A stretch of 64,000 nucleotides of DNA, from assembly GCA_037431425.1 (NCBI GenBank), contig GCA_037431425.1_4129.1. The stretch is one strand, 5' to 3'. Position numbers and translations under genes: made by a program. How positions within the stretch are numbered: position 1 is the first letter of the stretch; each line of letters opens with the position of its first letter. Shown one piece after another: positions 1 through 64,000 of the stretch. This DNA is from a phage. The notes under the pieces are model-generated. The model ran no database searches, was not told the origin of the DNA, and saw only the letters and a list, made by a program, of their open reading frames with translations.

Positions 1-13
1 ATAAGGAATTCAA

Positions 14-1978
14 ATGGCTAAGAAAGAAAGTGCTGTCCTACAGGAACATGATGTTCAACGACTAAACGATTATCAACATGCTCGTTTACGTACTGAGATG
101 TATCTCGGTTCTCGTTCAGTACATGAAAGTCAAGTACTGATTTTTGGTGAATCAGGATATGAAGTTAAGAATGTAGAATGGGTTCCTGCAATTCTTACTG
201 CTACGCGTGAAATTATTGATAATAGCTTGGATGAATTTAAAAAAGCTGGAACTAAAGAACCTGTTTTGAAAGTTGATTTCAATGAAGAAGAACTATCATT
301 TGAGATTAGTGATAATGGTCGTGGTATTCCAATTGATTATGTTCCAGAGTATCAAAAAAACCTATGTACAATGGTAATGACTGAAACAAAAACTGGTCGT
401 AACTTTGACGATTCCAAACGTGATGAAACTATTGGTCAGAATGGTTTGGGTGGTTCAGTTGCGATGATTGTTAGTTCTAAGGCAGAATTGGAAATTCATC
501 GTCAAGGTCGTCCATATAAAACACAAAGCAGTAATGATGGTTATGATGGGTTTTATAAGTTCAATCAGAAGTTCGAAGAAGGAACTATTATGTTCCCTGA
601 ACTTCATGTACATGAACCTACAATTAGAAAGGTACAAACCGATAAAACTGGTACAACAATTCGTTTTACATTGAGTAAAGAAGTTTTTCCAAATAGAAAA
701 TTACCTACTGAATTACTTTACAGTATTCTTAAAGAAATGGCAGCCGCTAATCCGACTTATAAAATATTTTTGAATGGTAAACGTATTGTCATTAAAGGTA
801 ATACAGAGAAAGCATTGTTCAATGCATCGAAATTAATGCAGTTGCATGTTAAAGATGATTCATTCAATTTTAACAGTACTTTTTATATTGTTCCTAATGC
901 AGTATCTAACATGAACACTAACTTTCATATGCATGGGTTGGTTAACAATGCACCTGCGTTTGATGGTGGTACACATCTTGACACATTTAAAAAATTCTTT
1001 TCTTTGGGTGTAGGAGCAGCTCTAGAGAAAGAATCCAAGAAACGTAGAATGAAACCAAACCGTTCTGACATTGAAGAAGGATTGTTGATTTATAACGTCA
1101 CGACGATGAAAGCACCTTCGTTCAATTCACAGATTAAATCTAAACTAACAAATGAAAATGTAATTCGTCCTATTCAACAAGCAATGAGTTCTGAGTGGTT
1201 TGATGAATTGGTTAAGAAGAATAAAGAGTGGGTTGATGAAATTTTTGAACGCTGTGCAGCCCGTACTAATAAGAAAGATGCTGAAGAAGATCGCCGATTA
1301 GCTAAAAAGCTTCTAAAAGGAAAGGTTGCAAAATTACTTGATAGTACTGGTACTGATCGTTCACAGTGTATTTTATTGATTGCAGAAGGTGACTCTGCTA
1401 TTTCCAACATGGCAAGTGCTCGTATACCAAGTATTCATGGGATTCTACCATTGCGTGGAAAGATTATGAACGTCAGTGGTTCTGAAAAGACTAAAGAATT
1501 AATGGATTCTATGGCATTGCATGACATAATGGCTAGTATCAATTTAGTTCCAGGAGTTAAAGCTGACCGAGCAGACCTGAACTACGGTAAGCTTTATATT
1601 TGTGCAGATGAAGATGAAGATGGTAAGAATATCGGAGCATTAGTATGTAACTTCCTGTTCAAATTCTGGCCTGAATTGTTCCAAGATCCAGAAAATCCAT
1701 TTGTGTACATATTCAAAACTCCATTTATCATTCTAGAGAAAGGTAAGGAAACAAAATACTACTATGGTCATGACGTACATGAATACAATCCTGACGATTG
1801 GAAAGGTTGGAAAGCAACTCGTGCAAAAGGGCTTGGTACGTTAGAAAAATCAAACTTCCGCGACGCATTCACACATAGTGTTGCAGTAGCAATCACTGAT
1901 GATGGACGTCTTGGTGAAACTCTTGATTTGATTTTCAACAAGAAACGTGCAGATGACCGCAAGAACTGGATGGAATAA
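14..1978 (+). CDS. DNA topoisomerase II large subunit (T4 gp39-like; contiguous gp39+gp60-equivalent)
   Basis: 654 aa; GHKL ATPase motifs EIIDNSLDE and DNGRGIP, Toprim-like IAEGDSA; collinear with recalled T4 gp39. Confidence 0.9.
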   Translation: MAKKESAVLQEHDVQRLNDYQHARLRTEMYLGSRSVHESQVLIFGESGYEVKNVEWVPAILTATREIIDNSLDEFKKAGTKEPVLKVDFNEEELSFEISDNGRGIPIDYVPEYQKNLCTMVMTETKTGRNFDDSKRDETIGQNGLGGSVAMIVSSKAELEIHRQGRPYKTQSSNDGYDGFYKFNQKFEEGTIMFPELHVHEPTIRKVQTDKTGTTIRFTLSKEVFPNRKLPTELLYSILKEMAAANPTYKIFLNGKRIVIKGNTEKALFNASKLMQLHVKDDSFNFNSTFYIVPNAVSNMNTNFHMHGLVNNAPAFDGGTHLDTFKKFFSLGVGAALEKESKKRRMKPNRSDIEEGLLIYNVTTMKAPSFNSQIKSKLTNENVIRPIQQAMSSEWFDELVKKNKEWVDEIFERCAARTNKKDAEEDRRLAKKLLKGKVAKLLDSTGTDRSQCILLIAEGDSAISNMASARIPSIHGILPLRGKIMNVSGSEKTKELMDSMALHDIMASINLVPGVKADRADLNYGKLYICADEDEDGKNIGALVCNFLFKFWPELFQDPENPFVYIFKTPFIILEKGKETKYYYGHDVHEYNPDDWKGWKATRAKGLGTLEKSNFRDAFTHSVAVAITDDGRLGETLDLIFNKKRADDRKNWME

Positions 1979-2028
1979 TATAGGCTAATGGGGGACATGG
2001 TGTTCCCCTTTTATAAAGAGACAATGGA

Positions 2029-3441
2029 ATGGCTAAAAGTAAAAAAACAGAAAATCATAATATCGATAACCAAACGCTAACTCTACTAGATTATAACAGT
2101 TCTGATTATGTGAATACCACATCATTAGAGTATTCAATGTACACACTAGATCGTGCAATTCCTGGCATTGACGGTCTAAAGAGTTCACAACGAAAAGCAA
2201 TTTTCACATTATCTAAAATCAGTGGTGAAATTAAAACAGTATCATGTGCTGGTAAAATGATCAGCGATGGCATCTATCTTCATGGTGACACATCTGCATC
2301 AGGAACACTTCAGAACTTAGCATCACCAGTAGCCAATAATTATCCACTAATAGGTAAACGTGGTGGATTTGGTACACAAGTAAACAGCACACCAGCATCT
2401 GCACGTTACACATATGTGAGGAAGAATAAGAGTACTGAGATGCTTGTTTTGCGTGATGTGGATATTATTCCAATGAAAGAGAACTATGACGGGACAACAT
2501 ACGAACCAGTTCATTTCTTGCCTATCATTCCATTATCATTGTTTGGTAATGATAGTATGTCAGTTGGTTATAAGAGCACAATTCTACCACATAAAATTGA
2601 AGATATTATTGATAATTGTATTCGTGCTATTGATAAAAAACCACTAAAAGAAATGACACCATACTATGTGTCATGTGGTGCAAGCGATGTAGTAACCAAG
2701 CTGGATGAAAACAAGTACGAGTTTTATGGTAAAGCACAAGTCATTGATGCAAGTACTGTTAAAGTTACAGGATTACCACCTAATTATGGTATTGAGAAGT
2801 TCATTGAAAAACTCATCAAGATGAGTGATGATGGGGAAATTCGTGATTATGACAATAACAGTACTGATGTAATTGATATTACAATTAAACTTCCACGTGG
2901 AACGTCAGCTAAATGGACAGAGATGGATGTTATTGAGTATTTTGGTATTAACAAAAAAATAACTCAGCATTTAACTGTTCTTGGGGAAAATGGTAAAGTA
3001 AAAGTTTACGATACTACTATGGACTTGATTAAAGACTTTGTGGATTTTCGTTTCAAATATTATATCAAGCGTTATGAAAAGAAACTTGATGATTGTGCCG
3101 CAGAGGTTCGTTATAAAATTCTAATTAAAGAATGTTTCGATAATGATATGATTGCTAAGGTAAAAGGATTTGCCAACCGTGCGGAGATGGTTGAATTCGT
3201 TAAATCATTAAATGTCGAAATTCAAGCAACTGAAGATAATATTCAAAGCATTGTAAACTTCCCTTCATATCGCTGGACACAAGATAATTATCAATCAGTT
3301 CTACAAGATATCCAGGACAATCTAGATTTGATGGATAAGTACAATGAATTACTATCTAACCATGATCTGATTTGGGATATTTATAAATACGAACTTAAAG
3401 AACTGAAAAAGATTGATTTCACACCTAAATCTGATAATTGA
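2029..3441 (+). CDS. DNA topoisomerase II medium subunit (T4 gp52-like, GyrA-type)
   Basis: 470 aa; motifs YSMYTLDRAIPGIDGLK, ASARYTYVR, FLPIIPLSLFGN match recalled gp52/GyrA N-terminal domain. Confidence 0.9.
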   Translation: MAKSKKTENHNIDNQTLTLLDYNSSDYVNTTSLEYSMYTLDRAIPGIDGLKSSQRKAIFTLSKISGEIKTVSCAGKMISDGIYLHGDTSASGTLQNLASPVANNYPLIGKRGGFGTQVNSTPASARYTYVRKNKSTEMLVLRDVDIIPMKENYDGTTYEPVHFLPIIPLSLFGNDSMSVGYKSTILPHKIEDIIDNCIRAIDKKPLKEMTPYYVSCGASDVVTKLDENKYEFYGKAQVIDASTVKVTGLPPNYGIEKFIEKLIKMSDDGEIRDYDNNSTDVIDITIKLPRGTSAKWTEMDVIEYFGINKKITQHLTVLGENGKVKVYDTTMDLIKDFVDFRFKYYIKRYEKKLDDCAAEVRYKILIKECFDNDMIAKVKGFANRAEMVEFVKSLNVEIQATEDNIQSIVNFPSYRWTQDNYQSVLQDIQDNLDLMDKYNELLSNHDLIWDIYKYELKELKKIDFTPKSDN

Positions 3442-3451
3442 TATATTAAAT

Positions 3452-3480
3452 GGAAGACCCATTGGGTCTTCCTTGTCCTT
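3452..3480 (+). terminator. hairpin terminator after topoisomerase genes
   Basis: GGAAGACCC-att-GGGTCTTCC stem-loop followed by T-rich tract. Confidence 0.55.
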
Positions 3481-3482
3481 TA

Positions 3483-3490
3483 TATAAATA
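3483..3490 (+). promoter_or_regulatory. T4-type late promoter-like TATAAATA
   Basis: exact TATAAATA about 40 nt upstream of ATG 3529. Confidence 0.4.
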
Positions 3491-3528
3491 ATCAATAGAT
3501 AATGGTAGCTTGGCTATGGAGAATTACA

Positions 3529-5922
3529 ATGAGAACTTTTACCCCACGTTGGGATATAAAAGCCGATGCTCGATATATACAAGAAGGACAAGACATTCTT
3601 TTGCGTTTGAGTATCAACAAAAATAGCACAACGGATGCTAGTTATGTATTAAATGAAGATGAATACTTAGAGATGATTCTTACAATACAATGCTTGGATA
3701 GTTCAGGTACAGTATTTGAACCAGAATCGCATTATACTTTTTTTGTGGGTAATGATGAAAACAGTTTTATACCCATTTCTGAAGGAACTACTGGAAATAA
3801 ATTTGTAAATGGAAAACATAAATGTAAAATTAGTAAAACACAATTTAACTTATCAGGCAGTTCTAATAGTGAAGATGTATATTTTATAAAAATTCATTGT
3901 AAAAATGACGGGACATACAACAATACCGAAATTATCAATTTTTATTTACAGGCAGTAAATGTGATGTATTTTGGTAATATTTCACCGAGTGGTGAGTTGG
4001 GAACAACTGACGCATCAATAACATATGATAGTCAGGAAGTTTGGGTTACACCTGGTGTAGAGATTGGTGATGATAAAAAACCATACTGTATTGGAGATGT
4101 TGATTATGGTTCTAACAGTACATTATTTGTACAAGGATTTGGTAGAAGACGACCTTTTATATTAGGTACTGACATTACGGATGATATTACACCCCGCGTA
4201 TTTTTCCCAGCTTATAGATTGGTTGATATGGATATATCGGAAGTTCCGCAGAATCACATCACAAATGATTATGCCGTTTTTAAACCAGCCCAAACCGTAT
4301 GGCCTATTTCGGGTATAAACAAAGAAGTTAAAGTTAACATTCAAAACAAAAACGGAAGCACAATTGATACTGGAATGATTTTCAACCCAAATGGTCAATT
4401 ACTTCAAACATTTTTGTACGAATCTGAAGCATGTGACACATATTTTAAGGTTGAGATTGTAGACATTTTAAGTACTTATGTAGATGATAGTGAGAGATTT
4501 GCAATAAATCAACGTTACAAAGCATATCAAATGTGGGTATGCCCAGAAGACATAGACACTATATATTCAATCTCTGATAAACCATTACCAAATCATTTGT
4601 ACCAATTAAAAGATAATGTAGTTTATCCATATGTAATTACTGGTGAGTATGACGATGGTACACTTAAGCCGGTATATGATAGTAGTGATTGGCTAGATTT
4701 AGGTTATTACGATCCAACTCTTGGTGAAAATATCATTGGAATGCAAAAAATATTCAGGGTATTAGTTAATGCAGAAGAAGGGAATAACATAAACTTCATA
4801 ACTGAGAGTGACTTAGGAACCATTCATGTAGGGGAATACTTTGGGAATAGCGTCTATCCTAAGATAGAAACTGATAGTAAAAGTCAGGTTTCTTATATAT
4901 TAGATGGTGGTGATGATATTAGAAAATATGGAATGGACTTAACACCAGATGGTTATCTAGTAGGAACTGCATTTGCTAAAAGTATGGATTTTAGTGCTAA
5001 TGATGATATTAAACTTTCATTTTACGTTAAAGCATTCAGTTCTGACGGTGGTGAGGCAAAAAAATTATTTAATCTTAAAATCGTAAGAGGTTTTGGACAA
5101 AATTATTTAAGTGCACATGTTCTACCATCTGTTTCTTTTGAAAGAGATTGGTTTAAATGTATTAGTACTTCATCATTTACTAACCAATTATTTTTTCGTC
5201 AATCCGATGATAGATATGGTCTTCAAAAAGTACCAAAAATGCTATTGAAAGAAAATTTTCTAAGTCAAACGTACCCATACACTAATCTTTCTGATATTAA
5301 GAAAGTATTACGAAAGAGTATTGTTGATACAAATGGAACCACTATTCCGAATGGTAAATTTAAAATGGTAATGGGTAATTATAAATTGTTATCAGCACTT
5401 GACAATCAAGGAAATTTGCAATATGATTTATTGTACCGTGAAGTTTTACCTGAAGGTTCGTTGGTGTCAGTGTCCAAAAATCCACGTCAGTACACACAAA
5501 TTGACAACGGTCTACTGGGTGAACTGTTCGGCTTACGACAAAACATATTCAAAGCAATTGGTGAAGATACAACCAACTTGATCAAAGATCCTACAGATTT
5601 ACAAAACCGTGGTATGTATGTTGATGCTATACCTAGTGTTAGTGAAGAGATGCTTGATACTGTTCCTAGGTTTATGAATCACCCCTATATTGAAAATAAC
5701 CTACAGAAAAAATTCATGCCTATAATTCCAGTTGCATATTGTCTGCCAGGCAAAGGTGAAGCATTTTTCAACACTTTACTACAGAATAATGAACATGGTA
5801 CAATGGTCGGTCTAGAATTTGAAATTACATCGGTGGAGTTTGGGTATTTTTCACATGAATCAGATAATTATGTACCTGATACATTTGTAATTACATTACC
5901 AAACAATAACATAGGAGTTTAA
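3529..5922 (+). CDS. large hypothetical protein, possibly virion-associated (late-promoter context)
   Basis: 798 aa ORF from ATG 3529 with GGAGA RBS; track ORF starts 3502; Gly/Asn/Tyr-rich, no catalytic motif recognised. Confidence 0.6.
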   Translation: MRTFTPRWDIKADARYIQEGQDILLRLSINKNSTTDASYVLNEDEYLEMILTIQCLDSSGTVFEPESHYTFFVGNDENSFIPISEGTTGNKFVNGKHKCKISKTQFNLSGSSNSEDVYFIKIHCKNDGTYNNTEIINFYLQAVNVMYFGNISPSGELGTTDASITYDSQEVWVTPGVEIGDDKKPYCIGDVDYGSNSTLFVQGFGRRRPFILGTDITDDITPRVFFPAYRLVDMDISEVPQNHITNDYAVFKPAQTVWPISGINKEVKVNIQNKNGSTIDTGMIFNPNGQLLQTFLYESEACDTYFKVEIVDILSTYVDDSERFAINQRYKAYQMWVCPEDIDTIYSISDKPLPNHLYQLKDNVVYPYVITGEYDDGTLKPVYDSSDWLDLGYYDPTLGENIIGMQKIFRVLVNAEEGNNINFITESDLGTIHVGEYFGNSVYPKIETDSKSQVSYILDGGDDIRKYGMDLTPDGYLVGTAFAKSMDFSANDDIKLSFYVKAFSSDGGEAKKLFNLKIVRGFGQNYLSAHVLPSVSFERDWFKCISTSSFTNQLFFRQSDDRYGLQKVPKMLLKENFLSQTYPYTNLSDIKKVLRKSIVDTNGTTIPNGKFKMVMGNYKLLSALDNQGNLQYDLLYREVLPEGSLVSVSKNPRQYTQIDNGLLGELFGLRQNIFKAIGEDTTNLIKDPTDLQNRGMYVDAIPSVSEEMLDTVPRFMNHPYIENNLQKKFMPIIPVAYCLPGKGEAFFNTLLQNNEHGTMVGLEFEITSVEFGYFSHESDNYVPDTFVITLPNNNIGV

Positions 5923-5923
5923 T

Positions 5924-6235
5924 ATGTTTAATCCATTTTTTGACCCGTCTGGGATGACGGATAAAGAATTACAGTTAAAAATCAACGAGCAATCATTACG
6001 TTTGACATCTGCACGTGCGGCTGGTATGAGTGATATGATTATTGGTAATATGCAAATGGTGTTAAATCAATGTTATGCTGAACTAGAACTTCGTCAGGGA
6101 CATAAAGAGAAAAATGTTTATGATGAAGAAGACCCGTGTATCTTCGACATGGACTCGTATCTAACTGACAACGAAGAGGCTCAGAAGAAGAAAAATGAAA
6201 GTACAAGGAAACAGATTTATAAGTCCCAATGGTGA
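5924..6235 (+). CDS. hypothetical protein
   Basis: 103 aa ORF, start immediately after upstream stop. Confidence 0.5.
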   Translation: MFNPFFDPSGMTDKELQLKINEQSLRLTSARAAGMSDMIIGNMQMVLNQCYAELELRQGHKEKNVYDEEDPCIFDMDSYLTDNEEAQKKKNESTRKQIYKSQW

Positions 6236-6713
6236 TGTGAAATGTAATCTTAATGCAGTTGTTTATGCAATCAACTGTGGTGCAGATATCCAGTACTTAC
6301 AATTACAGGAAATCGATGAACCTGAAAGGTTAAAATTCAATGATAACTGTAAAAAATTTGGTTTAGAGCAACGTATGCTGGATTATACCATTGAACATGA
6401 TAAAAATCATGAACTTTGGCGTTATGATCCAGTATATGATAATATAAATCTACGTGACTTTTTTTTACAAAAGTGTACCTCAGATGAAGCACGAACACGT
6501 GTTGAGTATGAGCTTGAATTATATGAATATTATAATATGACAAAACTATTAAGATGTATGATCTGGCTCGTTGATTACATGGAAGAACATGAAATCTTTT
6601 GGGGTCTAGGGCGTGGAAGCTCTGTTGCATCATATTGTTTATACTTGATTGGATTACATATGGTAGATTCATTGAAGTATGACCTTGATGTGAACGAATT
6701 TTTGAAATGGTAG
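6195..6713 (+). CDS. hypothetical protein
   Basis: 172 aa ORF; 5' end overlaps previous ORF, true start uncertain. Confidence 0.45.
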   Translation: MKVQGNRFISPNGDVKCNLNAVVYAINCGADIQYLQLQEIDEPERLKFNDNCKKFGLEQRMLDYTIEHDKNHELWRYDPVYDNINLRDFFLQKCTSDEARTRVEYELELYEYYNMTKLLRCMIWLVDYMEEHEIFWGLGRGSSVASYCLYLIGLHMVDSLKYDLDVNEFLKW

Positions 6714-6777
6714 ATAAACATGTGATATAATGTCTATTGTAGTTATTATATCACACATAAAATAAAAGGATTTTGAT

Positions 6778-7122
6778 ATGTCTAAACATACAACTTATCG
6801 TGGTACAACAATTGACATGGATATGCTCAAGTACCAAAATCAGCACCAAGTAGCATTGGGTAATGCAAATCTAAATGCACGTGGTGATAAAATTGGCTCA
6901 GGTGGAACAATTATCAAAACTCGTGAAGAGTTACTTCAAGAAAAAGAACGTGAAATGCAAATCCCTGATTATATTCCTGAACATCAACTTCATAGTACTG
7001 AACATAGTTCTGAAGAAGTATGGGATGATGAAAGCTTTGAAGTTATGCCCGAAGTAAAAGAAGTTGAGGTTTCTGAAGAAAAGAAAGCTCCACGTCGAGC
7101 AAGAACTAAAGAACAGGAGTGA
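6778..7122 (+). CDS. hypothetical protein (acidic C-terminus)
   Basis: 114 aa ORF preceded by AAGGA RBS. Confidence 0.55.
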   Translation: MSKHTTYRGTTIDMDMLKYQNQHQVALGNANLNARGDKIGSGGTIIKTREELLQEKEREMQIPDYIPEHQLHSTEHSSEEVWDDESFEVMPEVKEVEVSEEKKAPRRARTKEQE

Positions 7123-7457
7123 TGTGTCAAATGACTAATAAAGTAATGACTGCATGTAAAGGTAAAGTTCTAGTAACTGATCTGGAACATGGTGAACGTA
7201 AAACGGCAGGTGGAATCGTTTTAACGAACGATGACGGCAAAATCAGGGGTATTCGTTCTCGCTGGGCAAAAGTCTATTCGGTCGGTGAAGACATTACTGA
7301 TATTAAAGAAGGACAATGGATTTTAATCGACCACGGTCGATGGTCAAGAACTATTGAAGTTGATGGTATTGAATTGAACTTAGTTGATTACCCTGCTGCT
7401 GTTAGTTTAGTATCAGATGAAGATCCAAGAACAAAAATGCTAACCTTTGGACGTTAA
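7122..7457 (+). CDS. GroES-like co-chaperonin (functional analogue of T4 gp31 / CocO)
   Basis: KTAGGIVLT mobile-loop region closely resembles GroES KSAGGIVLT; about 111 aa; start 7122 or 7131. Confidence 0.8.
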   Translation: MCQMTNKVMTACKGKVLVTDLEHGERKTAGGIVLTNDDGKIRGIRSRWAKVYSVGEDITDIKEGQWILIDHGRWSRTIEVDGIELNLVDYPAAVSLVSDEDPRTKMLTFGR

Positions 7458-7473
7458 CAAAAAAATCAATTGA

Positions 7474-7502
7474 AGCTCGGATAGAAATCTGGGCTTTTTA
7501 TT
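7474..7502 (+). terminator. putative intrinsic terminator
   Basis: 7-bp stem with two GU pairs (AGCTCGG/CTGGGCT) followed by TTTTTTAT. Confidence 0.45.
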
Positions 7503-7515
7503 TGGACAAAAAATA

Positions 7516-7785
7516 ATGATAACTGATGATGGTAAATTTAGTTTCAAAGATGTAACATTAGTGTCAAAGAATGGAAGATTCATGTTTGAGGATAGAAAAA
7601 ATACCAAATATGTATATGAAGTTTCACATGATATGTTTAAAGTTTTATTAGTTGCTTCAGCACAAGCTGAAAGAACTGGAATTAAAAATAAGGCAAATTC
7701 TTTTAATTTTTTATTAAATCAACTTGAGATGACAGAAGAACTTTTCACGGCTTTATTATATGATTCAGCCGATTGGATTCTATAA
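7516..7785 (+). CDS. hypothetical protein
   Basis: 89 aa ORF. Confidence 0.45.
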   Translation: MITDDGKFSFKDVTLVSKNGRFMFEDRKNTKYVYEVSHDMFKVLLVASAQAERTGIKNKANSFNFLLNQLEMTEELFTALLYDSADWIL

Positions 7786-7808
7786 CACGTACACAGAAGG
7801 AAATACAC

Positions 7809-8762
7809 ATGACCACACTATGGACTGAAAAATATCGCCCACAAACAATGGAAGATTATGTATCAAAAAATGATGCTCTACGTCAGAAAATGGAAGAATG
7901 GATTAAAACTGGCGACATTCCACATATTGGTTTTTTTGGCCCAGCAGGAACTGGTAAAACATCTGCAATTAAAGTACTTATTAATGGTTTGGTTCAGAAC
8001 GGACACCTCGATCCAAGTGACGTAACCACACTTAATATGTCAGATGAAGGTATTGATGCTGTGCGTGATAAAATCGATGCCGCAGCAAAACTATCATGCT
8101 TTGGTCGATATCGTATTTTTGTTCTTGAAGAAATGGAACAAATGAACCATAAAGCACAAGGTAGCTTGAAGCGTGTTATGGAAGACTATCATGAAAATGC
8201 TCGCTTTATTTTAACAAGTAATGAACCACATAAAATTCAAAAACCTATTATCTCTCGCGTTCAAGTCATTACAATTGAAAAACATGACATGGAACAGTTC
8301 ATGACAAGAATTTATAATATCCTTCTCGCTGAAGGTGTTGATCTGAGTAGTGATGATAGTGTTGAACAAGTTCAAAAGTACATCAATGCTTCATATCCAG
8401 ATTTTCGTAAAACGCTAAACGTATTGCAAAGTTCAGTTGTTGATGGTAAACTAGTCAAACTTGAGGATAGTATTGAAAATTCTGCCGGATATCGCACTGC
8501 AATCATTGATGCGTTGAAGGCAGGAAATATCCGTCAAATGCGAGAGCAAATTGTTCAATCTATTCCTGATGATGAAATGGATGCATTTTTCTCGTACTTG
8601 TACCGAAATGCGGAAATGTTCAGTACTGACGAAATCACACTGATGAAGATTAAAGTTAAAATTCGTGATGCTGTTGTTAAGCAAGCAACTGTATCCGACC
8701 GTGAAATGAATCTTAGTGCATTGTTGTGTGAGATTGATCTAATTTGTTCGGGGAACATGTAA
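7809..8762 (+). CDS. AAA+ ATPase, clamp-loader large subunit-like (RFC / T4 gp44 family)
   Basis: EKYRP, Walker A GPAGTGKT, Walker B FVLEE, FPDFRKT motif as in recalled T4 gp44; ATG 7809 after GAAGGAAA RBS. Confidence 0.65.
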   Translation: MTTLWTEKYRPQTMEDYVSKNDALRQKMEEWIKTGDIPHIGFFGPAGTGKTSAIKVLINGLVQNGHLDPSDVTTLNMSDEGIDAVRDKIDAAAKLSCFGRYRIFVLEEMEQMNHKAQGSLKRVMEDYHENARFILTSNEPHKIQKPIISRVQVITIEKHDMEQFMTRIYNILLAEGVDLSSDDSVEQVQKYINASYPDFRKTLNVLQSSVVDGKLVKLEDSIENSAGYRTAIIDALKAGNIRQMREQIVQSIPDDEMDAFFSYLYRNAEMFSTDEITLMKIKVKIRDAVVKQATVSDREMNLSALLCEIDLICSGNM

Positions 8763-9388
8763 TGAAGCCACGTTGTATTGTTTTTGATTGTGACGAAGTT
8801 CTATTGGACCACATCGGTATGCTTTCAGAGTATGTTAAACAAACTTATAACATAACCCCATCAACACCATATCCAACAGAATATGACCTATCAGATTGGT
8901 TGGGTGTTCCTCAAACTGAAGTTAAAAAAATTCTTGAACGTTTCAATCAACAATCGTATTTGTTTGGATTGTTAAAACCTGTTGAACCAAATACTGTTGA
9001 TATTGTTCAAGAATTACGTGACCGTTTTTATAAAGAAAAGTTTGTGGTTCTGACAAAATGTGGTAAGAAAGGATATGGTGAAGTTTTGCGTAATGTGAAT
9101 CTCATGCGAGAATTTGGTGAAAATTGTTTTGATGAGATCATCATCATTGAAATGGATGAATCAAAGAAAAAGGCATTGGAGGATTTACAAGATAAGTACG
9201 ATGTGAAATTGATGATTGATGATTATATCAACAACATTGAAACAGCATTGGAGCTTGGTATTCCTTCAGTTATGATGGGATGCTCACATAATACTGCATA
9301 CAGGAACAGTAGTGATTTTGAATATATCGAGAACTGGACCGAGCTTAGACTGAAAATTTATTCAGTTCTGGGTAAATATTATAAATAA
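8762..9388 (+). CDS. HAD-superfamily phosphatase (possible 5'-nucleotidase)
   Basis: N-terminal DxDxV motif FDCDEVLLD; start overlaps upstream stop (TAATG). Confidence 0.55.
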   Translation: MKPRCIVFDCDEVLLDHIGMLSEYVKQTYNITPSTPYPTEYDLSDWLGVPQTEVKKILERFNQQSYLFGLLKPVEPNTVDIVQELRDRFYKEKFVVLTKCGKKGYGEVLRNVNLMREFGENCFDEIIIIEMDESKKKALEDLQDKYDVKLMIDDYINNIETALELGIPSVMMGCSHNTAYRNSSDFEYIENWTELRLKIYSVLGKYYK

Positions 9389-9401
9389 TACTTTTTAAAT
9401 T

Positions 9402-9429
9402 AAGGGGTTTGTTTCAAACCCCTTTTGTT
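9402..9429 (+). terminator. intrinsic terminator
   Basis: AAGGGGTTTG...CAAACCCCTT hairpin followed by TTTTGTTG. Confidence 0.7.
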
Positions 9430-9487
9430 GTATTTTAAAAGTAGTAAATAGTATTATATGTGCTAGTTTTTGAGGATAATATAAAAT

Positions 9488-10054
9488 ATGGAAGATTTAG
9501 ATTATACAGATAATGCTATTCAGCAGTTGTATGATAATAGTGGTATGTTAGATATACTTCTTGCTGTTGAGAAATACTTCGATGATAACGATTTATATGC
9601 TTATAAAGGTATTATCGAGGGTGAATTGGTTGAGGGACCAATTGTAAGTAAATATTGGTGTACAGTTACATTTAAATATTATCGTGAAAACTTTCCCGAT
9701 CCTACAGCGTTCTCAATATTGGAGAAACATGGCACTAAAGTATACGTCAAAGCTGATTATGAAATAACACCAATTGAAGAACCAAATCGACAAGCAGATA
9801 TGAAAAGTATTGCAACACAGACTGGTTCTGTGCGTATACCAAAAAATGAACGAATTCCGGTTCTATTGGTTAGAGTTCAAATCCCACGAAATTTAATTAA
9901 TCCAGAAAGTTTTGATGAATATAAACTTATGGCATCTGAATTTAATAGTAACCCAATGAATTCTCCTGAAAATATCGAAGAACCAGTTACTGGGGATGAT
10001 GTTGACTTAGATGTTGATGTAACTGACAATACACAAGAAGGTGGAATGCAATGA
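9488..10054 (+). CDS. hypothetical protein
   Basis: 188 aa ORF; GAGGA RBS. Confidence 0.55.
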   Translation: MEDLDYTDNAIQQLYDNSGMLDILLAVEKYFDDNDLYAYKGIIEGELVEGPIVSKYWCTVTFKYYRENFPDPTAFSILEKHGTKVYVKADYEITPIEEPNRQADMKSIATQTGSVRIPKNERIPVLLVRVQIPRNLINPESFDEYKLMASEFNSNPMNSPENIEEPVTGDDVDLDVDVTDNTQEGGMQ

Positions 10055-10731
10055 AAACGAAATTAAATGAGCAAGGATTACGTCCACAGGTTCTTAAAGA
10101 TTTGATTCATCCTATTATTAGTGTTGATGAATATACTCCTAAAATTGAAGATAGTAATATTGTAATTATGTTTCAGGTTCTGAATAATTTCGATGCTGCA
10201 TATGATTTATCTTCTTTCATCGAAAAATCACCGATTGATGCGATTGACACTGAGGCGGCAGAAACTCCTAATTTGGATGGTCGCTATCAAGTTTATGTGG
10301 AAATGGAACGAAATGCGGAGTTTCCTGAAAAACTTTTACGTTTAATTAAAACTATCGAAAATATTTGTCCTGATCCTGGTTGGAAAATCCAACTATATGG
10401 TGTCAATGATCCAATTGATGTTGATTTCGATGAAATACAACAAAGAATTGACTTAGGTATCCCAAGTTCAATTAGTGAGTTTCTTGACTATGCTGGGGTT
10501 TCTGTGATTAAAGAAGGTAATATGTTGACACTGAAAACTGCATATGGTAAATTGCATTATAGTTCAGGGAGTGGTTTTGTTTCTGAATCATATGTTAAGA
10601 AACTATTAAAAAATGATACACAGTTGGATACATCACGTCTTAGTTCTATATTGGGTGAAAGCTATACAGTACTACGCAGTGGTGATCAATACGTGATTGG
10701 AAGAAATGGGAAATATTTGGTGTTACGATGA
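10051..10731 (+). CDS. hypothetical protein
   Basis: 226 aa; start overlaps upstream stop (ATGA). Confidence 0.55.
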   Translation: MKTKLNEQGLRPQVLKDLIHPIISVDEYTPKIEDSNIVIMFQVLNNFDAAYDLSSFIEKSPIDAIDTEAAETPNLDGRYQVYVEMERNAEFPEKLLRLIKTIENICPDPGWKIQLYGVNDPIDVDFDEIQQRIDLGIPSSISEFLDYAGVSVIKEGNMLTLKTAYGKLHYSSGSGFVSESYVKKLLKNDTQLDTSRLSSILGESYTVLRSGDQYVIGRNGKYLVLR

Positions 10732-11546
10732 GAATTTTAAATATGCTTAAATCTCTTCACGAAACGACGAAATTGGTTCAGGATGAAAAATATCGTCGAA
10801 GTATTACAAAAGATTTAGCATGTCGAATGTATATGCGTAGATTCGAAATTTCTCGAATTGGTAAAAAATGGGATAATATAAATCGTGAAGACATTGACCC
10901 AGATGCTATTTTTAAAGCATACATGGCAAGAAAAGTTTTCATAAATGAAAAAACTTTTTATATAGATAGTGATAGGGTTCTAGAAGATAAATTCACTAAA
11001 GGTTTATGGAATATATGGTGTATTGAAATATTTGGAGAAGTTCTCCCTGAACCACCTGTACCTAAAACGTATAAAGAATTAAAAAATATTTTTGATAATG
11101 AACACATACATTCAAACTTCTCATTATATGACACTGTATCAGAAGCTGTATTTTATGGTGAGTTACATGGTCATAACAAATATTTTGATAGTATGGTTAG
11201 TTTTGATTTGTTTTGTCACTTACCAGGTGTGTCTAGCTGGACCAGTGATCAACACCGAGCTAGTAAGGTTGATAAACGTAAATTCTCTGCTCAAAGATTT
11301 ATGCAAGTTGCAATGAGTATGTATAAACTTGATTATCTTGGTTGTCCAGAACCATATACTCATTTCTGGAAAGAAAAAGCACAAAAATGCTTAAACTATT
11401 GTATAGTTCGTTTGATGGACACATACATTCTTAAGTTTAGGAATGCAACTGTATATGACATGCCAGAACCACCAGAGAATGAAAAGTATCCACCAGTAAA
11501 AACATTTGTATGGTACAGGGATAAAAGTAACAAAAGGATGCACTAA
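10728..11546 (+). CDS. hypothetical protein
   Basis: 272 aa; start overlaps upstream stop. Confidence 0.55.
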   Translation: MRILNMLKSLHETTKLVQDEKYRRSITKDLACRMYMRRFEISRIGKKWDNINREDIDPDAIFKAYMARKVFINEKTFYIDSDRVLEDKFTKGLWNIWCIEIFGEVLPEPPVPKTYKELKNIFDNEHIHSNFSLYDTVSEAVFYGELHGHNKYFDSMVSFDLFCHLPGVSSWTSDQHRASKVDKRKFSAQRFMQVAMSMYKLDYLGCPEPYTHFWKEKAQKCLNYCIVRLMDTYILKFRNATVYDMPEPPENEKYPPVKTFVWYRDKSNKRMH

Positions 11547-11562
11547 TGTGTATCCTTTTTTC
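11535..11562 (+). terminator. intrinsic terminator
   Basis: AGGATGCAC/GTGTATCCT stem followed by TTTTT; stop codon of upstream gene lies in the loop. Confidence 0.65.
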
Positions 11563-11572
11563 GTTTCATGTA

Positions 11573-11601
11573 TTGACATATGGTGTACCAGTATGTATAA
11601 T
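11573..11601 (+). promoter_or_regulatory. sigma70-type promoter (TTGACA-17-TATAAT)
   Basis: exact -35 and -10 hexamers, 17-nt spacer. Confidence 0.7.
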
Positions 11602-11642
11602 ACCCACGTTATTTAAATTTTAATTGATTACGAGGTTTTATA

Positions 11643-12770
11643 ATGAAAGGTAAATATTTTTTTGTTGAAAATGGGAAAGAAGTCGAAATTCAAGAATTCA
11701 ACTATAATTATGTACTGAACTCTTTATTAAAACAATATGACCGTTCATCAAACAAAAAATACATTTACAATGTGATTGTACGCCGTACTTATGATTCGTT
11801 GGGTAATCCATCATTTGATGTGAAATCATTGTCATTGGATGAAATCTATTTTGATAATAGACGCTTAAATGTATTTGATTTAATGAAAGATAAAATTCAT
11901 TTTAGTAATGTTAGAATTGACCCAAACATGCCAGTACCGCCATTGGAGCGTGAGTATCGTGAATGGAAAGAAGGTCGTGCAAAACCGCGTCTGGATTTGG
12001 TAAAAACATCACCCGACGTTCCTGCACCTATTGTTCTTAAGAAAAAACCAATCAACCCAGACGATACCCGAATTAAGGATATTGAATGTGTTGTTGAATT
12101 CCCAGACACTATTGAAAAGAACCCAGTCAAAGTGTTAGATTGGTTTATCAACTTACCAGTTTGTGCACAAGAAATTGGAACTAAGATTCAACAAGTTTCA
12201 GAACGACAACTGGAACTCAGTTCTGCATTACAACAGCATAGTGATTATATCAGAATGCTCATGGATAACTTAACAGTAGCTTTGGAAACCTTGTTCCCAC
12301 TGAAACCGACATTCACCCAGAAATTATTTGGTAAAACAGATATCAAAGTACAACCATCTGATTTACCAAAAGTGATGAAAAAACTCAATGAAGCAGTAAA
12401 GTATGATACCAACAAGTTTAGTGGTTTAAATTCTATGTTTTCTGAAATCAGAAAAGAAGTTAATGAAATCAAAAATGAACTTGAATATGGTAAGTTAGGC
12501 TGTGAATACGCACTATGCAGTGTGGATGATGCATTTGAATATGAATTAACATTAGAACGTATTATGAAAATGAGCATTACCACGTCTATGACAGAAACAA
12601 GTATTATTGCTACAAACAAACAATATCAAGTTGATATGAATCGTATGATTGACATTCAAACTATCACTATTCCTTTGATTATCAATCGTTTACAGTCACA
12701 GGCAGGTAAGGCGGTAGATACAAGTACTGTTGAGATTATTCGCAACCTTGCATATGGCAACAAAGAATAA
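11643..12770 (+). CDS. hypothetical protein
   Basis: 375 aa ORF with RBS. Confidence 0.6.
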   Translation: MKGKYFFVENGKEVEIQEFNYNYVLNSLLKQYDRSSNKKYIYNVIVRRTYDSLGNPSFDVKSLSLDEIYFDNRRLNVFDLMKDKIHFSNVRIDPNMPVPPLEREYREWKEGRAKPRLDLVKTSPDVPAPIVLKKKPINPDDTRIKDIECVVEFPDTIEKNPVKVLDWFINLPVCAQEIGTKIQQVSERQLELSSALQQHSDYIRMLMDNLTVALETLFPLKPTFTQKLFGKTDIKVQPSDLPKVMKKLNEAVKYDTNKFSGLNSMFSEIRKEVNEIKNELEYGKLGCEYALCSVDDAFEYELTLERIMKMSITTSMTETSIIATNKQYQVDMNRMIDIQTITIPLIINRLQSQAGKAVDTSTVEIIRNLAYGNKE

Positions 12771-12777
12771 AAAACAC

Positions 12778-12806
12778 TTGACTTGGATATGTGTTGAACG
12801 TATAAT
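12778..12806 (+). promoter_or_regulatory. sigma70-type promoter (TTGACT-17-TATAAT)
   Basis: near-consensus hexamers, 17-nt spacer. Confidence 0.7.
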
Positions 12807-12854
12807 GTTTATAACTGAGCAGCACATCATATTAACTTAAACGAGGAAATCTCA

Positions 12855-13991
12855 ATGGCAGAGAAAGAAATCAATCCAAAAAAATCGTCAACAGTTACTA
12901 AAAACACAAAACGTTCTTCCAAAACTGCGGCGAAGGGTCACACAATTGATGCAAGTGATATTTTCAACCAAACAACAAAGTCACTCCCAGTACTAAAAGA
13001 TGTAAAGGGTAATACCATGTCACTAACAGTTCAAAACATCAACACTGTTGGTACAACTGCTGGTGCGGCGGTTGGTCGTTTGGCTGATGAAATTATGTCT
13101 AAGGTTAACGTAACCGATGACAATACCGAGTTTGGTAAATCAATCACTACAATTCTCACATTGACCCGTGCGGTTGATATTGATAGTCTTCAGGAAGATA
13201 AATCAATTGTTGGTCGCATTAAGAAATTCTTTGTTAATGCCCAACAGAAAGTCGGCGATCAATACAAAAATAGTAAAGAACAAATTGATGAAATTATGAA
13301 AACTCTACAAACTGGCATCAATCGTCAACATGGAGAGTGTGAGTGGCTTGATAAAGCATATAATGAAAACAAAGAATATTTGTTCGAATTACGTGATACA
13401 TTAGTTGGTTTAGAAGAAGTAACTAAAGCACAAGATGCAGTACTGGCAGAAATGCAAGCAAACAAAGACGTGGACTCTTTTGCTATTCAAGAGCAAAAGA
13501 TGATTTGTGAAGCACTTTCTAAGCAAGAAGACAAGATTCGCCGACTTATCATGATGTGTGAACTGAGTGGTCCACGATTGATGAGTATGAAAAAAGTAAA
13601 CTTAAACACTGTTTCTAAGTTTGAAGATTTGAAATCAGTAGTAATTCCTGCATGGAAATCGCAATTGGCTGAACAGCTAATCTCTGAGCGTCAACGTAAG
13701 GATAATGAATTGGGAAATCTAATTGACAATGAAACAAATCGTTTATTAGAGACTAACTCTAAGATGGTTGCAGCTAATATGCTGGATGCTGCAAAGGCAA
13801 ACAATCGTGGTATTGTGGATATTAAAACCTTGCGTAATGTACATAAAACAATGATTGACAGCATCGAAGCTGTTATTGAAGAAGAGAAAAAAGGTAAAAT
13901 GGAACGTGAACGTGCGAAACAAGAAATTGCACAACTTTCACACGAACTCGAAGACACACTTCGTGAAATTGCAGAAAAAGCTAACAAGTAA
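12855..13991 (+). CDS. hypothetical coiled-coil protein
   Basis: 378 aa, long charged helical segments; GAGGAAA RBS; function not recognised. Confidence 0.6.
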   Translation: MAEKEINPKKSSTVTKNTKRSSKTAAKGHTIDASDIFNQTTKSLPVLKDVKGNTMSLTVQNINTVGTTAGAAVGRLADEIMSKVNVTDDNTEFGKSITTILTLTRAVDIDSLQEDKSIVGRIKKFFVNAQQKVGDQYKNSKEQIDEIMKTLQTGINRQHGECEWLDKAYNENKEYLFELRDTLVGLEEVTKAQDAVLAEMQANKDVDSFAIQEQKMICEALSKQEDKIRRLIMMCELSGPRLMSMKKVNLNTVSKFEDLKSVVIPAWKSQLAEQLISERQRKDNELGNLIDNETNRLLETNSKMVAANMLDAAKANNRGIVDIKTLRNVHKTMIDSIEAVIEEEKKGKMERERAKQEIAQLSHELEDTLREIAEKANK

Positions 13992-13994
13992 TAG

Positions 13995-14023
13995 TTGACA
14001 CATGGGTGCGTTTTCGATATAAT
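13995..14023 (+). promoter_or_regulatory. sigma70-type promoter (TTGACA-17-TATAAT) nested in terminator hairpin
   Basis: consensus hexamers; -10 lies in loop of hairpin 14006-14049. Confidence 0.55.
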
Positions 14024-14049
14024 ATTATTATTGAAAACGCACTCTTTTT
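14006..14049 (+). terminator. hairpin terminator with large loop
   Basis: GTGCGTTTTC...GAAAACGCAC stem followed by TCTTTTT. Confidence 0.5.
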
Positions 14050-14073
14050 AATATACAGATAAGGAACCAATAC

Positions 14074-14763
14074 ATGAAGCGTAGACATATTAGTGTTGAT
14101 ATTGAGTCTCTTGGCACTCCTGAAAATTCAGGATATGATATTATTATTCCAAATTACGCAGCAGTTGTTGTTCCAAATAAACCTGAAAATGATATCAGGA
14201 ATTTTATATATGTTAAGTTGCCATACCAAGCACAAGTTAACGCTGGCCTGAAATCAGATTCAGGTGCAATGGATTTCTGGATGAATACTTGTCAGAAAGA
14301 ATATCCTAATGCATATGCAGAAGTTGCCAGTACTATGACTCTTCGTGCACCAGAATTGTACGGACCTAATGGTAAATCCAAACAAATCTTTACATCTAAT
14401 AGTATTGTCGATTTCTGGAAAGATATCCGTTATGATATCTATGGTAAAGAAGTTGAACATTCAATTTGGGGAAATGGTTGCAATTTCGACTGTAGTATTT
14501 TACAAGCTAATCACTTAAAACTATTGAATGTTGGTGATTTGTGGAAATATGATGCACCAGAAAATGCACGAACATTAAAACGTTTATTGAATGAAGATGC
14601 TCGTGCTGAAATGGATGAGATTGTGTCAGTGCAGTTAGCTAAATTCGTGAAGTATGCAGAACAATGTGGTATTAATGGTTTGGAATTACATCACCCTCTG
14701 TATGATGCAGCACGTGAAGCTATCCAAATCTCCTACTGTCTCAATAAACTTAAACTGGACTAA
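14074..14763 (+). CDS. dexA: DEDDh 3'-5' exonuclease (T4 DexA-like)
   Basis: 229 aa; Exo I motif VDIESLG, Exo II-like WGNGCNFDCSIL, Exo III H-x4-D (HHPLYDA); same order as recalled T4 DexA (227 aa). Confidence 0.75.
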   Translation: MKRRHISVDIESLGTPENSGYDIIIPNYAAVVVPNKPENDIRNFIYVKLPYQAQVNAGLKSDSGAMDFWMNTCQKEYPNAYAEVASTMTLRAPELYGPNGKSKQIFTSNSIVDFWKDIRYDIYGKEVEHSIWGNGCNFDCSILQANHLKLLNVGDLWKYDAPENARTLKRLLNEDARAEMDEIVSVQLAKFVKYAEQCGINGLELHHPLYDAAREAIQISYCLNKLKLD

Positions 14764-14766
14764 TAC

Positions 14767-15861
14767 ATGAATTTTATTATTCTGTTGATTCCTTCACTTA
14801 TCGTTGTATTTGTTATGAAATACATGTATGATAAGCATATCAGTACTAAAGAACTGTTGATTCATATTGGTTGTTGTATAGTTGGGGCTGCTCTTGTGCT
14901 TGGTATCTCATATGCAATCAACTACAGCCAATTGTACGATGTAGAGATTCTAAATGGGCAGGTAACATCCAAATATAATCACAAGGAGTTTTGTACACAA
15001 TCAAGCTCATGTAAGCATTACACGTGGCACGAGAAATGCAGAACTCGTTATGATAGTAAGGGGAAATCCCATCGTGAATGTGAGTCCTATAAGGTATTTG
15101 ATTATTCATACGAAGTTGACTGGTATGTAAAAAGTACTGTAGGGAAGTTTGAGATTGAGCGAGTAAACCGTCAGGGTACAATGACCCCTCCACGCTGGCA
15201 ACAGGTTAACATTGGGGATTATGTTGCCGCAGAAAGTTCTTATATTAACTATCTGTTCGCTGATAAAAACTCATTGTTTAGTCCTGATGAATTACATGAA
15301 ATGTATGATGAGAAATATCTTAGTTCTTTACCAGAATATCCAAGTATTAATGATTATTACATAACACATCATGTTATTAACAAAACAAATTATAATGTAT
15401 ATGGATATGAAGAATATTTACGTAACGTTTTGAAAACTATGGGTTCACGTAAAGAAGTCAATATCTTAGTTATTGTATACAATTATAAAGATAGTGATTT
15501 TGTTGATGCTACCTTAGCAAAGTGGCGTGGTGGTAAGAAGAATGATGTTATTATGTTCTTTGGTATTGATGGTGATGGTAATATTATTAAATTTAACAGT
15601 ACATCATTTGCCCAGGGAATGAAAAATGAAGGATTACATGCAAAGATGCGTATGGACGCATTAAATGAAAAATTAACGATTGACTTACTAGCAATAGAAG
15701 TGCATAATATTGATACACAGTTCGTGAGACTCTCTAATAAAGAGTTTGAGTACTTGTCTATTAAAATGGAACCACGAAAAGATGTTCTCATCGGTGCTTC
15801 TATTTTATTACTAATTATTTCTATTTTTATTGGCCTTTATATGAGGGATAACGAATTATGA
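14767..15861 (+). CDS. membrane protein (N- and C-terminal TM helices, Cys-rich central domain)
   Basis: 364 aa; hydrophobic segments at both ends; translationally coupled to downstream LemA-like gene. Confidence 0.6.
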   Translation: MNFIILLIPSLIVVFVMKYMYDKHISTKELLIHIGCCIVGAALVLGISYAINYSQLYDVEILNGQVTSKYNHKEFCTQSSSCKHYTWHEKCRTRYDSKGKSHRECESYKVFDYSYEVDWYVKSTVGKFEIERVNRQGTMTPPRWQQVNIGDYVAAESSYINYLFADKNSLFSPDELHEMYDEKYLSSLPEYPSINDYYITHHVINKTNYNVYGYEEYLRNVLKTMGSRKEVNILVIVYNYKDSDFVDATLAKWRGGKKNDVIMFFGIDGDGNIIKFNSTSFAQGMKNEGLHAKMRMDALNEKLTIDLLAIEVHNIDTQFVRLSNKEFEYLSIKMEPRKDVLIGASILLLIISIFIGLYMRDNEL

Positions 15862-16412
15862 ATGGTAAAGTTTTTGCATTAATTGGTGTTATTGTTGTAT
15901 TTGGTCTTATGGTAATTGGTTCCATTAGCATGTATGTAGGAACATATGATCGTGCGGTGGAATTTGAAGGTAATATTCAAAAGTATTATGATGCTTCAGA
16001 AAGTCAATTAAGTACTTATACCCTTACAATCCAAGAAAAGGTTCAAGTATCAGATAAGTATAAAGATGCATTGAAAGAAACAATTGAATCGTATTTCAAA
16101 GGACGTGAAGGTGTTGACCAGAAATTTGTAATGTCACAGATTCAACAGCAGGTTCCAAATCTTGATCCTAAAATTTACCAGGAGCTTATGGTAACAATTG
16201 AATCAGGACGTACAAAGTTCAACAATCTTCAAAAAATGAAAATCGACCAATGTACCGAATATTCCAAATTCCGCAAAGGATTCTGGAATTCCAAAATTCT
16301 TGATGTTAACACGTTTCCAAGTGAAAATATTGCACATCTTTGCACGGTAGTATCAGATACCCGCACAAAGAAAGCAATGGATACTGGTATTCAAGAAGTA
16401 ATTAAACTATAA
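15858..16412 (+). CDS. LemA-like membrane protein (tentative)
   Basis: 184 aa; single N-terminal TM then architecture resembling recalled LemA family (Y-x-x-x-V after TM; C-terminal ...Y..F.....FP.EN). Confidence 0.45.
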   Translation: MNGKVFALIGVIVVFGLMVIGSISMYVGTYDRAVEFEGNIQKYYDASESQLSTYTLTIQEKVQVSDKYKDALKETIESYFKGREGVDQKFVMSQIQQQVPNLDPKIYQELMVTIESGRTKFNNLQKMKIDQCTEYSKFRKGFWNSKILDVNTFPSENIAHLCTVVSDTRTKKAMDTGIQEVIKL

Positions 16413-16421
16413 TCTAAATCT

Positions 16422-16447
16422 GGGAGTACAAAATGTACTCCCATTTT
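16422..16447 (+). terminator. intrinsic terminator
   Basis: GGGAGTACA-aaa-TGTACTCCC followed by ATTTT. Confidence 0.7.
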
Positions 16448-16461
16448 CTATAGGGTTTATT

Positions 16462-17034
16462 ATGTTTTTAAAAAATACTTATGAATTAATTAAAATGCTT
16501 CAAAATATGAATTCTGGTGGTCTATTTCCTTATCATTCCGAGGATAAAACACATCGTTTAGTTTTGAAATTGGATGAAACTGGACGTATTGCATCACTAA
16601 GAACGGTTATTCCCAATATGGAGCAAGTAATCACACAATCAACTCCGAAGTCAGGCACTGCTGTTAATACACCACAAACATATAATCCACAGATATATAC
16701 TATTAGTTCTCCACCTATTACACGAGTTGCCTGTATTGTGAATATAAAAGTATCTAAGGACTATCGTGACTTAATATCAGTTGAATGGTCAGAAATAACA
16801 TCATCATTGGGAGCAAATGGGTTTGTAGTAACAAATACAGGTCTAGTACAAAATGTGAAAGAAGGACAGCAGATCATGAGTGCATTGTATATTAGTAATG
16901 GTTGTGTTATCATCAATGGCAAGTTGTATAGAGATACTGAACCTGATGCATTCACTGAAGATTTGGTTGGTGAAAAAGAATACAGCATTCTGGAAATTAT
17001 GAATTTGAAAAAGGTATATGAAAACGGTGTTTAG
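16462..17034 (+). CDS. hypothetical protein
   Basis: 190 aa ORF. Confidence 0.5.
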   Translation: MFLKNTYELIKMLQNMNSGGLFPYHSEDKTHRLVLKLDETGRIASLRTVIPNMEQVITQSTPKSGTAVNTPQTYNPQIYTISSPPITRVACIVNIKVSKDYRDLISVEWSEITSSLGANGFVVTNTGLVQNVKEGQQIMSALYISNGCVIINGKLYRDTEPDAFTEDLVGEKEYSILEIMNLKKVYENGV

Positions 17035-17599
17035 ATTTCATCAAGATGATTTACCATTTATCCAAGAGCTTGAGGAACTGGTAATAAGTACTATGGATGA
17101 AATTAGTACTTGGGATATAACCGTTTTTCGAAATGTATATGATAAAGTGGTGAATTTTAAAAATGTTAATATTGAAGTAAAGCATAATAATTTTTACTTA
17201 ACAAAACAATTCATTCTAACTCGTCCAGGACACAAACCTGTTAAGCGTAATTTGTCATTCGGACACATCATTGGTACTGAAAAGGTATATGATGAATGGG
17301 TTGATTCAATCTATTCGTATACAAAAGAACTTATTCCAGATATTGAGAAAAGATATTATCTAAGTATCACATTAGATGAAAACGGAAATCTTAATGCGTA
17401 TTCAATAAATTCTTCATCAAATGTTCCATTACATTCGGTGACGATTGGTGATAAAAAATTGCTAATAAATTCTGAAACATGGTATAATAGAGAAAATTTC
17501 GCAGCAGAAACATTTCAGTACTCTGTATCAGAACCAAAGACACCTTTTGACTTGGTTTTTGTTAACAATATTATTATACGTTATGGTGTAGGAGTGTAA
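17018..17599 (+). CDS. hypothetical protein
   Basis: 193 aa ORF. Confidence 0.5.
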   Translation: MKTVFRFHQDDLPFIQELEELVISTMDEISTWDITVFRNVYDKVVNFKNVNIEVKHNNFYLTKQFILTRPGHKPVKRNLSFGHIIGTEKVYDEWVDSIYSYTKELIPDIEKRYYLSITLDENGNLNAYSINSSSNVPLHSVTIGDKKLLINSETWYNRENFAAETFQYSVSEPKTPFDLVFVNNIIIRYGVGV

Positions 17600-17601
17600 T
17601 T

Positions 17602-17952
17602 ATGCTAATATATTTAAGTGTACTTGTTGTTTCGTTACTGTTATCACTGGTTATTTTAAAAATTATTGCTATTGTTCGAAGTAAGATTGATTGTTCTGAA
17701 ACTGGTTCAGTTATTGACTTGGTTCTTGATTATCCAAAGCGTTGTGGTGTTATTGTATTAATTGTTCTCCTTATGAATACATACATCGTCAGAGAACATT
17801 TATATAATATGTATGATTGTAGTGTTCGTTCATTTTCACAAGGTGTGGACACTGACTATAGTTGGTATTATAAGAAATGTCGATTTAAAAACCAACACGG
17901 TATTTGGGTTGATTTTGATAAATTACGTGGAACCCCTACTGGAGAAGAATAA
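17602..17952 (+). CDS. small membrane protein
   Basis: 116 aa; two hydrophobic helices. Confidence 0.5.
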   Translation: MLIYLSVLVVSLLLSLVILKIIAIVRSKIDCSETGSVIDLVLDYPKRCGVIVLIVLLMNTYIVREHLYNMYDCSVRSFSQGVDTDYSWYYKKCRFKNQHGIWVDFDKLRGTPTGEE

Positions 17953-17954
17953 TT

Positions 17955-18446
17955 ATGTTTGTCTTCCCTGAAGAGCCATTTAATTTCATTGATCCTACGG
18001 ATGATGGGTATAGACATATTAACATTTATAGTAAAGCCAGAACTAAGCTAGGTAGAGATCTATCTAATTTTTCGTCATATAGCTTCACACTGGAACCATA
18101 TGGGTGGTTTCCATCAGTTGAAACGTTTTACTTTTGGTTTTTAACTGGTCAAAAACACGACGACCTTAGAAAAGTATCTGGTGCAACAGCAAAGGCTGCT
18201 GCTAACAAATATATGCATGATAGAATTATAATGACTGATGATTGTATCTCTATTATTCAAGATGCAATATGTGCTAAGATAATTCAAAACCCAGAGTTAT
18301 CTGAAAGATTAAGAAAAAGCAAATTACCATTCTACCATTACTATGTTTATGGTGGGAAGGTTGTTGATGTATCTGATGAGCATGACTGGTTTGTTAAAAC
18401 ATTCGAAGATATAAGAATTGTTTTAAAGGAGAATCACAATGACTAA
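17955..18446 (+). CDS. hypothetical protein; weak NADAR/YbiA-like resemblance (tentative)
   Basis: 163 aa; LSNFSSYSF...ETFYFWFLTGQK and ...IIQNPELSERL resemble recalled NADAR pattern; unverified. Confidence 0.5.
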   Translation: MFVFPEEPFNFIDPTDDGYRHINIYSKARTKLGRDLSNFSSYSFTLEPYGWFPSVETFYFWFLTGQKHDDLRKVSGATAKAAANKYMHDRIIMTDDCISIIQDAICAKIIQNPELSERLRKSKLPFYHYYVYGGKVVDVSDEHDWFVKTFEDIRIVLKENHND

Positions 18447-18717
18447 ATGTTGGGTATGTTGTAAGCATTTCGATGAAGAATATGATATTTCTTTGGATGT
18501 ATTCCATCAGCAATACATGATATCTTCGGGAAAATATAAACTAGATACCTTCCCAACTCCTAAGTATATGGGGATTTGTCCATTGTGTAATGGGAATGGT
18601 GTATTAGATATTGTTATTGAATTCACAAACACACAAACTACTGATTGTGTTGCTGCGTATATAAGAGATAATCTTGATTTTTTCACTAGGAGATTATATG
18701 AACGAGAAAATATTTAA
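18439..18717 (+). CDS. Cys-rich small protein (putative zinc-binding)
   Basis: 92 aa; CWVCC ... CPLC. Confidence 0.5.
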   Translation: MTKCWVCCKHFDEEYDISLDVFHQQYMISSGKYKLDTFPTPKYMGICPLCNGNGVLDIVIEFTNTQTTDCVAAYIRDNLDFFTRRLYERENI

Positions 18718-18934
18718 TTCATATAATATGGAAGATTTACTAATACCATCCGAGAACAGTACTGTTAAGATGCAAATGTATTGGTTAGTAAAAGATGGTA
18801 AAGTATTTCAACACAAAGTTACAAAAGTATGGCAATGTAACAAAAACAAGTCAATAGTTGATGCACTAGCAACTGCATTTCCTGGTGTGGAGGTTGTATT
18901 TTTACCAGTTGCTTATATTAAGGAAATAAAATGA
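18698..18934 (+). CDS. hypothetical protein
   Basis: ATG 18698 after AGGAG RBS; track ORF 18674. Confidence 0.45.
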   Translation: MNEKIFNSYNMEDLLIPSENSTVKMQMYWLVKDGKVFQHKVTKVWQCNKNKSIVDALATAFPGVEVVFLPVAYIKEIK

Positions 18935-19098
18935 GAAAAGCATGGACAATATTCGTAATACCTATTATAATGTTGTTATTGGTAATCACGGTTCCACAAG
19001 TATACGTTGTTGCTTTGAATGTGGTGGAAATTATTCTTCTTGCAATTCACTGCCTTGTGTGTTATTACTACGTAAAATGGGATGATAAAAAAATATGA
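18931..19098 (+). CDS. small membrane protein (55 aa)
   Basis: not in ORF track (<60 aa); RBS AAGGAAA; overlapping stop/start with both neighbours. Confidence 0.45.
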   Translation: MRKAWTIFVIPIIMLLLVITVPQVYVVALNVVEIILLAIHCLVCYYYVKWDDKKI

Positions 19099-19517
19099 AG
19101 TACTATCGAATTCGAGTTGGAGTAAGCTCTGGTTTTAGTAATTGGGTATATTATGATTTACCTGATAGCTATACCGTAGAAGATGTAATTAACTTATATT
19201 ATGAAGAAGAGACATGGGTACTCAGTACTGAAACACATAGTGTAGTGTGTGAAGAACTATGTGCAGAAGATTACAAGCACTCTGTCCAAGCAATGAAGTA
19301 TTACAGTAACGATGTGAAGATGTTATCTGAAAACATTTTTCCGGTAAAAGAATGGGCAATTTTACTTGCAAATCCTAACAAACCTGTTAGAATTGGTTAT
19401 CCAAACAATCATATGGTTTATCGAATGAATAATAAACGTGAGCTAAGTTATCAGTATGAATACAGTGCTTCTAAGTTTGGAGTTCTACCACAATTTAAAA
19501 AGGCTTATCCAGTATGA
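19095..19517 (+). CDS. hypothetical protein
   Basis: 140 aa ORF. Confidence 0.55.
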   Translation: MKYYRIRVGVSSGFSNWVYYDLPDSYTVEDVINLYYEEETWVLSTETHSVVCEELCAEDYKHSVQAMKYYSNDVKMLSENIFPVKEWAILLANPNKPVRIGYPNNHMVYRMNNKRELSYQYEYSASKFGVLPQFKKAYPV

Positions 19518-19849
19518 ACAATGACAACAAAGAATTTATAGTACGTTGTAGTTGTGGCGATAATACTGAACATTGTGTTCACATTGCACAATTTGACTTG
19601 ACTCAAGAAGATGGAGATGGTAAACTTGGTCAATGTTTGGTGAGTATGCGTTTGAATCCTTTCTTAAAATGGCACAAACGTGTATTGGTTGGATTGAAGT
19701 ATATTTTTGGTGTAAACGATTTTCAATATAAAGAAGCAATGATTGATGTTGACATTCTGAAAGAAGTTGTGTTACAATTAGAAGACACCCGACCCGATGA
19801 GGTAAAGAAAGAAGAAAGAGATAAACGTAGTGATGTGAAGGTTTTATGA
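19514..19849 (+). CDS. hypothetical protein
   Basis: 111 aa; overlapping start/stop. Confidence 0.5.
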   Translation: MNNDNKEFIVRCSCGDNTEHCVHIAQFDLTQEDGDGKLGQCLVSMRLNPFLKWHKRVLVGLKYIFGVNDFQYKEAMIDVDILKEVVLQLEDTRPDEVKKEERDKRSDVKVL

Positions 19850-20040
19850 GTACTGAACTTTATGAAAAAAAGTACTGTACAAATTGCTCAACTGAGTATA
19901 CAATACAAGGTATGTTAATTTGCACAGTATGTAAGTCAAAAGAATCAGCTACATTCATAGTTGATGATAGATTTAGTGATTTAAAACAGTTAAAAGCAAA
20001 CCGCAATCTTCGTATTTTTAGCAATCTAAATAAGGAATAA
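19846..20040 (+). CDS. small zinc-ribbon protein
   Basis: 64 aa; CTNC...CTVC. Confidence 0.5.
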   Translation: MSTELYEKKYCTNCSTEYTIQGMLICTVCKSKESATFIVDDRFSDLKQLKANRNLRIFSNLNKE

Positions 20041-20046
20041 CATTTT

Positions 20047-20475
20047 ATGAATATCGAACAAATCATCAGTAATCATTCTTTCTTCGCTCCAGAAACTGGT
20101 CGTGTAATTGAGAATGTCAAAATCGAAGAACTTATGGTGAATGTTAAATATAAAGAGCCAAATGATGAGATTAGCAGCACTTTTTGTGCACTTCGTGCAC
20201 CATTCCGCAATGAAAAAGCAAAAAAACCAGCATATGTTCTTGCAATTGCTTTAGGGTGTGTTGTTAAACTTGCAGTTGATGAAAATATTATTAATATCAA
20301 AGTCGCCCCTACCAATGACGAAGAAAACATTGATTTGAACTTTGATGGTAATCTCGACGAAGATGTATTTTTTCAACAGTCACTTGTTTATGACTTCCGT
20401 ACCGTGACATATTCACATATTAACTTCGTCAATGAAATGGTTGATATTGTAGCCAAATATGAAGAATCTCTATAA
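20047..20475 (+). CDS. CtFQ-family small protein (C-terminal EExFFQxST-type motif)
   Basis: 142 aa; motif DEDVFFQQSLVYDF. Confidence 0.65.
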   Translation: MNIEQIISNHSFFAPETGRVIENVKIEELMVNVKYKEPNDEISSTFCALRAPFRNEKAKKPAYVLAIALGCVVKLAVDENIINIKVAPTNDEENIDLNFDGNLDEDVFFQQSLVYDFRTVTYSHINFVNEMVDIVAKYEESL

Positions 20476-20486
20476 TTAAATCATAA

Positions 20487-20510
20487 AAGCCTCCATGTTG
20501 GAGGCTTTTC
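20487..20510 (+). terminator. intrinsic terminator
   Basis: AAGCCTCCA-tgt-TGGAGGCTT followed by TTCTC. Confidence 0.65.
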
Positions 20511-20532
20511 TCACATAAGGAAATGAAGAAAT

Positions 20533-21084
20533 ATGATTGAACAAATTAATATTCTCACACAACAAATTACCGACTTTCTTTCAGATAAAGAAGGTTTCAA
20601 AACTGAAGTGAAAATGCACGGAGTTAGTCTTGATGTAATTTCACCAGATGGAAATGTTACAAATTATGATATGTACGAATTGTTTCTTTACACTTTAGCA
20701 GTACGTAAACTAGGAAGTGACATTGAACTAAACATTAACACTGATAGTGATGGAAATAAAATTTTTGCAATCAATACAAGTGCTAAGTATGATGTTAGTG
20801 CAGAAATTAAAAAAATTAACGATAGCTTTGTTGGTTTCACCCATGATTCAATTCAAGGTGTTTTTGTAGGTAAACAAACTTCATCAAGTCAATGCCCATT
20901 TTGTATTATGACTTTATATAAAAATGGTGATTGGATGCGACAAGACTTGGTATATGCTGAAATGTTGTATGCATTTACACATGGTCTAGAAATTGAATTA
21001 GATGATAGTGCTTTTTGCTTTAAGAAAATCCGAAAACTCACAAATGATATTCAAAAGCAACTTAAAGAATTAAATGATAAATAA
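20533..21084 (+). CDS. hypothetical protein
   Basis: 183 aa; RBS AAGGAAA. Confidence 0.55.
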   Translation: MIEQINILTQQITDFLSDKEGFKTEVKMHGVSLDVISPDGNVTNYDMYELFLYTLAVRKLGSDIELNINTDSDGNKIFAINTSAKYDVSAEIKKINDSFVGFTHDSIQGVFVGKQTSSSQCPFCIMTLYKNGDWMRQDLVYAEMLYAFTHGLEIELDDSAFCFKKIRKLTNDIQKQLKELNDK

Positions 21085-21196
21085 ATGTACCAGAAGTGGT
21101 TAACATATCATGTTATTTTCCTCCCTTACATAATAATGATGCGTTATTAGATTTTCATTTTATTATTTCTTTTTTGTACAAAATCATATTAGTACT

Positions 21197-21219
21197 GCCC
21201 CGTATATCGGGGCATTTTA
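21197..21219 (+). terminator. intrinsic terminator
   Basis: GCCCCG-tatat-CGGGGC followed by ATTTTATT. Confidence 0.6.
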
Positions 21220-21241
21220 TTATCTAAAATATGGTGATTTT

Positions 21242-21634
21242 ATGAAAAACATTGGCTCTTCTATACAAAAAGACCTTTCATTTTACCTTAATAAATTCAG
21301 AAGTATAAATGGTAATAAATTTAATAGTATCTATCAGTTCACACATAAAGAATATATTACTATTGATCCCTTTTCAAAAAAACTGATGTATGTTAATGAT
21401 AATAATTATAGTGTTAAATTATCATTCGATATTGTGTTAGATAAATTAACATTTACGGAATACACTACCAATAAAACTTCATTTTTACACAAGTATAATA
21501 GAAAGGTATATAATCATATTTCTAGTTATTTAAATGAAGATTATCACTTTCAACAATCTACAATAGAAAAAGTATTATTCAGTACTGAAGAATTAAAAGA
21601 ATTATATTATTGGTATGAGAAATTTACATCTTGA
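21242..21634 (+). CDS. CtFQ-family small protein
   Basis: 130 aa; motif EDYHFQQSTIEKV. Confidence 0.6.
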   Translation: MKNIGSSIQKDLSFYLNKFRSINGNKFNSIYQFTHKEYITIDPFSKKLMYVNDNNYSVKLSFDIVLDKLTFTEYTTNKTSFLHKYNRKVYNHISSYLNEDYHFQQSTIEKVLFSTEELKELYYWYEKFTS

Positions 21635-21689
21635 CATTATGGTGGTTTCATCTTACAATACAAGATAATGATGCGTTGAGGACAAATTC

Positions 21690-22100
21690 ATGAGTATAGA
21701 TTTACACAATGAACTACAATATTTTTTTGATTTGGATATATCACGTTTGAACAGACATGTCAATCATATATCCAGAACTATATGGTGGTCTGATGAGGCT
21801 GATGAACCAAGGATTCAGATTTGTGATAATTTGTCAGTTTTAAGATTGTATGTTCTTGATACCGAAATGAATATTATGATAACATACGTACCACCCACAA
21901 ACAAACTTCTAATCAACACACTAAACCCAGATACAGTACTGAAAATTTTTGATTTGGATACGATACAGTCAAGCGAAACACTATTCCAACGTTCATTGGT
22001 TGATGATCTAGGGGGTATTTCTTTTGACGATATATTAAAATTGAAGAAGATGTATAATGAATTATTAGAGATTAAAAATACCGTTCTAATGGGGATTTAA
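21690..22100 (+). CDS. CtFQ-family small protein
   Basis: 136 aa; motif SETLFQRSLVDDL. Confidence 0.6.
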   Translation: MSIDLHNELQYFFDLDISRLNRHVNHISRTIWWSDEADEPRIQICDNLSVLRLYVLDTEMNIMITYVPPTNKLLINTLNPDTVLKIFDLDTIQSSETLFQRSLVDDLGGISFDDILKLKKMYNELLEIKNTVLMGI

Positions 22101-22101
22101 T

Positions 22102-22506
22102 ATGGTAAGTTTATTAGATATTGATAATACTAGTCTGGTTCTGGTGAAAAAAGGATTAATTCCAAATTCTAACAAGATTGATTATGCTGTTATTGAAACA
22201 AATATTGGGAATATCTGGTACGACTCTGAAAGAGACATTGTGTTTAGCTGTGTAGATAGTGATCGTTCTGAGTGCTGTAGGGTTGGGCATGACGGACAAT
22301 TTATTTTCGAATTTCGTTTCTGGAAAGATTCCAGATTTCACCAGGAGCATGTTTCAATTACAAATGTAAATTGTAATGAAGAATCATTCTTCATGGAAAG
22401 TACTATTAATGATTTTGGCTCAGTTACTTTTGAGTACTATAAAAAAGTATATAACTTGTACAGAGAAGTAATTCGAATCATAAGAACCTCTGAGGGTCAA
22501 GATTAA
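22102..22506 (+). CDS. CtFQ-family small protein
   Basis: 134 aa; motif EESFFMESTINDF. Confidence 0.6.
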   Translation: MVSLLDIDNTSLVLVKKGLIPNSNKIDYAVIETNIGNIWYDSERDIVFSCVDSDRSECCRVGHDGQFIFEFRFWKDSRFHQEHVSITNVNCNEESFFMESTINDFGSVTFEYYKKVYNLYREVIRIIRTSEGQD

Positions 22507-22507
22507 T

Positions 22508-22885
22508 ATGACTACTACCATATATAATATTTTAGGTAACTTGAATAAAAACATAGATAATGATTTTGTTATAGTTGAAAACACTAAAAATATAATTCAT
22601 CTACCATTGGGTACACCAGATAGGTTAATTTTTAACATATACGCTAACACACTGACATACATACACGATGGTATGGTTATCGTTGTGCTTGATATTAAAG
22701 AAAATACAATACGATATGCATATGACTTTAACGTTTATTGGTCAAGAACTCATTGTATTGATATTGAGGAAGATGAACTTTTTCAATTATCGTTAATTGA
22801 GAAAAATGTAATAGGAGTTACCGAGATTGGTATTGTTAAAAAAGCTTTGGAATATGCAAATAAAAAAATAAATGGCGAACTATGA
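22508..22885 (+). CDS. CtFQ-family small protein
   Basis: 125 aa; motif EDELFQLSLIEKN. Confidence 0.6.
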   Translation: MTTTIYNILGNLNKNIDNDFVIVENTKNIIHLPLGTPDRLIFNIYANTLTYIHDGMVIVVLDIKENTIRYAYDFNVYWSRTHCIDIEEDELFQLSLIEKNVIGVTEIGIVKKALEYANKKINGEL

Positions 22886-23346
22886 TGAACATTGAGGAAA
22901 TAAAAAATCATTTTGAAATTGCATTGTCTTGTGATTTTGATAGTTGTTATGTTACTGAACCAGAAGATATAATTAGAATTTCCACATCGTTTTCAGAAGA
23001 ATACAATATACTCATTGAGAAATCATATGACAGAACCGAACTCTCATTTTACAATAAGGATTTACGAACAACATCATTTATATTATTATATAACACAACA
23101 TCGGATATAATAGAGATTATAACAAGTAAAACAGGTAAAACAAGTAAAGATGTACATTATGAGACTATACCAAATGTAAGTTATTGTTCAACAGAAGAAG
23201 GATACTTCCAGGAATCACTTATTAAAAATTTATCAGTTAGCTATTCTGATTTAAGCATTATAGTCAATTATGTGGAAAAGTTAAATGATTTCGTTCTATC
23301 GATGTTTGATATCACTGAGCAAAAACCAAAGGAAATCAAATGTTAA
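22882..23346 (+). CDS. CtFQ-family small protein
   Basis: 154 aa; motif EEGYFQESLIKNL. Confidence 0.6.
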   Translation: MMNIEEIKNHFEIALSCDFDSCYVTEPEDIIRISTSFSEEYNILIEKSYDRTELSFYNKDLRTTSFILLYNTTSDIIEIITSKTGKTSKDVHYETIPNVSYCSTEEGYFQESLIKNLSVSYSDLSIIVNYVEKLNDFVLSMFDITEQKPKEIKC

Positions 23347-23795
23347 ATCCTGGACATTTTTTTCATTTACTGGACATTACACCTATACCCGATTTAATCA
23401 GCGAGACTAATCATTATCGTGATATTGGAATTGTATCAATGGAATATGATTCACCTGACTTTAAATGTTACGTAACATACGATCAGGTGGCTTATGAGTC
23501 AGAGCCTGCGATTAAAAAACCATCATATATTTTTGTGTTCATATATAATGATTATAGTGGTGATGTACTGAATGATGTTCATATTGACACATTTGAAATA
23601 TGTGGTAATATTATATCAGATGATTCAGCATCCACATTTGATTTGGAATTAAACAGTACTGAAGAGTCACTTTTTCAGTTGAGTACTATATGTGATACTA
23701 TATTAACTCTAGATGACATTGAGAAATTTAAAGAACAGCTTGACGCAGTTCGTGAGATGTTCTATAATCATTATCCAGAAGTAGAGTTCAATTAA
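23340..23795 (+). CDS. CtFQ-family small protein
   Basis: 151 aa; motif EESLFQLSTICDT; KKPSYIFVF segment shared with 20047 member (KKPAYVLAI). Confidence 0.6.
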   Translation: MLNPGHFFHLLDITPIPDLISETNHYRDIGIVSMEYDSPDFKCYVTYDQVAYESEPAIKKPSYIFVFIYNDYSGDVLNDVHIDTFEICGNIISDDSASTFDLELNSTEESLFQLSTICDTILTLDDIEKFKEQLDAVREMFYNHYPEVEFN

Positions 23796-23809
23796 CTAAA
23801 GGTAATAAG

Positions 23810-24070
23810 ATGACTAAAGTAGTTCGTAAACGCCACATGATGAATATGGATGAATTTCGTACATTTGACAAATATCGTACTATGTTTCGTATGCTGTCAC
23901 AGGGTCGCCCAATCGTCATTGTAACAGAGAATTACATGTCACCTGAGATTATGTTTGGTAATTACGAAAAGGTCTTCATGTTGTACGTGAAGCGTGGATT
24001 GCTTACAATCAAGACATTAGCTGAAGCAACTGATGATGATATGGATGGAGATAATACCTTTACCATGTGA
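23810..24070 (+). CDS. hypothetical protein
   Basis: 86 aa ORF. Confidence 0.5.
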   Translation: MTKVVRKRHMMNMDEFRTFDKYRTMFRMLSQGRPIVIVTENYMSPEIMFGNYEKVFMLYVKRGLLTIKTLAEATDDDMDGDNTFTM

Positions 24071-24148
24071 GGAAATATATGTCTGAAAAACCAAAAGAAC
24101 CTTTAGATCGTGATGATGATTTTTATGACGAACGATATGGAGATGATA

Positions 24149-24400
24149 ATGAGTGAACATAGTGCGGTGCTTAAAAAGATTTTAAAGGAAATTGATGGTG
24201 AGTTTAATGTCACAGAAGAAGAATATCAGCATTGGAAGAAAGATTTCGAACAACTAACCGAGTATGATAAAGTGTTCAATATGATTGGCGTAATTAGCCA
24301 GTACTTACTTGGTGGAGGACGTGCAAGTGCTTCAATTCTGGCATCTGCAATCATCTGTACATCACGATGGTGTGATGAAAAAAGTTTGGAAGATTTCTAA
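24149..24400 (+). CDS. hypothetical protein
   Basis: ATG 24149 after GGAG RBS; track ORF from 24110 is Met-rich and probably over-extended. Confidence 0.45.
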   Translation: MSEHSAVLKKILKEIDGEFNVTEEEYQHWKKDFEQLTEYDKVFNMIGVISQYLLGGGRASASILASAIICTSRWCDEKSLEDF

Positions 24401-24452
24401 ATAAGATGCTATAATATATCAGAGTTCCTTAACAATATAAAAAGGATTTTAT

Positions 24453-26333
24453 ATGAAACCTATCCGAGTACTATCTCTTTTTAATGGGATGAGTGTAGGA
24501 TACATGGCATTAAAAGATGCTGGTATCCCTGTTGAAAAATATTATTCATCCGAAATTGACAAATTTGCTATAGCTGAATCCCAAGCTAACTTCCCCGATA
24601 TCATCCAATTGGGTGATGTAACTAGATGGAGAGAATGGGATATTGAATGGGATAAGATAGATCTACTGATGGGTGGTTTTCCATGCTTCCCAGCAGGAAC
24701 TATGATAATGACAAATAAAGGTCATAAAGATATAAAAGATATAAAAATTGGTGATATGGTTCTTACACACACTGGACAGTACCAAAAAGTATTGAGTACT
24801 GGTGTTAAAAAGGCTCCCACTCGTATTATTACAGGTCAAGGTCACCTTCCAATTGAATGTACCGATAATCATCCATTTTGGAGTAGGGAACGTCTAGCCA
24901 ATAAATGGAATAATCAACACCGAAGATATGATTCTGTGTTTTCTGAACCGCAATGGGTAAATGCTATAGATCTTACTAAACAAAGTTATATTTGTAATGT
25001 TAAAAATATTACACATAATACAGTAAGTGATAAAGATGAAAAATATTGGTATTTTGTTGGTCGTTTTATGGGTGATGGATGTGCTAGTGTATCTAATAAC
25101 AAATACAGTATTACTATTGTAGATTCATTAGATAAAGTTGATGAATTGAAAAAATGTTTTGATGATTTTGGATACAAATACACATTAGCTATTAAAGATA
25201 ATCATGTAAGATGTGATATATATAGCAAAAAGCTTTATGATGAATTAATATGTATTGGGCATAAATCACAAAACAAATGTTTACCACCTGAAATATTCAA
25301 TGAAACTATCAATAACAAAGAAGCATTTATTAAAGGATACATGGATGCAGATGGTTGTGAGGATAAACACAATAAAAAATACAAATTTACCACCACAAGT
25401 TATAAAATAGTTCTTGGTATGCAACAGTTAATCTTAGATACTTATCAACGTCATTGTACTATTAGTCAAACTGTTCCAAAAACAAAAAAATATATAAAAA
25501 ATAAGTTGGTTAATCAGCTTCCGTATTGGAATGTTCATTTTAGCTATAATAAAATTAAAAGAGATGATGTAATATATGATGAAATTTATATATGGAATCG
25601 TGGTGTAAAAAGTAATGTACCAACCGGAGAATGGAAAACCGTTTACAATATTGAAGTTGCAGTAGATAACACATATACAGCGAACAATATTGTAGTTCAT
25701 AACTGCCAAGCGTGGTCAGTTGCAGGTAAACAGGGTGGAATAAATGATCCTCGTGGTATGTTATTCCATACAATGGTTGATATTTACCAGCACATAAAAA
25801 GTCTCAATCCAGACTTGAAAGTACTGTTCGAGAATGTTAAAATGAAAGAAGATTTCAAGCAATACATTAATAGTGTTCTTGAGATGACACCAGTACTGAT
25901 AAATTCCCAGCATTATACGCCTCACTTCAGGCAGAGATATTACTGGTACAGTACTGATAAACTTTTTATACCACCTGCATTATCAAATGCACCTAAACTT
26001 CAAGATATTATTGAAGATGGTTGGTACACTGACAGAACCGCTTCGTACTGTATAGATGCTAACTATTTTAAGGGTGGGGATTGTAACCAGTACTTTAATA
26101 AATCAAGAAGACAAATTGTTTTCAAAGAACCTGATATCGATAGGGATTTCCTTCTTGAACATGGTAAGCGAAATGTGGACTATCGTCATTTAACAGTGCA
26201 AGAGTGTTGCATGTTGCAAGGAATTGATGTAAACTACTTCAAAGTTAGTAGTTCAACACAAGCATACAAAATGCTTGGGAATGGATGGACTATGCCAGTT
26301 ATATCACACTTACTACGAGATATATTCTTTTGA
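24453..26333 (+). CDS. DNA (cytosine-5)-methyltransferase precursor containing an intein
   Basis: 626 aa; motif I SLFNGMSVG; motif IV GGFP|CQAWSVAG split by 340-aa insertion; ENV motif (LFENV) in C-extein; extein about 286 aa. Confidence 0.8.
   Translation: MKPIRVLSLFNGMSVGYMALKDAGIPVEKYYSSEIDKFAIAESQANFPDIIQLGDVTRWREWDIEWDKIDLLMGGFPCFPAGTMIMTNKGHKDIKDIKIGDMVLTHTGQYQKVLSTGVKKAPTRIITGQGHLPIECTDNHPFWSRERLANKWNNQHRRYDSVFSEPQWVNAIDLTKQSYICNVKNITHNTVSDKDEKYWYFVGRFMGDGCASVSNNKYSITIVDSLDKVDELKKCFDDFGYKYTLAIKDNHVRCDIYSKKLYDELICIGHKSQNKCLPPEIFNETINNKEAFIKGYMDADGCEDKHNKKYKFTTTSYKIVLGMQQLILDTYQRHCTISQTVPKTKKYIKNKLVNQLPYWNVHFSYNKIKRDDVIYDEIYIWNRGVKSNVPTGEWKTVYNIEVAVDNTYTANNIVVHNCQAWSVAGKQGGINDPRGMLFHTMVDIYQHIKSLNPDLKVLFENVKMKEDFKQYINSVLEMTPVLINSQHYTPHFRQRYYWYSTDKLFIPPALSNAPKLQDIIEDGWYTDRTASYCIDANYFKGGDCNQYFNKSRRQIVFKEPDIDRDFLLEHGKRNVDYRHLTVQECCMLQGIDVNYFKVSSSTQAYKMLGNGWTMPVISHLLRDIFF
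24684..25703 (+). mobile_element. intein with LAGLIDADG homing-endonuclease domain
   Basis: starts CFPAGTMIMT (block A), TDNHPFW (block B TxxH), two LAGLIDADG-like motifs (FVGRFMGDGCAS, FIKGYMDADGCE), ends VVHN followed by Cys +1. Confidence 0.8.
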
Positions 26334-26815
26334 ACATAAACAAACACCAAACTTATATAAAACGTGCAGAAAGTTTCAAACGGCTGGCTGTAAAATCTGA
26401 ATTAGAATTTAATTTGTATTATCCTAATATTGGTGATGAGGTATTTTATTGCTCACATTCAAAGAATGGAACTTTACTTAAATCGGGTAAAGGAACTATT
26501 GTTGATATGACCGCAAATTTCAGAGGTAAACTTAATGTAATGTACAAAGTGCAAGATTCAAGTACTGAGTGTATTCATGAAGTGATGCATAACATACCTG
26601 CATATCCAAAAGATTTTGTTCAGCTAATATCTCGAAGGGAGAAACCTATGTTCTATTGTGGTTACGACAAATTAACCAAACAAATTATTCCTAATACTAT
26701 GGGAAAATTTAAAAGTGATGTAAAATCTGAATTAGAAAAGAAATTTGGTACATCATGGGAAACTGAAAACGAGTTTATCGAAATTCGTTTAATTGAAGTT
26801 ACTATTATTGATTAA
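26285..26815 (+). CDS. hypothetical protein
   Basis: 176 aa ORF; 5' end overlaps methyltransferase gene, true start unclear. Confidence 0.45.
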   Translation: MDYASYITLTTRYILLNINKHQTYIKRAESFKRLAVKSELEFNLYYPNIGDEVFYCSHSKNGTLLKSGKGTIVDMTANFRGKLNVMYKVQDSSTECIHEVMHNIPAYPKDFVQLISRREKPMFYCGYDKLTKQIIPNTMGKFKSDVKSELEKKFGTSWETENEFIEIRLIEVTIID

Positions 26816-26821
26816 TTATAA

Positions 26822-26846
26822 ATCCACGCAATGCGTGGATTTTTTC
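26822..26846 (+). terminator. intrinsic terminator
   Basis: ATCCACG-caatg-CGTGGAT followed by TTTTTC. Confidence 0.7.
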
Positions 26847-26858
26847 ATAGGTGTATAT

Positions 26859-27374
26859 ATGTCAATTCATTATGTTAAAATTATTAACAATATTCTTGAT
26901 TCTTGGGAAGATGTCATTATTGGCAAAAAGAAGCCTTTTCCAGTTCATGCACTAACTGGAAGACTACAATTCAGAATGTCAAACAAAACTGAAACGTTTA
27001 ATAATCATGATATTTGTATTACATTAAAAACACCTGTTAGTATTGTAATTAAAAAAAATAAAGATGATGAATTGTCATTATCTATTGGTCGTGATAAAAT
27101 TATTTTAAGTAATTTGTCTGAAGAAGAATTCTTTCAAAGAAGTACTATCATCGACATGAAAGATTTCACATATGAATCATTAGTAGAACTCAATACACGC
27201 TTTGATGATATTCAGGAACGATTGCGACCAATCCTTCGTAGAGAAGAAGAAGCCTGGATTGAAAGTATGAATAAGATGCAAGAAATGTTAAAAGAAAATA
27301 TTAACAATCTGGGTAAAGCCACAATGGAAATTGGTAAAACTTTAAAACTCAACTTTTCAAAGGATCGTAAATGA
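26859..27374 (+). CDS. CtFQ-family small protein
   Basis: motif EEEFFQRSTIIDM; ATG 26859 chosen because track start 26793 overlaps the terminator. Confidence 0.6.
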   Translation: MSIHYVKIINNILDSWEDVIIGKKKPFPVHALTGRLQFRMSNKTETFNNHDICITLKTPVSIVIKKNKDDELSLSIGRDKIILSNLSEEEFFQRSTIIDMKDFTYESLVELNTRFDDIQERLRPILRREEEAWIESMNKMQEMLKENINNLGKATMEIGKTLKLNFSKDRK

Positions 27375-27823
27375 AAATCGATGAACTGATTTATATTTTA
27401 GGTAACTTGCACAAAATATTGTTACATCGTAACGAGATGAATAAACTAGGATATAATATAACTAATATAAATGAAACATCATTTAAATATAATTCAATCA
27501 CTGGTGTAAATTATAATATTGTGTATTGTCATGAAACTGACCCAGACTGCTATCAACTTACGTTATACTTTTATCCAACAAACCCTGCCATTGTTCAAGA
27601 CATATCATCAATATCACTTGACCCAGATGGTGAAATGAGTATAGAATATAGCTATGATTCTAAAAAAGAATGTTACGTTGAAGATATGAAAAATATGTTT
27701 AACGATGCATATGTGTTCCAGCTAAGTACTGTACATGATGTTGGAAGTACTAATGGGCAATTTTGGAATACATGCTATTATCATATGATTGGAATTTGTA
27801 AATTACTAAAAGGCGATGATTAA
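27371..27823 (+). CDS. CtFQ-family small protein
   Basis: 150 aa; motif NDAYVFQLSTVHDV. Confidence 0.55.
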   Translation: MKIDELIYILGNLHKILLHRNEMNKLGYNITNINETSFKYNSITGVNYNIVYCHETDPDCYQLTLYFYPTNPAIVQDISSISLDPDGEMSIEYSYDSKKECYVEDMKNMFNDAYVFQLSTVHDVGSTNGQFWNTCYYHMIGICKLLKGDD

Positions 27824-28206
27824 TGAAATACAGCATTGAAGTACATTACACTACTGGTGATACTGAAAATCAATATAACATAGTTAAGACCGTTGATATT
27901 CAATGGGATACTAAAGAGGAAGCAGTTGCTGCTTTACAGTGCTTAAAAGAGCATTGGGTGTTTTATATGAAGCAAGATAATTGCTATACAAAAGAACACG
28001 AAACTATCGTTAAAAATGCTAAACAAAAAGAGTGGTTTGACCCAATTTCACCAGAATATTCATTTTTGGTTAAAGTTGGAGGCGTGACAGTTCCCTTACG
28101 AACACCGTGGAACGGCTACTTTGAAACTCTTCATAATGCACGAGTTGTCGCAGTTGACAATCCTGAACAAATCGATTTTGATTCATTGGACTGGAAAAAA
28201 TTATGA
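27823..28206 (+). CDS. hypothetical protein
   Basis: 127 aa ORF. Confidence 0.55.
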   Translation: MKYSIEVHYTTGDTENQYNIVKTVDIQWDTKEEAVAALQCLKEHWVFYMKQDNCYTKEHETIVKNAKQKEWFDPISPEYSFLVKVGGVTVPLRTPWNGYFETLHNARVVAVDNPEQIDFDSLDWKKL

Positions 28207-28646
28207 CAGTACTGCACAGATTGAAGAAGGTTAAGCATCCAGTTGTATATGAGGACTGGAAACGACAAAAGTTACTGGGTGATTTTTATTACCCAAAATC
28301 TAAAGTTCTTGCGAATTCAAGATGTACATATATCAAACATAACGATAAAGATACAGTATTTGTTGAAATGGGGTTCAATCCATCAAATACAATGTTCAGT
28401 ACTAACCAAACATTTTACAAATTTCATATCAAAAAAGATGTATTTTCTATTAAAATTATAAAACATTTAGTTGAAGATCTGGTATACAGTGAAGAAAGAG
28501 TTCCTTTATCATTAGTGGATATTCCTTATAATAATTTAGAGGAAATGTACTTCCAACAGTTGACAGTACAAGAAAACTTTGGTATGATAGGACTTCAAGA
28601 GTTAGAGATGATTAAGCAAATTCGTGATATCTACTTTAAGGAGTAA
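28203..28646 (+). CDS. CtFQ-family small protein
   Basis: 147 aa; motif LEEMYFQQLTVQEN. Confidence 0.55.
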   Translation: MTVLHRLKKVKHPVVYEDWKRQKLLGDFYYPKSKVLANSRCTYIKHNDKDTVFVEMGFNPSNTMFSTNQTFYKFHIKKDVFSIKIIKHLVEDLVYSEERVPLSLVDIPYNNLEEMYFQQLTVQENFGMIGLQELEMIKQIRDIYFKE

Positions 28647-28648
28647 CT

Positions 28649-28792
28649 ATGCCAGTACGTAACAGTACTTCACGCTTTACGCTTCAACAGAAAGCAGATC
28701 TTTTGAATATGGCAAATAAAGATTCTAATTATTACTATCTAGTACTCGGTGGTTCAGTTGAAAAGATTGACCTACGTGAGTGTGTGAAATAA
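28649..28792 (+). CDS. small hypothetical protein (47 aa)
   Basis: not in track; ATG 3 nt after upstream stop. Confidence 0.35.
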   Translation: MPVRNSTSRFTLQQKADLLNMANKDSNYYYLVLGGSVEKIDLRECVK

Positions 28793-28805
28793 CAAAGGGG
28801 ATAAA

Positions 28806-28976
28806 ATGAGCCTACGTGAATCATGGGAACAATTTAAAGAAGAGATTGGTTATCGTGGTGTTAAGATTGAACAAATCAATCGAACCGAAAGTATCAAAGC
28901 AAGTTCTAATGGTACTACATATGATCGTTATGATGAAAAGTATGGTTTACATTCTAAATCAAAGGATACTGAGTAA
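28806..28976 (+). CDS. small hypothetical protein (56 aa)
   Basis: not in track; RBS AAGGGGA. Confidence 0.4.
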   Translation: MSLRESWEQFKEEIGYRGVKIEQINRTESIKASSNGTTYDRYDEKYGLHSKSKDTE

Positions 28977-29119
28977 TGGTGTATATTAATATTTTTACTG
29001 GTATTATGCGTAAGTTTGTTAATGGTATTGGATATGTATCCAATGATAATGGTAGTACATGGGTAAAAAATAATACGCCCGAATCTTTAGTGAAAAATCT
29101 TCCGTATTATAAAGCTTGA
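28976..29119 (+). CDS. small hypothetical protein (47 aa)
   Basis: not in track; start overlaps upstream stop (TAATG). Confidence 0.35.
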   Translation: MVYINIFTGIMRKFVNGIGYVSNDNGSTWVKNNTPESLVKNLPYYKA

Positions 29120-29144
29120 CCCCTGAAAATGGAGTATGTATAAT
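29116..29144 (+). promoter_or_regulatory. sigma70-type promoter (TTGACC-17-TATAAT)
   Basis: near-consensus hexamers upstream of 29177 gene. Confidence 0.65.
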
Positions 29145-29176
29145 ACTCCTATATTAATTAAATGAGGATATACGAA

Positions 29177-29749
29177 ATGGCTGGTGTTGATAAAATTTGT
29201 GAATTCAGTGGTGATTATGAAGGTTACGAAATGTACAAGTCCAAGCGTAATCACATTCAAGTACTATCAAAATATCGAAAACATTTTCGTGGACATAAAG
29301 CAACATTGTATGTTTTTGAGAATGGATATTCTGAAGTTTTCACAAGTGGTGGGTACAGTACAGCTAACATGGCACATATCAACCCAAACCCAACTGAAGA
29401 TGATTGGAATAGTGGTAATGCTTTTCGTATTTCAATTTTGAATAAAATGAATCGATACGACCGTTATTGTACATTCTTTGAAAATATTTCAGAATACAAG
29501 CAAGCATTAAAGAAATATAATCAACGCTTACTAATGAATTATGATTACATTCTTCATGTACCTACTGTTCCAGGTCAGGTTAATGGTCTGTACACGAACA
29601 GTACACACGATTTAACTGCGGTGAAGCGTCGTCTTAAACGTATGTTGGGTCATGGAAAACTAACTATCAAGATTATGCGTAATGAATCTATGTATAACTT
29701 TTTAAATGTTCTTCATTACACATTAAAGGATAAAAATGGAAGCGATTAA
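29177..29749 (+). CDS. hypothetical protein
   Basis: ATG 29177 after GAGGA RBS; track start 29162. Confidence 0.55.
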   Translation: MAGVDKICEFSGDYEGYEMYKSKRNHIQVLSKYRKHFRGHKATLYVFENGYSEVFTSGGYSTANMAHINPNPTEDDWNSGNAFRISILNKMNRYDRYCTFFENISEYKQALKKYNQRLLMNYDYILHVPTVPGQVNGLYTNSTHDLTAVKRRLKRMLGHGKLTIKIMRNESMYNFLNVLHYTLKDKNGSD

Positions 29750-29933
29750 GTTTATTTTTGAGGTACTTATTGCATTCATCGTATGTACGATATCTATTGC
29801 TATTTCTTTAATCCCAGTCATCATTTACCAAGTCTATGGTGGCACAGACCAAACAATTGATATGCTTCTTCGTTGTTTTGGTTTCTGTATATGGTTGATT
29901 ATGTTTATGTATTATATGCATATTGAGGACTGA
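29736..29933 (+). CDS. small membrane protein
   Basis: 65 aa, two hydrophobic segments. Confidence 0.5.
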   Translation: MEAIKFIFEVLIAFIVCTISIAISLIPVIIYQVYGGTDQTIDMLLRCFGFCIWLIMFMYYMHIED

Positions 29934-29935
29934 TT

Positions 29936-30766
29936 ATGTCATTGGAAAAATTAATCATTTCCGAATTCCGAAAGTACATCATGGATTGTGATAGAGATAT
30001 CCAGCGTAAATTCAATGAGTATCTTGACAAATATCCATATTTGATGTTTAATCCATTTGAAACTCAAACCGATGTCAAACTTGGATTTTACATTGGGTTT
30101 ACTCAACGAATTCTACAACAATATGAGATGAAACAAGCAGAGGTTTGGGTAGAAACTGATTCGAATGAGACGAATGTTTTTTACCTGTACTCTTATTATG
30201 CGGAAATTGTTAGTTCAATGACACTAGAAGGGTATCTATTCGTCAAAACATCTGATATTGAAAAAATATACATAGAACCTGTATCTTTGGATATGGTTGC
30301 CCAGCTTCCAACTATCCAGCAAATGGATGCGAATGAATTAACATATTCAGTATTTGAGTACCTTAATAGAGATGATTTAACTCAAGAAATTGAGAATATG
30401 GTTGCATCATATACTTCAACTCTTATATCTAATGGTTCACTTAGAATAGAACTGATTTACGACGATACTAGTACTAATGCAGTACGAGGTACTCGAATTG
30501 GAAAAGTTACTATACGTGTTGTCCACAATGATGTAGTACTTGGTTATATTTCGAAACGTGGTCATGACTTGTGTATGATTAACGCATATGTTATTGACCG
30601 AAAAGAATGGAACGATTTAATGCAAAAAATCGTAGACGGAAGTGGAATTCGTGATATAATGAGTAATGAAACAGTGATAATTAATCCTGATATTGACTGT
30701 GATGTATATTTTCCAGTTCCTGGATTTACACTACGTAATTTTGGTAAATTAAAGGATACAAAATGA
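29936..30766 (+). CDS. hypothetical protein
   Basis: 276 aa ORF. Confidence 0.6.
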   Translation: MSLEKLIISEFRKYIMDCDRDIQRKFNEYLDKYPYLMFNPFETQTDVKLGFYIGFTQRILQQYEMKQAEVWVETDSNETNVFYLYSYYAEIVSSMTLEGYLFVKTSDIEKIYIEPVSLDMVAQLPTIQQMDANELTYSVFEYLNRDDLTQEIENMVASYTSTLISNGSLRIELIYDDTSTNAVRGTRIGKVTIRVVHNDVVLGYISKRGHDLCMINAYVIDRKEWNDLMQKIVDGSGIRDIMSNETVIINPDIDCDVYFPVPGFTLRNFGKLKDTK

Positions 30767-31053
30767 AAATTTTAGAAGTTTTACTTGAAAAAGATGCATC
30801 TGGTACTCTTTATGTTGGTAATGATTTCAGTCCTGATCCAATTGATATGATGCAGCGTATTCAATCACTGACCCAATCAATTTCAGTTAAACAACCTTTC
30901 CTAAAAGAATTGGAAATTCATTGCGATAAAGACATGGAGCAGCATGATAATGTTATTTCTGATATCAAAAATCTGTTGACAAAGAACGGATATGTGGAGT
31001 ATAATCCTCCTATCGTAATCGTTATCCCTGGCTTCATGAGAGGAACATTGTAA
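30763..31053 (+). CDS. hypothetical protein
   Basis: 96 aa; overlapping start/stop. Confidence 0.5.
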   Translation: MKILEVLLEKDASGTLYVGNDFSPDPIDMMQRIQSLTQSISVKQPFLKELEIHCDKDMEQHDNVISDIKNLLTKNGYVEYNPPIVIVIPGFMRGTL

Positions 31054-31322
31054 TGACGAAAGAAGAAATGAAATCTCGCTTAAGCGAACTGAAGAAAGAA
31101 CGCAAACTAGTCCGTTTGGACTGGGACATTCTTAACAAAAAAGATGAGCAATCATATGCTAATTGGAGTTCTGATAAAGTTCGCAATGAACGTAGTAAAG
31201 AAGACAACAAACAGTTTATGGCACTGTCCAAGCGTTTATCTGCATTAAATAGTGAAATTACAGGTCTACAGAAAGAAATTATTTCGATTTTACGAGATGA
31301 GATTAAATCACTATATGAATAA
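31053..31322 (+). CDS. hypothetical coiled-coil protein
   Basis: 89 aa, charged helical. Confidence 0.5.
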   Translation: MTKEEMKSRLSELKKERKLVRLDWDILNKKDEQSYANWSSDKVRNERSKEDNKQFMALSKRLSALNSEITGLQKEIISILRDEIKSLYE

Positions 31323-31611
31323 ACATGAAGTATTAGTATTAGATAATAAATTCTATGTACCAAATAATGATAGTACTGAAACATATTATCTAATTAATAA
31401 AATTATGACTGAAACTAATACTTGTTGTCGTCAAATCCCAGGAAAATATGAGTTCAGTCAGTCTATTGGCTATTATCGTTATAATCCATTGGAATCATTT
31501 ACAATTGACGTGTTGAAAGTTATTGACATTCTTGTACAGAATGGGTATAATGAAAAACATGTAAATAACTCAGAATTACCAGTTTCAAAAATCGTTATTT
31601 CTAATAATTAG
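31315..31611 (+). CDS. hypothetical protein
   Basis: ATG 31315 overlapping upstream stop; track start 31252. Confidence 0.45.
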   Translation: MNKHEVLVLDNKFYVPNNDSTETYYLINKIMTETNTCCRQIPGKYEFSQSIGYYRYNPLESFTIDVLKVIDILVQNGYNEKHVNNSELPVSKIVISNN

Positions 31612-31613
31612 AG

Positions 31614-31642
31614 TTGGATAATAACAGATGATGTGATATAAT
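31614..31642 (+). promoter_or_regulatory. sigma70-type promoter (TTGGAT-17-TATAAT)
   Basis: -35-like and exact -10, 17-nt spacer. Confidence 0.5.
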
Positions 31643-31724
31643 GTTTTTATCGGCAGATGTTAAAATGCAAACCATTCCTCAATGATGAGGGTTTTTCATT
31701 AAAAAGAAATAAAAGGGTATTAAA

Positions 31725-31934
31725 ATGGCTAAAGAAATTCACGCACAAGTACTAGATATCACCGACTTCGACCGCACTGTGAACTACATTCAATTCCAGA
31801 TTCATCAAGCTGAAGAAGCTCTTGCTGCATTCCATGGTACTGGTGCAAGGCCAATCCGTTTTGCTCACCTAGTTGCATGGAAGAAAAGTCTACAAGAAGA
31901 ACTGTCTGAAATGCGTAAAGCAAATCGTAAGTAA
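31725..31934 (+). CDS. hypothetical protein
   Basis: 69 aa; RBS AAAGGG. Confidence 0.5.
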   Translation: MAKEIHAQVLDITDFDRTVNYIQFQIHQAEEALAAFHGTGARPIRFAHLVAWKKSLQEELSEMRKANRK

Positions 31935-31943
31935 TCTGTTTTC

Positions 31944-31970
31944 GCCCCATCAATTCTGGTGGGGCATTTT
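31944..31970 (+). terminator. intrinsic terminator
   Basis: GCCCCA...TGGGGC hairpin followed by ATTTT. Confidence 0.6.
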
Positions 31971-31997
31971 AATCACATAAATCAAGAGGATTAACAC

Positions 31998-32504
31998 ATG
32001 AGTATCGAGTATTGGTTTTTGTTTGTGTGTATTGGAACACTTGCATTAATTACAATTGGATTAATTTTTAATACAATGATTACTGGAAGTAAGTACTTTA
32101 AAACATTCCAGCTTTTAATGTCAGCTATGCCATATAGTGCAGAAGCCGAAAAAACAATTTCTCTAATTTTAGATAAGTTCGATGCAAATCTGTTAGTTGC
32201 GAAAATTTCGGATTGTGATACAAATATGGTATTTTATTCTACCGTCGATGAATCAGGTTCAAAATATGACAAATGTACATCTCCTATAGTTGCTGAAATT
32301 TTTATTGGTTCAAAATATTATGCTTACGGGTATGTAAGAAAATATTATTCCGAAGCAAAAGCTGAGTTGACGAAGAAACGCCCATCGGTAAAAACATTAA
32401 AACGTATCATTGCGTTGGAAAATAAACTTCGTGGAGAAATTAATACAAATGAACCACCATCAGTAATTAAATCAAAAAATAATATTGTCGTGGAGTTAGA
32501 ATGA
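31998..32504 (+). CDS. membrane-anchored hypothetical protein
   Basis: 168 aa; N-terminal TM; RBS AAGAGGA. Confidence 0.55.
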   Translation: MSIEYWFLFVCIGTLALITIGLIFNTMITGSKYFKTFQLLMSAMPYSAEAEKTISLILDKFDANLLVAKISDCDTNMVFYSTVDESGSKYDKCTSPIVAEIFIGSKYYAYGYVRKYYSEAKAELTKKRPSVKTLKRIIALENKLRGEINTNEPPSVIKSKNNIVVELE

Positions 32505-32505
32505 G

Positions 32506-32793
32506 ATGCAGCCTGAAAAATCAAAACAGATCCTTATTGATGTACAAGCTAAATTATTAGATGTTATGAAAATCATCGATGAGTTACCACAGGGTTATAA
32601 GTTCAAAGTTCGTGAGATGTTATCGTGTGCCGAAACTGTTGTTTCTATGTATGATGATGTGCAGAACGGAGTTATTCCTGATATTTTAAACGATGATGTA
32701 AATAATACCGAAGTGGAAGAGACGATCTCAGAAACAGAAAATGTATCTAATAAAAAAGTACTTGATATTAGTGGTATAAAAATTAATATCTAA
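32506..32793 (+). CDS. hypothetical protein
   Basis: 95 aa. Confidence 0.5.
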   Translation: MQPEKSKQILIDVQAKLLDVMKIIDELPQGYKFKVREMLSCAETVVSMYDDVQNGVIPDILNDDVNNTEVEETISETENVSNKKVLDISGIKINI

Positions 32794-32881
32794 AATATTC
32801 AATAAGAGAATTAATGAGTTATTAAATAGTTAGAGATCAAAACACATACATTCGCAGTTACGTCAAAAATCACTTTATATT

Positions 32882-32908
32882 ACCCAGTACTAGTACTGGG
32901 TATTTTTA
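32882..32908 (+). terminator. intrinsic terminator built on palindrome CCCAGTACTAGTACTGGG
   Basis: perfect inverted repeat followed by TATTTTTAT. Confidence 0.65.
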
Positions 32909-32920
32909 TAAGGATATAAA

Positions 32921-33313
32921 ATGACTAAATCTGAACTATATGAAATGATAGATTTCATTTATGAAATGGTACAGGATGAAAAACACATCAATACTATTGG
33001 ATCAGGTCCAAGACAAATTGGTAACCAAATGACATATTCTTTGTCCTTATGGTTACACCAACAATTCAATGTTGATTGTTTGTATTTCCGTCCTGATATT
33101 GGTGCATATTATTTTGTCAATTATGATGCACTAATGAAACAAAGCAAGCGACCAGTTGATGAATCATTTGTTACATACCCATTTTACCTTGCTGAATCAG
33201 AGGAAGATGAATTTCAAAAAGAAACCGTTTTAAGCAAAGGCGAAATTTGTATCCCTTACGCACTTAAAGATAAAATGATTTACATCACAGAAGTTATGAA
33301 AACATGCTGGTAA
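32921..33313 (+). CDS. hypothetical protein, possible divergent CtFQ-family member
   Basis: 130 aa; weak motif EEDEFQKETVLSKG. Confidence 0.5.
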   Translation: MTKSELYEMIDFIYEMVQDEKHINTIGSGPRQIGNQMTYSLSLWLHQQFNVDCLYFRPDIGAYYFVNYDALMKQSKRPVDESFVTYPFYLAESEEDEFQKETVLSKGEICIPYALKDKMIYITEVMKTCW

Positions 33314-33360
33314 GTGCAATGAAACTCAGATATAATACTATGACTTACTAAGGAGAACAT

Positions 33361-33930
33361 ATGAACTTTATTAAATTCAACACATCTGAGTCAGAAGCAT
33401 ACTTTAATACAAATAATAAATTTAATATTATTCTTAAAGACGGAACGGTTGTTATCGGAGTATCATTGCTTTCATTTGATGGCGAAAAACTCGAAACTGT
33501 TTATAAATTCACCAATCTTGATGGTGATTATTGGGATACATCAGATGTATCTAAAATTTGCACACATTATGTATTTGAATCTATTGAAGTTGGTGATGGC
33601 TGGGCATTGACCTGCAATGGTAATAAAGTATTTTCTGGTAACATATTTGGGGTAATTTCCAGTAAAGAAATAGTAGACCATCATCTTCATGTTCTCAATA
33701 ATAACGCCAACACTTATACACCTGATAATATCAAAATTCACGATATTGTAACATATATTGATTATAATGGTTTCAGACATAAAGCAATTGTAACTGAAAT
33801 TAAAAAACCAAAAAATTATTTCGATCACGGTTTGATTGAAGTATATATGGTAGGTGGCGAAAAACAATACTTTGAACATTTCACTTATACTGGTTGGGAT
33901 AGATTCCTAACCGTTATTGAGGAATACTAA
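33361..33930 (+). CDS. hypothetical protein
   Basis: 189 aa; RBS AAGGAGAA. Confidence 0.6.
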   Translation: MNFIKFNTSESEAYFNTNNKFNIILKDGTVVIGVSLLSFDGEKLETVYKFTNLDGDYWDTSDVSKICTHYVFESIEVGDGWALTCNGNKVFSGNIFGVISSKEIVDHHLHVLNNNANTYTPDNIKIHDIVTYIDYNGFRHKAIVTEIKKPKNYFDHGLIEVYMVGGEKQYFEHFTYTGWDRFLTVIEEY

Positions 33931-33931
33931 C

Positions 33932-34420
33932 ATGCCGATTCGTGGTGTACCAGACCCAATACGTGAAATTCTTAAGCACATTCGCATTGAAACACTAGAA
34001 GTTAACATGCGTCGTTATAATATATATTACTTTAAAACTTCCGAAATGAGTTCTGTACAGATTGTCATTGGTACATCTATTAAGATTACTCGTGTACTTG
34101 ATGGCAGTACTGACTTTGTTGAATACAACGTACTTACTAATAAAGTAACACATACATATAAATGGAGTGGATATAAAACTATTAAATATGAGTTTGACTT
34201 AGCTAGAACCGAAGAAGAACGATTCATGTTGAGTACTATAAATCCAGAAAACTATCCTGACATTGATACATTTTTGCTAATTTTAAAATTGTATAATAAA
34301 GCAAATGAGAAAGCTAAAGAGTACAATAGAATCATGTATGAACGCAAAAAAGAACGTGTACAAAAAAGTTATGATCTGTATGATAACCCATACGTGAAAT
34401 ATAGTAAGGGAAAGAAATGA
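33932..34420 (+). CDS. CtFQ-family small protein
   Basis: motif EEERFMLSTINPEN; ATG 33932 just after upstream stop. Confidence 0.55.
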   Translation: MPIRGVPDPIREILKHIRIETLEVNMRRYNIYYFKTSEMSSVQIVIGTSIKITRVLDGSTDFVEYNVLTNKVTHTYKWSGYKTIKYEFDLARTEEERFMLSTINPENYPDIDTFLLILKLYNKANEKAKEYNRIMYERKKERVQKSYDLYDNPYVKYSKGKK

Positions 34421-34821
34421 ATAATGAAGTTCAAATTATCATTACTCCACCTATACAAAGTCTGGATGTAACCATTAGTGATTTTTTGGAAAAATACTAT
34501 GAATGGTTTAATGAAGATTCAGTCATTTATAACCATTCATTACCTGATGGTTTCGTTGAGCTTATTGAATTAAATGCCAAATCACTATACTTCTGTGTTG
34601 AATACAATGATTATATGACAGATGAAGCATATCGTTTTCGTTGTACATTGTATCCTAACCATTTTTCCATTGGTTATAAAGACTATCAGTACTGCACCAC
34701 AAACTATAGTGTAGAGGAAGAATTTCAGTACAATTTACTTTATCCTGATTTAGATTATACGATTGCAGTACTGTTGACTAAAATCATGGATTTTTATAAA
34801 GATAAATATAATGCAGCCTAA
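34417..34821 (+). CDS. CtFQ-family small protein
   Basis: 134 aa; motif EEEFQYNLLYPDL. Confidence 0.5.
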   Translation: MNNEVQIIITPPIQSLDVTISDFLEKYYEWFNEDSVIYNHSLPDGFVELIELNAKSLYFCVEYNDYMTDEAYRFRCTLYPNHFSIGYKDYQYCTTNYSVEEEFQYNLLYPDLDYTIAVLLTKIMDFYKDKYNAA

Positions 34822-34996
34822 GACATTCGATGAGTGGTATCAAATACATTACAATATAAATGCAGCAGATATATACTATTTTAAGCTTGAATTGTATATA
34901 TCATTGCGTGACCCAGTTGAGTACTATAACAACATTATCAATTGTGATGATTTTGGTACATATTTTAGTATTGCAGTTATGGATAAAATAAGATGA
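34811..34996 (+). CDS. hypothetical protein
   Basis: 61 aa. Confidence 0.45.
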   Translation: MQPKTFDEWYQIHYNINAADIYYFKLELYISLRDPVEYYNNIINCDDFGTYFSIAVMDKIR

Positions 34997-35163
34997 CACA
35001 CAAAGAATGGTTAGATGAACTAAAGTTCAAACATGATCATTTTGGCCTTGGTATACGCCAGAGTCATTATGATGTGTTAAAAGATAAACAACTTTTCAAA
35101 TCATTAGTACTTGATGAGGATAGTAATCACTGGTACATCTATGAGCTTGCGGTTAGAGATTAG
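34993..35163 (+). CDS. MTHEEW-family small protein (56 aa)
   Basis: not in track; MTHKEWLDELKFKH... N-terminus homologous to tandem small ORFs at 36249-36735. Confidence 0.45.
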   Translation: MTHKEWLDELKFKHDHFGLGIRQSHYDVLKDKQLFKSLVLDEDSNHWYIYELAVRD

Positions 35164-35173
35164 AAGATATAGT

Positions 35174-35466
<293 letters not shown>

Positions 35467-35473
35467 TTTTTCA

Positions 35474-35501
35474 TTGACAACCTCAGTATATTTGCTATAA
35501 T
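35474..35501 (+). promoter_or_regulatory. sigma70-type promoter (TTGACA-16-TATAAT)
   Basis: consensus hexamers upstream of 35536 gene. Confidence 0.65.
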
Positions 35502-35535
35502 CACTTCAGATGAATAAATCCACGAGGTATCCAAA

Positions 35536-35736
35536 ATGACAAAAGCAGAACTTGTTGCATTATTGGAATCATACCCTGATGATGCATGTATTGAAATTGT
35601 ACATACTACACGACATTTTGACATTGAAGATGTAGTACGTTATAATGATAAAGGTGTACTAATCATGGAACTGTGTATTGGTGAAGTGAAAACTGTACCT
35701 GAATCAGAAAAACGTAAAAAAATTAATCAGGAGTAA
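35536..35736 (+). CDS. hypothetical protein
   Basis: 66 aa. Confidence 0.5.
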   Translation: MTKAELVALLESYPDDACIEIVHTTRHFDIEDVVRYNDKGVLIMELCIGEVKTVPESEKRKKINQE

Positions 35737-35740
35737 TATT

Positions 35741-36013
35741 ATGCATTTTGAAAAATTCAACACAAGTCGTGACACACGCATTGATGCTCTTTATGAAACC
35801 CAAGACTCAATTAGTATTCGTACACGTAGTGGTGATGTATATCATGACTGTACTATTGGTTGGGAACAGGGAAGAACACGTAGTGCAGAATTCGATAACT
35901 ATCGCTTCTACCAAGGGGACATCACAATCTGGCCTGAAGACGTAGAAGATATTGCAATTGAAGATGAACATAAAGATGAATTTATCAAATTTAATCCCGA
36001 AACCGAATCATAA
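35741..36013 (+). CDS. hypothetical protein
   Basis: 90 aa; RBS AGGAG. Confidence 0.55.
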   Translation: MHFEKFNTSRDTRIDALYETQDSISIRTRSGDVYHDCTIGWEQGRTRSAEFDNYRFYQGDITIWPEDVEDIAIEDEHKDEFIKFNPETES

Positions 36014-36027
36014 ATAACGGGACAACA

Positions 36028-36143
<116 letters not shown>

Positions 36144-36150
36144 CAAAAGA

Positions 36151-36224
36151 CGGGGTATAGCACAATTGGATAGTGCAAGAGAATTCTAATCTCTAGGTTG
36201 GGGGTTCAAGTCCCTCTACCTCGG
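36151..36224 (+). tRNA. tRNA-Arg (anticodon UCU)
   Basis: manual fold: acceptor CGGGGTA/TACCTCG, anticodon stem AGAGA/TCTCT, loop ATTCTAA, T-loop TTCAAGT. Confidence 0.75.
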
Positions 36225-36248
36225 CCTACTTCAATTAAAGGTTAAACC

Positions 36249-36413
36249 ATGACGCATGAAGAATGGATGAATGACATTAATTTTAGATATGCAGGTATCG
36301 GTAACTGGAGAAAGTATCATTGGGAAATCATATCAGACCCAGCAGAATACGATAAACTTATGAATCATGAAGTGTATCCGTGGTTCTTTATTGAAATAAT
36401 GGTACGATTATGA
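36249..36413 (+). CDS. MTHEEW-family small protein (54 aa), tandem copy 1
   Basis: not in track; MTHEEWMNDINFRYAGIG... Confidence 0.45.
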   Translation: MTHEEWMNDINFRYAGIGNWRKYHWEIISDPAEYDKLMNHEVYPWFFIEIMVRL

Positions 36414-36570
36414 CACATGAAGAATGGATGAATGACATTAATTTTAGATATTCGGGTATCGGTAAATGGCTAAAGTATCATTGGGAATTCATTTCAGAGC
36501 CACATCTGTATGATAAACTTATCAACGATTCTGCATATAAAATGTACTTAATTGAACTACTGGTACGAAC

Positions 36571-36574
<4 letters not shown>
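36410..36574 (+). CDS. MTHEEW-family small protein (54 aa), tandem copy 2
   Basis: MTHEEWMNDINFRYSGIG...; start overlaps upstream stop. Confidence 0.45.
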
Positions 36575-36743
<169 letters not shown>

Positions 36744-36747
36744 AATC

Positions 36748-37188
<441 letters not shown>

Positions 37189-37216
37189 GTATCTTAACAA
37201 CAGAAGGTATATTGAA

Positions 37217-37456
37217 ATGGGTAAGTATTTTGTGAGTTATAGTTATAATGTATCACGAAAGATTCCACGCGGTGACGGAATGGGATGGTCTTATGATGCA
37301 TATACTTTAAATGAGTCATGTATCATCGAATTACAAGAAAAAGACCTTGACATTTTAAAAATCAAACAATATATTCTTGATGTTGAATTGGCACATCGTA
37401 CTGATACCTATCCAGATGTAAACAACATCAGCATCTTAGTACTAACCAAAGTATAA
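37217..37456 (+). CDS. hypothetical protein
   Basis: ATG 37217 after AGAAGG RBS; track start 37187. Confidence 0.5.
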   Translation: MGKYFVSYSYNVSRKIPRGDGMGWSYDAYTLNESCIIELQEKDLDILKIKQYILDVELAHRTDTYPDVNNISILVLTKV

Positions 37457-37526
37457 GATAAAAAGAACTTTACTAAATAATTCCACTGGAGATTAATATG
37501 TTTAAAGATGAACGTCCAGATTTGTA

Positions 37527-37565
<39 letters not shown>

Positions 37566-37571
37566 GAATTC

Positions 37572-37925
37572 CACAATCAGACGTATATGGTGTAAGTTAC
37601 GTCGATGCTATCCAGAACAAGATCTCTGGTACTCTAGGAAGTGGTGAATGTTAACCTAGACGGGTTTGATAATTGGACGATAGGCAATTATTACTTGACT
37701 AGCAGGTTGAAACTAGAGGTGACAGTCCTTCACCAAACTGGAAAGCCGGATGGACTTTTATTTAAAAGGGTAAGGCGTGGAAATATGTTTACTGTAGTTG
37801 CTTTTAGTAGCCTGTACGCCCCACGTCAAGGTAGTCGAAAGGCAAGTTAAAACGGGTGGTTATAAAGCTGAATTAACAGCGGCGTTTAAAAGCGTCACCA
37901 TCCATTTTTTTAATTAAAGTTGGCT
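37572..37925 (+). ncRNA. candidate structured noncoding RNA (unclassified)
   Basis: noticeably more GC-rich than flanks; only a poor 69-codon ORF; directly downstream of consensus promoter; inside tRNA cluster. Confidence 0.3.
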
Positions 37926-37927
37926 AT

Positions 37928-38295
<368 letters not shown>

Positions 38296-38305
<10 letters not shown>

Positions 38306-38324
38306 TATTCAGTACTGATATAAT
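38296..38324 (+). promoter_or_regulatory. sigma70-type promoter (TGGACA-17-TATAAT) for tRNA-Ser
   Basis: -10 ends 6 nt before tRNA 5' end; spacer contains TTCAGTACTG. Confidence 0.55.
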
Positions 38325-38330
38325 TAATTT

Positions 38331-38417
<87 letters not shown>

Positions 38418-38429
38418 TAAATTGTTCCA

Positions 38430-38516
<87 letters not shown>

Positions 38517-38566
38517 CTGATATTGTTATTATATGAGTTCTAACGATAATGAAACACTAGGAACAT

Positions 38567-38737
<171 letters not shown>

Positions 38738-38761
38738 ACGAAATTACAATAGGAAATTAAA

Positions 38762-38947
38762 ATGCAACTTTTAATTCTTTCAATATTGTATATTATTATA
38801 ATGGTTCCGATATCAATACGTTTAATTACAGTTGAACGATTTTTATCGAAACATGGAAATAGATCTATGATATTTGTACCAATCGGGTTGATATTGTTTG
38901 GTATATTTTCATTTATAATGGGAATTAACGCTACATTCATTTCATAG
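38762..38947 (+). CDS. small membrane protein
   Basis: 61 aa, two hydrophobic helices; RBS AGGAAA. Confidence 0.5.
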   Translation: MQLLILSILYIIIMVPISIRLITVERFLSKHGNRSMIFVPIGLILFGIFSFIMGINATFIS

Positions 38948-38956
38948 GAAACAAAT

Positions 38957-39214
<258 letters not shown>

Positions 39215-39316
39215 ATAAAAAGAACGAAAAGTAGACGGTCGTATTCAGTACTGAATCACCAGGGGAGGTTGTGATTCCCGATTCAGTAGCTTAAAAGCAG
39301 ACCCGTATGTGCCTAA

Positions 39317-39369
<53 letters not shown>

Positions 39370-39370
39370 T

Positions 39371-39416
<46 letters not shown>

Positions 39417-39417
39417 T

Positions 39418-39551
<134 letters not shown>

Positions 39552-39553
39552 TA

Positions 39554-39737
<184 letters not shown>

Positions 39738-39817
39738 TAAATAATACAGTAAGATGGCCTCCCCTCCATATCATGAGAGTATAGAGACTTGTTGGTTATC
39801 TTACTTTTAAACAAACT

Positions 39818-39891
39818 GCCTCAATAGCAAAATTGGTAATGCACACGTTTTGTAAGCGTGAGATTTTTCCGTTCGAGTCGGAATTGGGGCA
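39818..39891 (+). tRNA. tRNA-Thr (anticodon UGU)
   Basis: manual fold: acceptor GCCTCAA/TTGGGGC (one GU), anticodon stem CACGT/GCGTG, loop TTTGTAA, T-arm TTCCG-TTCGAGT-CGGAA; variable loop 6 nt (slightly atypical). Confidence 0.65.
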
Positions 39892-39908
39892 CAAAATAAA
39901 GGCACACT

Positions 39909-40325
39909 ATGACATACAATATTGTTAAAATGGTGAACTATGTATTAAAAAACAACTCATGGTCACTGCATGATGTACAATTAGAAGATATTGGTGAAGT
40001 TAGAGTATTTTGCTATGATGACGATTTGAACGAAACCACTGATTTGAGTAAATGTTTTAATATTTTTCTTGGTTATGAAATCAATAATCATTTTTATTCA
40101 TTTGATGTGTATTTTGAACGAGTTAAAATCAGAATTGCTAATGTAAATAGTGATTATTATGACACTAGAATTGAATTGAATTTTGATGATATAGATACTG
40201 AAGAAAAATTCTTTCAGTACTGTCTCGTAAACGATCTAAATGGATTGACATTTGAGGACATTAAAGCTATACTTAAAGTTCAAAGATTGATACCAGAAGA
40301 GGTTCTAAATCCCTTTAATGACTAG
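39909..40325 (+). CDS. CtFQ-family small protein
   Basis: 138 aa; motif EEKFFQYCLVNDL. Confidence 0.6.
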   Translation: MTYNIVKMVNYVLKNNSWSLHDVQLEDIGEVRVFCYDDDLNETTDLSKCFNIFLGYEINNHFYSFDVYFERVKIRIANVNSDYYDTRIELNFDDIDTEEKFFQYCLVNDLNGLTFEDIKAILKVQRLIPEEVLNPFND

Positions 40326-40683
40326 TTTAATAACTCGTATAATGCAAGATGTTCGTAAGAATCTTTATACTGGTAATTTTGATGATCCTAACATAAAAAT
40401 ATTATGTTATGATGGATTCACACTGGTACATCCATCAGAATCTAATAATATATACATAGCATATACTTCTCCTAATCTTTTGTATCAATTTGATTTATAT
40501 AGTACATTAGCGAAAGTAATCTTAGATGTTTCAAAGGAGCCAATTTTTATAGCAGTACGTGATATTGAGTACACAGAAGAATCATTATTCCAGTACTCAA
40601 CGATAAATGACATTGGTGGGTTGACATTGGATGAGGTTAATGCTATAATAGCAGTCTCACGTTTGATTGATACTCACAATTAG
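40318..40683 (+). CDS. CtFQ-family small protein
   Basis: 121 aa; motif EESLFQYSTINDI. Confidence 0.6.
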   Translation: MTSLITRIMQDVRKNLYTGNFDDPNIKILCYDGFTLVHPSESNNIYIAYTSPNLLYQFDLYSTLAKVILDVSKEPIFIAVRDIEYTEESLFQYSTINDIGGLTLDEVNAIIAVSRLIDTHN

Positions 40684-40692
40684 GAGATTCAT

Positions 40693-40884
40693 ATGTTCTG
40701 GAATTTATTATGCTTGTTTGGTCGTACATTAGTTCTTGCAATTATTCATACACCTGGCATTCGTAATTATGTTTCTTATGAATTTAAGAAAAATTATCAC
40801 AACAATACTGAAGATCGTGCAACTAAGATGTGCAAAGACTTCAATGTAGATGTTCCACCATTCAAGAAGTACGAGGATGAATAA
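40693..40884 (+). CDS. hypothetical protein
   Basis: 63 aa; RBS AGGAG. Confidence 0.5.
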   Translation: MFWNLLCLFGRTLVLAIIHTPGIRNYVSYEFKKNYHNNTEDRATKMCKDFNVDVPPFKKYEDE

Positions 40885-41168
40885 TGGAATTTATTGTTGC
40901 ACCTGATGAACTAAAAACATTCACGTTCCGAGACAATAACAATTATCCTTATACAAATCATTCATTGAATTCATTACATGTTATTTCAATCATTGCATCT
41001 GAATACAGAGACAATCCATGTATTGATTTTAAAACCACTGATGGTGAATATACATGGGTGATCCCAAAAGATAAATATAGTTATCAAGGGGCAGTAGAAA
41101 TTCGCGACTCGATTCTACAGCAAATTGAAGATGGACATACTCATCCTAAACTAAACATTCAGTACTGA
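40884..41168 (+). CDS. hypothetical protein
   Basis: 94 aa; RBS GAGGA; overlapping stop/start. Confidence 0.55.
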   Translation: MEFIVAPDELKTFTFRDNNNYPYTNHSLNSLHVISIIASEYRDNPCIDFKTTDGEYTWVIPKDKYSYQGAVEIRDSILQQIEDGHTHPKLNIQY

Positions 41169-41285
41169 AATCGCTTATCAGAATAACTTCTAATAATAAT
41201 TATTTTTCTCTACTATCTAACAGTATTTTACAAGAATTCTGTATTTTTGAAGTTGATTTTTGAACTTCTTATATGTTATACTTAC

Positions 41286-41315
41286 GGCTGATTCAATTAT
41301 GAATCAGCCTTTTTT
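41286..41315 (+). terminator. intrinsic terminator
   Basis: GGCTGATTCA-atta-TGAATCAGCC followed by TTTTTT. Confidence 0.75.
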
Positions 41316-41333
41316 CTTATGAGGATTAATATA

Positions 41334-41750
41334 ATGAACAGAGAAGTTATTAGTTTAATGGATGAGTATATAAACCAAACGCATCGTTTGATATTTTTAA
41401 ATGAATTCGAGTCCAGAACAACGTATCATTCTGGAGAATATGAGATAACGACTGGATCATTTCTGAACGGATATATGGAGTTTTTTGAACAAAGCGATAA
41501 TGTTTTTATTTCCATATCTGAAAAACATGGTGATGGTTGTGTTATTGATGTATGGCCCAATAAAGTAGAGATTGATACTTCACACAAAATTGTAATTGAT
41601 GTAGACGAATCATTATATGATTTAACTGAAGATATGTATATGCAGCTAAATTTTGTATATGACCTAACTAATATAAGTTATTGTAATTTAAGTAAATTAT
41701 TTTATATTTGTGGTGTATTACATAATAATACACAACAAAATAAAGGATAA
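41334..41750 (+). CDS. CtFQ-family small protein (divergent)
   Basis: motif EDMYMQLNFVYDL; ATG 41334 after GAGGA RBS. Confidence 0.5.
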   Translation: MNREVISLMDEYINQTHRLIFLNEFESRTTYHSGEYEITTGSFLNGYMEFFEQSDNVFISISEKHGDGCVIDVWPNKVEIDTSHKIVIDVDESLYDLTEDMYMQLNFVYDLTNISYCNLSKLFYICGVLHNNTQQNKG

Positions 41751-41758
41751 ACATTTAA

Positions 41759-42163
41759 ATGTTGAAAATTCCACAACAGGCATTATCTATACTAATTGAA
41801 AATGGTGTAATATTTTCTGAAGGATGTAGTTCATTCTATACATGTGATGTGGACCAGTACACATTTGAATACCGTTCATTTAAAAATACATTGAGTGTTT
41901 CGTGTGAAGCTTCTGACAACATTGTACTTGTTGTTTCTTTCTATGGTGTACCAAAATTCTTCATTGATATATATTATGATTCTTTTAAGATACAAACATA
42001 CGACCATTTTCTTGGTGAAGTGCTCTTGCAAATGCCAATTGAACATGTTACTATAAATGAAGATATGTTCTTTCAGCTATCTACGGTATATGATATGTGT
42101 GGTTTGACATTTGACAACATTAATGGTATTTTTGAAATTGCCAGAACCCTACGAGGAAGATGA
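41759..42163 (+). CDS. CtFQ-family small protein
   Basis: 134 aa; motif NEDMFFQLSTVYDM. Confidence 0.6.
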   Translation: MLKIPQQALSILIENGVIFSEGCSSFYTCDVDQYTFEYRSFKNTLSVSCEASDNIVLVVSFYGVPKFFIDIYYDSFKIQTYDHFLGEVLLQMPIEHVTINEDMFFQLSTVYDMCGLTFDNINGIFEIARTLRGR

Positions 42164-42164
42164 T

Positions 42165-42572
42165 ATGGTCAAAATTTTAAGTGACAATACAGTTGATATT
42201 GTTATTGATGTACTTGAAAACAGTAATACATTTGAGAAGAAACACAGTACTGTATACTTCGGTAAAGATTGTTGGCTGAACTATACATCTGATAGTTCAT
42301 TTATAATTCATGTTGAAAAGGGTGATATTGGATTAACGATACATGCTTCCTATAATAAAACAATCACTGTTATTGCCAACAAGCCAAGTTCTTCTGATTT
42401 CTGGGATATTATTGATGATTGTGATCATTTCATGTCAACATTCTATAAAACAGAAGAAGAACATTTCATGGATAGTACTGTTCGAGAATTACAAATTCCA
42501 TTTAAATTAATGAAAGCGGCAAGGGATTTTATTTCAAAATACAAAAAAACAGGAGTATGTGATGCAATTTAA
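42165..42572 (+). CDS. CtFQ-family small protein
   Basis: motif EEEHFMDSTVREL; ATG 42165 directly after upstream stop. Confidence 0.55.
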   Translation: MVKILSDNTVDIVIDVLENSNTFEKKHSTVYFGKDCWLNYTSDSSFIIHVEKGDIGLTIHASYNKTITVIANKPSSSDFWDIIDDCDHFMSTFYKTEEEHFMDSTVRELQIPFKLMKAARDFISKYKKTGVCDAI

Positions 42573-43023
42573 TGGTAATGTTTCTAAAGTTGCTTTAGTA
42601 TTTGAAAATTGTGAGTGTGTGTATATTGATGTAAAGGATGTTTTATGGATGCATATTGGTGATGAGAAGACACTTTGTAGTCGTTTTTCGAATGGACTGA
42701 CAATTAGTACTGGTATTGGTGAGTTTGGAATTGCGTTACGTAGTAATACTCCAGCGGATTTTATGGACAATACCACACTGTTGGAACGTTTAAAAATGCG
42801 TGACGTTACACATGTTTATCTATATGATAATCAAGACGTAGAACGTCATTATGTTGTTGAATGGGCTGATTATAACATGAATGGGCAATATTCCGTAAAC
42901 CAGCGTGTACAAATTACACCAGGTGGTAATATTGTATTTGTTAGTACAACAGGTAAATTAATCAACGTAGATGATAAAAATATCGATCTATTTACGTCAT
43001 ACGATAGTTATAATTTGAGGTGA
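42562..43023 (+). CDS. hypothetical protein
   Basis: 153 aa from ATG 42562; RBS AGGAG. Confidence 0.55.
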   Translation: MQFNGNVSKVALVFENCECVYIDVKDVLWMHIGDEKTLCSRFSNGLTISTGIGEFGIALRSNTPADFMDNTTLLERLKMRDVTHVYLYDNQDVERHYVVEWADYNMNGQYSVNQRVQITPGGNIVFVSTTGKLINVDDKNIDLFTSYDSYNLR

Positions 43024-43027
43024 TATT

Positions 43028-43390
43028 ATGAACTTGTGGATATTTACACTTATTTGTTGTATTACTATTGTACTTTGTCGTCTAATTCATGTATACTCAT
43101 ATCATAAAGCGTTACGTATTGAGCAAGAGACTTACTTAAAAAAACAGCCACCGAAGAAGTTACCATCACCGTATGGGTTGAAACGTGAAATGCACTCCAA
43201 AAGCAAAGAGTGGGGATATGCAATCACAAAAAATGGGTATATTTACACAGCGAGTAATGGTTATTTTCAAATTCACCACAAATTAGAGGTAGCAGTTAAG
43301 ATTTTGTGGGAAATGGAGGATATTGGTGGTTATGAGCGTACTAAGTTTGAATACATATCAGATGATCCAGGAACTTCGCGAGAAACATGA
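43028..43390 (+). CDS. membrane-anchored hypothetical protein
   Basis: 120 aa; N-terminal TM. Confidence 0.55.
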   Translation: MNLWIFTLICCITIVLCRLIHVYSYHKALRIEQETYLKKQPPKKLPSPYGLKREMHSKSKEWGYAITKNGYIYTASNGYFQIHHKLEVAVKILWEMEDIGGYERTKFEYISDDPGTSRET

Positions 43391-43424
43391 TATAATTATC
43401 GATGTTGAGAAGAAGGAAGTTGTT

Positions 43425-43535
43425 ATGAAAAAGCAAGAATATCGCATATTAGATAACTTCCGTCTAAAATCATTTATAATGAAGTTCTGTACAGATGAAC
43501 ATCTTACTGGACGAGCAATACGTAAGGAGTTGTAA
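43425..43535 (+). CDS. small hypothetical protein
   Basis: ATG 43425 after GAAGGAAG RBS; alternative start 43362. Confidence 0.35.
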   Translation: MKKQEYRILDNFRLKSFIMKFCTDEHLTGRAIRKEL

Positions 43536-43536
43536 A

Positions 43537-43878
43537 ATGAACTTAAGTTCAACAATTCAGTTTTTGAGCAATAACTTTGATAGGATCATATCTCGCGGTG
43601 GGATGATTGTACATCCAGATACAGACGAAATGTATATCATTGGATTTGATAAAAATTCTTATGATCAAGTGCTTGTAATTTCAAAGTTAGAAAGTTATAA
43701 TGAAGTCGTTCAGTTTTGTTGTACCGAATTTGGTATATACATTAAAGATGCTGAAACAAATACGATTTCACATTATTTTTATCACACACTGATGGGTACT
43801 AAAGACTTCGGATTAAAGTTTGATGATTTAGTACAATGTCATTATATGTTTAAAACCTTCCCTGTTAGTGGACACTAA
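43537..43878 (+). CDS. hypothetical protein
   Basis: ATG 43537 after AAGGAG RBS; track start 43495. Confidence 0.55.
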   Translation: MNLSSTIQFLSNNFDRIISRGGMIVHPDTDEMYIIGFDKNSYDQVLVISKLESYNEVVQFCCTEFGIYIKDAETNTISHYFYHTLMGTKDFGLKFDDLVQCHYMFKTFPVSGH

Positions 43879-43892
43879 GGAGTGTATCAAAT

Positions 43893-44678
43893 ATGAACAA
43901 CATTTTCTTCAAAACTATTTCTTTCAAAAAAGAATCTTACTCATATTCCTATGTTGATGGTAATGTGCTTAATATTGTTCTGAATGGGGTAGATGTTCCT
44001 GTGAAATTCGACTCACATGAAGAAGCAGTCGATGGGGCAAAAGAATTGAATTCAATTCTCAATGGTGAAGATAGTCAAAAACAAAAGGTAAAATCCGATT
44101 TAGATGCACTTTTGGAAAAAATCAAAAGTGGTGAAGTTCTTGAAATTTTAGAAAACTGTAATGAAAAACTACGTAAAGTAGTCAATGATGTTCATGACCA
44201 GATTCAAGAAAAAGCACTAGACCAAGCCTTTAAACATGTATCTAAAAAAGCTGAATCACGTATTGATAATATGGTCAAAAACATTGATGATGTACTTTCA
44301 CATCTCTTTACCAAAGAATACGAATGTAACACAGACGAGCCAGTTACTGAATCTAAAAAAGAAAAACGCAACTTTGGTTCAAGTGATGATGTATTTGGTT
44401 TTTCTAATGTACGAACAAGTGCAGATGAACCAAAGGAAATCAGTGAGATGCTCATTGGTGACATGACAACAAAACAACTTCGTAATGAAATTGACAAGTT
44501 TGTTACTACATCTATCAAATCTGAACGTGCACAAAATATGTTCAAAAGTATCAGTGCTAATTTTGGTACTGAAGCCACCGAACAAGCACTAAATGCATTT
44601 AAAGAATTGATTTATAATGTTGCCATTCGCAATCCAGAAAAAACACTCGAAGAAGTCCTACGAGAAAATTTCAAATAA
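43893..44678 (+). CDS. hypothetical coiled-coil protein
   Basis: 261 aa; RBS AAGGAG. Confidence 0.6.
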   Translation: MNNIFFKTISFKKESYSYSYVDGNVLNIVLNGVDVPVKFDSHEEAVDGAKELNSILNGEDSQKQKVKSDLDALLEKIKSGEVLEILENCNEKLRKVVNDVHDQIQEKALDQAFKHVSKKAESRIDNMVKNIDDVLSHLFTKEYECNTDEPVTESKKEKRNFGSSDDVFGFSNVRTSADEPKEISEMLIGDMTTKQLRNEIDKFVTTSIKSERAQNMFKSISANFGTEATEQALNAFKELIYNVAIRNPEKTLEEVLRENFK

Positions 44679-44690
44679 TTAGATAAAAGT

Positions 44691-44720
44691 AAAGCCACTA
44701 CTTTCGTAGTGGCTTTTTTA
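44691..44720. terminator. bidirectional intrinsic terminator between convergent genes
   Basis: AAAGCCACTAC-tttc-GTAGTGGCTTT with T-runs on both sides. Confidence 0.7.
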
Positions 44721-45875
44721 TTATGCGTTATAACCAACAATAACGACAGTACAATCAATTGGATTTACTACTTTAACAGTTACGTTATCATCTTCATCAA
44801 ACTGTATTTCGCTATGAACTACCTGTTTGGTTGAAGAATACAATTGAACTTGTGGTAATACTTTACCATGTTCAGTAACTGGAATAGATAGTGAATACAT
44901 AGAGTCTTCATCTTCTACCCAATCACTCTCCACATATTCCTTATGGAATGGGGTGGTGTGTAGTGTTTTGCCCATAATACGCAAAGACACAGGCGAATTA
45001 TCGCTTTGGTTCACTGTAATATCACCTTTATCATCAACAGACATATCAACACCTATTTGGTGTAAATCATCGCTATATGCTTGGAGAACTAATTTATTAC
45101 CACGTTTATGAACATCATATGGTACGACCGCAGAAAAAACTCCATCACCTGATGGTTGGAATTGCGTCAATTGAACCGGAGTAACATAATCAACATCCTC
45201 GCCGTGTTCTTGAACATCAAATTCAACAACTTTAGTGTTATAATATGGGGAAGTTAATGTGGCAGTACCTTTGCCTTTTTGTTGAATAGCATCTACTTGA
45301 ATCGTAAACTCATCATCAACAATTTGTTTAGTGACGTATTCTTTCCCTTCTGGTAATACAAATTTAATTTCCATGCCATTGGTATCAATTTCAGAACCAG
45401 CATTGAATAGTTTACCACTAATTGATTTATCACCAACAAATACTGGTGAAATAATAATATTATCAATATCCCTATCAATAATACTACATTCTGGGGTATA
45501 CATATTATAAAGAGATTTTGAATTTCCTAAAATAGTTTTGTGTAGTAGGAATTTATAAACAAATCCAGTATCTGCCTCTTGCTGCTCATTAGTGTGTCCA
45601 CGAACAAAGAAACTGTTTCTATTAATTTCACTTAATAGTTCATCATTAGATTTACTATAATTTAGCAGATAACCTTTATTATCTTTAGTTGTTAGTTGGA
45701 CTTTACGGTAAATTATATTAGTTCTTGGGTCAACCAAATCATATAATTTGTGACTTCTCTGACGATAGATTCTAATATTTTTAAGTTTAGTTCCGTCATT
45801 AAGTATCGCTCCATCAACGACATAACCACATTCGCCAAACTTGTATCTACCTGCTGACGCTATAGACCTTGACAT
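44721..45875 (-). CDS. hypothetical protein (only confident minus-strand gene)
   Basis: 384 aa ORF; protein-like composition; flanked by terminator and AT-rich divergent promoter region. Confidence 0.65.
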   Translation of the reverse strand: MSRSIASAGRYKFGECGYVVDGAILNDGTKLKNIRIYRQRSHKLYDLVDPRTNIIYRKVQLTTKDNKGYLLNYSKSNDELLSEINRNSFFVRGHTNEQQEADTGFVYKFLLHKTILGNSKSLYNMYTPECSIIDRDIDNIIISPVFVGDKSISGKLFNAGSEIDTNGMEIKFVLPEGKEYVTKQIVDDEFTIQVDAIQQKGKGTATLTSPYYNTKVVEFDVQEHGEDVDYVTPVQLTQFQPSGDGVFSAVVPYDVHKRGNKLVLQAYSDDLHQIGVDMSVDDKGDITVNQSDNSPVSLRIMGKTLHTTPFHKEYVESDWVEDEDSMYSLSIPVTEHGKVLPQVQLYSSTKQVVHSEIQFDEDDNVTVKVVNPIDCTVVIVGYNA

Positions 45876-45933
45876 TTATCCTTCCTTTGTTATAATTATT
45901 ATAACATATTTATTGTATAGATTAAAAAAATGA

Positions 45934-45962
45934 TTGACACGTGTAAGAAAAACTGATACTAT
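45934..45962 (+). promoter_or_regulatory. putative sigma70-type promoter (TTGACA-17-TACTAT)
   Basis: exact -35, weak -10. Confidence 0.35.
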
Positions 45963-45992
45963 AACATTTAATTATTAAGTGAGGATTTTTGT

Positions 45993-46577
45993 ATGAATGT
46001 TATTGAAGATAGATTAGTACTGAAAAATGGAAAAATGACTGTTAAGTTATATAAAGACGAAGCTGATTCATTCATGGCAAAAGCTATTGAAAAATCAGAA
46101 CGATATAAATTATTAGCACCTGCTAGTAAATCACCGTATGGTTTTAATCATGCCCATAGTCATTTTGTAGGAATGGTTTGTGAACATGCATCTTTAGTTC
46201 TTTTTAATGAAATTGAAAATAATACTGGTATTAAACTTAATATTGATCCTGCATTTCAAAATGATGCACGCGATGGGGAGTGTGATATTAAGGTAAACAA
46301 CCTTCGTATAGAAGTAAAAGGTATTAAGTATAAATCATGGACCGACTTTGGACCGTGTGTCAGCACTCGACAGTTGAAAAATATCCAAAAAAAAGCTGAC
46401 GTAATACTATGGGTATTGTATAATGAGAAAAAACAAGAGTTCACGTTTGAGGGTTTCAACTATGTGAAAGATATTAGTTCTATCCCAGTTGTGCTCACGG
46501 GTGTCCCAGGGCGACCAATGATTGAAAATCATCCAGTACTGAGTATTATCAAACCACTTCAGGAGTTACCGTTATGA
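45993..46577 (+). CDS. hypothetical protein, possible PD-(D/E)xK nuclease fold
   Basis: 194 aa; D...ECDIKV...EVKG arrangement; RBS GTGAGGA; tentative. Confidence 0.55.
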   Translation: MNVIEDRLVLKNGKMTVKLYKDEADSFMAKAIEKSERYKLLAPASKSPYGFNHAHSHFVGMVCEHASLVLFNEIENNTGIKLNIDPAFQNDARDGECDIKVNNLRIEVKGIKYKSWTDFGPCVSTRQLKNIQKKADVILWVLYNEKKQEFTFEGFNYVKDISSIPVVLTGVPGRPMIENHPVLSIIKPLQELPL

Positions 46578-46801
46578 TTACAGCCACTGTATACCAAGAT
46601 ATCAATGAAGAGTTTAATTCCAAAATTGCATTTTTACAATTCCCAGTTATCCCACCAGTTGGGGCAACATTAAATCTAACCATTTGTGGGTTTGAAAAAT
46701 ATTACGAAATTCTAGATATTGAGTACTGTGCTGATGTGTATTCATGTAATAGTGAATTTGCCATTCCGGTATCAATCGATATTATCGTTAAAGAGGTTTA
46801 A
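46574..46801 (+). CDS. hypothetical protein
   Basis: 75 aa; overlapping start/stop. Confidence 0.5.
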   Translation: MITATVYQDINEEFNSKIAFLQFPVIPPVGATLNLTICGFEKYYEILDIEYCADVYSCNSEFAIPVSIDIIVKEV

Positions 46802-46804
46802 AAT

Positions 46805-47260
46805 ATGTTTAAAAATTTTATTGTTATTGTAGCAGTACTGTTTGGTGCATCATGTTTTATTACACCAGTACATGCAGAAGAACAACGTCAAACTATTAAA
46901 ACTATTGGTACTGGTAAAACACCACCTAAACGTACTGCGGAAGAATACATGCCGGAAATCCGTGAGCGTTATCGCCAGACATACAGGGAAAAACATGCAA
47001 ATGACAAACCAATCAAAAAGCACAAATGGGAAGTAGTTAAATCCCCTTCATTTTGTGCTGGTTATGCGAAGGTAAAGGTTGAACAACACAACAACCAGTA
47101 CTATAAGGATATGTATTACTTCTATGACTCCAGAATTTCTGACACTGATTTGATGGCAGGGAAGGTTGATAAAGAAGAATTTCTTCAAGGTTATGATATG
47201 ATGGACGATGCTAAGATCATGGAGTGTGTAGATGTGTATGAAAAATATAGAGGGTTCTAA
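46805..47260 (+). CDS. secreted protein (signal peptide)
   Basis: 151 aa; hydrophobic N-terminus with VHA-EE cleavage-like site. Confidence 0.55.
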   Translation: MFKNFIVIVAVLFGASCFITPVHAEEQRQTIKTIGTGKTPPKRTAEEYMPEIRERYRQTYREKHANDKPIKKHKWEVVKSPSFCAGYAKVKVEQHNNQYYKDMYYFYDSRISDTDLMAGKVDKEEFLQGYDMMDDAKIMECVDVYEKYRGF

Positions 47261-47721
47261 TGATACTACTAGTATTATTATCAAGCCCGTTTGCTTATTT
47301 TATTCTGTATAATATTTTTAGTAATGCTCATCATTTTAAATACGCACAAACAATTGCAAAACATGAAGGATGGTGGCATTTTTTTCCAGCACTACTGTGT
47401 TCATATATGTTCAATGAACGCTATTTTATTTTTCCAGAATATACAAAGTACTATTATGATACTAAAATAAATGGCATAATTGAGTACTGTCTACGTAATT
47501 ATCTGAACAATACAGATAATGTTAAAGTGAATTTATTAAATGGAAATTCACCAAGAATAGTCTTTACATCTTACATAGAAGACCCCATTTACTTATATCT
47601 ATATGATTATAGTATTTCGGTTCGTTGTTCTATGCGTAGTAGTTGTGAGTACTTTATCTTACTACCTACACAAATAAGATTAATAGAAAAATACTTGAAA
47701 TTGATTGACAAAAAAGATTAG
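47260..47721 (+). CDS. membrane-anchored hypothetical protein
   Basis: 153 aa; N-terminal hydrophobic segment. Confidence 0.5.
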   Translation: MILLVLLSSPFAYFILYNIFSNAHHFKYAQTIAKHEGWWHFFPALLCSYMFNERYFIFPEYTKYYYDTKINGIIEYCLRNYLNNTDNVKVNLLNGNSPRIVFTSYIEDPIYLYLYDYSISVRCSMRSSCEYFILLPTQIRLIEKYLKLIDKKD

Positions 47722-47765
47722 TAGGGTTATAATCATAAGACTAACCGACAAAAGAGGAACTGAAA

Positions 47766-48224
47766 ATGGACGTATTGGCTACCAATTTCAAACGTAACAC
47801 AGAAGAGCGTGAAGGATACCTTAGTATTAGCGATGTAGTTGATGATAACTTCAAACAATACATTTTTAATAGTGCGATTAAGTTAAAATGCACAAAGGAT
47901 GCACCAGACCGTAGTTTTACTAAATGGATTGCATATTGGGAAGATTCACCAATTGCAATTGAAATGACAGTTATTACAACAGTTCTGGAAACGGGATATA
48001 TCAAAGCTATTGTAGTTGATAAGAAAGTCAGATCTCTTGATGAAATTAACCCATATCCAGCCCGAAATTCTAAAGTTTTTGGGTTTTTGGTTGAAGGTAA
48101 GTTTATGATTGAAAAAGATGCAAAAGAATATGTAATTAATATGCTACAAACACCAACCGAGAAAAAAAAGGTCGTTGACCAGAATGCTATTGATTCCATC
48201 AAGAAAGCATGGGGACTTAAGTAA
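47766..48224 (+). CDS. hypothetical protein
   Basis: 152 aa; RBS AAGAGGAA; preferred over low-complexity antisense ORF 47741-48202. Confidence 0.6.
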   Translation: MDVLATNFKRNTEEREGYLSISDVVDDNFKQYIFNSAIKLKCTKDAPDRSFTKWIAYWEDSPIAIEMTVITTVLETGYIKAIVVDKKVRSLDEINPYPARNSKVFGFLVEGKFMIEKDAKEYVINMLQTPTEKKKVVDQNAIDSIKKAWGLK

Positions 48225-48225
48225 C

Positions 48226-48648
48226 ATGTTCACACTAAGTAATACAAAATATCTTTTTCTTATTAGTATTATTGGTTGGGTTATGGCTCCAGTGCTTAAT
48301 GCACTGGGGATTCCAGAGGAACACAAACTTGTCAATATTTCAGGTTTAATCCAAGCTATTTCGTGGTATTCATTAATCATATTTTTTGTGTGTATTAACA
48401 CATTTGCACGCGAGTATCGACGCTTACTTTATTTTAAAGTTTTCGGAACCACATACTATAGTTTTCTTTATACATTTATTTTAGTTCCATGTGTAGTATA
48501 TGCCTTTGTTTTTGATTACTATACATATATGTGGGTGTGTAGTACAATGTTTGTTATGTTAGAATATACAAGAACTATTCAAAACTCATATGCAGAAGAG
48601 TTTCATGATCAAGAAGTCAAACGCAAATTAACGGAGCTAAACAAATGA
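48226..48648 (+). CDS. integral membrane protein
   Basis: multiple TM helices; ATG 48226 right after upstream stop (track start 48175). Confidence 0.55.
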   Translation: MFTLSNTKYLFLISIIGWVMAPVLNALGIPEEHKLVNISGLIQAISWYSLIIFFVCINTFAREYRRLLYFKVFGTTYYSFLYTFILVPCVVYAFVFDYYTYMWVCSTMFVMLEYTRTIQNSYAEEFHDQEVKRKLTELNK

Positions 48649-49070
48649 GAGTATATAATAAAATTTGTATTTTTGTATTTTTAGTTTGTGCGTTCAATTC
48701 CTTTGGCTACTACTGCAACGAAAACAATATTTCATATGGATTAAATCCTTTGTGGTTTTCAATTTCAAATGTAGCTCAAACTGGTATTGCTATTATGTCT
48801 GCCCTTATGTTCTTTCCAATAGTTACGATGGATACTGATTATGAAAGGCTTGGATTTATCCGTGATACTGGTGACGAACCTTACAGTAGATTGATTGTGT
48901 TGTATCCATTTATTGTTATATTAGGTACTAATATCCAACTTGGGTCTTTATCTAATAGTCTTACTTCAGCAGTCATTACCATCTTTGCATTCATATTTTT
49001 TATGGTACACAAATCAGTACTTAAATGGCACATCACTCAATTGGCAGAGAAGGGTACAGAAATCAGTTGA
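48645..49070 (+). CDS. integral membrane protein
   Basis: 141 aa, about 4 TM helices. Confidence 0.55.
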   Translation: MRVYNKICIFVFLVCAFNSFGYYCNENNISYGLNPLWFSISNVAQTGIAIMSALMFFPIVTMDTDYERLGFIRDTGDEPYSRLIVLYPFIVILGTNIQLGSLSNSLTSAVITIFAFIFFMVHKSVLKWHITQLAEKGTEIS

Positions 49071-49129
49071 CGTGATGTATCGAGTCATATATAATTATTA
49101 CATCAAAACGATCAAATGGTAAGGAACTT

Positions 49130-49381
49130 ATGAACATTGATAAGGTCAAAGAACTTAGTGCAGCACTAATTAAGAACGAAGAAGTATGTGAAGAACTTCG
49201 CAGTACTATCAAAGTGGAGTATGCACGTCTTCAAGCTATGCTTCAGGAGTCAGAATGGGTTGTAACGAAATCTATCGAATCCATCTATAAGGATATCGAA
49301 TCTCTTTTTAACAAGAAAAGTAAAATCGAATCTGATTCATATAACAAACGCAAAGAATTAAATTCAGTACTTGGAATCTAA
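49130..49381 (+). CDS. hypothetical protein
   Basis: 83 aa; RBS AAGGAA. Confidence 0.5.
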   Translation: MNIDKVKELSAALIKNEEVCEELRSTIKVEYARLQAMLQESEWVVTKSIESIYKDIESLFNKKSKIESDSYNKRKELNSVLGI

Positions 49382-49458
49382 AAAAAAGTATTTGACATAA
49401 AACAAAATATGGAGTACAGTGTGCTCCATATTTAATTATAAGATAAAAGGAAACCGTT

Positions 49459-49728
49459 ATGAAATCTATTCTCGTTGCAGTTAACCAGATTGCTTCTCCA
49501 TCTTTCAACTTCAAACAAGCTGTTGCTGATAAATTGAAGAAAATCTGCCCCAACGCTGAATTAACGTTCTGTGTGTTTGATTCTGAAAAAGTATCAACGG
49601 TTGATCTAAACTATATCATCAACGACATTAAAAGCATTTCAGGCGAAAGTAATTTAAACTTACTAAATGAGATTGCTGATGATTATGATCATACACTAGT
49701 AATTTCGGAGAAATATTCAATCAAATGA
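49459..49728 (+). CDS. hypothetical protein
   Basis: 89 aa; RBS AAGGAAA. Confidence 0.55.
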   Translation: MKSILVAVNQIASPSFNFKQAVADKLKKICPNAELTFCVFDSEKVSTVDLNYIINDIKSISGESNLNLLNEIADDYDHTLVISEKYSIK

Positions 49729-50144
49729 TTAGATTACTTCAGTACTTAATCATTAAATTTTTTGGCTGTCATACAATTGAAGGAAAAGCTACACTTGCAC
49801 ATAAAATTTTTGTAGCATTGTGTACAGGTGATTATGACGTATTGAATAAGTACTGTAAATCTCAAGCATGTATTGATATAATGGCACTTCGTATCTATGA
49901 GTGTCAATTCAATAGATATAATTTTTACCAGTACAGATATGATAAACAAGAATTTGATAGTTTTGGAATGTTAAAAAATTTATGCAACAATAAAAAGAAT
50001 ATGCATATATCTGAATTTATTGCTTTGTATTTTTATTTAAAAAGTTCATTGTTCATGAACACGAGTCAACTTTTTGATACTAGATTTAATGCATTCAAAG
50101 GTGAAGAATTTTACATATATAATAAATTCTTAGATAAGGTTTAA
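49725..50144 (+). CDS. hypothetical protein
   Basis: 139 aa. Confidence 0.5.
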   Translation: MIRLLQYLIIKFFGCHTIEGKATLAHKIFVALCTGDYDVLNKYCKSQACIDIMALRIYECQFNRYNFYQYRYDKQEFDSFGMLKNLCNNKKNMHISEFIALYFYLKSSLFMNTSQLFDTRFNAFKGEEFYIYNKFLDKV

Positions 50145-50145
50145 T

Positions 50146-50643
50146 ATGACAACAGTTTACATTGATAAACGATTAAATTTATTGATTACTGATTCTAGAG
50201 TTACATTAACCATACCACGAAACTTATTTGGTATTTTCCCACTAAAACCAAAATATCAATATGAAGTTGTTAATCAAAAAACTTTATATGTACATGACCG
50301 TTTATTCAGTGCTAGTGGGACAATAAGTGAAATTGATAAAGTACTGAATTGGTTAATTAACAAAGAACCTGTTATACCGCACAAAAAACTAGGTTGTCAT
50401 TGTGTTCTACTATCCAAAGATTATATCATTCACATGAATATATCTAATGGTAAGTTCACTAAGAAACTTCAATATCTTCATGAAGACTATACATTCTTTA
50501 TGGGAAGTGGTGGAGAGTATATGGTAGATGCAGCAATACATGAAGACACTACGACTTTATGTAATAAAGTTTTTAGTACATTCATGGACGTTCATAACCA
50601 TGATTCTTTTACAGATAGTAATATTAATGTGTATAAATTTTAA
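50146..50643 (+). CDS. hypothetical protein
   Basis: 165 aa. Confidence 0.55.
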   Translation: MTTVYIDKRLNLLITDSRVTLTIPRNLFGIFPLKPKYQYEVVNQKTLYVHDRLFSASGTISEIDKVLNWLINKEPVIPHKKLGCHCVLLSKDYIIHMNISNGKFTKKLQYLHEDYTFFMGSGGEYMVDAAIHEDTTTLCNKVFSTFMDVHNHDSFTDSNINVYKF

Positions 50644-50664
50644 TTTCGTCAATAGGAGAAGTAG

Positions 50665-51630
50665 GTGAAAAAACTTGATTTGAATACAATTGCAGATGAA
50701 GTTCTGGATGAATGCTTTGGTAATGAAGAAGTGAATACGCTGGATGCGTTAGAACCAGTTCAAGAAAAAGATAACATTGACGAGAAAAATAATGGTAATT
50801 TCAAGTTTAATATTAGTCTTAAGCGACCAGCAAATGTAACAAATGAAGATATTATTCGTGATATTCAAGCAGGTATTAACGTAAAGAAAAATACTGAACT
50901 ATTAGTTCGTTATAATTACGGTTTGATTATTGATGTTGCAAGTAAATGCACGTGTTATATTCCATTTGAAGATAAGATTTCATATGGCATTGAGGGATTC
51001 ATGCGAGCATTAAAAACATTTGACCTTAGTAAGAATGTAAAGTTCGCTACGTATGCATCGTCAAGTATCTATATGACTGTATACAATGAAAGCTCAGATG
51101 CTAATCATCTGGTCCACTTCCCTCGTTACATGAGTGTTAATAAGATACAAGTGAAACGCTTCTGTCATAATTATGAGCGTCAGCATGGTTGTCGTCCTAC
51201 ACCTGAAATTATTTCTGAAGAGACTGGTATTGAAATCCAGCACGTTAAGAATTGTTTATTATTCCAAAGTGAATATACTTCACTGGATGCACCATTGGAT
51301 GGTGTTTCTGATGGGACGATGAGTGATATTCTGCATTCATCTGAAGGTGATTATAATCTTAATGTTGACAGTATTCGTGCACCGTTGCGTTATACCATCA
51401 ACGAACTAACTAATGAGTTGAGTGCTAAGGAATGTGAGATTATTCAACGTGTTCATGGATTAGGTGAATTTAATCCTGAAACACTACGTGAAATTGCTGA
51501 TAGTGGTTTTATTGATGACAATGGTAAGTGTGTAAAATCCAGATCTTCGGTTCATCGTAAATACAGTGATGCTCTTAAGAAACTCAAGAAATTAGTGCTC
51601 GCTAAAGGGTACGAATACGAAGATTTCTAA
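50665..51630 (+). CDS. RNA polymerase sigma factor, sigma-70 family (regions 2 and 4)
   Basis: 321 aa; GTG start after AGGAGAAG RBS; region 2-like FMRALKTFD...KFATYASSSI and region 4 HTH-like LREIADSGF...SRSSVHRKYSDALKKLKKL. Confidence 0.6.
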   Translation: MKKLDLNTIADEVLDECFGNEEVNTLDALEPVQEKDNIDEKNNGNFKFNISLKRPANVTNEDIIRDIQAGINVKKNTELLVRYNYGLIIDVASKCTCYIPFEDKISYGIEGFMRALKTFDLSKNVKFATYASSSIYMTVYNESSDANHLVHFPRYMSVNKIQVKRFCHNYERQHGCRPTPEIISEETGIEIQHVKNCLLFQSEYTSLDAPLDGVSDGTMSDILHSSEGDYNLNVDSIRAPLRYTINELTNELSAKECEIIQRVHGLGEFNPETLREIADSGFIDDNGKCVKSRSSVHRKYSDALKKLKKLVLAKGYEYEDF

Positions 51631-51636
51631 ATTGTA

Positions 51637-51663
51637 AAGGTTGGCATATGCCAACCTTTTTTA
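51637..51663 (+). terminator. intrinsic terminator
   Basis: AAGGTTGGCAT/ATGCCAACCTT palindrome followed by TTTTTT. Confidence 0.8.
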
Positions 51664-51947
51664 TTGGGACACAGAATAAATATATGATATAATAATTATG
51701 TACAATCCTGTTGAATGCAGAAATGCATATAAATTAGAACCTGATCCTATCGAAAACGTAGATGGCAGATGAGCAGTTCAGCAGTGCGATGAGCAGAAGA
51801 AACCCGTCAGAAGTGGGCATAGTTTGAACCCCTCACGGCAATGCGGCTCAATAAAGAACTCCGATAAGCATACAGAGAGTTCCTAGATAGACATATAAGG
51901 AATCACACCTTACCAGATTTGCTAAGGGAGTCTTGAAATAAGACAGC

Positions 51948-52253
51948 TTGAGCTTTGATTGTATAGAGTTTCAAGTGAGTGCTGGGATGAAAAGACCAGT
52001 GACCGTTGCATATGACCGTGATAGGGAGAAACAGAGCAACCCGCTTCCGTTTGTGATTGATCATTTTAACAATATAGATCCGTCCAAAATTCACGATACA
52101 ATAATATCCGATGCCATCAGCGTCAAGAAGAGACTTAATTGTCTCTTTTTTATTACTTTCATTCCCCTGTGGGGGGATGAAATAGTCCTCAACAAATCCC
52201 GTCAAGTATTAAAAGTCCTAGACAGTTATGAAACATTCGCGTATAATACGTAG
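51948..52253 (+). CDS. questionable ORF in compositionally atypical region
   Basis: 101 aa ORF almost fully overlapped by a 100-aa antisense ORF; region more GC-rich than surroundings. Confidence 0.3.
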   Translation: MSFDCIEFQVSAGMKRPVTVAYDRDREKQSNPLPFVIDHFNNIDPSKIHDTIISDAISVKKRLNCLFFITFIPLWGDEIVLNKSRQVLKVLDSYETFAYNT

Positions 52254-52311
52254 TATTAGAAGCGAACAGACATCTCGAAGAGATGGATGATTAACTATTA
52301 AGGAATATCCA

Positions 52312-52521
52312 ATGAATTCAATCATATTTTTAGTAGTAGCTTTCTCTGTTAATTCCGGTGTACAAATAACCCCAATGAATTCCATGAATCAATGTATAGC
52401 AGTTCGTGATAGTACATACGAACAAGTAAACAAAAATATTAGAATGACAGTTAGTAAAGAACAAATGTGGTGTTACAATAGTAATACTAACGCAAAGCTT
52501 ATTGTAGGACAAACTCAATGA
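52312..52521 (+). CDS. small secreted/membrane protein
   Basis: 69 aa; hydrophobic N-terminus; RBS AAGGAA. Confidence 0.5.
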   Translation: MNSIIFLVVAFSVNSGVQITPMNSMNQCIAVRDSTYEQVNKNIRMTVSKEQMWCYNSNTNAKLIVGQTQ

Positions 52522-52748
52522 GTTATGGTGTTCGTTTTGAGATTCGCTCTATTGTTATTAATGATGATAAGAAAGCATCGTTAGATAGTGATATACGTGA
52601 AATTTATCTATCATGTATCCGTGCAAAATCTGAAGCAGATGCATTAGCACAAATGTATAGTTTTAACTTTTCAAACGGATTTAATTTGGAACGAGTTATT
52701 GAAGTGAAAAAAGTACTTATAGGTTGTAGCATAGAAGGAATCATGTAA
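52518..52748 (+). CDS. hypothetical protein
   Basis: 76 aa. Confidence 0.5.
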   Translation: MSYGVRFEIRSIVINDDKKASLDSDIREIYLSCIRAKSEADALAQMYSFNFSNGFNLERVIEVKKVLIGCSIEGIM

Positions 52749-52749
52749 A

Positions 52750-53538
52750 ATGTGCACTATAGATGAACTGATTCGACGGAATTCAAAATATTACAAACCA
52801 TCAGAAATTGTAGATAACATTACTAAATCAGAGTTCGGACCAAATACACGAAAACTAATTCATGTAATGTTACGTGATGGCTTTAAATGTGATTGTTGTG
52901 GTGAATCCAATGTGGTATTCACTTTACATAAGCACAGTACTAAAGAACGTTATAAATTCAGACCTTATGTACTTAAAGGGAAACGCCTTGTACGCATGAC
53001 GTTAGACCATAATGTACTGGACTGTCTTCAGGGCGGTAATGATAAAGAAAACATGACTGCACTGTGTGAGGATTGCAATGCATTACGCCAGCATAAATTT
53101 GCTGAGTACAGCGAGTTTAAGTTCTGGTATCATAATGCAGATCGTTCTATTGAACCTGACGTTAACTACTGCTTTATCGAGTACATTAAGAATGCAAAAG
53201 ATACATACATTCTTAAATCTATGGAACCAATTACCGTGTTTCCAATGAACCTATACACTACATTAAAGAATAGTTTTATGGTAGGTGATATTGATGCATT
53301 CAAGTATTTTGACAAAGGTGCAAAACATTTTGAAGTTCAATGTCTTAGTACTGCACTATGTGAACTTATTAAAATTTACATAAAAGATTATTTGGGTATT
53401 GACAATGTACGCGTACCAGAGTATACTTTTTCTATTGATTTCGATTGTGAATCAATCAAAGAGTTTGGGATTCTTTTCAATAAACAAATAGAACTTGCAA
53501 TTCAAAACGAAATCAAGTACTATAATACTAACATTTAA
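52750..53538 (+). CDS. HNH endonuclease (putative free-standing homing endonuclease)
   Basis: 262 aa; Cys pairs CDCCG / CEDCN flanking LDHNVLDCLQGGN (H-N-H core). Confidence 0.7.
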   Translation: MCTIDELIRRNSKYYKPSEIVDNITKSEFGPNTRKLIHVMLRDGFKCDCCGESNVVFTLHKHSTKERYKFRPYVLKGKRLVRMTLDHNVLDCLQGGNDKENMTALCEDCNALRQHKFAEYSEFKFWYHNADRSIEPDVNYCFIEYIKNAKDTYILKSMEPITVFPMNLYTTLKNSFMVGDIDAFKYFDKGAKHFEVQCLSTALCELIKIYIKDYLGIDNVRVPEYTFSIDFDCESIKEFGILFNKQIELAIQNEIKYYNTNI

Positions 53539-53553
53539 TCAGAGGAAATTATT

Positions 53554-53736
53554 ATGCAAATCATCATTCTTATCGTAGGTATCATTCTTGGTGTATATGG
53601 TCACTCCTGGATGAACGAGAAGTTCCCTAATACCCGTCCTGAGTATTGCAGTACGAATGTATACCAGAATGGTGAGAAACCAAAGGAAAGTATTGGTAAA
53701 AAGCTGGACAAAGTACTTGACGTTATCAACGAATAA
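53554..53736 (+). CDS. small membrane protein
   Basis: 60 aa; N-terminal TM; RBS GAGGAAA. Confidence 0.5.
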   Translation: MQIIILIVGIILGVYGHSWMNEKFPNTRPEYCSTNVYQNGEKPKESIGKKLDKVLDVINE

Positions 53737-53745
53737 GGGTAAAGT

Positions 53746-53946
53746 ATGTTTAAATCAAATACAAATGTTGGTAAGAAGGTTAAATTACTTGAGGATGTAT
53801 CCACCTTGAGTGGAATTTTCCCAAGAGGTCACATCATGACTATTATTGCAGAAACATCCCGTGGGTGGGATTTGGAAGATGCTGATGGTAATCGCATCCT
53901 TGAGGCTGGATTCTATGGTCATCGTGAATATAAAATCATTGATTAA
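53746..53946 (+). CDS. hypothetical protein
   Basis: 66 aa. Confidence 0.5.
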   Translation: MFKSNTNVGKKVKLLEDVSTLSGIFPRGHIMTIIAETSRGWDLEDADGNRILEAGFYGHREYKIID

Positions 53947-53955
53947 GGATGTAAC

Positions 53956-54039
53956 ATGACTTTAGAGATTGTCTTTGGTATTGTTAGCTTAGTCGTCTGT
54001 GTGGGTTGGTTTGGGTATCTGATGATTTTTGGTGATTAA
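53956..54039 (+). CDS. small hydrophobic peptide (27 aa)
   Basis: not in track; RBS AAGGA; single TM. Confidence 0.35.
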   Translation: MTLEIVFGIVSLVVCVGWFGYLMIFGD

Positions 54040-54042
54040 TAC

Positions 54043-54070
54043 TTGACATAAGATATCAGTACTGTATAAT
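54043..54070 (+). promoter_or_regulatory. sigma70-type promoter (TTGACA-16-TATAAT)
   Basis: TTGACATAAGATATCAGTACTGTATAAT; spacer contains CAGTACTG. Confidence 0.7.
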
Positions 54071-54163
54071 GTTTATATCAAAGGGAATGCAGTGAAAGGA
54101 AAGACAGCATAATCGTACTCGTCACTGTGTTCCTTTACTTTTAAATTAAATGAGGAATTAACT

Positions 54164-54472
54164 ATGTTTCAAACTAACACTCAAGGTTTTGTAATCATTG
54201 ATTTGAATCAAAACAGCGGTAATTGGATGAAACCTACTGACGCATGTATGCAGTTTGATTTCTTAGGTTACAGAATTAGTGTAAGCACTGGTGCTTCTGT
54301 ACTGAGGGGTGGTTGTATTGTTGAACATCTGGTAACTGATCCAGAAGGTCGTGAGTATGAAATCGCAGGTTCAGTACAAGATGCCATTATGTTTGTATGT
54401 CAGCGTGAAATGAATGGTTCGAATTCAAATGCACTGACTCATGCTCTTTCTCAAGAAGTGGAGATTCGTTAA
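54164..54472 (+). CDS. hypothetical protein
   Basis: 102 aa; RBS GAGGAA. Confidence 0.55.
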   Translation: MFQTNTQGFVIIDLNQNSGNWMKPTDACMQFDFLGYRISVSTGASVLRGGCIVEHLVTDPEGREYEIAGSVQDAIMFVCQREMNGSNSNALTHALSQEVEIR

Positions 54473-54723
54473 TGAAATACATTGTAGCAGTACTCGTCGC
54501 ATTTTTACTCACTGCATGTGATGCTTCAACCAAAGAACGCACAAGTGATTTTATTCTCCCGACTGAATTAAAAGAAGCCGGATGTAAGATTTATCGTATG
54601 CAAAAGGACGGTGCTGATGTAACCTTGTATACAGTTTATTGCCCTAATGCAAATACCAGTACTGGATACACTAGCGGTAAAACACGAGTCAATACTTCAG
54701 TGATTAATGGAGTACAACAATGA
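54472..54723 (+). CDS. small lipoprotein
   Basis: 83 aa; signal peptide with lipobox LLTAC. Confidence 0.55.
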   Translation: MKYIVAVLVAFLLTACDASTKERTSDFILPTELKEAGCKIYRMQKDGADVTLYTVYCPNANTSTGYTSGKTRVNTSVINGVQQ

Positions 54724-55088
54724 GCCTTGATACAACCCGTGCAACAGATTTATTAACTCGTCTGAATGATGAAGAATATCTTGCTGAAATAAAGTACAAG
54801 CTTGACAAACTGGTTCGAAGTGCTGAAGTAATTGAAGTTGAAGGTCACTTACCAATGGATCAATTCCATACGTTCAACGAAGAGATGGTTTATTATCCTA
54901 ATGAAATTTGGATTGAGTGGCAACATTGGACTGGTAAAACACTACGTATTGAAGGGTATTGTGTGAAGTATGAACGTGATCCTGGTTATGTGACAAAAAC
55001 TTTGTCAATTTGGTGTACAAAAACACATGAACTCGTTGAGGTGAATTTGAATTATATGAATGGCTTCCGTTGGGGTGATGTTAAATGA
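54720..55088 (+). CDS. hypothetical protein
   Basis: 122 aa. Confidence 0.55.
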   Translation: MSLDTTRATDLLTRLNDEEYLAEIKYKLDKLVRSAEVIEVEGHLPMDQFHTFNEEMVYYPNEIWIEWQHWTGKTLRIEGYCVKYERDPGYVTKTLSIWCTKTHELVEVNLNYMNGFRWGDVK

Positions 55089-55360
55089 TTAAAAAACTCT
55101 TGACGGTGTTCTTTGTATTCAGTACAATGTTTCTTACAGCATGTAACGATGACGGCAGGTTAAGTGCAAAAGACTTAGCTCGATTAGATTGTGCATACAC
55201 AGGTAAGTCTTTTATTAACGAGTATGAGGTATGCACACAATCAGGTCGTATCTGTGGTGGTTGGGAGAAACGTCAGGAGCGATTGTATGTATATGAATGT
55301 CCTGGACAACTCAACAAAGTACTAAGCACACAAAAACTTGTTTATGATAAGGTTGAATAA
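55085..55360 (+). CDS. small lipoprotein
   Basis: 91 aa; signal peptide with lipobox FLTAC. Confidence 0.55.
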   Translation: MIKKLLTVFFVFSTMFLTACNDDGRLSAKDLARLDCAYTGKSFINEYEVCTQSGRICGGWEKRQERLYVYECPGQLNKVLSTQKLVYDKVE

Positions 55361-55575
55361 TGACTACTAATGAAATGATGCAGGTTATTTGGGATAAAGG
55401 TTGTGATATTAAAATCACTAGTACTGATGTTCGTGTATTCAAAACTGAATACCTGGAGTACTTGGACCTTGATACTTATAATAATATTGTATCAATTGAA
55501 CATAAAGGTGCAGTACTTGAAACTATTGATGTGGTTCTGAAGAAAGCAACAGACCTATTAGGTGCGTCAGTGTGA
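55360..55575 (+). CDS. hypothetical protein
   Basis: 71 aa. Confidence 0.5.
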   Translation: MTTNEMMQVIWDKGCDIKITSTDVRVFKTEYLEYLDLDTYNNIVSIEHKGAVLETIDVVLKKATDLLGASV

Positions 55576-55718
55576 ATAATAAAGAGTGGGAAGAATACCG
55601 AAAAAAATGCCGAGAGTTTGATAAAGAACTAACTGGTACTATTAATGCAGTAATGGGTGTATCTGTTTTTATTGCAGTTGTGTCATTATTTGCTGTTATT
55701 ATTAATAAATTTTTATAG
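55572..55718 (+). CDS. small membrane protein (48 aa, GTG start)
   Basis: not in track; C-terminal TM; alternative start codon, weak. Confidence 0.3.
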   Translation: MNNKEWEEYRKKCREFDKELTGTINAVMGVSVFIAVVSLFAVIINKFL

Positions 55719-55726
55719 GAACTCCC

Positions 55727-55924
55727 ATGTTTACTTTATATCTCGCAGTGGTTCTTACTAATGGTGAAATCACTCGTACTATTGGTGAAGGTGTATATAA
55801 AACGCCTGAGCAATGTTACTCTGCTACACATTGGCCTCGTGATAGTGATGATACTCGTACCGAATTTAAATGCATGAAAGTAAAAGGTGATTTTGTTAAC
55901 CTTAAAGTTATTGAGGATAAATGA
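55727..55924 (+). CDS. hypothetical protein
   Basis: 65 aa. Confidence 0.5.
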   Translation: MFTLYLAVVLTNGEITRTIGEGVYKTPEQCYSATHWPRDSDDTRTEFKCMKVKGDFVNLKVIEDK

Positions 55925-56439
55925 TGAATATTAATGAGTTGTTAATATTATTGTTTAATCGTGGAAATGATGTAAGACGTACTATCTATCAAGACAAAAT
56001 ACACATTGAAACTGATAAATGTTATGGTAAAACAACTCATGAGATTTTAAAACCGAACGGTAAACGATATGCCGACGTATGTTTTCATGAAAGAAGTGAT
56101 GGTAGTGACATAATCAGTACTGATATTGTGTTTTATGCTAGATCATCGGCAGAATCGTATGAAATCGAACTTGTATATTGCCCTAGTTCAAAAGCACACA
56201 ATAAGCGTCAGATATTGTATGATGTTTATTCACCACCAGGTGTAGCTGAACATTTTGTTATCGATTACAGTACTGAAGAAAGTGTGTTTCAACAGAGTTT
56301 GATTCATAACTTCCAGTTGAACGATCCAAATGTACCAAAGATGTTCAAACTACTCGATGTAATTGATGTTGATTTTGAATTTGTTATGTGCATCAGAACT
56401 TCTTTAATCGATGAATTTATGGAATTACTTAATATATGA
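55921..56439 (+). CDS. CtFQ-family small protein
   Basis: 172 aa; motif EESVFQQSLIHNF. Confidence 0.6.
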   Translation: MMNINELLILLFNRGNDVRRTIYQDKIHIETDKCYGKTTHEILKPNGKRYADVCFHERSDGSDIISTDIVFYARSSAESYEIELVYCPSSKAHNKRQILYDVYSPPGVAEHFVIDYSTEESVFQQSLIHNFQLNDPNVPKMFKLLDVIDVDFEFVMCIRTSLIDEFMELLNI

Positions 56440-56657
56440 ATCGTTACTACATTGTTTATGAGCATGTATCTGAGTTTAATAATATACGTGGATATAAGAA
56501 AGAAGTTCAGAAGATTGATGTATTTGTACATGCTTTTAATCCTACTCATGCACTAATGAAACTGTTTGATGAAGTAACTAAGTACAACACACCAAAAACA
56601 CAACGCTATGTTGGAACTGTACATAGTGTAATGCTTACTGAATATGATGGAGAATGA
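56436..56657 (+). CDS. hypothetical protein
   Basis: 73 aa. Confidence 0.5.
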   Translation: MNRYYIVYEHVSEFNNIRGYKKEVQKIDVFVHAFNPTHALMKLFDEVTKYNTPKTQRYVGTVHSVMLTEYDGE

Positions 56658-56660
56658 CAA

Positions 56661-56879
56661 ATGAATTTATATCTTGTTGAAGGGTCAGTGCAAGTGTGCA
56701 CCGTAGATGGTGAAGGTTATCGCTTTTCACATGTAGAAGATTTTAAGTACGTTGTACATGCGGAAGGTCAGTATGACGCAGAAATTCAGGTTAAAGAATC
56801 ATTCCGTAATAAGAATGCCATTGGAAAATTCAAATACCAGAACTTACAATTCATTGTATGGCCCAGCATTAATGACTAA
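56661..56879 (+). CDS. hypothetical protein
   Basis: 72 aa. Confidence 0.5.
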   Translation: MNLYLVEGSVQVCTVDGEGYRFSHVEDFKYVVHAEGQYDAEIQVKESFRNKNAIGKFKYQNLQFIVWPSIND

Positions 56880-57087
56880 GATGTGGTGGTGTCATGGTGT
56901 CTACAATGTCTATGAATATGGTAGATTCAAAATGAGCAGTACATATGCCAGACGTGTAAATGCGAAAAACCAAGTTGATGCTGCTTGTGAGATTGTAGAG
57001 TGGTATGCAGAGTTCAATGCAATTGAATATATGTACGAAATAGTCACAATAAATGTTGTACAAATTGACACTTCTTTGATACAATAA
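56872..57087 (+). CDS. hypothetical protein
   Basis: 71 aa from ATG 56872 overlapping upstream stop; track ORF 56752 over-extended. Confidence 0.45.
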   Translation: MTKMWWCHGVYNVYEYGRFKMSSTYARRVNAKNQVDAACEIVEWYAEFNAIEYMYEIVTINVVQIDTSLIQ

Positions 57088-57118
57088 CTTTATCAAAACA
57101 ACTTCATCTGAGGATTTT

Positions 57119-57781
57119 ATGTTAGTAAATCTCAACTTTATCACTTCTCCTGATTGGGCATTGCGTGGTGTTTCTTTGAACTTTAAAGAAACTCATTTTG
57201 AACACATTGGTGATTGTACTTTAGTTAATGCTACATTTGATCCACATCATCCTTTTTGGGCTAAAATTCACGATCCAAATGTAAACAATAGTACATCAGT
57301 CATGACTATTGTTCAAACGAAACATCCTGGTATTCTTGCAGGCTACCGTCCTGAACATGCAATTGAACACTTCACTGATTACGATGTGGTTGATGAATAT
57401 CCAATGATCCATAAAGATGGAAGTTTATACACATCTGAAGACGTTCGTGCTATCTTTAATAGTACTGATGATATTCTACCAAGTGGACGAGCACGTCCTA
57501 AGTCTTATCTTATGCATTCATCTTATGGTGTAGCAGACACACTTGAGCAGATTATGAAGAAGTTCAAGAACCTAATTGAAGGTCCAGAAGAAATTGTTTT
57601 ATGCTATCATCCAGTACTGAAATCTGACCAACCAGAGAGTGGTGGGTGGCGTTGGCATAAGAATGGTGAGTACATCGGAACTAAGCGTAGTAAAGAACGC
57701 TTTGAGTACTTGTATGATGAGCCAGATGTTGATGTTGTTTTGTGTTATAATTTTCTTAAGGTGAAAAAGAAATGTATCTAG
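57119..57781 (+). CDS. hypothetical protein
   Basis: 220 aa; RBS GAGGA. Confidence 0.6.
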   Translation: MLVNLNFITSPDWALRGVSLNFKETHFEHIGDCTLVNATFDPHHPFWAKIHDPNVNNSTSVMTIVQTKHPGILAGYRPEHAIEHFTDYDVVDEYPMIHKDGSLYTSEDVRAIFNSTDDILPSGRARPKSYLMHSSYGVADTLEQIMKKFKNLIEGPEEIVLCYHPVLKSDQPESGGWRWHKNGEYIGTKRSKERFEYLYDEPDVDVVLCYNFLKVKKKCI

Positions 57782-58014
57782 TATTGAATTTTGTAGTTGT
57801 GTTTTTGTTTATGTTATATCCTACACTTGTAGCATTAGCCACTAAACGAACATGGACACACATTATTACTGTTTTCTTTCTTAACGTTGTTCTTGTATTT
57901 GTGTCTATTATTATTCCAATAAGCTTTACATATACTGACATTGTATTTGTATTACTCTTTGTGTTCAGTTATCTTATGCTCATTGATGAAAATAATATTG
58001 ACAAACGTTCTTAG
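57772..58014 (+). CDS. small integral membrane protein
   Basis: 80 aa, 2-3 TM. Confidence 0.5.
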   Translation: MYLVLNFVVVFLFMLYPTLVALATKRTWTHIITVFFLNVVLVFVSIIIPISFTYTDIVFVLLFVFSYLMLIDENNIDKRS

Positions 58015-58068
58015 AACTGTATAATAGTTACTGTAGTTTAAAAACACTTTATTTTGAGGATATGAAAT

Positions 58069-58389
58069 ATGTTATCAGTATTGTTTTCGATTCCATCCCT
58101 AGTTCTGATTTGGCTTATTGTTTACGAATTCTTTATCACTGATGTTAATGATAAAAAAGAGTTTGTACAGTTGTTTCTGCTAGATTCACCGATTGTCCGA
58201 ATTTATTATACTATCGTTTGTGTTTCAGTACTTGTATGGATTGTGAGTTTTATTTTTCCATTGGGATCATTAGTATATACATTGAATTTTATGGAAAATG
58301 TAGTGGCTATTCTATGGCTAATTGCAGCATGGTATGCAGGTAATGTTAGTATTTGGATTGATATTTTAAAATCTAAATTCACAAAATAA
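58069..58389 (+). CDS. integral membrane protein
   Basis: 106 aa, about 3 TM; RBS GAGGA. Confidence 0.55.
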   Translation: MLSVLFSIPSLVLIWLIVYEFFITDVNDKKEFVQLFLLDSPIVRIYYTIVCVSVLVWIVSFIFPLGSLVYTLNFMENVVAILWLIAAWYAGNVSIWIDILKSKFTK

Positions 58390-58472
58390 TATTTAATAGT
58401 AAAAAAATACCCCTATGATATTAAATACTTGTATACTATATGTACAAATGTATTTTTCTATAGGGGTTTGTT

Positions 58473-58832
58473 ATGGGTAGATATATAAAATTAATAGCAT
58501 TTGCTTGCTTATTATTTTCATGTTTTAGTTATGGTTCGTCATCTGTAACACAATGTCGTAGTTCGAATGGAACTATATATTCATTGACAAACGATCCGAA
58601 TAATGGTAAAAACATTGTTATCAATGGTGTAACTTATCGTGTTAAAGCTCAGAGTACCATCGGTAATAAAAAGATAACGACTTATGTAAATGATTCTGGA
58701 ACAATTGCGAATGTTATATTAATCGTTAACCCAATAACAGGTAATGGTGATATCTATATTGTGATTTATTTGGATACAGCATTACAACGAGAACTAAATT
58801 TGGATGAATTAAATCTGCACTGCAAAATATAG
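58473..58832 (+). CDS. secreted protein (signal peptide)
   Basis: 119 aa; hydrophobic N-terminus. Confidence 0.55.
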   Translation: MGRYIKLIAFACLLFSCFSYGSSSVTQCRSSNGTIYSLTNDPNNGKNIVINGVTYRVKAQSTIGNKKITTYVNDSGTIANVILIVNPITGNGDIYIVIYLDTALQRELNLDELNLHCKI

Positions 58833-58842
58833 GATATAATAT

Positions 58843-59220
58843 ATGCTCAATTCTATTGTGATTTGGTTTTTAAGTATTCCAATTATTTTATCTTTTGTAA
58901 TTTCTATTTGTATGATTTTATATTTTATTTTTGCTGGGGTGTATTTTATTTTTACAAACAAAGATATTTTTATTTCTAAACTTGATTCTATATTTGCTTG
59001 TGAGTCGTTAGCTTATAATTTGTGGATAATTTGTTCTTGTATCATGGGTATGGCATTCCTACTACACGAATTTAATGTCATTGATGATAATGTTGTATAT
59101 ATTAGTACTGGGTTAGCATTATATCCAGCTACATGGTACTTGATTTATGTTGTCGATATATGGTATAGTACTTACAAAGAATACCAGTGTAAAAAGTCAT
59201 CAAAAGTTGAGAGGAAATGA
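58843..59220 (+). CDS. integral membrane protein
   Basis: 125 aa, about 4 TM. Confidence 0.55.
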   Translation: MLNSIVIWFLSIPIILSFVISICMILYFIFAGVYFIFTNKDIFISKLDSIFACESLAYNLWIICSCIMGMAFLLHEFNVIDDNVVYISTGLALYPATWYLIYVVDIWYSTYKEYQCKKSSKVERK

Positions 59221-59573
59221 TTATGAAAATTATCTTGTTTTTTGTATCTATGTTAGTTTGTGGTTTAGTGTCAGCAGAACCGTTGGAAGGTGTTGTTTGT
59301 ACAGATGGAAATACCAAACACACATATCAAGGTGATAGCTATGACCGCGATATCGTTTATATTGATGGTCAACAATACAGCTTTGTTAAAGAACATACCA
59401 TTGGTGACATTAGTTTTACTGAGTTCGCGAAAGATGAGAATCCGAAGGAATTGGCATTTATTGAAGTTGATTTGTATGAAGACAGTAATGGCTCTCAATA
59501 TGCTAAACTTGTATTGATGCGTCGTGGTGCAAAAGAAACAAGTTTTGGTGGTTTATGTAAATACAAGGACTAA
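59217..59573 (+). CDS. secreted protein (signal peptide)
   Basis: 118 aa; signal peptide ...GLVSA-EP. Confidence 0.55.
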   Translation: MIMKIILFFVSMLVCGLVSAEPLEGVVCTDGNTKHTYQGDSYDRDIVYIDGQQYSFVKEHTIGDISFTEFAKDENPKELAFIEVDLYEDSNGSQYAKLVLMRRGAKETSFGGLCKYKD

Positions 59574-59578
59574 ATTTT

Positions 59579-59770
59579 ATGTTGATTTATCAATGTGACG
59601 GTATTCGTGTTCTACAACATCCTTATCTTCAAATCTTTCATGTTCAGATGTTTATGGAAGGTGATAATCCGAGAACTTATGAACGCACATATGATTATTT
59701 CACGGTCAAAGAGTGCGACAACATCGATGAAGTACGACGATTAGTACATGAACTCCAAAACAAAGGTTGA
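59579..59770 (+). CDS. hypothetical protein
   Basis: 63 aa; stop codon inside terminator stem. Confidence 0.5.
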   Translation: MLIYQCDGIRVLQHPYLQIFHVQMFMEGDNPRTYERTYDYFTVKECDNIDEVRRLVHELQNKG

Positions 59771-59790
59771 CTTCGGTCAGCCTTTTTTGT
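59762..59790 (+). terminator. intrinsic terminator with UUCG tetraloop (copy 1 of 3)
   Basis: AAAGGTTGAC-TTCG-GTCAGCCTTTTTTGTT. Confidence 0.85.
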
Positions 59791-59824
59791 TATAATTATT
59801 TTATATTCTAATGGAGTTTAAATT

Positions 59825-60265
59825 ATGTTAGTATATCGTTTTGAACTTAAATTTAGTTACATTGAACCTGATTTGAAACCAGCAACAAATGTTGGTCCAT
59901 TTGCACGGTATTCTTCAAAATATAGTACTAAAAATGGTTTTGACCGTTTGTATATGTCTACGCCTACGCAGTTCCAACCTGAACCAACTGATGATGGGAT
60001 CTATTCAATCAAATATGGATGGGCATTTGGCTGTCAAAGTTTGAATGATTTGTTTCGGTTCTTTACTATGGACTTGGGTAAATTACATCGTGCTGGGTTT
60101 GCTATTTCCGTATATGACGTACCTGATAATCACGTTGATATTGGACGAAACCAGGTTCAGTTCCATTATAGGAGTGCAACTTTGGTTCGTATTATGTCTA
60201 TTAAGGAAGCAAAGGATGAGTACCGCCATAGTAAAAGAATAATACATGAGGCTGTATATGGATAA
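59825..60265 (+). CDS. hypothetical protein
   Basis: 146 aa; RBS AATGGAG. Confidence 0.55.
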   Translation: MLVYRFELKFSYIEPDLKPATNVGPFARYSSKYSTKNGFDRLYMSTPTQFQPEPTDDGIYSIKYGWAFGCQSLNDLFRFFTMDLGKLHRAGFAISVYDVPDNHVDIGRNQVQFHYRSATLVRIMSIKEAKDEYRHSKRIIHEAVYG

Positions 60266-60602
60266 GACTCAAATAGAATTAAAAAAATTTGTATCGTTCT
60301 ATCTACCAAATGATCCACGTAATTCACAAAAAGATTTTGAATATTATAATATCCTAAGTAAACAGTTAATGAGAAAGTTTCAACAGTGTTTAAGTATATT
60401 CAATACTGATGGTAGACGTAGATACCGAATCATTTCAATGAATGATGAAAACGCAAACTACTTTGATTATGATGTTGTTTTTAGAGCATATAATGATGAC
60501 CGAATTAAATTAAATTATGATCAAATAATATTTGATCTAAGTGCTATATCTGTTATAATTACTCACATCGCCGAGATTAATGGTTTTAAAGAGTGGTATT
60601 GA
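60258..60602 (+). CDS. hypothetical protein
   Basis: ATG 60258 after GAGG RBS; track start 60246. Confidence 0.5.
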   Translation: MDKTQIELKKFVSFYLPNDPRNSQKDFEYYNILSKQLMRKFQQCLSIFNTDGRRRYRIISMNDENANYFDYDVVFRAYNDDRIKLNYDQIIFDLSAISVIITHIAEINGFKEWY

Positions 60603-60616
60603 ATAGAGGACAATAT

Positions 60617-60883
60617 ATGAAGCTTAAATTGCAATATAATGGATTTACTTTACGTAATGATACTGAGTTTGTCAATCGTTCACCTGGTGCTGAACTTTTT
60701 TTGCGAGAGATGAACATTCCTTTCATCATCACTACTGTAGGAGATCGTGAAGTTTTACAATACGCAGAGCATCCTATTATTGATGTTCCTTGGTACTCTG
60801 AACATATGTACATGGATATGGCACGTCGCTACAACTGTAAGTTCATAGTAGAAGGTGATAAAATTACAGTACAATTTAAATGA
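60617..60883 (+). CDS. hypothetical protein
   Basis: ATG 60617 after AGAGGA RBS; track start 60593. Confidence 0.5.
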   Translation: MKLKLQYNGFTLRNDTEFVNRSPGAELFLREMNIPFIITTVGDREVLQYAEHPIIDVPWYSEHMYMDMARRYNCKFIVEGDKITVQFK

Positions 60884-60952
60884 TGTGAATTGAAATGATC
60901 ATTTAAGCATCATTGTAAATGTAGAAATGGTGTACATGAAGTATAATATAAA

Positions 60953-60983
60953 AAGGGAAATCATATATGGTTTCCCCTTTTTC
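60953..60983 (+). terminator. putative intrinsic terminator
   Basis: GGGAAA...TTTCCC hairpin followed by CTTTTTC. Confidence 0.5.
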
Positions 60984-61024
60984 TTATTACGTACAATTAA
61001 GGACATATATTAATTGAGGAAATT

Positions 61025-61597
61025 ATGAATCGTAAAGGTCGTTTTAAGGTATCAAAGAAGAACAAAAGTTCTAGATTTAAGCCTATAGTTTTAACCGTTA
61101 AAGCCAAAGCGGAATTAACTGCACTTAGTAAAAAGATCATTTCATCTAAGATTAAAGTATCATACGTAAATTCGGTAAAATATCGAAAGGTTAAACCACA
61201 AGACCTACTCATTTCACTTATATTTGAACGTAATGATTTTGAGATATCAGTGGATGATTATAGAGCCTATAATGCTGGTTTCATTAATGTTACTTGTACT
61301 ACAGAACTAACTGAATTAGAACATTTGTCATGTATAGTAAATCTCGATAAAGGTGTAGTGAAATACCACTTTGTACATTTTACTAATATTAATGATGGAA
61401 AGGGTGTACAATCCAGAACTATAGTACCTACATGTGATGTGACTAAATTATCAAAGCTCAATGACGAAGAATATTTTCAAGAAAGTACTGTAACTGAATA
61501 TATAGATGAAATTATAGCAACTTACAAAGAATGTATATGGGTTTTAAATGCAATGAAGCCTAAATTATGTTTGATGAATATTGTACGTGATTTATGA
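61025..61597 (+). CDS. CtFQ-family small protein
   Basis: 190 aa; motif DEEYFQESTVTEY; RBS GAGGAAA. Confidence 0.6.
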   Translation: MNRKGRFKVSKKNKSSRFKPIVLTVKAKAELTALSKKIISSKIKVSYVNSVKYRKVKPQDLLISLIFERNDFEISVDDYRAYNAGFINVTCTTELTELEHLSCIVNLDKGVVKYHFVHFTNINDGKGVQSRTIVPTCDVTKLSKLNDEEYFQESTVTEYIDEIIATYKECIWVLNAMKPKLCLMNIVRDL

Positions 61598-61610
61598 ATA
61601 AGGAATTGAA

Positions 61611-62054
61611 ATGTGTTGGGTAAATGTAAACAGTATTGAGCTTAATGAAAAAGATATTTTTGCATTTGTAAATTTAACAAATAATACAGTTCTAAAAGGT
61701 CGATTGTTCAGTTCCAGCACTGGTGAAAAATGGATTTCATTGATGAATGATTGTGGTGAGATTTATAATGTGATGTCGTTACCACAATGGGTCTATAGTA
61801 ACACTGCGGATGATGTTCTTGCAGCAGTTATGCGTGAGTTTGAAAAACTTCCCGGTGGTGATATCAAAAACAAAGTTTTTAATGCCGAGCGTAAAAATTA
61901 TACAGCACAGCAATTAGAATCACTCGCTATTGCTGCATATCAAGCTGCTATTAAGAAGCCAGAATGTGTTATTCTTAAGTATATTCCAGACTTAAAACTC
62001 ACATTGGAAGATATGGATGCATTCATTTTTACATCTGAACTTGAACAGTACTGA
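61611..62054 (+). CDS. hypothetical protein
   Basis: 147 aa; RBS AAGGAA. Confidence 0.55.
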   Translation: MCWVNVNSIELNEKDIFAFVNLTNNTVLKGRLFSSSTGEKWISLMNDCGEIYNVMSLPQWVYSNTADDVLAAVMREFEKLPGGDIKNKVFNAERKNYTAQQLESLAIAAYQAAIKKPECVILKYIPDLKLTLEDMDAFIFTSELEQY

Positions 62055-62124
62055 TTTAACTTTGGGACAAACCTTCCTATAATGATATAATTTTTTTGTC
62101 AGTTTATTTAAATGACATATGAAA

Positions 62125-62132
62125 TATAAATA
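62125..62132 (+). promoter_or_regulatory. T4-type late promoter-like TATAAATA
   Basis: exact TATAAATA 36 nt upstream of ATG 62168. Confidence 0.4.
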
Positions 62133-62167
62133 TTATTGTAAAGTTTATCTCTTATAGGAGTTATAAA

Positions 62168-62551
62168 ATGGTTGATAAATGGAATAAGAAAGAACCATCT
62201 CATGATGTGGATATTTCTGACCTAGATAATGAACATAAACACAAGTACCTAGATTCACTAGGACTACTAAAGCCGGACCAAAGTATTGCACATGATCGTC
62301 CTTCACGTGAAAAAGCATTCAGTCTGGAATCTCTAGGTCATGAGCTAAATCGTGTGTTTGAAGAACACCCAATCTATGTACGTGATATTATTGAGAAACT
62401 TAAAGTAACTCCTAAAGAGCACTTTAAAGCAACTGTACACTCTGCATTCAATGCATTACATGAAGCACTTAAGAAAACTCACAACCTTCGTAAGATTCAT
62501 GATGATATTGTAAATGCAATTGAAAGTGAAAAGCATAAGTTCAAAAAGTAA
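62168..62551 (+). CDS. hypothetical basic protein, paralogue of N-terminal region of 62616 protein
   Basis: 127 aa; shared YLDSLGLLKPDQ / YVNSLGLLNATQ and IEKLKVTPKEHFKATVHSAFNAL / VKELQSVPKEELKVKAQAVLDAM segments; RBS TAGGAG. Confidence 0.6.
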   Translation: MVDKWNKKEPSHDVDISDLDNEHKHKYLDSLGLLKPDQSIAHDRPSREKAFSLESLGHELNRVFEEHPIYVRDIIEKLKVTPKEHFKATVHSAFNALHEALKKTHNLRKIHDDIVNAIESEKHKFKK

Positions 62552-62552
62552 T

Positions 62553-62582
62553 AGAAAGGGTTGACTTCGGTCAGCCTTTTTT
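62553..62582 (+). terminator. intrinsic terminator with UUCG tetraloop (copy 2 of 3)
   Basis: GGTTGAC-TTCG-GTCAGCC followed by TTTTTTT. Confidence 0.85.
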
Positions 62583-62589
62583 TATATAC

Positions 62590-62597
62590 TATAAATA
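62590..62597 (+). promoter_or_regulatory. T4-type late promoter-like TATAAATA
   Basis: exact TATAAATA 19 nt upstream of ATG 62616. Confidence 0.4.
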
Positions 62598-62615
62598 TAA
62601 TCATAGAGAAAAAAC

Positions 62616-63887
62616 ATGAAATCTATGGAGAGAAATCAAATGCCAAGTAATTTTACTGATAAAAATGGTGGTAACATGGCAGGTCACTCGGATAAATGGA
62701 GTGAACGCAACCGCCGCCCAAATAGTTACCAAGCAGGCCAAGGTTCCCGTGGCTCCAGAAACCAAGGAACGGGACTTGCTGGCAAGGCAAACGCAGAAGC
62801 AGGTGAAGTTAAGAGTACTGAGAACATGACTGAGCTAGAAAAGCTACGTTATGTTAATTCATTAGGACTTCTTAATGCTACACAAAAACAACGTCTAGCT
62901 GATATGGAACGCGAAGAAAAAGAAAAAACAACTACTAAAGAAGAATCAAAACAGGAAGCACCGAAGCCGTCTAACCCTGTCAAAGAACTGTCTGATAAGT
63001 TAGGTAAGATCTTTGCAAATAAACCCCAACTTATTCAAGGTATTGTCAAAGAATTACAATCTGTACCTAAAGAAGAATTAAAAGTCAAAGCACAAGCTGT
63101 TCTGGATGCAATGAAAGGAAATACCAGTACTGAACCAACTGAAGTGTTCAGTACTATTATGCGTGCACTGGAAGGTAAACAACAAGGTGAAGAACGTGGT
63201 GATGAAGTAAGTCTTGAACGTATTCTTAAAACATTTGATAGTATTGGGAAAGAAGATCGTGTTAATGCACAACAGGTTAAAAATGTTCTAGCAAAATTGG
63301 AAAACCGTCTAGAAGGTAAAGATGATAAGATTAAATTGGTATCTGATGTAGTTGACAATGCACTTAAATCTTATGTACAAGGTGAAAAGAGTCGTTTTGT
63401 GACCGCGATGGATGCAGCATTCAATACTATGAAAAAGTACGAAGCTGACCATGGTGAGAAGGTTACACCTGATGGTTATCTGATGCGTGATGATGAAGAA
63501 GGTGCAGTAGAACAGAATGATGTTCATTCTGACGAAGATATTGATGACATGGAAGCTGAACTGTCACAAGATCGCCAAATGACTGAAAAATCACACAACG
63601 AACTAAAGAAATTAATGCAGTGGGTCGCTGATGTTGGAGAAAAAGCGGGTGCTGATAAGAAAAGTATAAACCGAAATCTTAGTTGGATTAAAGATAAAGT
63701 AGGTAACAACGCTCGCAAACTACAAAAAGCATGGACTGATGTAGTGAATGGTGCAGTAGATATTGACGTTGAATCTGGTGAAGCATATGATTATGCATTG
63801 ACTACACTTGATGATTCTTTTCGTGACTACGAAAAAGGAAACGTGACTCCTTGGGAAAAGGACATAATGAGCAAATACGGCAAATGA
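62616..63887 (+). CDS. hypothetical highly charged protein (possible late/virion internal protein)
   Basis: 423 aa, K/E/D-rich; N-terminal region paralogous to 62168 product. Confidence 0.6.
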   Translation: MKSMERNQMPSNFTDKNGGNMAGHSDKWSERNRRPNSYQAGQGSRGSRNQGTGLAGKANAEAGEVKSTENMTELEKLRYVNSLGLLNATQKQRLADMEREEKEKTTTKEESKQEAPKPSNPVKELSDKLGKIFANKPQLIQGIVKELQSVPKEELKVKAQAVLDAMKGNTSTEPTEVFSTIMRALEGKQQGEERGDEVSLERILKTFDSIGKEDRVNAQQVKNVLAKLENRLEGKDDKIKLVSDVVDNALKSYVQGEKSRFVTAMDAAFNTMKKYEADHGEKVTPDGYLMRDDEEGAVEQNDVHSDEDIDDMEAELSQDRQMTEKSHNELKKLMQWVADVGEKAGADKKSINRNLSWIKDKVGNNARKLQKAWTDVVNGAVDIDVESGEAYDYALTTLDDSFRDYEKGNVTPWEKDIMSKYGK

Positions 63888-63892
63888 TAACA

Positions 63893-63922
63893 AAAAGGTT
63901 GACTTCGGTCAGCCTTTTTTGT
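63893..63922 (+). terminator. intrinsic terminator with UUCG tetraloop (copy 3 of 3)
   Basis: AAAAAGGTTGAC-TTCG-GTCAGCCTTTTTTGTT. Confidence 0.85.
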
Positions 63923-64000
63923 TATGATAGTGCTATCCACTATTGAGGCCAGAGAGATGACAAAGCAAGAAATATTCAAAACTTTAATTGACATATTACG

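What the first reader, a model, noticed from the sequence alone, without database searches (positions are those of the whole stretch)
24684..25703. LAGLIDADG intein inserted exactly at the catalytic Pro-Cys motif of a C5-cytosine methyltransferase
The methyltransferase motif IV reads GGFP | intein | CQAWSVAG: the intein starts with Cys (CFPAGTMIMT), contains a TxxH block (TDNHPFW) and two LAGLIDADG-like motifs, and ends VVHN followed by Cys +1, which is itself the predicted catalytic cysteine of the PCQ motif. Splicing would therefore be required to create the active site, a classic insertion at a maximally conserved site. Inteins in phage DNA methyltransferases are not something I recall as commonly described.
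Basis: partly seen in the sequence, partly recalled or inferred. Interest (0 to 1): 0.7.

Follow-up and report, generated by a model that had tools for sequence, protein, structure and literature searches.

The report
Intein splitting a phage DNA methyltransferase
A jumbo E. coli phage's DNA cytosine methyltransferase gene is interrupted, exactly at its catalytic cysteine, by a self-splicing protein element (an intein carrying a homing endonuclease); this is ordinary intein biology in a host enzyme for which I found no published description.

Summary
ORF 24453-26333 (+) encodes a 626-aa C5 cytosine methyltransferase. A 340-aa in-frame insert (24684-25703) splits motif IV as GGFP | CFPAGT...VVHN | CQAWSVAG.

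The insert has every sequence hallmark of a class-1 intein with a two-motif LAGLIDADG homing endonuclease, and a confident model matches PI-SceI and TliVMA.

About 40 related jumbo-phage records, including 121Q, carry the uninterrupted gene reading GGFP-CQAWSVAG. Five records are occupied. Extein DNA beside the intein has a different ancestry from the rest of the genome, as expected from homing with co-conversion.

The splicing domain and exteins are under strong purifying selection. The endonuclease core of this variant is much more diverged, so its activity is uncertain.

The case is not isolated. Related inteins sit at the same Pro|Cys site in P1-like phage RCS47 Dmt, Lactobacillus phage Nyseid, Mannheimia phage 587AP2 and Erwinia phage pEa_SNUABM_5. 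They also sit there in 108 of the 150 best metagenomic cluster representatives. None of the records I inspected is annotated as an intein.

Eight full-text searches found inteins only in N6/N4 phage methylases, not in C5 enzymes.

Verdict: a real intein, a new member of a known kind, of moderate interest.

The parts
24386..24415 (+). Candidate sigma-70-like promoter (TTGGAA, 18 nt, TG-TATAAT) in the intergenic gap before the gene. An AAGGA ribosome-binding site lies a few bases before the ATG at 24453.
   Evidence: One search gives a 10/12 match with an extended -10. The scan as a whole found no more sites than shuffled sequence, so this is a candidate only. The RBS was read from the sequence.
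24453..24683 (+). N-extein, methyltransferase residues 1-77. It contains motif I (LFNGMSVG, 24477-24500) and the first half of motif IV (GGFP, 24672-24683).
   Evidence: PF00145 matches profile positions 1-72. The region aligns with 121Q gp91. dN/dS is 0.03.
24684..25703 (+). Intein of 340 aa (39.6 kDa). The Hint splicing domain is formed by about residues 1-105 and 300-340. A LAGLIDADG homing-endonuclease domain is inserted between them.
   Evidence: Pfam Hint_2 and LAGLIDADG_3 score above their gathering scores. The region is a precise gap in 121Q. The AlphaFold2 model has pLDDT 88.3 and pTM 0.85. Foldseek matches PI-SceI at 6.5e-19, TliVMA intein with TM 0.68, and also PI-PfuI, PI-TkoII and I-DmoI.
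24684..24686 (+). Cys1 codon (TGC), the intein N-terminal nucleophile (block A).
   Evidence: Invariant in the family alignments. 107 of 108 relatives at this site begin with CF.
24861..24872 (+). Block B TxxH (T60-D-N-H63 in intein numbering).
   Evidence: T60 and H63 are conserved in at least 90% of aligned family members. This stretch aligns with block B of the gp41-1 intein.
25044..25085 (+). LAGLIDADG motif 1 (YWYFVGRFMGDGCA), with catalytic Asp at intein residue 131.
   Evidence: G126, D131 and G132 are invariant in A2. In the model this is helix 119-131 followed by a beta-hairpin.
25317..25361 (+). LAGLIDADG motif 2 (KEAFIKGYMDADGCE), with catalytic Asp at intein residue 223.
   Evidence: G218, D223 and G224 are invariant in A2. 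The Pfam LAGLIDADG_3 hit covers intein residues 212-254.
25641..25703 (+). Blocks F and G (VYNIEVAVDNTYTANNIVVHN), ending in His339-Asn340.
   Evidence: V320, V325, Y331 and N340 are invariant. 101 of 108 relatives at this site end in HN.
25704..25706 (+). Cys+1 codon (TGC). It is the first C-extein residue, the nucleophile for the second splicing step, and the Cys of the motif IV Pro-Cys dipeptide.
   Evidence: In 121Q this codon follows the Pro codon directly. Its role as the methyltransferase catalytic nucleophile rests on established knowledge of C5 methyltransferases.
25704..26333 (+). C-extein, methyltransferase residues 78-286 of the spliced protein, plus the stop codon. It contains CQAWSVAG, ENV (25830-25838), RQRYYW (25929-25946) and GNG (26277-26285).
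   Evidence: The spliced 286-aa sequence scores PF00145 at 6.2e-35. It matches DNMT3A/3B, M.HhaI and M.HaeIII chains. dN/dS is 0.08-0.16.
24551..24683 (+). Upstream flank tract with A4-like ancestry. The genome backbone to its left is 121Q-like.
   Evidence: Informative-site analysis and identity profile.
25740..25860 (+). Downstream flank tract with A4-like ancestry. A further A4-like patch lies at about 26100-26260.
   Evidence: Informative-site analysis and identity profile.

Best explanation
The insert is a genuine class-1 intein carrying a LAGLIDADG homing endonuclease. It sits in the C5 cytosine methyltransferase of an Asteriusvirus jumbo phage. The gene is translated as a 73-kDa precursor in which the motif IV loop is split between Pro77 and the catalytic Cys.

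Proposed splicing, all inferred from conserved residues and the established class-1 mechanism: (1) Cys1 performs an N-S acyl shift, helped by block B Thr60/His63. (2) The thioester passes to Cys+1. (3) Asn340, helped by His339, cyclises and releases the intein. (4) An S-N shift leaves a normal Pro-Cys peptide bond.

This yields a 33-kDa enzyme with an intact GGFPCQAWS active site, so splicing is a precondition for methyltransferase activity. The same cysteine serves first as the splicing nucleophile and then as the nucleophile on cytosine C6.

The released 39.6-kDa intein is, or recently was, a site-specific endonuclease. In mixed infections it would cut the uninterrupted allele at the Pro-Cys coding sequence, and recombinational repair would then copy the intein together with adjacent extein DNA.

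Shown here: the anatomy, the empty alleles, the fold, the selection pattern and the mosaic flanks. Inferred: splicing itself, endonuclease activity and its target.
For: - **ORF and junctions.** One uninterrupted ORF with exact junctions.
- **Family and fold.** Hint_2 and LAGLIDADG_3 score above Pfam thresholds. The N- and C-terminal blocks align with the gp41-1 intein. The AlphaFold2 model has pLDDT 88.3, and its best PDB matches are intein endonucleases PI-SceI, TliVMA, PhoVMA, PI-PfuI and PI-TkoII, with I-DmoI for the nuclease domain.
- **Conserved residues.** All family-invariant residues are present: C1, G5, P64, D131, K198, D223 and N340, plus T60/H63.
- **Empty sites.** 121Q gp91 has a precise empty site. 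A synthetic spliced junction is contiguous in 42 phage records and broken exactly at the junction in the 5 occupied Asteriusvirus records.
- **Selection.** dN/dS is 0.04-0.12 in the N-terminal splicing region and 0.03-0.16 in the exteins. That is expected only if the precursor must splice to give a useful enzyme.
- **Mosaic flanks.** The backbone is 121Q-like, but 24551-24683, 25740-25860 and 26100-26260 are A4-like. Identity to the intein-less allele is lowest right next to the insertion, at 75-88%, against 95-100% in neighbouring genes.
- **Recurrence.** The same site is occupied in unrelated C5 methyltransferases that also have empty alleles. P1 Dmt is 2265 bp, and RCS47 Dmt is 1023 bp longer.
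- **Family size.** 108 of the 150 best cluster representatives have the xP|C...S/T junction.
Against: - No experiment shows splicing or cleavage.
- Block F has Asn where many class-1 inteins have Asp (VYN rather than VYD; the comparison is from my own knowledge). The -1 residue is Pro, which is unfavourable for some engineered inteins (also from my own knowledge). Both features are conserved across the whole family, which argues they are tolerated.
- The endonuclease core of this variant departs from the family. It lacks a 7-9 residue basic hairpin after motif 1 (RKNRKNSYQY in relatives). It has IKNKLVNQ where relatives have IEGRxVNQ.
- Against the A4/TH47/JNE01 variant, the core shows dN of about 0.6 and dN/dS of 0.47-0.70, compared with 0.09-0.12 within that variant. 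Homing ability of this particular copy is therefore doubtful.
- Jumbo-phage genomes are mosaic in general. Mosaic flanks are compatible with ordinary recombination and do not prove homing.
Confidence: 0.82

Rival explanations
1. The intein still splices, so the methyltransferase is made. Its endonuclease, in the variant found in the window, UE-S1 and ph0011, has lost or changed activity. In this lineage the element is a passenger inherited vertically or by ordinary recombination, at a late stage of the homing cycle.
For: V1 denotes the window/UE-S1/ph0011 variant and V2 the A4/TH47/JNE01 variant. V1 against V2 endonuclease core: dN about 0.6 and dN/dS 0.47-0.70, while V2 copies compared among themselves give 0.09-0.12 at similar or larger dS. 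V1 lacks the conserved basic hairpin and has R274K and IEG-to-IKN changes in a family-conserved motif. Relatives with decayed or absent endonuclease domains exist at the same site, at 140-289 aa. They include P0001, in a methyltransferase 66% identical to this one.
Against: Both catalytic Asp residues, the conserved Lys198 and the full double alpha-beta-beta-alpha-beta-beta-alpha fold are retained. The three V1 copies are 99-100% identical although their flanking genome segments differ, which fits recent spread. dS is saturated, so the ratios are rough. A shift in target specificity would give the same signal.
Confidence: 0.35
2. The insert is a dead intein that no longer splices, so the gene is in effect a methyltransferase pseudogene.
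For: There are no direct data on splicing. Block F has Asn rather than Asp, and the -1 residue is Pro. At least one related phage, SD-6_S16, carries a frameshifted copy of this methyltransferase, so the gene can be lost.
Against: All catalytic splice-junction residues are intact. Exteins and the splicing domain are under strong purifying selection across occupied alleles whose synonymous sites are saturated. There is no stop codon or frameshift in 1020 bases of 25-38% G+C DNA. The unusual residues are shared by more than 100 relatives.
Confidence: 0.06
3. The intein has been co-opted as a post-translational switch. Splicing is conditional, for example held back by a Cys1-Cys+1 disulfide or by zinc. 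The phage would thereby time or limit methyltransferase activity.
For: Cys1 and Cys+1 are both present, and the intein has 10 cysteines. Conditional splicing through such disulfides or zinc is documented for other inteins: from my own knowledge for the Pyrococcus MoaA/PolII inteins, and via the zinc-sensitive mycobacterial DnaB reference cited in PMC8616854. The active site cannot exist before splicing.
Against: Nothing in the sequence distinguishes a regulated intein from a constitutive one. About 40 related phage records manage without the intein. Its sporadic distribution is that of a selfish element.
Confidence: 0.08
4. The insert is not an intein but a lineage-specific functional domain of the methyltransferase, such as a target-recognition or regulatory domain.
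For: C5 methyltransferases do carry variable regions.
Against: The variable region of C5 enzymes lies between motifs VIII and IX, not inside motif IV (established knowledge). The insert is absent, with a clean junction, from orthologues that are 87% identical. It has the Hint and LAGLIDADG folds and motifs.
Confidence: 0.01

Closest known systems
PI-SceI (yeast VMA1 intein) and archaeal VMA, PI-PfuI and PI-TkoII inteins: class-1 inteins with an inserted LAGLIDADG endonuclease
   Same: Two-domain architecture, with a Hint splicing domain split by a double-motif LAGLIDADG nuclease. Cys1, block B TxxH, terminal His-Asn and Cys+1 are all present. Insertion is at a catalytic site of a conserved enzyme. 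These are the best structural matches (PI-SceI 6.5e-19; TliVMA TM 0.68).
   Different: Only 13-17% sequence identity. The host protein is a DNA C5 methyltransferase rather than V-ATPase, ribonucleotide reductase or a polymerase. At 340 aa it is smaller. No separate DNA-recognition region like that of PI-SceI was looked for or established.
Inteins of actinophage DNA methylases (DNMT-1/2 of Kelley et al. 2016, PMC5050341; Dorothy_75 family of Gosselin et al. 2023, PMC9957025)
   Same: LAGLIDADG inteins in orphan phage DNA methyltransferases, with patchy distribution and evidence of transfer and within-gene recombination. They are detectable relatives of this intein (24% identity, E 1e-20).
   Different: Those hosts are N6/N4 (amino) methyltransferases. 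The junction I read in phage Clifton is HV|C...KN|CPLQFD, not a catalytic nucleophile. Here the host is a C5 enzyme and the +1 Cys is its catalytic residue.
Unannotated inteins at the same Pro|Cys site of other phage C5 methyltransferases: P1-like RCS47 and Ro157c2YLVW Dmt, Lactobacillus phage Nyseid, Mannheimia phage 587AP2, Erwinia phage pEa_SNUABM_5, and Asteriusvirus A4, TH47 and JNE01
   Same: Identical insertion point (xP|CF...HN|CQ/K), the same intein family (23-55% identity) and the same size class. Empty alleles exist in sister genomes.
   Different: Outside Asteriusvirus the exteins are only distantly related (BLAST bits 18-67, against 100-160 for the inteins). A4, TH47 and JNE01 carry a different endonuclease-core variant, about 45% identical in the core. 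None of these records is annotated as containing an intein, and I found no paper describing them.
gp41-1 and related cyanophage-like mini and split inteins
   Same: These are the closest solved relatives of the splicing domain by sequence (E 3e-4; blocks A, B and G align).
   Different: They have no endonuclease domain, their host is a helicase, and their +1 residue is Ser.

Membership tests
Intein (class 1) | Cys or Ser at position 1 | tested here: met
   Cys1 is encoded at 24684-24686 and is invariant in the family alignment.
Intein (class 1) | Block B TxxH | tested here: met
   T60-D-N-H63 at 24861-24872. Both residues are at least 90% conserved.
Intein (class 1) | C-terminal Asn (usually His-Asn) followed by Cys, Ser or Thr at +1 | tested here: met
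   The sequence reads ...VVHN|C. N340 is invariant, and 101 of 108 relatives have HN.
Intein (class 1) | Hint fold | tested here: met
   Pfam Hint_2 scores 33.3 bits against a cutoff of 28.4. The AlphaFold2 model has pLDDT 88.3, and its top PDB matches are inteins. This rests on a predicted, not a solved, structure.
Intein (class 1) | In-frame insertion in a conserved host protein whose homologues lack it and are contiguous at the site | tested here: met
   121Q gp91 reads GGFP-CQAWSVAG. 42 records have the contiguous junction.
Intein (class 1) | Autocatalytic protein splicing that ligates the exteins | not testable with these tools
   Supported only indirectly, by purifying selection on the exteins and the splicing domain.
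Intein (class 1) | Pfam Intein_splicing model (PF14890) | tested here: inconclusive
   25.1 bits, below the 35.8 gathering score. Only the C-terminal part of the profile matched, because the model does not span the endonuclease insert.
LAGLIDADG homing endonuclease (single-chain, two-motif) | Two LAGLIDADG motifs, each ending in an acidic catalytic residue | tested here: met
   GRFMGDG with D131 and GYMDADG with D223, both invariant in the family.
LAGLIDADG homing endonuclease (single-chain, two-motif) | Duplicated alpha-beta-beta-alpha-beta-beta-alpha fold | tested here: met
   The secondary-structure order in the model fits. I-DmoI matches with TM 0.6 on its own length. Pfam LAGLIDADG_3 scores 42.8 bits against a cutoff of 22.5.
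LAGLIDADG homing endonuclease (single-chain, two-motif) | Site-specific cleavage of the intein-less allele | not testable with these tools
   The evidence is indirect and mixed. Flank mosaicism and patchy distribution argue for it. The diverged DNA-binding features of this variant argue against it.
C5 cytosine DNA methyltransferase (PF00145) | Profile match across the catalytic domain | tested here: met
   9.6e-29 for the precursor and 6.2e-35 for the spliced sequence. The NCBIfam dcm model scores 94.4 bits, just below its 100.65 cutoff.
C5 cytosine DNA methyltransferase (PF00145) | Motif IV Pro-Cys with the catalytic cysteine | tested here: met
   It is present only as two halves, GGFP and CQAWS, which splicing would join. 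It is contiguous in 121Q.
C5 cytosine DNA methyltransferase (PF00145) | Motifs I (FxGxG), VI (ENV) and X (GNG/GNS) | tested here: met
   LFNGMSVG, LFENV and LGNGW were read from the translation and align to DNMT3A.
C5 cytosine DNA methyltransferase (PF00145) | 5-methylcytosine formation at a defined DNA sequence | not testable with these tools
   No methylation data were available.
Bacterial intein-like (BIL) domain | Hint domain without a +1 nucleophile requirement and without an endonuclease, sited in variable regions of the host protein | tested here: not met
   This insert has Cys+1 and an endonuclease domain, and it sits in the most conserved motif of the host.

The most novel reading that the evidence does not exclude
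This intein belongs to a large, undescribed clade whose main home is the catalytic Pro|Cys dipeptide of enzymes that attack pyrimidine C6 with a cysteine thiol. These are C5 DNA methyltransferases of very different subfamilies and, in relatives, thymidylate-synthase-type enzymes (LTP|C..HN|CH in Aeromonas phage PS1; LPP|C..HN|CH in P0055). The clade would then be specialised for a -1 Pro/+1 catalytic-Cys context. It would move between non-orthologous hosts through the short conserved coding sequence of that motif. It would make DNA modification in many phages dependent on, and perhaps regulated by, protein splicing.
Probability: 0.2. Interest if true: 0.65.

Novelty: new member of a known kind. 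Interest (0 to 1): 0.45.

Why it matters
- **New host class.** It adds C5 DNA methyltransferases, cut at their catalytic cysteine, to the enzymes that inteins colonise. The data suggest this site is heavily used in phage and metagenome sequences yet goes unannotated. The records I inspected call these genes 'cytosine methyltransferase', 'hypothetical protein', or two separate genes.
- **Dual-use cysteine.** One cysteine must act first in splicing and then in catalysis. This gives a simple natural system for testing whether splicing gates DNA modification during infection.
- **Tolerance of -1 Pro.** The family always has proline at -1, a context that (from my own knowledge) many engineered inteins handle poorly. 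It could therefore be useful for protein engineering.
- **Phage genomics.** The element marks a recombination hotspot and explains a local patch of foreign ancestry inside an otherwise 121Q-like genome.

Tried and rejected
- **Literature.** Eight full-text searches combined intein or extein with cytosine/C5/Dcm/Dmt methyltransferase terms and phage names. Targeted reads followed. None describes an intein in a C5 methyltransferase. The UE-S1 genome paper does not mention one. Novikova 2016 has no mention of methylases in its main text, and its supplements are not held. This is absence from an open-access library, not proof of absence.
- **Structure prediction input.** I repeated it with the window sequence plus metagenomic relatives only.
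- **Foreign-origin signal from composition.** The endonuclease core is 25-27% G+C against 35-38% in the exteins, but this lies within the range of the surrounding genome. It is not informative.
- **Other inteins in the window.** A family HMM run against all six-frame ORFs found only this one.
- **Internal promoters or terminators suggesting separate endonuclease expression.** The scan found nothing beyond chance.
- **SD-6_S16 as a possible second mobile element near the site.** It turned out to be a 64-bp deletion, not an insertion.
- **First regex classification of the top 150 relatives.** It was too crude, so I replaced it with HMM-defined boundaries.
Full report
**What is there.** The window comes from an Asteriusvirus jumbo coliphage. 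The gene is 99.7% identical to Escherichia phage UE-S1 and 99.2% to ph0011. ORF 24453-26333 (+) encodes 626 aa. Residues 1-77 and 418-626 match the C5 cytosine methyltransferase family (PF00145, 9.6e-29). Residues 78-417 match Hint_2 (7.7e-8) and LAGLIDADG_3 (6.5e-11), both above Pfam's thresholds. The junctions read GGFP|CFPAGTMIMT and NNIVVHN|CQAWSVAG, at exactly the coordinates in the finding (24684-25703). With the insert removed, the 286-aa sequence scores better against PF00145 (6.2e-35). It keeps motifs I, IV, VI and X.

**It is an insertion, not part of the enzyme.** Phage 121Q gp91 (286 aa, 87% identical in the shared parts) aligns with one clean 340-residue gap between Pro77 and Cys418 and reads GGFPCQAWSVAG. 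I built a 200-nt synthetic spliced junction from the window's own flanks. It is contiguous in 42 phage records: 121Q, PBECO4, phAPEC6, GAP32, CBB and other jumbo phages, plus a few smaller Vibrio and Pseudoalteromonas phages. It is broken exactly at the junction in the five occupied Asteriusvirus records, UE-S1, ph0011, A4, TH47 and JNE01. At the DNA level the boundary is ambiguous by three bases, because the intein's first codon and the +1 codon are both TGC.

**Anatomy of the intein.**
- A 17-sequence family alignment has these invariant residues: Cys1, Gly5, Pro64, Gly126/Asp131/Gly132 (LAGLIDADG 1), Lys198, Gly218/Asp223/Gly224 (LAGLIDADG 2) and Asn340. Block B Thr60 and His63 are at least 90% conserved. 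The window's copy has all of them.
- By sequence, the N- and C-terminal blocks align with the solved gp41-1 intein.
- An AlphaFold2 model built on 15 sequences is confident (pLDDT 88.3, pTM 0.85). It shows a beta-rich splicing domain interrupted by a duplicated alpha-beta-beta-alpha-beta-beta-alpha domain.
- Its best PDB matches are intein endonucleases: PI-SceI at 6.5e-19, TliVMA with TM 0.68, then PhoVMA, PI-PfuI and PI-TkoII. I-DmoI matches the nuclease domain alone.
- The element is class 1: it has Cys1, and it lacks the class-3 Trp-Cys-Thr signature (class definitions are from my own knowledge).

**How it most likely works.** By the established four-step mechanism (summarised in PMC8616854, citing Mills, Johnson and Perler 2014), Cys1 forms a thioester at the Pro77-Cys78 bond. 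The acyl group moves to Cys+1. Asn340 cyclises to release the intein. An S-N shift then restores a Pro-Cys peptide bond.

Cys+1 is the cysteine of the motif IV Pro-Cys dipeptide. In C5 methyltransferases this residue is the nucleophile that attacks cytosine C6 (established knowledge). The active-site loop therefore does not exist until splicing has happened. None of these chemical steps is shown here; they are inferred from the conserved residues.

The indirect support is selection. Between occupied alleles whose synonymous sites are near saturation, dN/dS is 0.03-0.16 in the exteins and 0.04-0.12 in the N-terminal splicing region. That is hard to explain if the precursor were a dead end.

**Evidence for mobility.**
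- The distribution is patchy: 5 occupied against about 40 empty records.
- I classified informative sites using 121Q (empty) and A4 (occupied, with a diverged backbone). The window is 121Q-like up to about 24550 and from about 26260 onwards. It is A4-like at 24551-24683, 25740-25860 and 26100-26260.
- Identity to 121Q is 95-100% in the upstream genes. It falls to 85-88% approaching the insertion and to 75-78% just after it.
- This is the pattern expected if the intein arrived by double-strand-break repair and brought flanking extein DNA with it. General phage mosaicism could contribute, so I treat homing as inferred.
- The three copies of this variant are 99-100% identical across the gene, while their neighbouring regions differ.

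**Two endonuclease variants.** V1 is the variant in the window, UE-S1 and ph0011. V2 is the variant in A4, TH47 and JNE01.
- A4's intein ends and adjacent exteins are 91-98% identical to the window's at the DNA level. TH47's are less similar, at about 73-89%.
- The endonuclease cores of A4 and TH47 are only about 49-75% identical to the window's at the DNA level. Whole-intein protein identity to A4, TH47 and JNE01 is 53-55%.
- Within V2 the core is under purifying selection (dN/dS 0.09-0.12). Between V1 and V2, dN is about 0.6 and dN/dS is 0.47-0.70.
- V1 lacks a basic hairpin that relatives conserve after motif 1. It also differs in the family's IEGRxVNQ motif.
- Either the V1 nuclease is relaxing towards loss, or it has changed specificity, or its core was swapped in from an unsampled donor. 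I cannot tell which.

**This site is used widely.** A tblastn search of the intein against 50,697 phage records found 67 records. Reading the junctions shows the same xP|C...HN|C site in:
- P1-like RCS47 Dmt (GGTP|C...|CQAFSIAG);
- Mannheimia phage 587AP2;
- Lactobacillus phage Nyseid (GFP|C...|CQDISVAG);
- Erwinia jumbo phage pEa_SNUABM_5 (SPP|C...|CKGFSTAG).

Reference P1 dmt is 2265 bp. The RCS47 and Ro157c2YLVW dmt genes are exactly 1023 bp longer, and P1 isolate OP279344 also carries the intein. This is an independent occupied/empty pair.

In metagenomic proteins, 27 of 31 relatives carry PF00145. Of 39 family members examined, 35 match the intein junction pattern, nearly all after a Pro. 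Their sizes run from 140 to 367 aa, covering full, decayed and mini forms.

A profile search of 1.84 billion cluster representatives gave 4,274 hits at E<=1e-30. Of the best 150, 108 have a full-length intein at an xP|C...S/T junction. Across subfamilies the inteins are better conserved than their exteins.

**Comparison with the literature.** Inteins in phage DNA methyltransferases are published, but for N6/N4 enzymes of actinophages (PMC5050341; PMC9957025; PMC11855218). These are distant relatives of this intein at a different kind of site. I found no paper describing an intein in a C5 methyltransferase. None of the phage records I inspected annotates one. The library covers open-access papers only, so prior description elsewhere remains possible.

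**Verdict.** The element is a standard kind of thing, a class-1 LAGLIDADG intein at a catalytic residue, in a host enzyme and site that appear undescribed but are common in sequence data. I rate it a new member of a known kind, with interest 0.45.

Noticed in passing
window 24453-24683 + 25704-26333 (spliced methyltransferase): Among solved structures, the spliced 286-aa enzyme is most similar by sequence to the catalytic domains of mammalian DNMT3A/3B (E 2.6e-24; KPIRVLSLFNGMSVG against KPIRVLSLFDGIATG). These rank ahead of M.HhaI and M.HaeIII (about 1e-17 to 1e-16). It is a small, Dnmt3-like phage methyltransferase.
   Followed up: no
L014:781-3039 (Aeromonas phage PS1 'thymidylate synthase'); also P0055: A related intein (30% identity) sits at SLTP|C...THN|CHFSF. 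This looks like the Pro-Cys-His catalytic motif of thymidylate-synthase-type enzymes. P0055 has LPP|C...HN|CHMS. The context matches motif IV of C5 methyltransferases: a Pro followed by a Cys that attacks pyrimidine C6.
   Followed up: partly
L006:2270-5557 (phage RCS47 dmt) compared with P1 NC_005856 66412-68676: The bifunctional Dmt of P1-like phages exists as an empty allele (reference P1, 2265 bp) and as an occupied allele 1023 bp longer (RCS47, Ro157c2YLVW). P1 isolate OP279344 is also occupied. The intein is at GGTP|CQAFS. The records annotate only 'dmt'.
   Followed up: partly
L017:2368-3164 (Salmonella phage SD-6_S16, OR699182): This Asteriusvirus has a 64-bp frameshifting deletion in the methyltransferase, starting 14 nt downstream of the intein insertion point (CDS nt 246-309). 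It could be a scar of imprecise break repair at the homing site, a random deletion or an assembly error.
   Followed up: partly
P0032, P0039, P0049 (metagenomic C5 methyltransferases): A second intein site occurs in C5 methyltransferases, directly after motif VI (WENV|CF...VVHN|CGAFSS). Some of these proteins have several intein-profile matches.
   Followed up: no
L012:6001-8351 (metagenomic contig with P0016): An intein-containing methyltransferase gene lies in a phage replication module (Pol III alpha, DnaB, primase). It is followed by two tiny ORFs and then a separate 101-aa PF00145 ORF. The methyltransferase may be interrupted a second time, by something other than an intein.
   Followed up: no
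L007:1264-3100 (Mannheimia phage 587AP2): The intein-containing N-terminal part (annotated 'hypothetical protein') ends ...VVHN|CQSDKGG and then stops. The rest of the methyltransferase is a separate, overlapping CDS. This points to a frameshift just after the intein, so either a disrupted gene or a sequencing error.
   Followed up: no
window 24684-25703 compared with L002 and L003: Identity between the window and A4 peaks at both intein-extein junctions (91-98%). It decays both into the intein core (about 50-60%) and outwards into the exteins. I have no tested explanation for this junction-centred pattern. An endonuclease-core swap or repeated gene conversion are possibilities.
   Followed up: partly
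window 5-3438, 7764-8759, 12819-13988, 36057-39892, 50665-51627: Context genes are type II topoisomerase subunits, a clamp-loader ATPase, a TelA-like protein, six tRNA genes (Ser, Arg, Ser, Met, Asn, Thr) and a sigma-70-like factor. Several ORFs of 365-807 aa have no Pfam match.
   Followed up: no

What the first reader, a model, noticed from the sequence alone, without database searches (positions are those of the whole stretch)
37566..37925. Promoter-driven 360-nt GC-enriched region without a credible ORF: candidate stable RNA
Downstream of a consensus promoter (37537-37565) lies a stretch noticeably more GC-rich than its surroundings whose only ORF (37641-37850) has an atypical composition. 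T4 is known to encode stable RNAs of unknown function in its tRNA cluster, so an analogous structured RNA is plausible; I cannot fold it reliably by eye.
Basis: inference. Interest (0 to 1): 0.5.

Follow-up and report, generated by a model that had tools for sequence, protein, structure and literature searches.

The report
Two structured phage RNA genes
The promoter-driven 360-base stretch does not code for protein: it holds two conserved, folded RNA genes, and the first is an apparently undescribed ~190-nt double-pseudoknot RNA that at least six unrelated groups of lytic phages carry among their tRNA genes.

Summary
There is an 11/12 sigma-70 promoter at 37537-37565. GC is 0.41 against 0.33 for the window, in the top 0.5% of 360-nt windows. 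The 69-aa ORF is broken in nearly all homologues.

The window is an Asteriusvirus-like (121Q/PBECO4) jumbo phage, and the region lies in its tRNA cluster. It holds two separate RNA genes that are fused here.

**Unit A (37567-37755)** is a ~190-nt RNA with seven hairpins and two pseudoknots that lock both ends.
- 96.6% of cells are paired, against 26-42% in slid controls.
- 32 of 47 pairs show compensatory changes.
- It occurs in jumbo, T4-like, T5-like, phi92-like and Aeromonas phages and in metagenomic contigs.
- It is always on the tRNA strand, and in several lineages it starts 0-5 nt after an upstream tRNA's CCA.
- It matches no Rfam family, neither T4 rnaC/rnaD nor the T5 stable RNAs, and nothing in the bacterial genomes searched.

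**Unit B (~37769-37911)** is a long hairpin, a GAAA hairpin and a Y-shaped junction followed by U7. It has its own promoter in related phages.

Both units are missing from some close relatives, so they are accessory.

Function is unknown. The best inference is a stable trans-acting RNA, released by tRNA processing, that binds a host factor.

The parts
37537..37565 (+). Sigma-70-type promoter (TTGACT, 17 nt, TATAAT, with TG extension). Predicted start is at C37571-A37573.
   Evidence: 11/12 match. The promoter is retained in all Asteriusvirus hits and in the G17 deletion variant.
37567..37755 (+). Unit A: ~190-nt structured RNA with helices P1-P7 and pseudoknots PK1 and PK2.
   Evidence: CM R1/R3 give full-length hits in 19 sequences from at least 6 phage lineages. 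Covariation is shown.
37571..37574 (+). PK1 5' strand (CCAC), pairing with GUGG at 37641-37644 in the P3 loop.
   Evidence: Compensatory variants: GCAC/GUGC (Aeromonas), CCUCA/UGAGG (KP13-16), CUACA/UGUAG (L026), UUCCAC/GUGGGA (L093)..
37580..37603 (+). P1 hairpin (GACGUA / UACGUC) with loop UAUGGUGUAAGU.
   Evidence: All 6 pairs show changes on both sides (helix 2).
37612..37629 (+). P2 hairpin (CCAGA / UCUGG).
   Evidence: 4 of 5 pairs are compensatory and 100% of cells are paired (helix 3).
37633..37660 (+). P3 hairpin (UCUAGG / CCUAGA). Its loop carries the PK1 3' strand (37641-37644), which is also the GTG 'start' of the spurious ORF.
   Evidence: 6 of 6 pairs are compensatory (helix 4).
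37668..37692 (+). P4 hairpin (GAUAAUUG / CAAUUAUU) with the invariant loop GACGAUA.
   Evidence: 7 of 8 pairs are compensatory (helices 5-6). The loop is invariant in all 19 sequences.
37699..37716 (+). P5 hairpin (CUAG / CUAG) with a 10-nt loop CAG....AAA, preceded by an invariant UGA.
   Evidence: helix 7; alignment.
37718..37734 (+). P6 hairpin (GGUGA / UCACC). Loop CAGUCCU carries the PK2 5' strand (37725-37728).
   Evidence: helix 8 (GGUAA/UUACC, GGUUA/UAACC, GGUCU/AGACC).
37738..37749 (+). P7 short hairpin (CUGG aaag CCGG). It is weak and poorly kept in Aeromonas phages.
   Evidence: helix 10 (91% paired, 1 compensatory pair).
37752..37755 (+). PK2 3' strand (GGAC), pairing with the P6 loop GUCC.
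   Evidence: helix 9: pair 191-221 is GC 8, AU 6, GU 1, UA 1; pair 192-220 is UA 12, CG 6, UG 1. Table.
37769..37911 (+). Unit B: a second structured RNA, co-transcribed with A in this window. It consists of B1 (long hairpin 37774-37827), B2 (GUC-GAAA-GGC, 37834-37843) and the Y module.
   Evidence: Unit B has its own promoter in RaK2, L078 and L075, and lies ~400 nt from Unit A in L075. Covariation. A B1 homologue is present in Kuravirus XT18.
37854..37911 (+). Y-shaped three-way junction: 7-bp stem GGGUGGU/ACCAUCC enclosing hairpins 37867-37880 and 37881-37896, followed by A+U7 (37904-37911). This is the probable 3' end or terminator of the transcript.
   Evidence: CM R2 finds 10 strong copies in 121Q/RaK2-like DNA. 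96.5% of cells are paired against 30-62% slid, and 6 of 16 pairs are compensatory.
37641..37850 (+). 69-aa ORF (GTG start): not a gene.
   Evidence: The frame is interrupted in PM2, RaK2, Pm5461, Mm5, KP13-16, the Aeromonas phages and others. No Pfam or PHROG match.

Best explanation
The interval holds two non-coding RNA genes transcribed rightward from the promoter at 37537-37565.

**Unit A (37567-37755).** It folds into a compact RNA of seven hairpins. The 5' tail pairs with the P3 loop (PK1) and the 3' tail pairs with the P6 loop (PK2), so both ends are buried. In most other phages that carry it, Unit A sits on the tRNA strand inside a tRNA operon, and in several lineages it begins 0-5 nt after an upstream tRNA's CCA.

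The inferred life cycle is this. Unit A is released by the host tRNA-processing enzymes: an RNase E-type cut at the conserved AAUU after the upstream tRNA, RNase P at the downstream tRNA, then exonuclease trimming back to PK2. It then accumulates as a stable RNA.

No protein gene travels with it. Its invariant loops (GACGAUA, CAG..AAA, CGGG) are single-stranded. It is patchy and dispensable. I therefore infer that it acts in trans by binding a factor conserved among enterobacterial and Aeromonas hosts, an accessory or counter-defence type role connected with tRNA biology.

**Unit B.** This is a second, independent structured RNA that ends in a Y-shaped junction plus a U-run.

**Shown:** non-coding status, homology, secondary structure, pseudoknots, strand, genomic context.
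**Inferred:** processing route, stability, trans action and partner.
For: - **Homology and context.** blastn and the covariance models find full-length Unit A in Asteriusvirus, Alcyoneusvirus, Bragavirus (T4-like), Novosibvirus (T5-like), Stephanstirmvirinae and the Aeromonas Emmerichvirinae. They also find it in one uncultured viral contig (IMG/VR, L026) and six metagenomic contigs. It is always on the tRNA strand, and in several lineages it abuts tRNA ends.
- **Structure.** 96.6% of cells are paired against 26-42% in slid controls. 32 of 47 pairs have changes on both sides. The covariation score is 0.50 against 0.06-0.09 (for 13 sequences).
- **Strand.** G.U-rich pairs (124-158 is GU in 15 of 19 sequences; 205-214 is UG in 15 of 19) fit only the + strand.
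- **Pseudoknots.** Both covary.
- **Not coding.**
- **No co-travelling protein.**
- **Stand-alone transcription unit.** This is so here and in RaK2.
- **Accessory status.** G17-type relatives delete both units, EJP2 has Unit A only and JNE01 has Unit B only.
- **Unit B and Y module.**
Against: - No transcript data exist: stability, ends and abundance are all untested.
- The predicted start from this window's promoter (C37571-A37573) would remove part of the PK1 5' strand. So either PK1 is dispensable here, or the mature RNA comes from read-through of upstream promoters.
- The alignment used for pair counts was fitted to the model, which inflates the paired fraction.
- Many of the sequences are close relatives; there are about 7 independent lineages.
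- Single-sequence folding energy is unremarkable (z about -1).
- Nothing identifies a binding partner, so the functional part is inference only.
Confidence: 0.72

Rival explanations
1. The stretch is a long cis-acting leader (a riboswitch or attenuator type) that controls the downstream 125-aa gene 37928-38305 through the Y-shaped terminator.
For: No promoter lies between the U-run (37911) and the ATG at 37928, so that gene must be read through the A-B-Y region. In RaK2 and L075 an ORF also follows the Y module directly.
Against: In the T4-like, T5-like, phi92-like and Aeromonas phages Unit A is followed by tRNA genes, not by any shared ORF. No protein family recurs next to it. Units A and B occur separately. 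G17-type phages express the same downstream gene from the same promoter without A or B.
Confidence: 0.1
2. Unit A is a cis-acting processing or 'punctuation' element, or a self-cleaving ribozyme. Its only job would be to separate or stabilise the neighbouring tRNAs in polycistronic precursors.
For: It is flush with tRNA 3' ends in five or more independent contexts and lies 6-15 nt upstream of the next tRNA. The two terminal pseudoknots would block exonucleases.
Against: In this window and in RaK2 it has its own promoter and no tRNA in the transcription unit. 190 nt with invariant loops is far more than a spacer needs. It matches no known self-cleaving ribozyme family in Rfam.
Confidence: 0.1
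3. The ORF 37641-37850 (or another small ORF) encodes a real small protein, and the conservation is protein-level.
For: 121Q, PBECO4-like and Salmonella SD phage records annotate hypothetical proteins here.
Against: The frame has stops at codon 3 (PM2, SdyM_006) and codon 17 (RaK2). It has frameshifts in Pm5461 and Mm5 and many stops in the distant lineages. There is no family match. Substitutions are pairwise-compensatory in RNA helices.
Confidence: 0.02
4. It is a DNA-level element, such as a promoter/terminator cassette, a recombination hotspot or a homing-endonuclease target, and the RNA fold is incidental.
For: The distribution is mosaic and mobile-looking: 85-91% identity between otherwise unrelated phages, Seg and HNH endonuclease genes in the same clusters, and duplication in L093. 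In RaK2 the Y module overlaps a TTGACA-17-TATTAT promoter.
Against: Helices keep pairing through G.U pairs that would be A.C on the other strand. There are 32 pairs with double changes across lineages that share only about 70% identity. The orientation always follows the tRNAs.
Confidence: 0.05

Closest known systems
Phage T4 stable RNAs, species 1 and 2 (rnaC, rnaD)
   Same: They are small stable RNAs encoded inside a lytic phage's tRNA cluster, directly abutting a tRNA gene (L011). Their function was still described as unknown in 2022 (PMC9697503). They are reported as non-essential (my own knowledge).
   Different: There is no sequence or structure homology: CM R1/R3 give no hit on the T4 region. 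The T4 RNAs are 119-139 nt, and rnaC ends in a T-arm-like hairpin. Unit A is 190 nt with two pseudoknots.
Phage T5 stable RNAs (RNAI, RNAIII, RNAIV, RNA1, RNA2, RNA2H, RNA3, RNAX)
   Same: They are annotated as 'stable RNA with unknown functions'. They are interleaved with tRNA genes and often flush with them. A T5-like genus (Novosibvirus) carries Unit A in the same kind of slot.
   Different: No match with R3, even with filters off.
GOLLD and ROOL large ornate RNAs
   Same: They are structured non-coding RNAs of unknown function. They are often phage-borne and next to tRNA genes (my own knowledge; they are among the subjects of bioRxiv 10.1101/2024.12.08.627333, listed).
   Different: They are 3-4 times larger, are found mainly in Gram-positive and rumen settings, and are present in Rfam. 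cmscan finds no relation.
H-type pseudoknots that cap RNA ends (the plant-virus tRNA-like structure acceptor pseudoknot, tmRNA pseudoknots)
   Same: PK2 has the same topology, a hairpin loop pairing with the 3' tail, as the pseudoknotted acceptor arm of viral tRNA-like structures (my own knowledge).
   Different: There is no CCA end, no cloverleaf and no ARAGORN or tmRNA call. A hairpin (P7) is inserted in the connecting loop.

Membership tests
T4 rnaC / rnaD | Sequence or structure homology to T4 species 1 or 2 RNA | tested here: not met
   cmsearch with R1 (filters off) and R3 on T4 69500-74500 gives nothing above noise. blastn finds no Tequatrovirus.
T4 rnaC / rnaD | Encoded inside the phage tRNA cluster and co-oriented with the tRNAs | tested here: met
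T4 rnaC / rnaD | Accumulates as a stable processed RNA in infected cells | not testable with these tools
   No expression data are available.
T5 stable RNAs | Homology to RNAI, III, IV, 1, 2, 2H, 3 or X | tested here: not met
   R3 on T5 20-60 kb, and with filters off on 28-42 kb: best E = 0.2.
Any Rfam 15 family (tRNA, tmRNA, RNase P, 6S, group I intron, T-box, riboswitches, ribozymes, GOLLD/ROOL) | Covariance-model score at or near the gathering threshold | tested here: not met
   No hit at gathering threshold over the window. At E<=10 on 37400-38000 the only hit was a 12-bit chance match. Nothing was found on three divergent homologues.
tRNA or tRNA-like gene | Cloverleaf detected by ARAGORN or the tRNA model | tested here: not met
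   The Y module has a 7-bp stem plus 4-bp and 5-bp arms, which loosely recalls the acceptor, D and T arms. It lacks T-loop sequence and a CCA end.
Small protein gene | Open reading frame conserved among homologues | tested here: not met
Cis-regulatory leader or riboswitch | Constant position upstream of one gene family | tested here: not met
   All-against-all blastp of flanking ORFs finds no family shared by more than 2 lineages. The downstream neighbour is usually a tRNA.
Intrinsic terminator (for the Y module) | GC-rich stem immediately followed by a U-run | tested here: inconclusive
   A 7-bp stem is followed by A+U7 in this window. The structure is branched, so the simple scan does not list it. 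In RaK2 a copy lies directly upstream of Unit A, so termination cannot be complete there.
H-type pseudoknot | Hairpin-loop bases pair with a strand outside the hairpin, supported by covariation | tested here: met
   PK2: 3 of 5 pairs have double changes. PK1: 1 pair on the fixed columns, plus register-shifted compensations in KP13-16, L106 and L026.

The most novel reading that the evidence does not exclude
Unit A is a horizontally mobile, self-sufficient RNA effector. It could be a decoy or inhibitor of a host tRNA-directed defence or RNA-turnover enzyme, or a small ribozyme. Lytic phages of Enterobacterales and Aeromonas would trade it between their tRNA clusters. That would give the first function for the class of phage tRNA-cluster stable RNAs, which has stayed unexplained since the T4 and T5 work of the 1970s and 1980s.
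Probability: 0.2. Interest if true: 0.85.

Novelty: new variant of a known kind. Interest (0 to 1): 0.62.

Why it matters
Stable RNAs of unknown function have been known in the T4 and T5 tRNA clusters for decades. Each has been confined to one phage group, which gave little comparative leverage.

Unit A is different. One family is shared by jumbo, T4-like, T5-like, phi92-like and Aeromonas phages, and it now has a covariation-backed double-pseudoknot model. Natural deletion and duplication variants exist, and cultured, genetically tractable hosts are available. That makes the old question of what these RNAs do directly testable.

There are practical points too. Several GenBank records annotate spurious proteins over this RNA. 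The family is absent from Rfam, so a model could be deposited.

Tried and rejected
- **Rfam.** Searched at gathering threshold and at permissive thresholds, on the window and on three divergent homologues: nothing.
- **Single-sequence folding.** z is about -1, and the minimum-energy fold disagrees with the comparative model. RNAalifold on a raw MAFFT alignment gave a partly wrong long-range fold, pairing the P2 3' strand with the 3' region. I dropped it because P2 covaries locally.
- **tRNA with intron, or group I intron.** This was prompted by a tRNA-Leu 3' fragment after Unit A in KP13-16. I rejected it because there are no flanking tRNA halves in other lineages and no intron model hit.
- **Homology to T4 rnaC/rnaD or the T5 RNAs.** Rejected.
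- **Host mimicry or prophage origin.** No match in 5,426 E. coli genomes or in PLSDB plasmids, and no real hit among 185,579 species genomes.
- **Conserved partner protein nearby.** None found.
- **Pattern scans.** A loose IMG/VR pattern gave 50 loci, of which only the known members and L026 were real. The metagenome pattern gave 49 loci, of which 6 were real.
- **Literature.** Searches found no description of this RNA. A 2023 catalogue of about 10,000 unnamed viral RNA candidates (PMC10690425) could contain it, but its supplement is not held, so this could not be checked.
- **Motif resemblances.** Resemblances to the RNase P CR-I region, T-box stem I, the Shine-Dalgarno sequence and the sarcin-ricin loop were considered by eye. 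I dismissed them because the matching bases are not conserved across lineages or lie inside covarying helices.

Full report
**Observation.** The promoter is real as a sequence feature. TTGACT-17-TATAAT at 37537-37565 matches 11 of 12 positions and has a TG extension. The same promoter word recurs at 37157 and 38296. The interval 37566-37925 has 41.1% G+C against 33.1% for the window, a value reached by only 0.5% of 360-nt windows. Its only sizeable ORF is the 69-codon, GTG-initiated frame 37641-37850.

**Setting.** The window is about 97% identical to Asteriusvirus jumbo phages such as 121Q and PBECO4. The interval lies in the phage's tRNA region. tRNA-Ser and tRNA-Arg sit at 36057-36226. tRNA-Ser, tRNA-Met and tRNA-Asn sit at 38330-38730, and tRNA-Thr at 39818. 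All are on the + strand.

**Two modules.** blastn shows the whole 360 nt at about 80% identity in the Klebsiella RaK2-like jumbo phages.
- Only the first ~190 nt (Unit A) appear, at 85-91% identity, in T4-like Bragavirus (Proteus PM2 and Pm5461, Morganella Mm5, Shigella SdyM_006) and in T5-like Novosibvirus (Proteus phage 1 and 2).
- Unit A appears more distantly in Klebsiella KP13-16 (Stephanstirmvirinae) and in the Aeromonas phages 65, CC2 and AP1.
- Phage EJP2 has Unit A without Unit B, and JNE01 has B without A.
- In RaK2 and the metagenomic contig L078, a hairpin and a TTGAAC-17-TATAAT promoter separate A from B.
- In contig L075 the two units are ~400 nt apart, with another promoter-driven non-coding stretch and a tRNA-Arg between them, and Unit B has its own promoter.

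So A and B are separate genes that happen to be fused in the 121Q lineage.

**Unit A context.** In every lineage outside the jumbo phages, Unit A fills a gap in a tRNA cluster, on the tRNA strand.

| Phage or contig | Upstream neighbour | Downstream neighbour |
|---|---|---|
| PM2, SdyM_006, Pm5461 | tRNA-Gly | tRNA-Asp |
| Proteus phage 1 | tRNA-Leu | tRNA-Ser |
| KP13-16, L106 | tRNA-Leu | tRNA-Ser (KP13-16), tRNA-Met (L106) |
| Aeromonas AP1, P19 | tRNA-Pro | tRNA-Thr |
| L093 (two copies) | tRNA-Arg (between the copies) | - |
| Uncultured 120-kb viral contig L026 | - | tRNA-Thr |

The RNA begins 0-5 nt after the upstream tRNA's CCA. It ends 6-15 nt before the next tRNA in the Bragavirus and Novosibvirus phages, and after a ~90-190-nt extension in the Aeromonas phages and L026.

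**Unit A family size.**
- A covariance model built from seven enteric-phage copies (R1) recovers all divergent copies full-length, at E = 1e-22 to 1e-30. It recovers nothing else in 0.5 Mb of pattern-matched IMG/VR loci.
- One metagenome pattern scan added six contigs with seven copies.
- A scan of one genome from each of 185,579 bacterial and archaeal species gave 31 pattern hits, none of them real.
- E. coli genomes and plasmids have no match.

**Structure.** On the model-guided alignment of 19 copies (about 7 independent lineages), I tested seven hairpins plus two pseudoknots.
- 96.6% of cells form standard pairs, against 26-42% when the 3' partners are slid by 1-3 columns.
- 32 of 47 pairs show changes on both sides.
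- The covariation score is 0.50, against 0.06-0.09 for the slid controls.
- No shuffle out of 500 reaches any of the five measures (for the 13-sequence set).

The alignment was fitted to the nested helices, which favours them. However, many compensations are visible on the raw MAFFT alignment too.

**Pseudoknots.**
- PK2 joins the P6 loop to the 3' tail. Variants seen are GUCC/GGAC, ACCC/GGGU, GCCC/GGGC, UAUCC/GGAUA, AUUCC/GGAAU and UCCC/GGGA.
- PK1 joins the 5' tail to the P3 loop. Variants seen are CCAC/GUGG, GCAC/GUGC, CCUCA/UGAGG, CUACA/UGUAG and UUCCAC/GUGGGA.

Both RNA ends are therefore tucked into H-type pseudoknots. Pairs that are predominantly G.U, such as columns 124-158, would be A.C on the other strand. 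The fold therefore belongs to the + strand transcript.

**Invariant unpaired elements.** These are CGG(G) between P3 and P4, GACGAUA in the P4 loop, UGA before P5, CAG....AAA in the P5 loop, and CCU in the P6 loop.

**Not coding, not a known family.**
- The 69-aa frame has a stop at codon 3 in PM2, SdyM_006 and Pm5461, and a stop at codon 17 in RaK2.
- It has frameshifts in Pm5461 and Mm5 and multiple stops in the distant lineages.
- Its GTG 'start' is the PK1 3' strand.
- Pfam and PHROGs give nothing.
- Rfam 15 gives nothing for the window or for three divergent homologues, even at permissive thresholds.
- T4 rnaC/rnaD and the eight annotated T5 stable RNAs are not detected by R1 or R3, even with filters off.

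**Unit B.** It comprises three parts.
- B1 is a long irregular hairpin (outer stem 37774-80 / 37821-27).
- B2 is a GAAA-tetraloop hairpin (37834-43).
- The third part is a Y-shaped three-way junction (37854-37903) followed by A+U7.

B1 and B2 are 95% paired against 27-38% slid, with three compensatory pairs, but from only five sequences. One of those five is a homologue of B1 inside a ~790-nt CDS-free region of Kuravirus XT18.

**The Y module.** It has 10 strong copies, all in 121Q/RaK2-like DNA. It is 96.5% paired against 30-62% slid, and 6 of 16 pairs are compensatory. Outside Unit B it appears directly after tRNA genes: RaK2 tRNA-Ser, L078 tRNA-Arg, and between tRNA-Ser and tRNA-Arg in EJP2.

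In RaK2 and L078 a copy lies immediately upstream of Unit A, where its sequence reads TTGACA-17-TATTAT. That is a plausible promoter for Unit A. The module is therefore probably a 3'-end or terminator structure, but not a tight terminator.

**Transcription caveat.** With the -10 ending at 37565, initiation is expected at C37571-A37573, inside the PK1 5' strand (CCAC, 37571-74). Either PK1 is shortened in the 121Q lineage, or full-length RNA derives from read-through from the promoter at 37157. I see no terminator in between. Only end-mapping can decide this.

**Dispensability and mobility.**
- G17-, phAPEC6- and Sharanji-type Asteriusvirus genomes keep the promoter and the first 37 nt of Unit A. 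They then run straight into the homologue of ORF 37928-38305, so they lack A, B and ORF 37187-37456.
- Unit A is 85-91% identical between phages whose surrounding genes are unrelated.
- It is duplicated in L093.
- It shares no neighbouring protein family across lineages.

This is the signature of an accessory, horizontally exchanged element selected at the RNA level.

**Mechanism.** Shown here: two non-coding genes, the fold of Unit A, its strand, and its embedding in tRNA operons.

Inferred:
- Release by the tRNA-maturation machinery, by analogy with the T4 and T5 cluster RNAs.
- Protection of both ends by the pseudoknots.
- A trans-acting role through its invariant loops on a host component common to Enterobacterales and Aeromonas, since no phage protein co-varies with it.

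I put about 0.9 on 'structured non-coding RNA genes', about 0.7 on 'stable processed trans-acting RNA', and no more than 0.2-0.3 on any specific target class such as tRNA-directed defence nucleases.

The rivals are a cis leader for the downstream gene, a pure processing spacer or ribozyme, a DNA-level element, and a small protein. Each is weakened by the contexts in other phages, the stand-alone promoters, the strand-specific covariation, and the broken ORF.

**Novelty.** The kind of element, stable RNAs of unknown role inside phage tRNA clusters, is old (T4 and T5; still 'unknown functions' in PMC9697503). The family and its double-pseudoknot architecture appear undescribed. It is absent from Rfam 15 and from the literature I could search. 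One caveat applies: an unnamed entry in the 2023 catalogue of ~10,000 viral RNA candidates cannot be excluded.

Noticed in passing
window 36249-36735: Three tandem paralogous 54-aa ORFs (MTHEEWMNDINFRY...) lie head to tail just after tRNA-Arg.
   Followed up: no
window 37157-37184, 37537-37565, 38296-38324, 36748-36775: Nearly the same 29-nt promoter word (TTGACTAAATAGTTCAGTACTG(A)TATAAT) is reused in front of successive small units of the tRNA region. The same word occurs in the metagenomic relative L075.
   Followed up: partly
window 37499-37528: A nine-codon mini-ORF (MFKDERPDL) with a GGAG Shine-Dalgarno sequence lies immediately upstream of the promoter.
   Followed up: no
L147 (phage G17) 1470-1560: This is a natural deletion variant. 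It keeps the promoter plus the first 37 nt of Unit A, fused to the homologue of ORF 37928. Units A and B and ORF 37187-37456 are missing. The same 37-nt-only match occurs in phAPEC6, Sharanji and others.
   Followed up: yes
L062 (Kuravirus XT18) 714-1502: About 790 nt carry no annotated gene and are rich in GC hairpins. The stretch contains a homologue of Unit B hairpin B1. It may be another large phage non-coding RNA. It has no Rfam match.
   Followed up: partly
L075 (reverse strand) about 800-610: Another promoter-driven, ~170-nt apparently non-coding stretch lies between Unit A and tRNA-Arg. It has long complementary ends (GGTGAGTAACAT...ATGTTACTCACC).
   Followed up: no
L006 (KP13-16) 2632-2680: A 3' fragment of a tRNA-Leu (variable arm, T arm, ACCA) sits right after Unit A. 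It matches tRNA-Leu of Felix O1-like phages at 92%.
   Followed up: partly
L005 (Aeromonas phage 65) 2391-2443; 121Q gp129/gp130: Annotated hypothetical-protein CDSs overlap the RNA genes in several GenBank records. These are probably miscalls.
   Followed up: partly
L005, L058-L060, after Unit A (for example L058 545-627): Aeromonas phages carry a conserved ~90-nt 3' extension of two hairpins between Unit A and tRNA-Thr. It is unrelated in sequence to Unit B.
   Followed up: no
L061 (Morganella phage Mm5): The record annotates its tRNA genes on the strand opposite to the one ARAGORN and Rfam find.
   Followed up: yes

What the first reader, a model, noticed from the sequence alone, without database searches (positions are those of the whole stretch)
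44691..45992. Single reverse-strand gene in a plus-strand genome segment, bracketed by a bidirectional terminator and a divergent promoter region
44721-45875 is the only convincing minus-strand gene in 64 kb. Its insulated, morons-like architecture suggests independent regulation or acquisition; the 384-aa product has no recognisable catalytic motif.
Basis: seen in the sequence. Interest (0 to 1): 0.4.

Follow-up and report, generated by a model that had tools for sequence, protein, structure and literature searches.

The report
Reverse-strand late gene for Ig-like virion protein
The lone backward-facing gene in this stretch of a giant E. coli phage genome is an old, conserved, non-essential gene for a particle-surface protein made of antibody-like domains, probably switched on late by its own promoter, and not a recently acquired foreign gene.

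Summary
44721..45875(-) is a real 384-aa gene and the only credible minus-strand gene in the 64 kb. It ends at a bidirectional hairpin terminator (44691-44716). It starts in a 117-nt region that holds two plus-strand sigma-70-type promoters and a minus-strand T4-like late-promoter motif.

The "moron/acquisition" reading does not hold. The window is an Asteriusvirus-type jumbo phage. The gene is the ortholog of 121Q gp155, phAPEC6 gp077, CBB_496 and GAP32_475. It has the same position and the same reversed orientation in four genera plus an unclassified Xanthomonas phage, down to 31% protein identity. Its codon usage is native.

The orthologs were found in purified virions by mass spectrometry. 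The protein has a conserved basic N-terminal module followed by three variable acidic Ig-like domains. That is the Hoc / Hex-Dec design, but the anchor module is unrelated to either. The same module heads paralogs of about 125-1859 aa.

The gene is dispensable: it has decayed to fragments in the closest relative (ph0011) and is frameshifted in SD-6_S16.

Its place on the particle (capsid hexamer centre or tail) is unresolved. Interest is modest.

The parts
44721..45875 (-). CDS, 384 aa (43.3 kDa, pI 5.1). Ortholog of 121Q gp155, phAPEC6 gp077, CBB_496 and GAP32_475; a virion-associated protein.
   Evidence: ORF. PHROG 10468 'virion structural protein', full length, E=3e-162. 61 phage records hold a full-length homolog. 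phAPEC6 gp077 was found in virions with 10 unique peptides and 37.8% coverage (PMC7247149). CBB_496 and GAP32_475 were MS-positive (PMC5259590 supplement).
45468..45875 (-). N-terminal module (aa 1-136): beta-rich domain at aa 17-125 plus a conserved linker at 126-136. Basic (pI 9.3) and the most conserved part of the protein. Proposed particle-anchoring domain.
   Evidence: Mean pairwise identity is 57-64%, against 36-44% for the Ig domains, and 29 of the 43 invariant columns lie here. AF2 pLDDT about 80-95 over aa 20-125. No PDB fold match, best E=0.45. The same module sits at residue 1 of 87 cluster representatives of 124-1859 aa. pI.
44724..45467 (-). Three tandem Ig-like beta-sandwich domains (aa 137-224, 225-303, 304-384). 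Acidic (pI 4.4) and variable. Proposed outward-projecting string.
   Evidence: AF2 model, pLDDT mostly 85-95. Foldseek matches to tandem Ig/BIg/FN3 arrays such as SiiE, Sidekick and filamin, E about 5e-5. CarboxypepD_reg and Big_6 hits in some orthologs. 121Q annotation 'structural protein, Ig-domain'.
44691..44716 (.). Bidirectional intrinsic terminator shared by the convergent genes 43893..44678(+) and 44721..45875(-).
   Evidence: Called on both strands. -17.7 and -18.1 kcal/mol. An equivalent hairpin lies directly after the stop codon in 9 phages, with 5 different stem sequences. Retained in ph0011 although the gene is gone.
45900..45914 (-). Late-promoter-like motif A-ATAAATA-TGTTATA. The ATAAATA core begins 38 nt upstream of the ATG.
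   Evidence: (A/G)(A/G)TAAATA is conserved 30-40 nt upstream of the ATG in 9 phages, although the rest of the spacer diverges. The CBB ortholog's copy is published as predicted late promoter Porf_496, ATAAATACTTTATA (main text). ATAAATA is depleted in the window, 14 against 46 +/- 7 expected. It lies 10-130 nt upstream of 5 of 10 virion genes against 0 of 116 others, Fisher p=1e-6.
45879..45889 (-). Shine-Dalgarno region (CAAAGGAAGGA) of the minus-strand gene.
   Evidence: Read from the sequence. GGAG/GGAGG is conserved at the same place in the orthologs.
45869..45896 (+). P1: perfect sigma-70-type promoter, TTGACA-16 nt-TATAAT with TGn. The -35 hexamer is the reverse complement of codons 1-2 (ATG TCA A) of the minus gene. 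It drives the plus-strand genes to the right.
   Evidence: 12/12 match; coordinates. Conserved in 121Q, phAPEC6 and Ecwhy_1, and kept in ph0011 after loss of the gene.
45919..45962 (+). P2: A-tract (UP-like), then TTGACA-17 nt-TACTAT with TGn. Second plus-strand promoter, in front of 45993..46577.
   Evidence: A TTGAC -35 is present at the equivalent place in most relatives. The CBB paper places RpoD-like promoters with UP-like elements in the equivalent early-gene region.
43893..44678 (+). Convergent upstream neighbour, 261 aa. Ortholog of 121Q gp154 and phAPEC6 gp078c; also a virion protein.
   Evidence: PHROG 14991, E=1e-88. gp078c had 4 peptides and 21.4% coverage in virions. No ATAAATA upstream.
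45993..46577 (+). Divergent neighbour, 194 aa. Ortholog of 121Q gp156; highly conserved, function unknown.
   Evidence: PHROG 16175, E=5e-119. 97/95/90/59/64% identity to 121Q, Ecwhy_1, A4, EJP2 and CBB. Present next to the reversed gene in every relative examined.

Best explanation
The gene encodes an accessory protein of the virion surface, built like Hoc, Hex-Dec or pb10.

How the protein is thought to work: a conserved, basic N-terminal module (aa 1 to about 125, plus a conserved linker) fastens it to the particle. Three variable, acidic Ig-like domains project outward. There they would mediate weak, non-essential interactions with host or environmental surfaces, or affect particle dispersion.

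How the gene is thought to be expressed: it is an autonomous late transcription unit. A T4-like late promoter motif (ATAAATA, 38 nt before the ATG) and a strong Shine-Dalgarno sequence start it, and a bidirectional hairpin ends it. The unit lies backwards in the gap between two plus-strand early transcription units. The same hairpin stops the left-hand unit, and two sigma-70-type promoters restart the right-hand one. Early read-through therefore cannot express the gene.

History: the arrangement is ancestral to this phage group and was not acquired recently. The gene can be lost without loss of viability.

Shown: the gene and its signals; conservation of position, orientation, motif and hairpin; presence of the orthologous proteins in virions; the domain architecture; the loss events.
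Inferred: late timing, the anchoring role of the N-module, outward projection, and the adhesive or dispersive role.
Unresolved: whether it attaches to the capsid (the hexamer centre is slightly favoured) or to the tail or collar.
For: Identity and virion association:
- PHROG 10468, full length.
- phAPEC6 gp077 (78% identical): 10 unique peptides and 37.8% coverage in purified virions.
- CBB_496 and GAP32_475 were also detected by MS.

Architecture:
- AF2 mean pLDDT 83: an N-domain plus three beta-sandwich domains.
- The fold matches are Ig arrays.
- The N-module is conserved (57% mean pairwise identity) while Ig3 is variable (36%).
- N-module pI is 9.3; the Ig string is 4.4.
- The N-module is always at residue 1 of 87 representatives, 124-1859 aa long. 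It is followed by 1, 5, 6 or 7 Big_2 domains, or by Invasin/Big_1 or HYDIN-like Ig domains. It also heads RaK2 gp039 and a ph0011 890-aa protein.
- This repeats the Hoc and Hex-Dec pattern of a conserved anchor with a variable number of Ig domains (PMC10385173; PMC12609058).

Late promoter:
- The motif is conserved in 9 phages.
- It is published as Porf_496 in CBB.
- It is depleted genome-wide and enriched before virion genes, p=1e-6.

Ancient and native:
- Same locus and same reversed orientation in 121Q, phAPEC6, Ecwhy_1, A4, EJP2, fHe-Yen9-04, CBB and XaC1.
- Codon score is typical of the genome.
- The terminator is kept through compensatory stem changes.

Dispensable:
- ph0011 has flanks 96-99% identical but keeps only fragments of the gene and has no copy elsewhere.
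- SD-6_S16 has a 58-nt frameshifting deletion.

Capsid site:
- 121Q and phAPEC6 have an unassigned protein or fibre at each hexamer centre.
- phiKp24 has none, and its relatives RaK2 and K64-1 lack the 384-aa ortholog.
Against: - No expression data exist for this phage group, so late timing rests on a motif.
- The location in the particle is not known.
- The N-module matches no solved capsid-binding or tail-binding domain, so its anchoring role is argued only from conservation, position and analogy.
- Other virion genes in the window sit on the plus strand, some with the same motif. Reversal is therefore not required for late expression.
- The hexamer-centre correlation rests on two structures, and phiKp24's own gene content was not examined here.
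- phAPEC6 also has unassigned tail and collar decoration densities.
- Paralogs carrying the N-module have been annotated 'major tail protein', although that label seems to come from their Big_2 domain.
- The ph0011 and SD-6_S16 defects come from database assemblies that were not re-verified.
Confidence: 0.7

Rival explanations
1. It is the same kind of protein but sits on the tail. It would be a collar or sheath decoration, or the anchor for the hair-like fibres on the tail of these phages, and not a capsid decoration.
For: phAPEC6 shows an unassigned decoration protein at two levels of the tail, and fibres at three annular positions on the sheath. CBB has tail whiskers whose genes are unknown. 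N-module paralogs are annotated 'major tail protein' in RaK2, CBB and XaC1.
Against: The 'major tail protein' label traces to the Big_2 domain, which is shared with siphophage tail proteins, and not to any localisation. Outside the RaK2-like group the matches cover only the Big_2 part. GAP32, which has not been reported to have whiskers, has the ortholog. A string of three Ig domains would be roughly 15 nm long by analogy with Hoc (180 A for four domains), far shorter than the 119-nm hairs.
Confidence: 0.3
2. It is a moron: a recently acquired, independently expressed cargo gene inserted between two operons.
For: The architecture looks the part. It is a single reversed gene with its own promoter and terminator at an operon boundary. 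It is absent from the closest relative, ph0011. The intergenic region next to it is only 79% identical between the window and ph0011, against 96-99% in the flanks, which suggests local recombination.
Against: It has the same position and orientation in four genera plus an unclassified Xanthomonas phage, down to 31% identity. Its codon usage is native. It carries the phage's own late motif. ph0011 holds decayed remnants of the gene, which means loss and not absence of gain. The product is a virion component.
Confidence: 0.04
3. It is an essential adsorption or receptor-binding component of the baseplate or tail fibres.
For: Ig-like domains occur in receptor-binding proteins. The fHe-Yen9-04 depositors annotated it 'possible surface protein, responsible for cell interaction'. 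The distal domains evolve quickly.
Against: Two isolates that were propagated in the laboratory lack a functional copy. The protein is conserved across phages of Escherichia, Salmonella, Erwinia, Yersinia, Serratia, Pectobacterium and Xanthomonas, which argues against a host-specific receptor binder. The gene lies far from the tail-fibre gene clusters.
Confidence: 0.08
4. It is an internal head protein, or an ejected protein packaged with the DNA.
For: Jumbo phage virions carry many internal proteins. Virion mass spectrometry cannot tell inside from outside.
Against: Tandem Ig-like strings on a conserved terminal module are the hallmark of external decoration proteins. There is no sign of a propeptide or of low-complexity internal-protein features. 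The string is acidic, as in Hoc.
Confidence: 0.04

Closest known systems
121Q gp155 / phAPEC6 gp077 / CBB_496 / GAP32_475 (PHROG 10468, 'virion structural protein, Ig-domain')
   Same: Orthologs at 78%, 78%, 39% and 39% identity over the full length. Same locus, same reversed orientation, same late motif and same terminator. Found in virions by mass spectrometry.
   Different: Nothing essential. The window's allele is 100% identical to a protein on a 126-kb contig labelled E. coli, and 86% identical to the nearest phage record, UE-S1. The role and the place in the particle have not been determined for any member.
T4 Hoc (highly immunogenic outer capsid protein)
   Same: Similar size (376 against 384 aa). 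One conserved anchoring domain plus three Ig-like domains. Acidic string. Non-essential. Paralogs with different numbers of Ig domains share the anchor. In T4, hoc lies outside the main head-gene run.
   Different: No sequence similarity: BLASTP E=0.97, N-module HMM -0.9 bits. The anchor is C-terminal in Hoc and N-terminal here. No fold match to any PDB chain. Capsid binding is not shown here.
Hex-Dec of Felixounavirus Bas63 / Sf14 gp20 (hexamer-centre decoration)
   Same: An N-terminal anchoring domain followed by 1-4 Ig-like domains. The anchor is conserved and the number of Ig domains varies. The gene lies far from the structural module. The charge is negative, as in Hoc.
   Different: The Hex-Dec CapBD is a two-lobed domain with helices. 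Our N-module is beta-rich. It scores 0.4 bits against the homolog phiEa21-4 gp38 and has no Foldseek match, although chains homologous to gp38 (9c2d_S, 9ncf_S) are in the library.
T5 pb10 (decoration protein)
   Same: [quoted passage not shown]
   Different: One Ig domain only. No fold match of our N-module to any PDB chain. Not compared directly by sequence.
T4-type late promoters (TATAAATA) and the 'Promoter 3' ATAAATA motif of CBB and GAP32
   Same: The motif AATAAATA lies 38 nt before the ATG. It is also present before other virion genes and before tRNA genes of the window. The ortholog's copy is listed as Porf_496.
   Different: 7 of the 8 positions of the T4 consensus. No start site has been mapped. 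The CBB authors found a gp55-like sigma factor but no gp33 homolog.

Membership tests
PHROG 10468 / 121Q gp155 orthologous group | Full-length sequence similarity to the family profile | tested here: met
   E=3.2e-162, residues 1-383 on profile positions 1-384 of 384. 61 phage records with at least 80% coverage.
PHROG 10468 / 121Q gp155 orthologous group | Conserved genomic position: reversed, between the gp154-like and gp156-like genes | tested here: met
   In CBB, fHe-Yen9-04 and XaC1 a methyltransferase gene lies between it and the gp154-like gene.
PHROG 10468 / 121Q gp155 orthologous group | Product present in purified virions | not testable with these tools
   Shown for the orthologs in phAPEC6, CBB and GAP32. 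Not shown for this phage.
T4 Hoc family | Homology to the Hoc C-terminal capsid-binding domain | tested here: not met
   BLASTP against T4 Hoc, best E=0.97. The N-module HMM scores Hoc -0.9 bits. No Hoc chain among the Foldseek hits.
T4 Hoc family | String of Ig-like domains attached to one conserved terminal domain | tested here: met
   The order is reversed: the anchor is N-terminal.
T4 Hoc family | Binds the centre of major-capsid-protein hexamers | not testable with these tools
   Circumstantial only: there is an unassigned hexamer-centre density in 121Q and phAPEC6.
Hex-Dec (Bas63 / Sf14 gp20 / phiEa21-4 gp38) | Homology to the N-terminal two-lobed CapBD | tested here: not met
   The broad N-module HMM scores phiEa21-4 gp38 0.4 bits. 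There is no Foldseek hit, although chains 9c2d_S and 9ncf_S, which match gp38 over its N-terminal region, are in the library. The RaK2 paralog matches gp38 over the Big_2 domain only.
Moron (independently transcribed, recently acquired cargo gene) | Own promoter and terminator, set between genes of another transcription unit | tested here: met
Moron (independently transcribed, recently acquired cargo gene) | Sporadic distribution or foreign composition indicating recent acquisition | tested here: not met
   Conserved in place across four genera plus a Xanthomonas phage. Codon score 0.30 against a genome mean of 0.27. GC content unremarkable. Absence from ph0011 is a loss that left remnants.
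T4-type late gene | TATAAATA-like -10 element at a suitable distance upstream, with no -35 element | tested here: met
   AATAAATA at 45907-45914 (-), conserved in 9 phages. Listed as Porf_496 in CBB.
T4-type late gene | Transcription late in infection, dependent on a gp55-like sigma factor | not testable with these tools
   No transcriptome found for this group. A gp55-like sigma factor is reported for CBB.

The most novel reading that the evidence does not exclude
The N-terminal module (aa 1 to about 125) would be a previously undescribed, fold-novel universal adaptor. Through it, RaK2-like jumbo phages would mount a whole set of Ig-like strings of very different length (about 210, 380, 600-650, 890 and 1550-1860 aa) on their particles. 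These proteins, including this one, would be the unassigned hexamer-centre protein and the 'hairy' capsid and tail appendages of 121Q, phAPEC6 and CBB, whose genes have not been identified. ph0011 would then be a ready-made natural knockout for assigning one of those densities.
Probability: 0.3. Interest if true: 0.5.

Novelty: new member of a known kind. Interest (0 to 1): 0.3.

Why it matters
On its own this is an ordinary result. An odd-looking reversed gene turns out to be a conserved late gene for an accessory virion protein. That corrects the "acquired moron" reading.

Three points give it some wider use.
- It defines a third anchor-plus-Ig-string family that is unrelated to Hoc and Hex-Dec. 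This supports the view that such surface strings have evolved repeatedly in large phages.
- It gives concrete candidates, and a natural null mutant (ph0011), for assigning the unidentified hexamer-centre and hair-like densities of 121Q-type jumbo phages. Both structural papers left that question open.
- A dispensable surface protein with a defined anchoring module is a natural display scaffold for phage engineering, as Hoc and pb10 already are.

Tried and rejected
- Pfam on the protein gave no family. Across the 17 orthologs there were only scattered beta-sandwich hits.
- A sequence-profile search of the PDB with the full family gave only noise, E at least 0.4.
- Foldseek with the whole model gave generic Ig arrays with low TM-scores, because the inter-domain geometry is flexible. 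That says nothing about location.
- Foldseek with the N-module alone gave nothing significant. The best partial overlaps were SH3/Tudor-like barrels at E>1, and I did not take them further.
- Direct tests for Hoc and Hex-Dec membership were both negative.
- A search for paralogs inside the window found none. One marginal 12.5-bit hit in 24453..26333 was not pursued.
- I considered whether the reversed orientation is simply what late genes do in this phage. I rejected that as a rule, because other virion genes with the same motif lie on the plus strand.
- I considered whether the 31034..31384 minus ORF is a second reversed gene. It is a shadow ORF.
- A literature search for expression timing in Asteriusvirus found nothing. 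The Sharanji paper has no transcriptome or proteome.
- The CBB paper's gene numbers differ from the RefSeq locus tags. The paper's 'CBB_483' is a different, 45-aa gene; the ortholog is CBB_496.
- No complex prediction was possible (monomer models only, cap reached), so N-module docking to the capsid or sheath protein was not tested.
Full report
WHAT IS THERE

The ORF 44721..45875 on the minus strand is real: ATG start, 384 aa, TAA stop.

I trained a codon model on the long plus-strand ORFs of the window. The ORF scores 0.30 bits per codon, inside the plus-strand gene range of 0.27 +/- 0.10, with a total score of 115. The other 58 minus-strand ORFs of at least 60 aa average -0.07, and none has a total above 13.

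One other minus ORF is not simply nested in a longer plus-strand ORF: 31034..31384. It overlies three tiled plus-strand ORFs that correspond to 121Q genes 103-105.

In the annotated relative 121Q, all genes from 52 to 201 are on one strand except gene 155. The six tRNA genes of the window are all on the plus strand.

SIGNALS AT THE TWO ENDS

The 3' end. The hairpin at 44691-44716 has an 11-bp stem and a 4-nt loop. It lies 12 nt after the stop of the convergent gene 43893..44678 and 4 nt after the stop of the reversed gene. The scan calls it on both strands, and it folds at -17.7 and -18.1 kcal/mol. An equivalent hairpin lies directly after the stop codon of the ortholog in all eight other phages I looked at. 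These hairpins fold at -15 to -20 kcal/mol, have A-runs and U-runs on both sides, and use five different stem sequences. The structure is therefore conserved through compensatory change.

The 5' end. The 117-nt spacer holds two plus-strand sigma-70-type promoters.
- P1 is TTGACA-16 nt-TATAAT with an extended -10, at 45869-45896. It matches 12 of 12 positions.
- P2 is an A-tract followed by TTGACA-17 nt-TACTAT with an extended -10, at 45919-45962.

On the minus strand there is AATAAATA at 45907-45914, and then the Shine-Dalgarno sequence AAGGAAGGA.

WHAT PHAGE, AND IS THE GENE NATIVE?

The region matches Asteriusvirus jumbo phages (the 121Q / PBECO4 / phAPEC6 group) at about 85% nucleotide identity. 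It matches phage ph0011 at 96-99%. An identical protein is on record on a 126-kb contig labelled E. coli.

The protein matches PHROG 10468, 'virion structural protein', end to end. It has full-length homologs in 61 phage records, with hosts in Escherichia, Salmonella, Erwinia, Yersinia, Cronobacter, Pectobacterium, Serratia, Klebsiella and Xanthomonas.

In every relative inspected, the ortholog is a single gene reversed against both neighbours, and the same conserved ~190-aa gene diverges from its 5' end. The relatives were:
- 121Q, phAPEC6, Ecwhy_1, A4 and EJP2 (Asteriusvirus);
- fHe-Yen9-04 (Eneladusvirus);
- CBB (Mimasvirus);
- Xanthomonas phage XaC1, at 31% identity.

The architecture looks like a moron, but the gene is ancestral to the group.

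REGULATION

The CBB paper describes three things: an early region of short genes served by RpoD-like promoters with UP-like elements; a gp55-like late sigma factor; and a third motif, ATAAATA, upstream of structural genes in CBB and GAP32, likened to the T4 late promoter TATAAATA.

I aligned the upstream regions of nine orthologs. (A/G)(A/G)TAAATA is conserved 30-40 nt before the ATG, while the surrounding spacer diverges. The CBB copy is listed in that paper's Table S7 as predicted late promoter Porf_496, ATAAATACTTTATA. The ortholog is CBB_496 in the paper's numbering.

Within the window the motif is strongly avoided. ATAAATA occurs 14 times on both strands against 46 +/- 7 expected. AATAAATA occurs 4 times against 16 +/- 4.

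The surviving copies are placed non-randomly. One lies 10-130 nt upstream of 5 of the 10 genes whose orthologs are virion proteins, and upstream of 0 of 116 other gene calls (Fisher p about 1e-6). Three more lie 47-190 nt upstream of tRNA genes.

I conclude, by inference, that the gene is a separate late transcription unit. No transcriptome exists for this group in the library.

The plus-strand terminator and promoters P1 and P2 form an operon boundary in their own right. They are retained in ph0011 after the gene between them has gone. Reversal plus the bidirectional terminator would keep early read-through out of the gene. This cannot be a general rule, because other virion genes with the motif lie on the plus strand.

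THE PROTEIN

phAPEC6 gp077, the 78%-identical ortholog, was identified in purified virions with 10 unique peptides and 37.8% coverage. That is among the better-covered of 62 virion proteins. The ortholog of the upstream neighbour, gp078c, was also found. CBB_496 and GAP32_475 are flagged as detected in the CBB and GAP32 virion proteomes.

An AlphaFold2 model built on 17 homologs (mean pLDDT 83) shows the following parts:
- a beta-rich N-terminal domain at aa 17-125;
- a short conserved linker at aa 126-136;
- three beta-sandwich domains at aa 137-224, 225-303 and 304-384.

Foldseek matches are tandem Ig, BIg and FN3 arrays. Some orthologs hit the Pfam families CarboxypepD_reg or Big_6.

Conservation falls from the N-module (57-64% mean pairwise identity, 29 of 43 invariant columns) to the last Ig domain (36%). 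The N-module is basic (pI 9.3) and the Ig string is acidic (pI 4.4).

THE N-MODULE IS A SHARED ADAPTOR

A profile of the N-module, searched against 1.84 billion cluster representatives, finds 87 proteins, 75 of them at E no higher than 1e-10. In virtually all of them the module occupies residues 1 to about 121. Total lengths run from 124 to 1859 aa.

In the longer members the rest of the protein consists of 1, 5, 6 or 7 Big_2 domains, Invasin_D3 and Big_1 domains, or HYDIN-like Ig and fn3 domains.

Two paralogs in phage genomes were confirmed with the profile. Both start at residue 1, and each is again a lone reversed gene near a protease gene:
- RaK2 gp039, 212 aa, 58 bits;
- an 890-aa protein of ph0011, 36 bits.

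A conserved terminal domain carrying a variable number of Ig-like domains, with several such proteins in one genome, is exactly what is described for T4 Hoc (PMC10385173). It is also described for the Hex-Dec hexamer-centre protein of Felixounavirus Bas63, whose capsid-binding domain is N-terminal and whose gene also lies far from the structural module (PMC12609058).

MEMBERSHIP TESTS

The protein is not a Hoc. BLASTP against T4 Hoc gives E=0.97, and the N-module HMM scores Hoc -0.9 bits.

It is not a Hex-Dec either. I tested this in three ways.
- The Ounavirinae homolog phiEa21-4 gp38 finds PDB chains 9c2d_S and 9ncf_S over its N-terminal region and its Ig domain. Chains homologous to gp38, N-terminal region included, are therefore in the library. 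I take them to be the Sf14 and Bas63 Hex-Dec entries; that identification is my own, not read from the entry titles.
- Even so, the N-module model has no Foldseek hit better than E=0.45.
- The broad N-module HMM scores gp38 0.4 bits. The similarity between RaK2 gp039 and gp38 that underlies the 'major tail protein' annotations is confined to the Big_2 domain.

The protein therefore works like Hoc or Hex-Dec by design, but its anchor belongs to neither family and has no solved relative.

DISPENSABILITY

In ph0011, window positions 44733-45431 and most of 45489-45867 are missing. What is left is the last few codons, a 54-nt internal piece at 83-89% identity, some unalignable bases, and the start-codon region. 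No intact copy exists elsewhere in that genome.

Salmonella phage SD-6_S16 has a clean 58-nt deletion that shifts the frame after about codon 158.

These are two independent inactivations in phages that were isolated and propagated. The gene is therefore non-essential, as hoc is in T4. Both rest on database assemblies.

WHERE ON THE PARTICLE?

This is unresolved.

For the capsid: 121Q and phAPEC6 have a T=28 capsid with an unassigned protein or fibre anchored at the centre of each hexamer. phiKp24 has a capsid made of the major capsid protein alone, with an open pore at the hexamer centre. Its relatives RaK2 and K64-1 have only the 212-aa paralog and not the 384-aa ortholog.

For the tail: phAPEC6 also has unassigned collar and sheath decorations and annular fibres.

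By analogy with Hoc, which is 180 A long for four domains, a three-Ig string would be roughly 15 nm. That suits a short decoration and not the 119-nm hairs of CBB. Longer N-module paralogs could contribute to those hairs.

VERDICT

- The gene is a new allele of a known, proteomically verified but functionally uncharacterised family of jumbo-phage virion proteins.
- The most useful new points are these: the published late motif is conserved in front of the gene in nine phages; the terminator covaries; the N-terminal adaptor family has been defined and is unrelated to Hoc and Hex-Dec; and there are natural null alleles.
- Interest is modest, at 0.3.

Noticed in passing
window 51675-51700 (+); region 51631-52749: After the hairpin that follows the sigma-factor gene (50665..51630) comes GAATAAATATATGATATAATAATTATG. 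This closely resembles the element upstream of the reversed gene (CAATAAATATGTTATAATAATTATAAC). The next 1.1 kb has no convincing ORF, and 121Q has a ~720-nt unannotated gap at the same place. Rfam finds nothing there. It may be a late non-coding transcript or a set of missed small genes.
   Followed up: partly
window-wide; sites 36010, 38141, 39737 (+): ATAAATA is about three-fold depleted on both strands, 14 against 46 +/- 7 expected. Twelve of the 14 copies are on the coding strand. Three copies lie 47-190 nt upstream of tRNA genes (36057, 38331, 39818), which suggests that the phage tRNAs are also expressed late.
   Followed up: partly
window 45869-45916: The -35 hexamer of the perfect plus-strand promoter P1 is the reverse complement of codons 1-2 of the reversed gene (ATG TCA A). 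Its -10 lies in that gene's 5' leader. The late motif lies just downstream of P1's expected start site. The two promoters therefore face each other with near-coincident start points, and polymerase bound at one should exclude the other. The arrangement is conserved in 121Q-type phages (protein begins MSR) but not in CBB or GAP32 types (protein begins MAK).
   Followed up: partly
window 45868-45992 compared with L001 4325-4450 (ph0011): The spacer next to the gene is only 71-82% identical between the window and ph0011, while the flanking genes are 96-99% identical. The ph0011 spacer looks more like that of 121Q. This suggests a recombination boundary at this locus.
   Followed up: no
L013 3001-3639 (RaK2 gp039); L014 2498-5170 (ph0011 WAE77065): Two paralogs carrying the same N-terminal module are each a single gene reversed against their neighbours, and each lies near a ~597-nt 'protease' gene. 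The lone-reversed layout therefore recurs for this protein family at a second locus.
   Followed up: partly
window 45828-45830 (Cys16) and 45486-45488 (Cys130) of the minus-strand gene: Two cysteines, in the motifs FGxCG and (Y)xPxC, are invariant in all 17 orthologs. Both sit in the only low-confidence stretches of the model (aa 1-16 and 128-134). Both are absent from the paralogs. They may form an inter-subunit or partner contact, or a disulfide.
   Followed up: no
window 24453..26333 (+): A 626-aa ORF lies where 121Q has an 861-nt DNA methyltransferase gene followed by small genes, so gene content differs here. The ORF also gave a marginal 12.5-bit match to part of the N-module profile.
   Followed up: no
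whole window: A protein identical to the product is on record as 'hypothetical protein WJW27_002728 [Escherichia coli]' on a 125,904-bp contig, and also in a Logan assembly of run SRR28398425. The window is therefore probably a jumbo-phage contig inside a bacterial genome assembly.
   Followed up: partly
window 2029..3441, 3502..5922, 9488..10731, 62168..63887 (+): Several plus-strand genes in this mostly early or middle region encode proteins found in phAPEC6 virions. They include a topoisomerase II subunit (gp159c) and the orthologs of 121Q gp54, gp62, gp63, gp199 and gp201. Virion genes are scattered through the genome and not confined to one module.
   Followed up: partly
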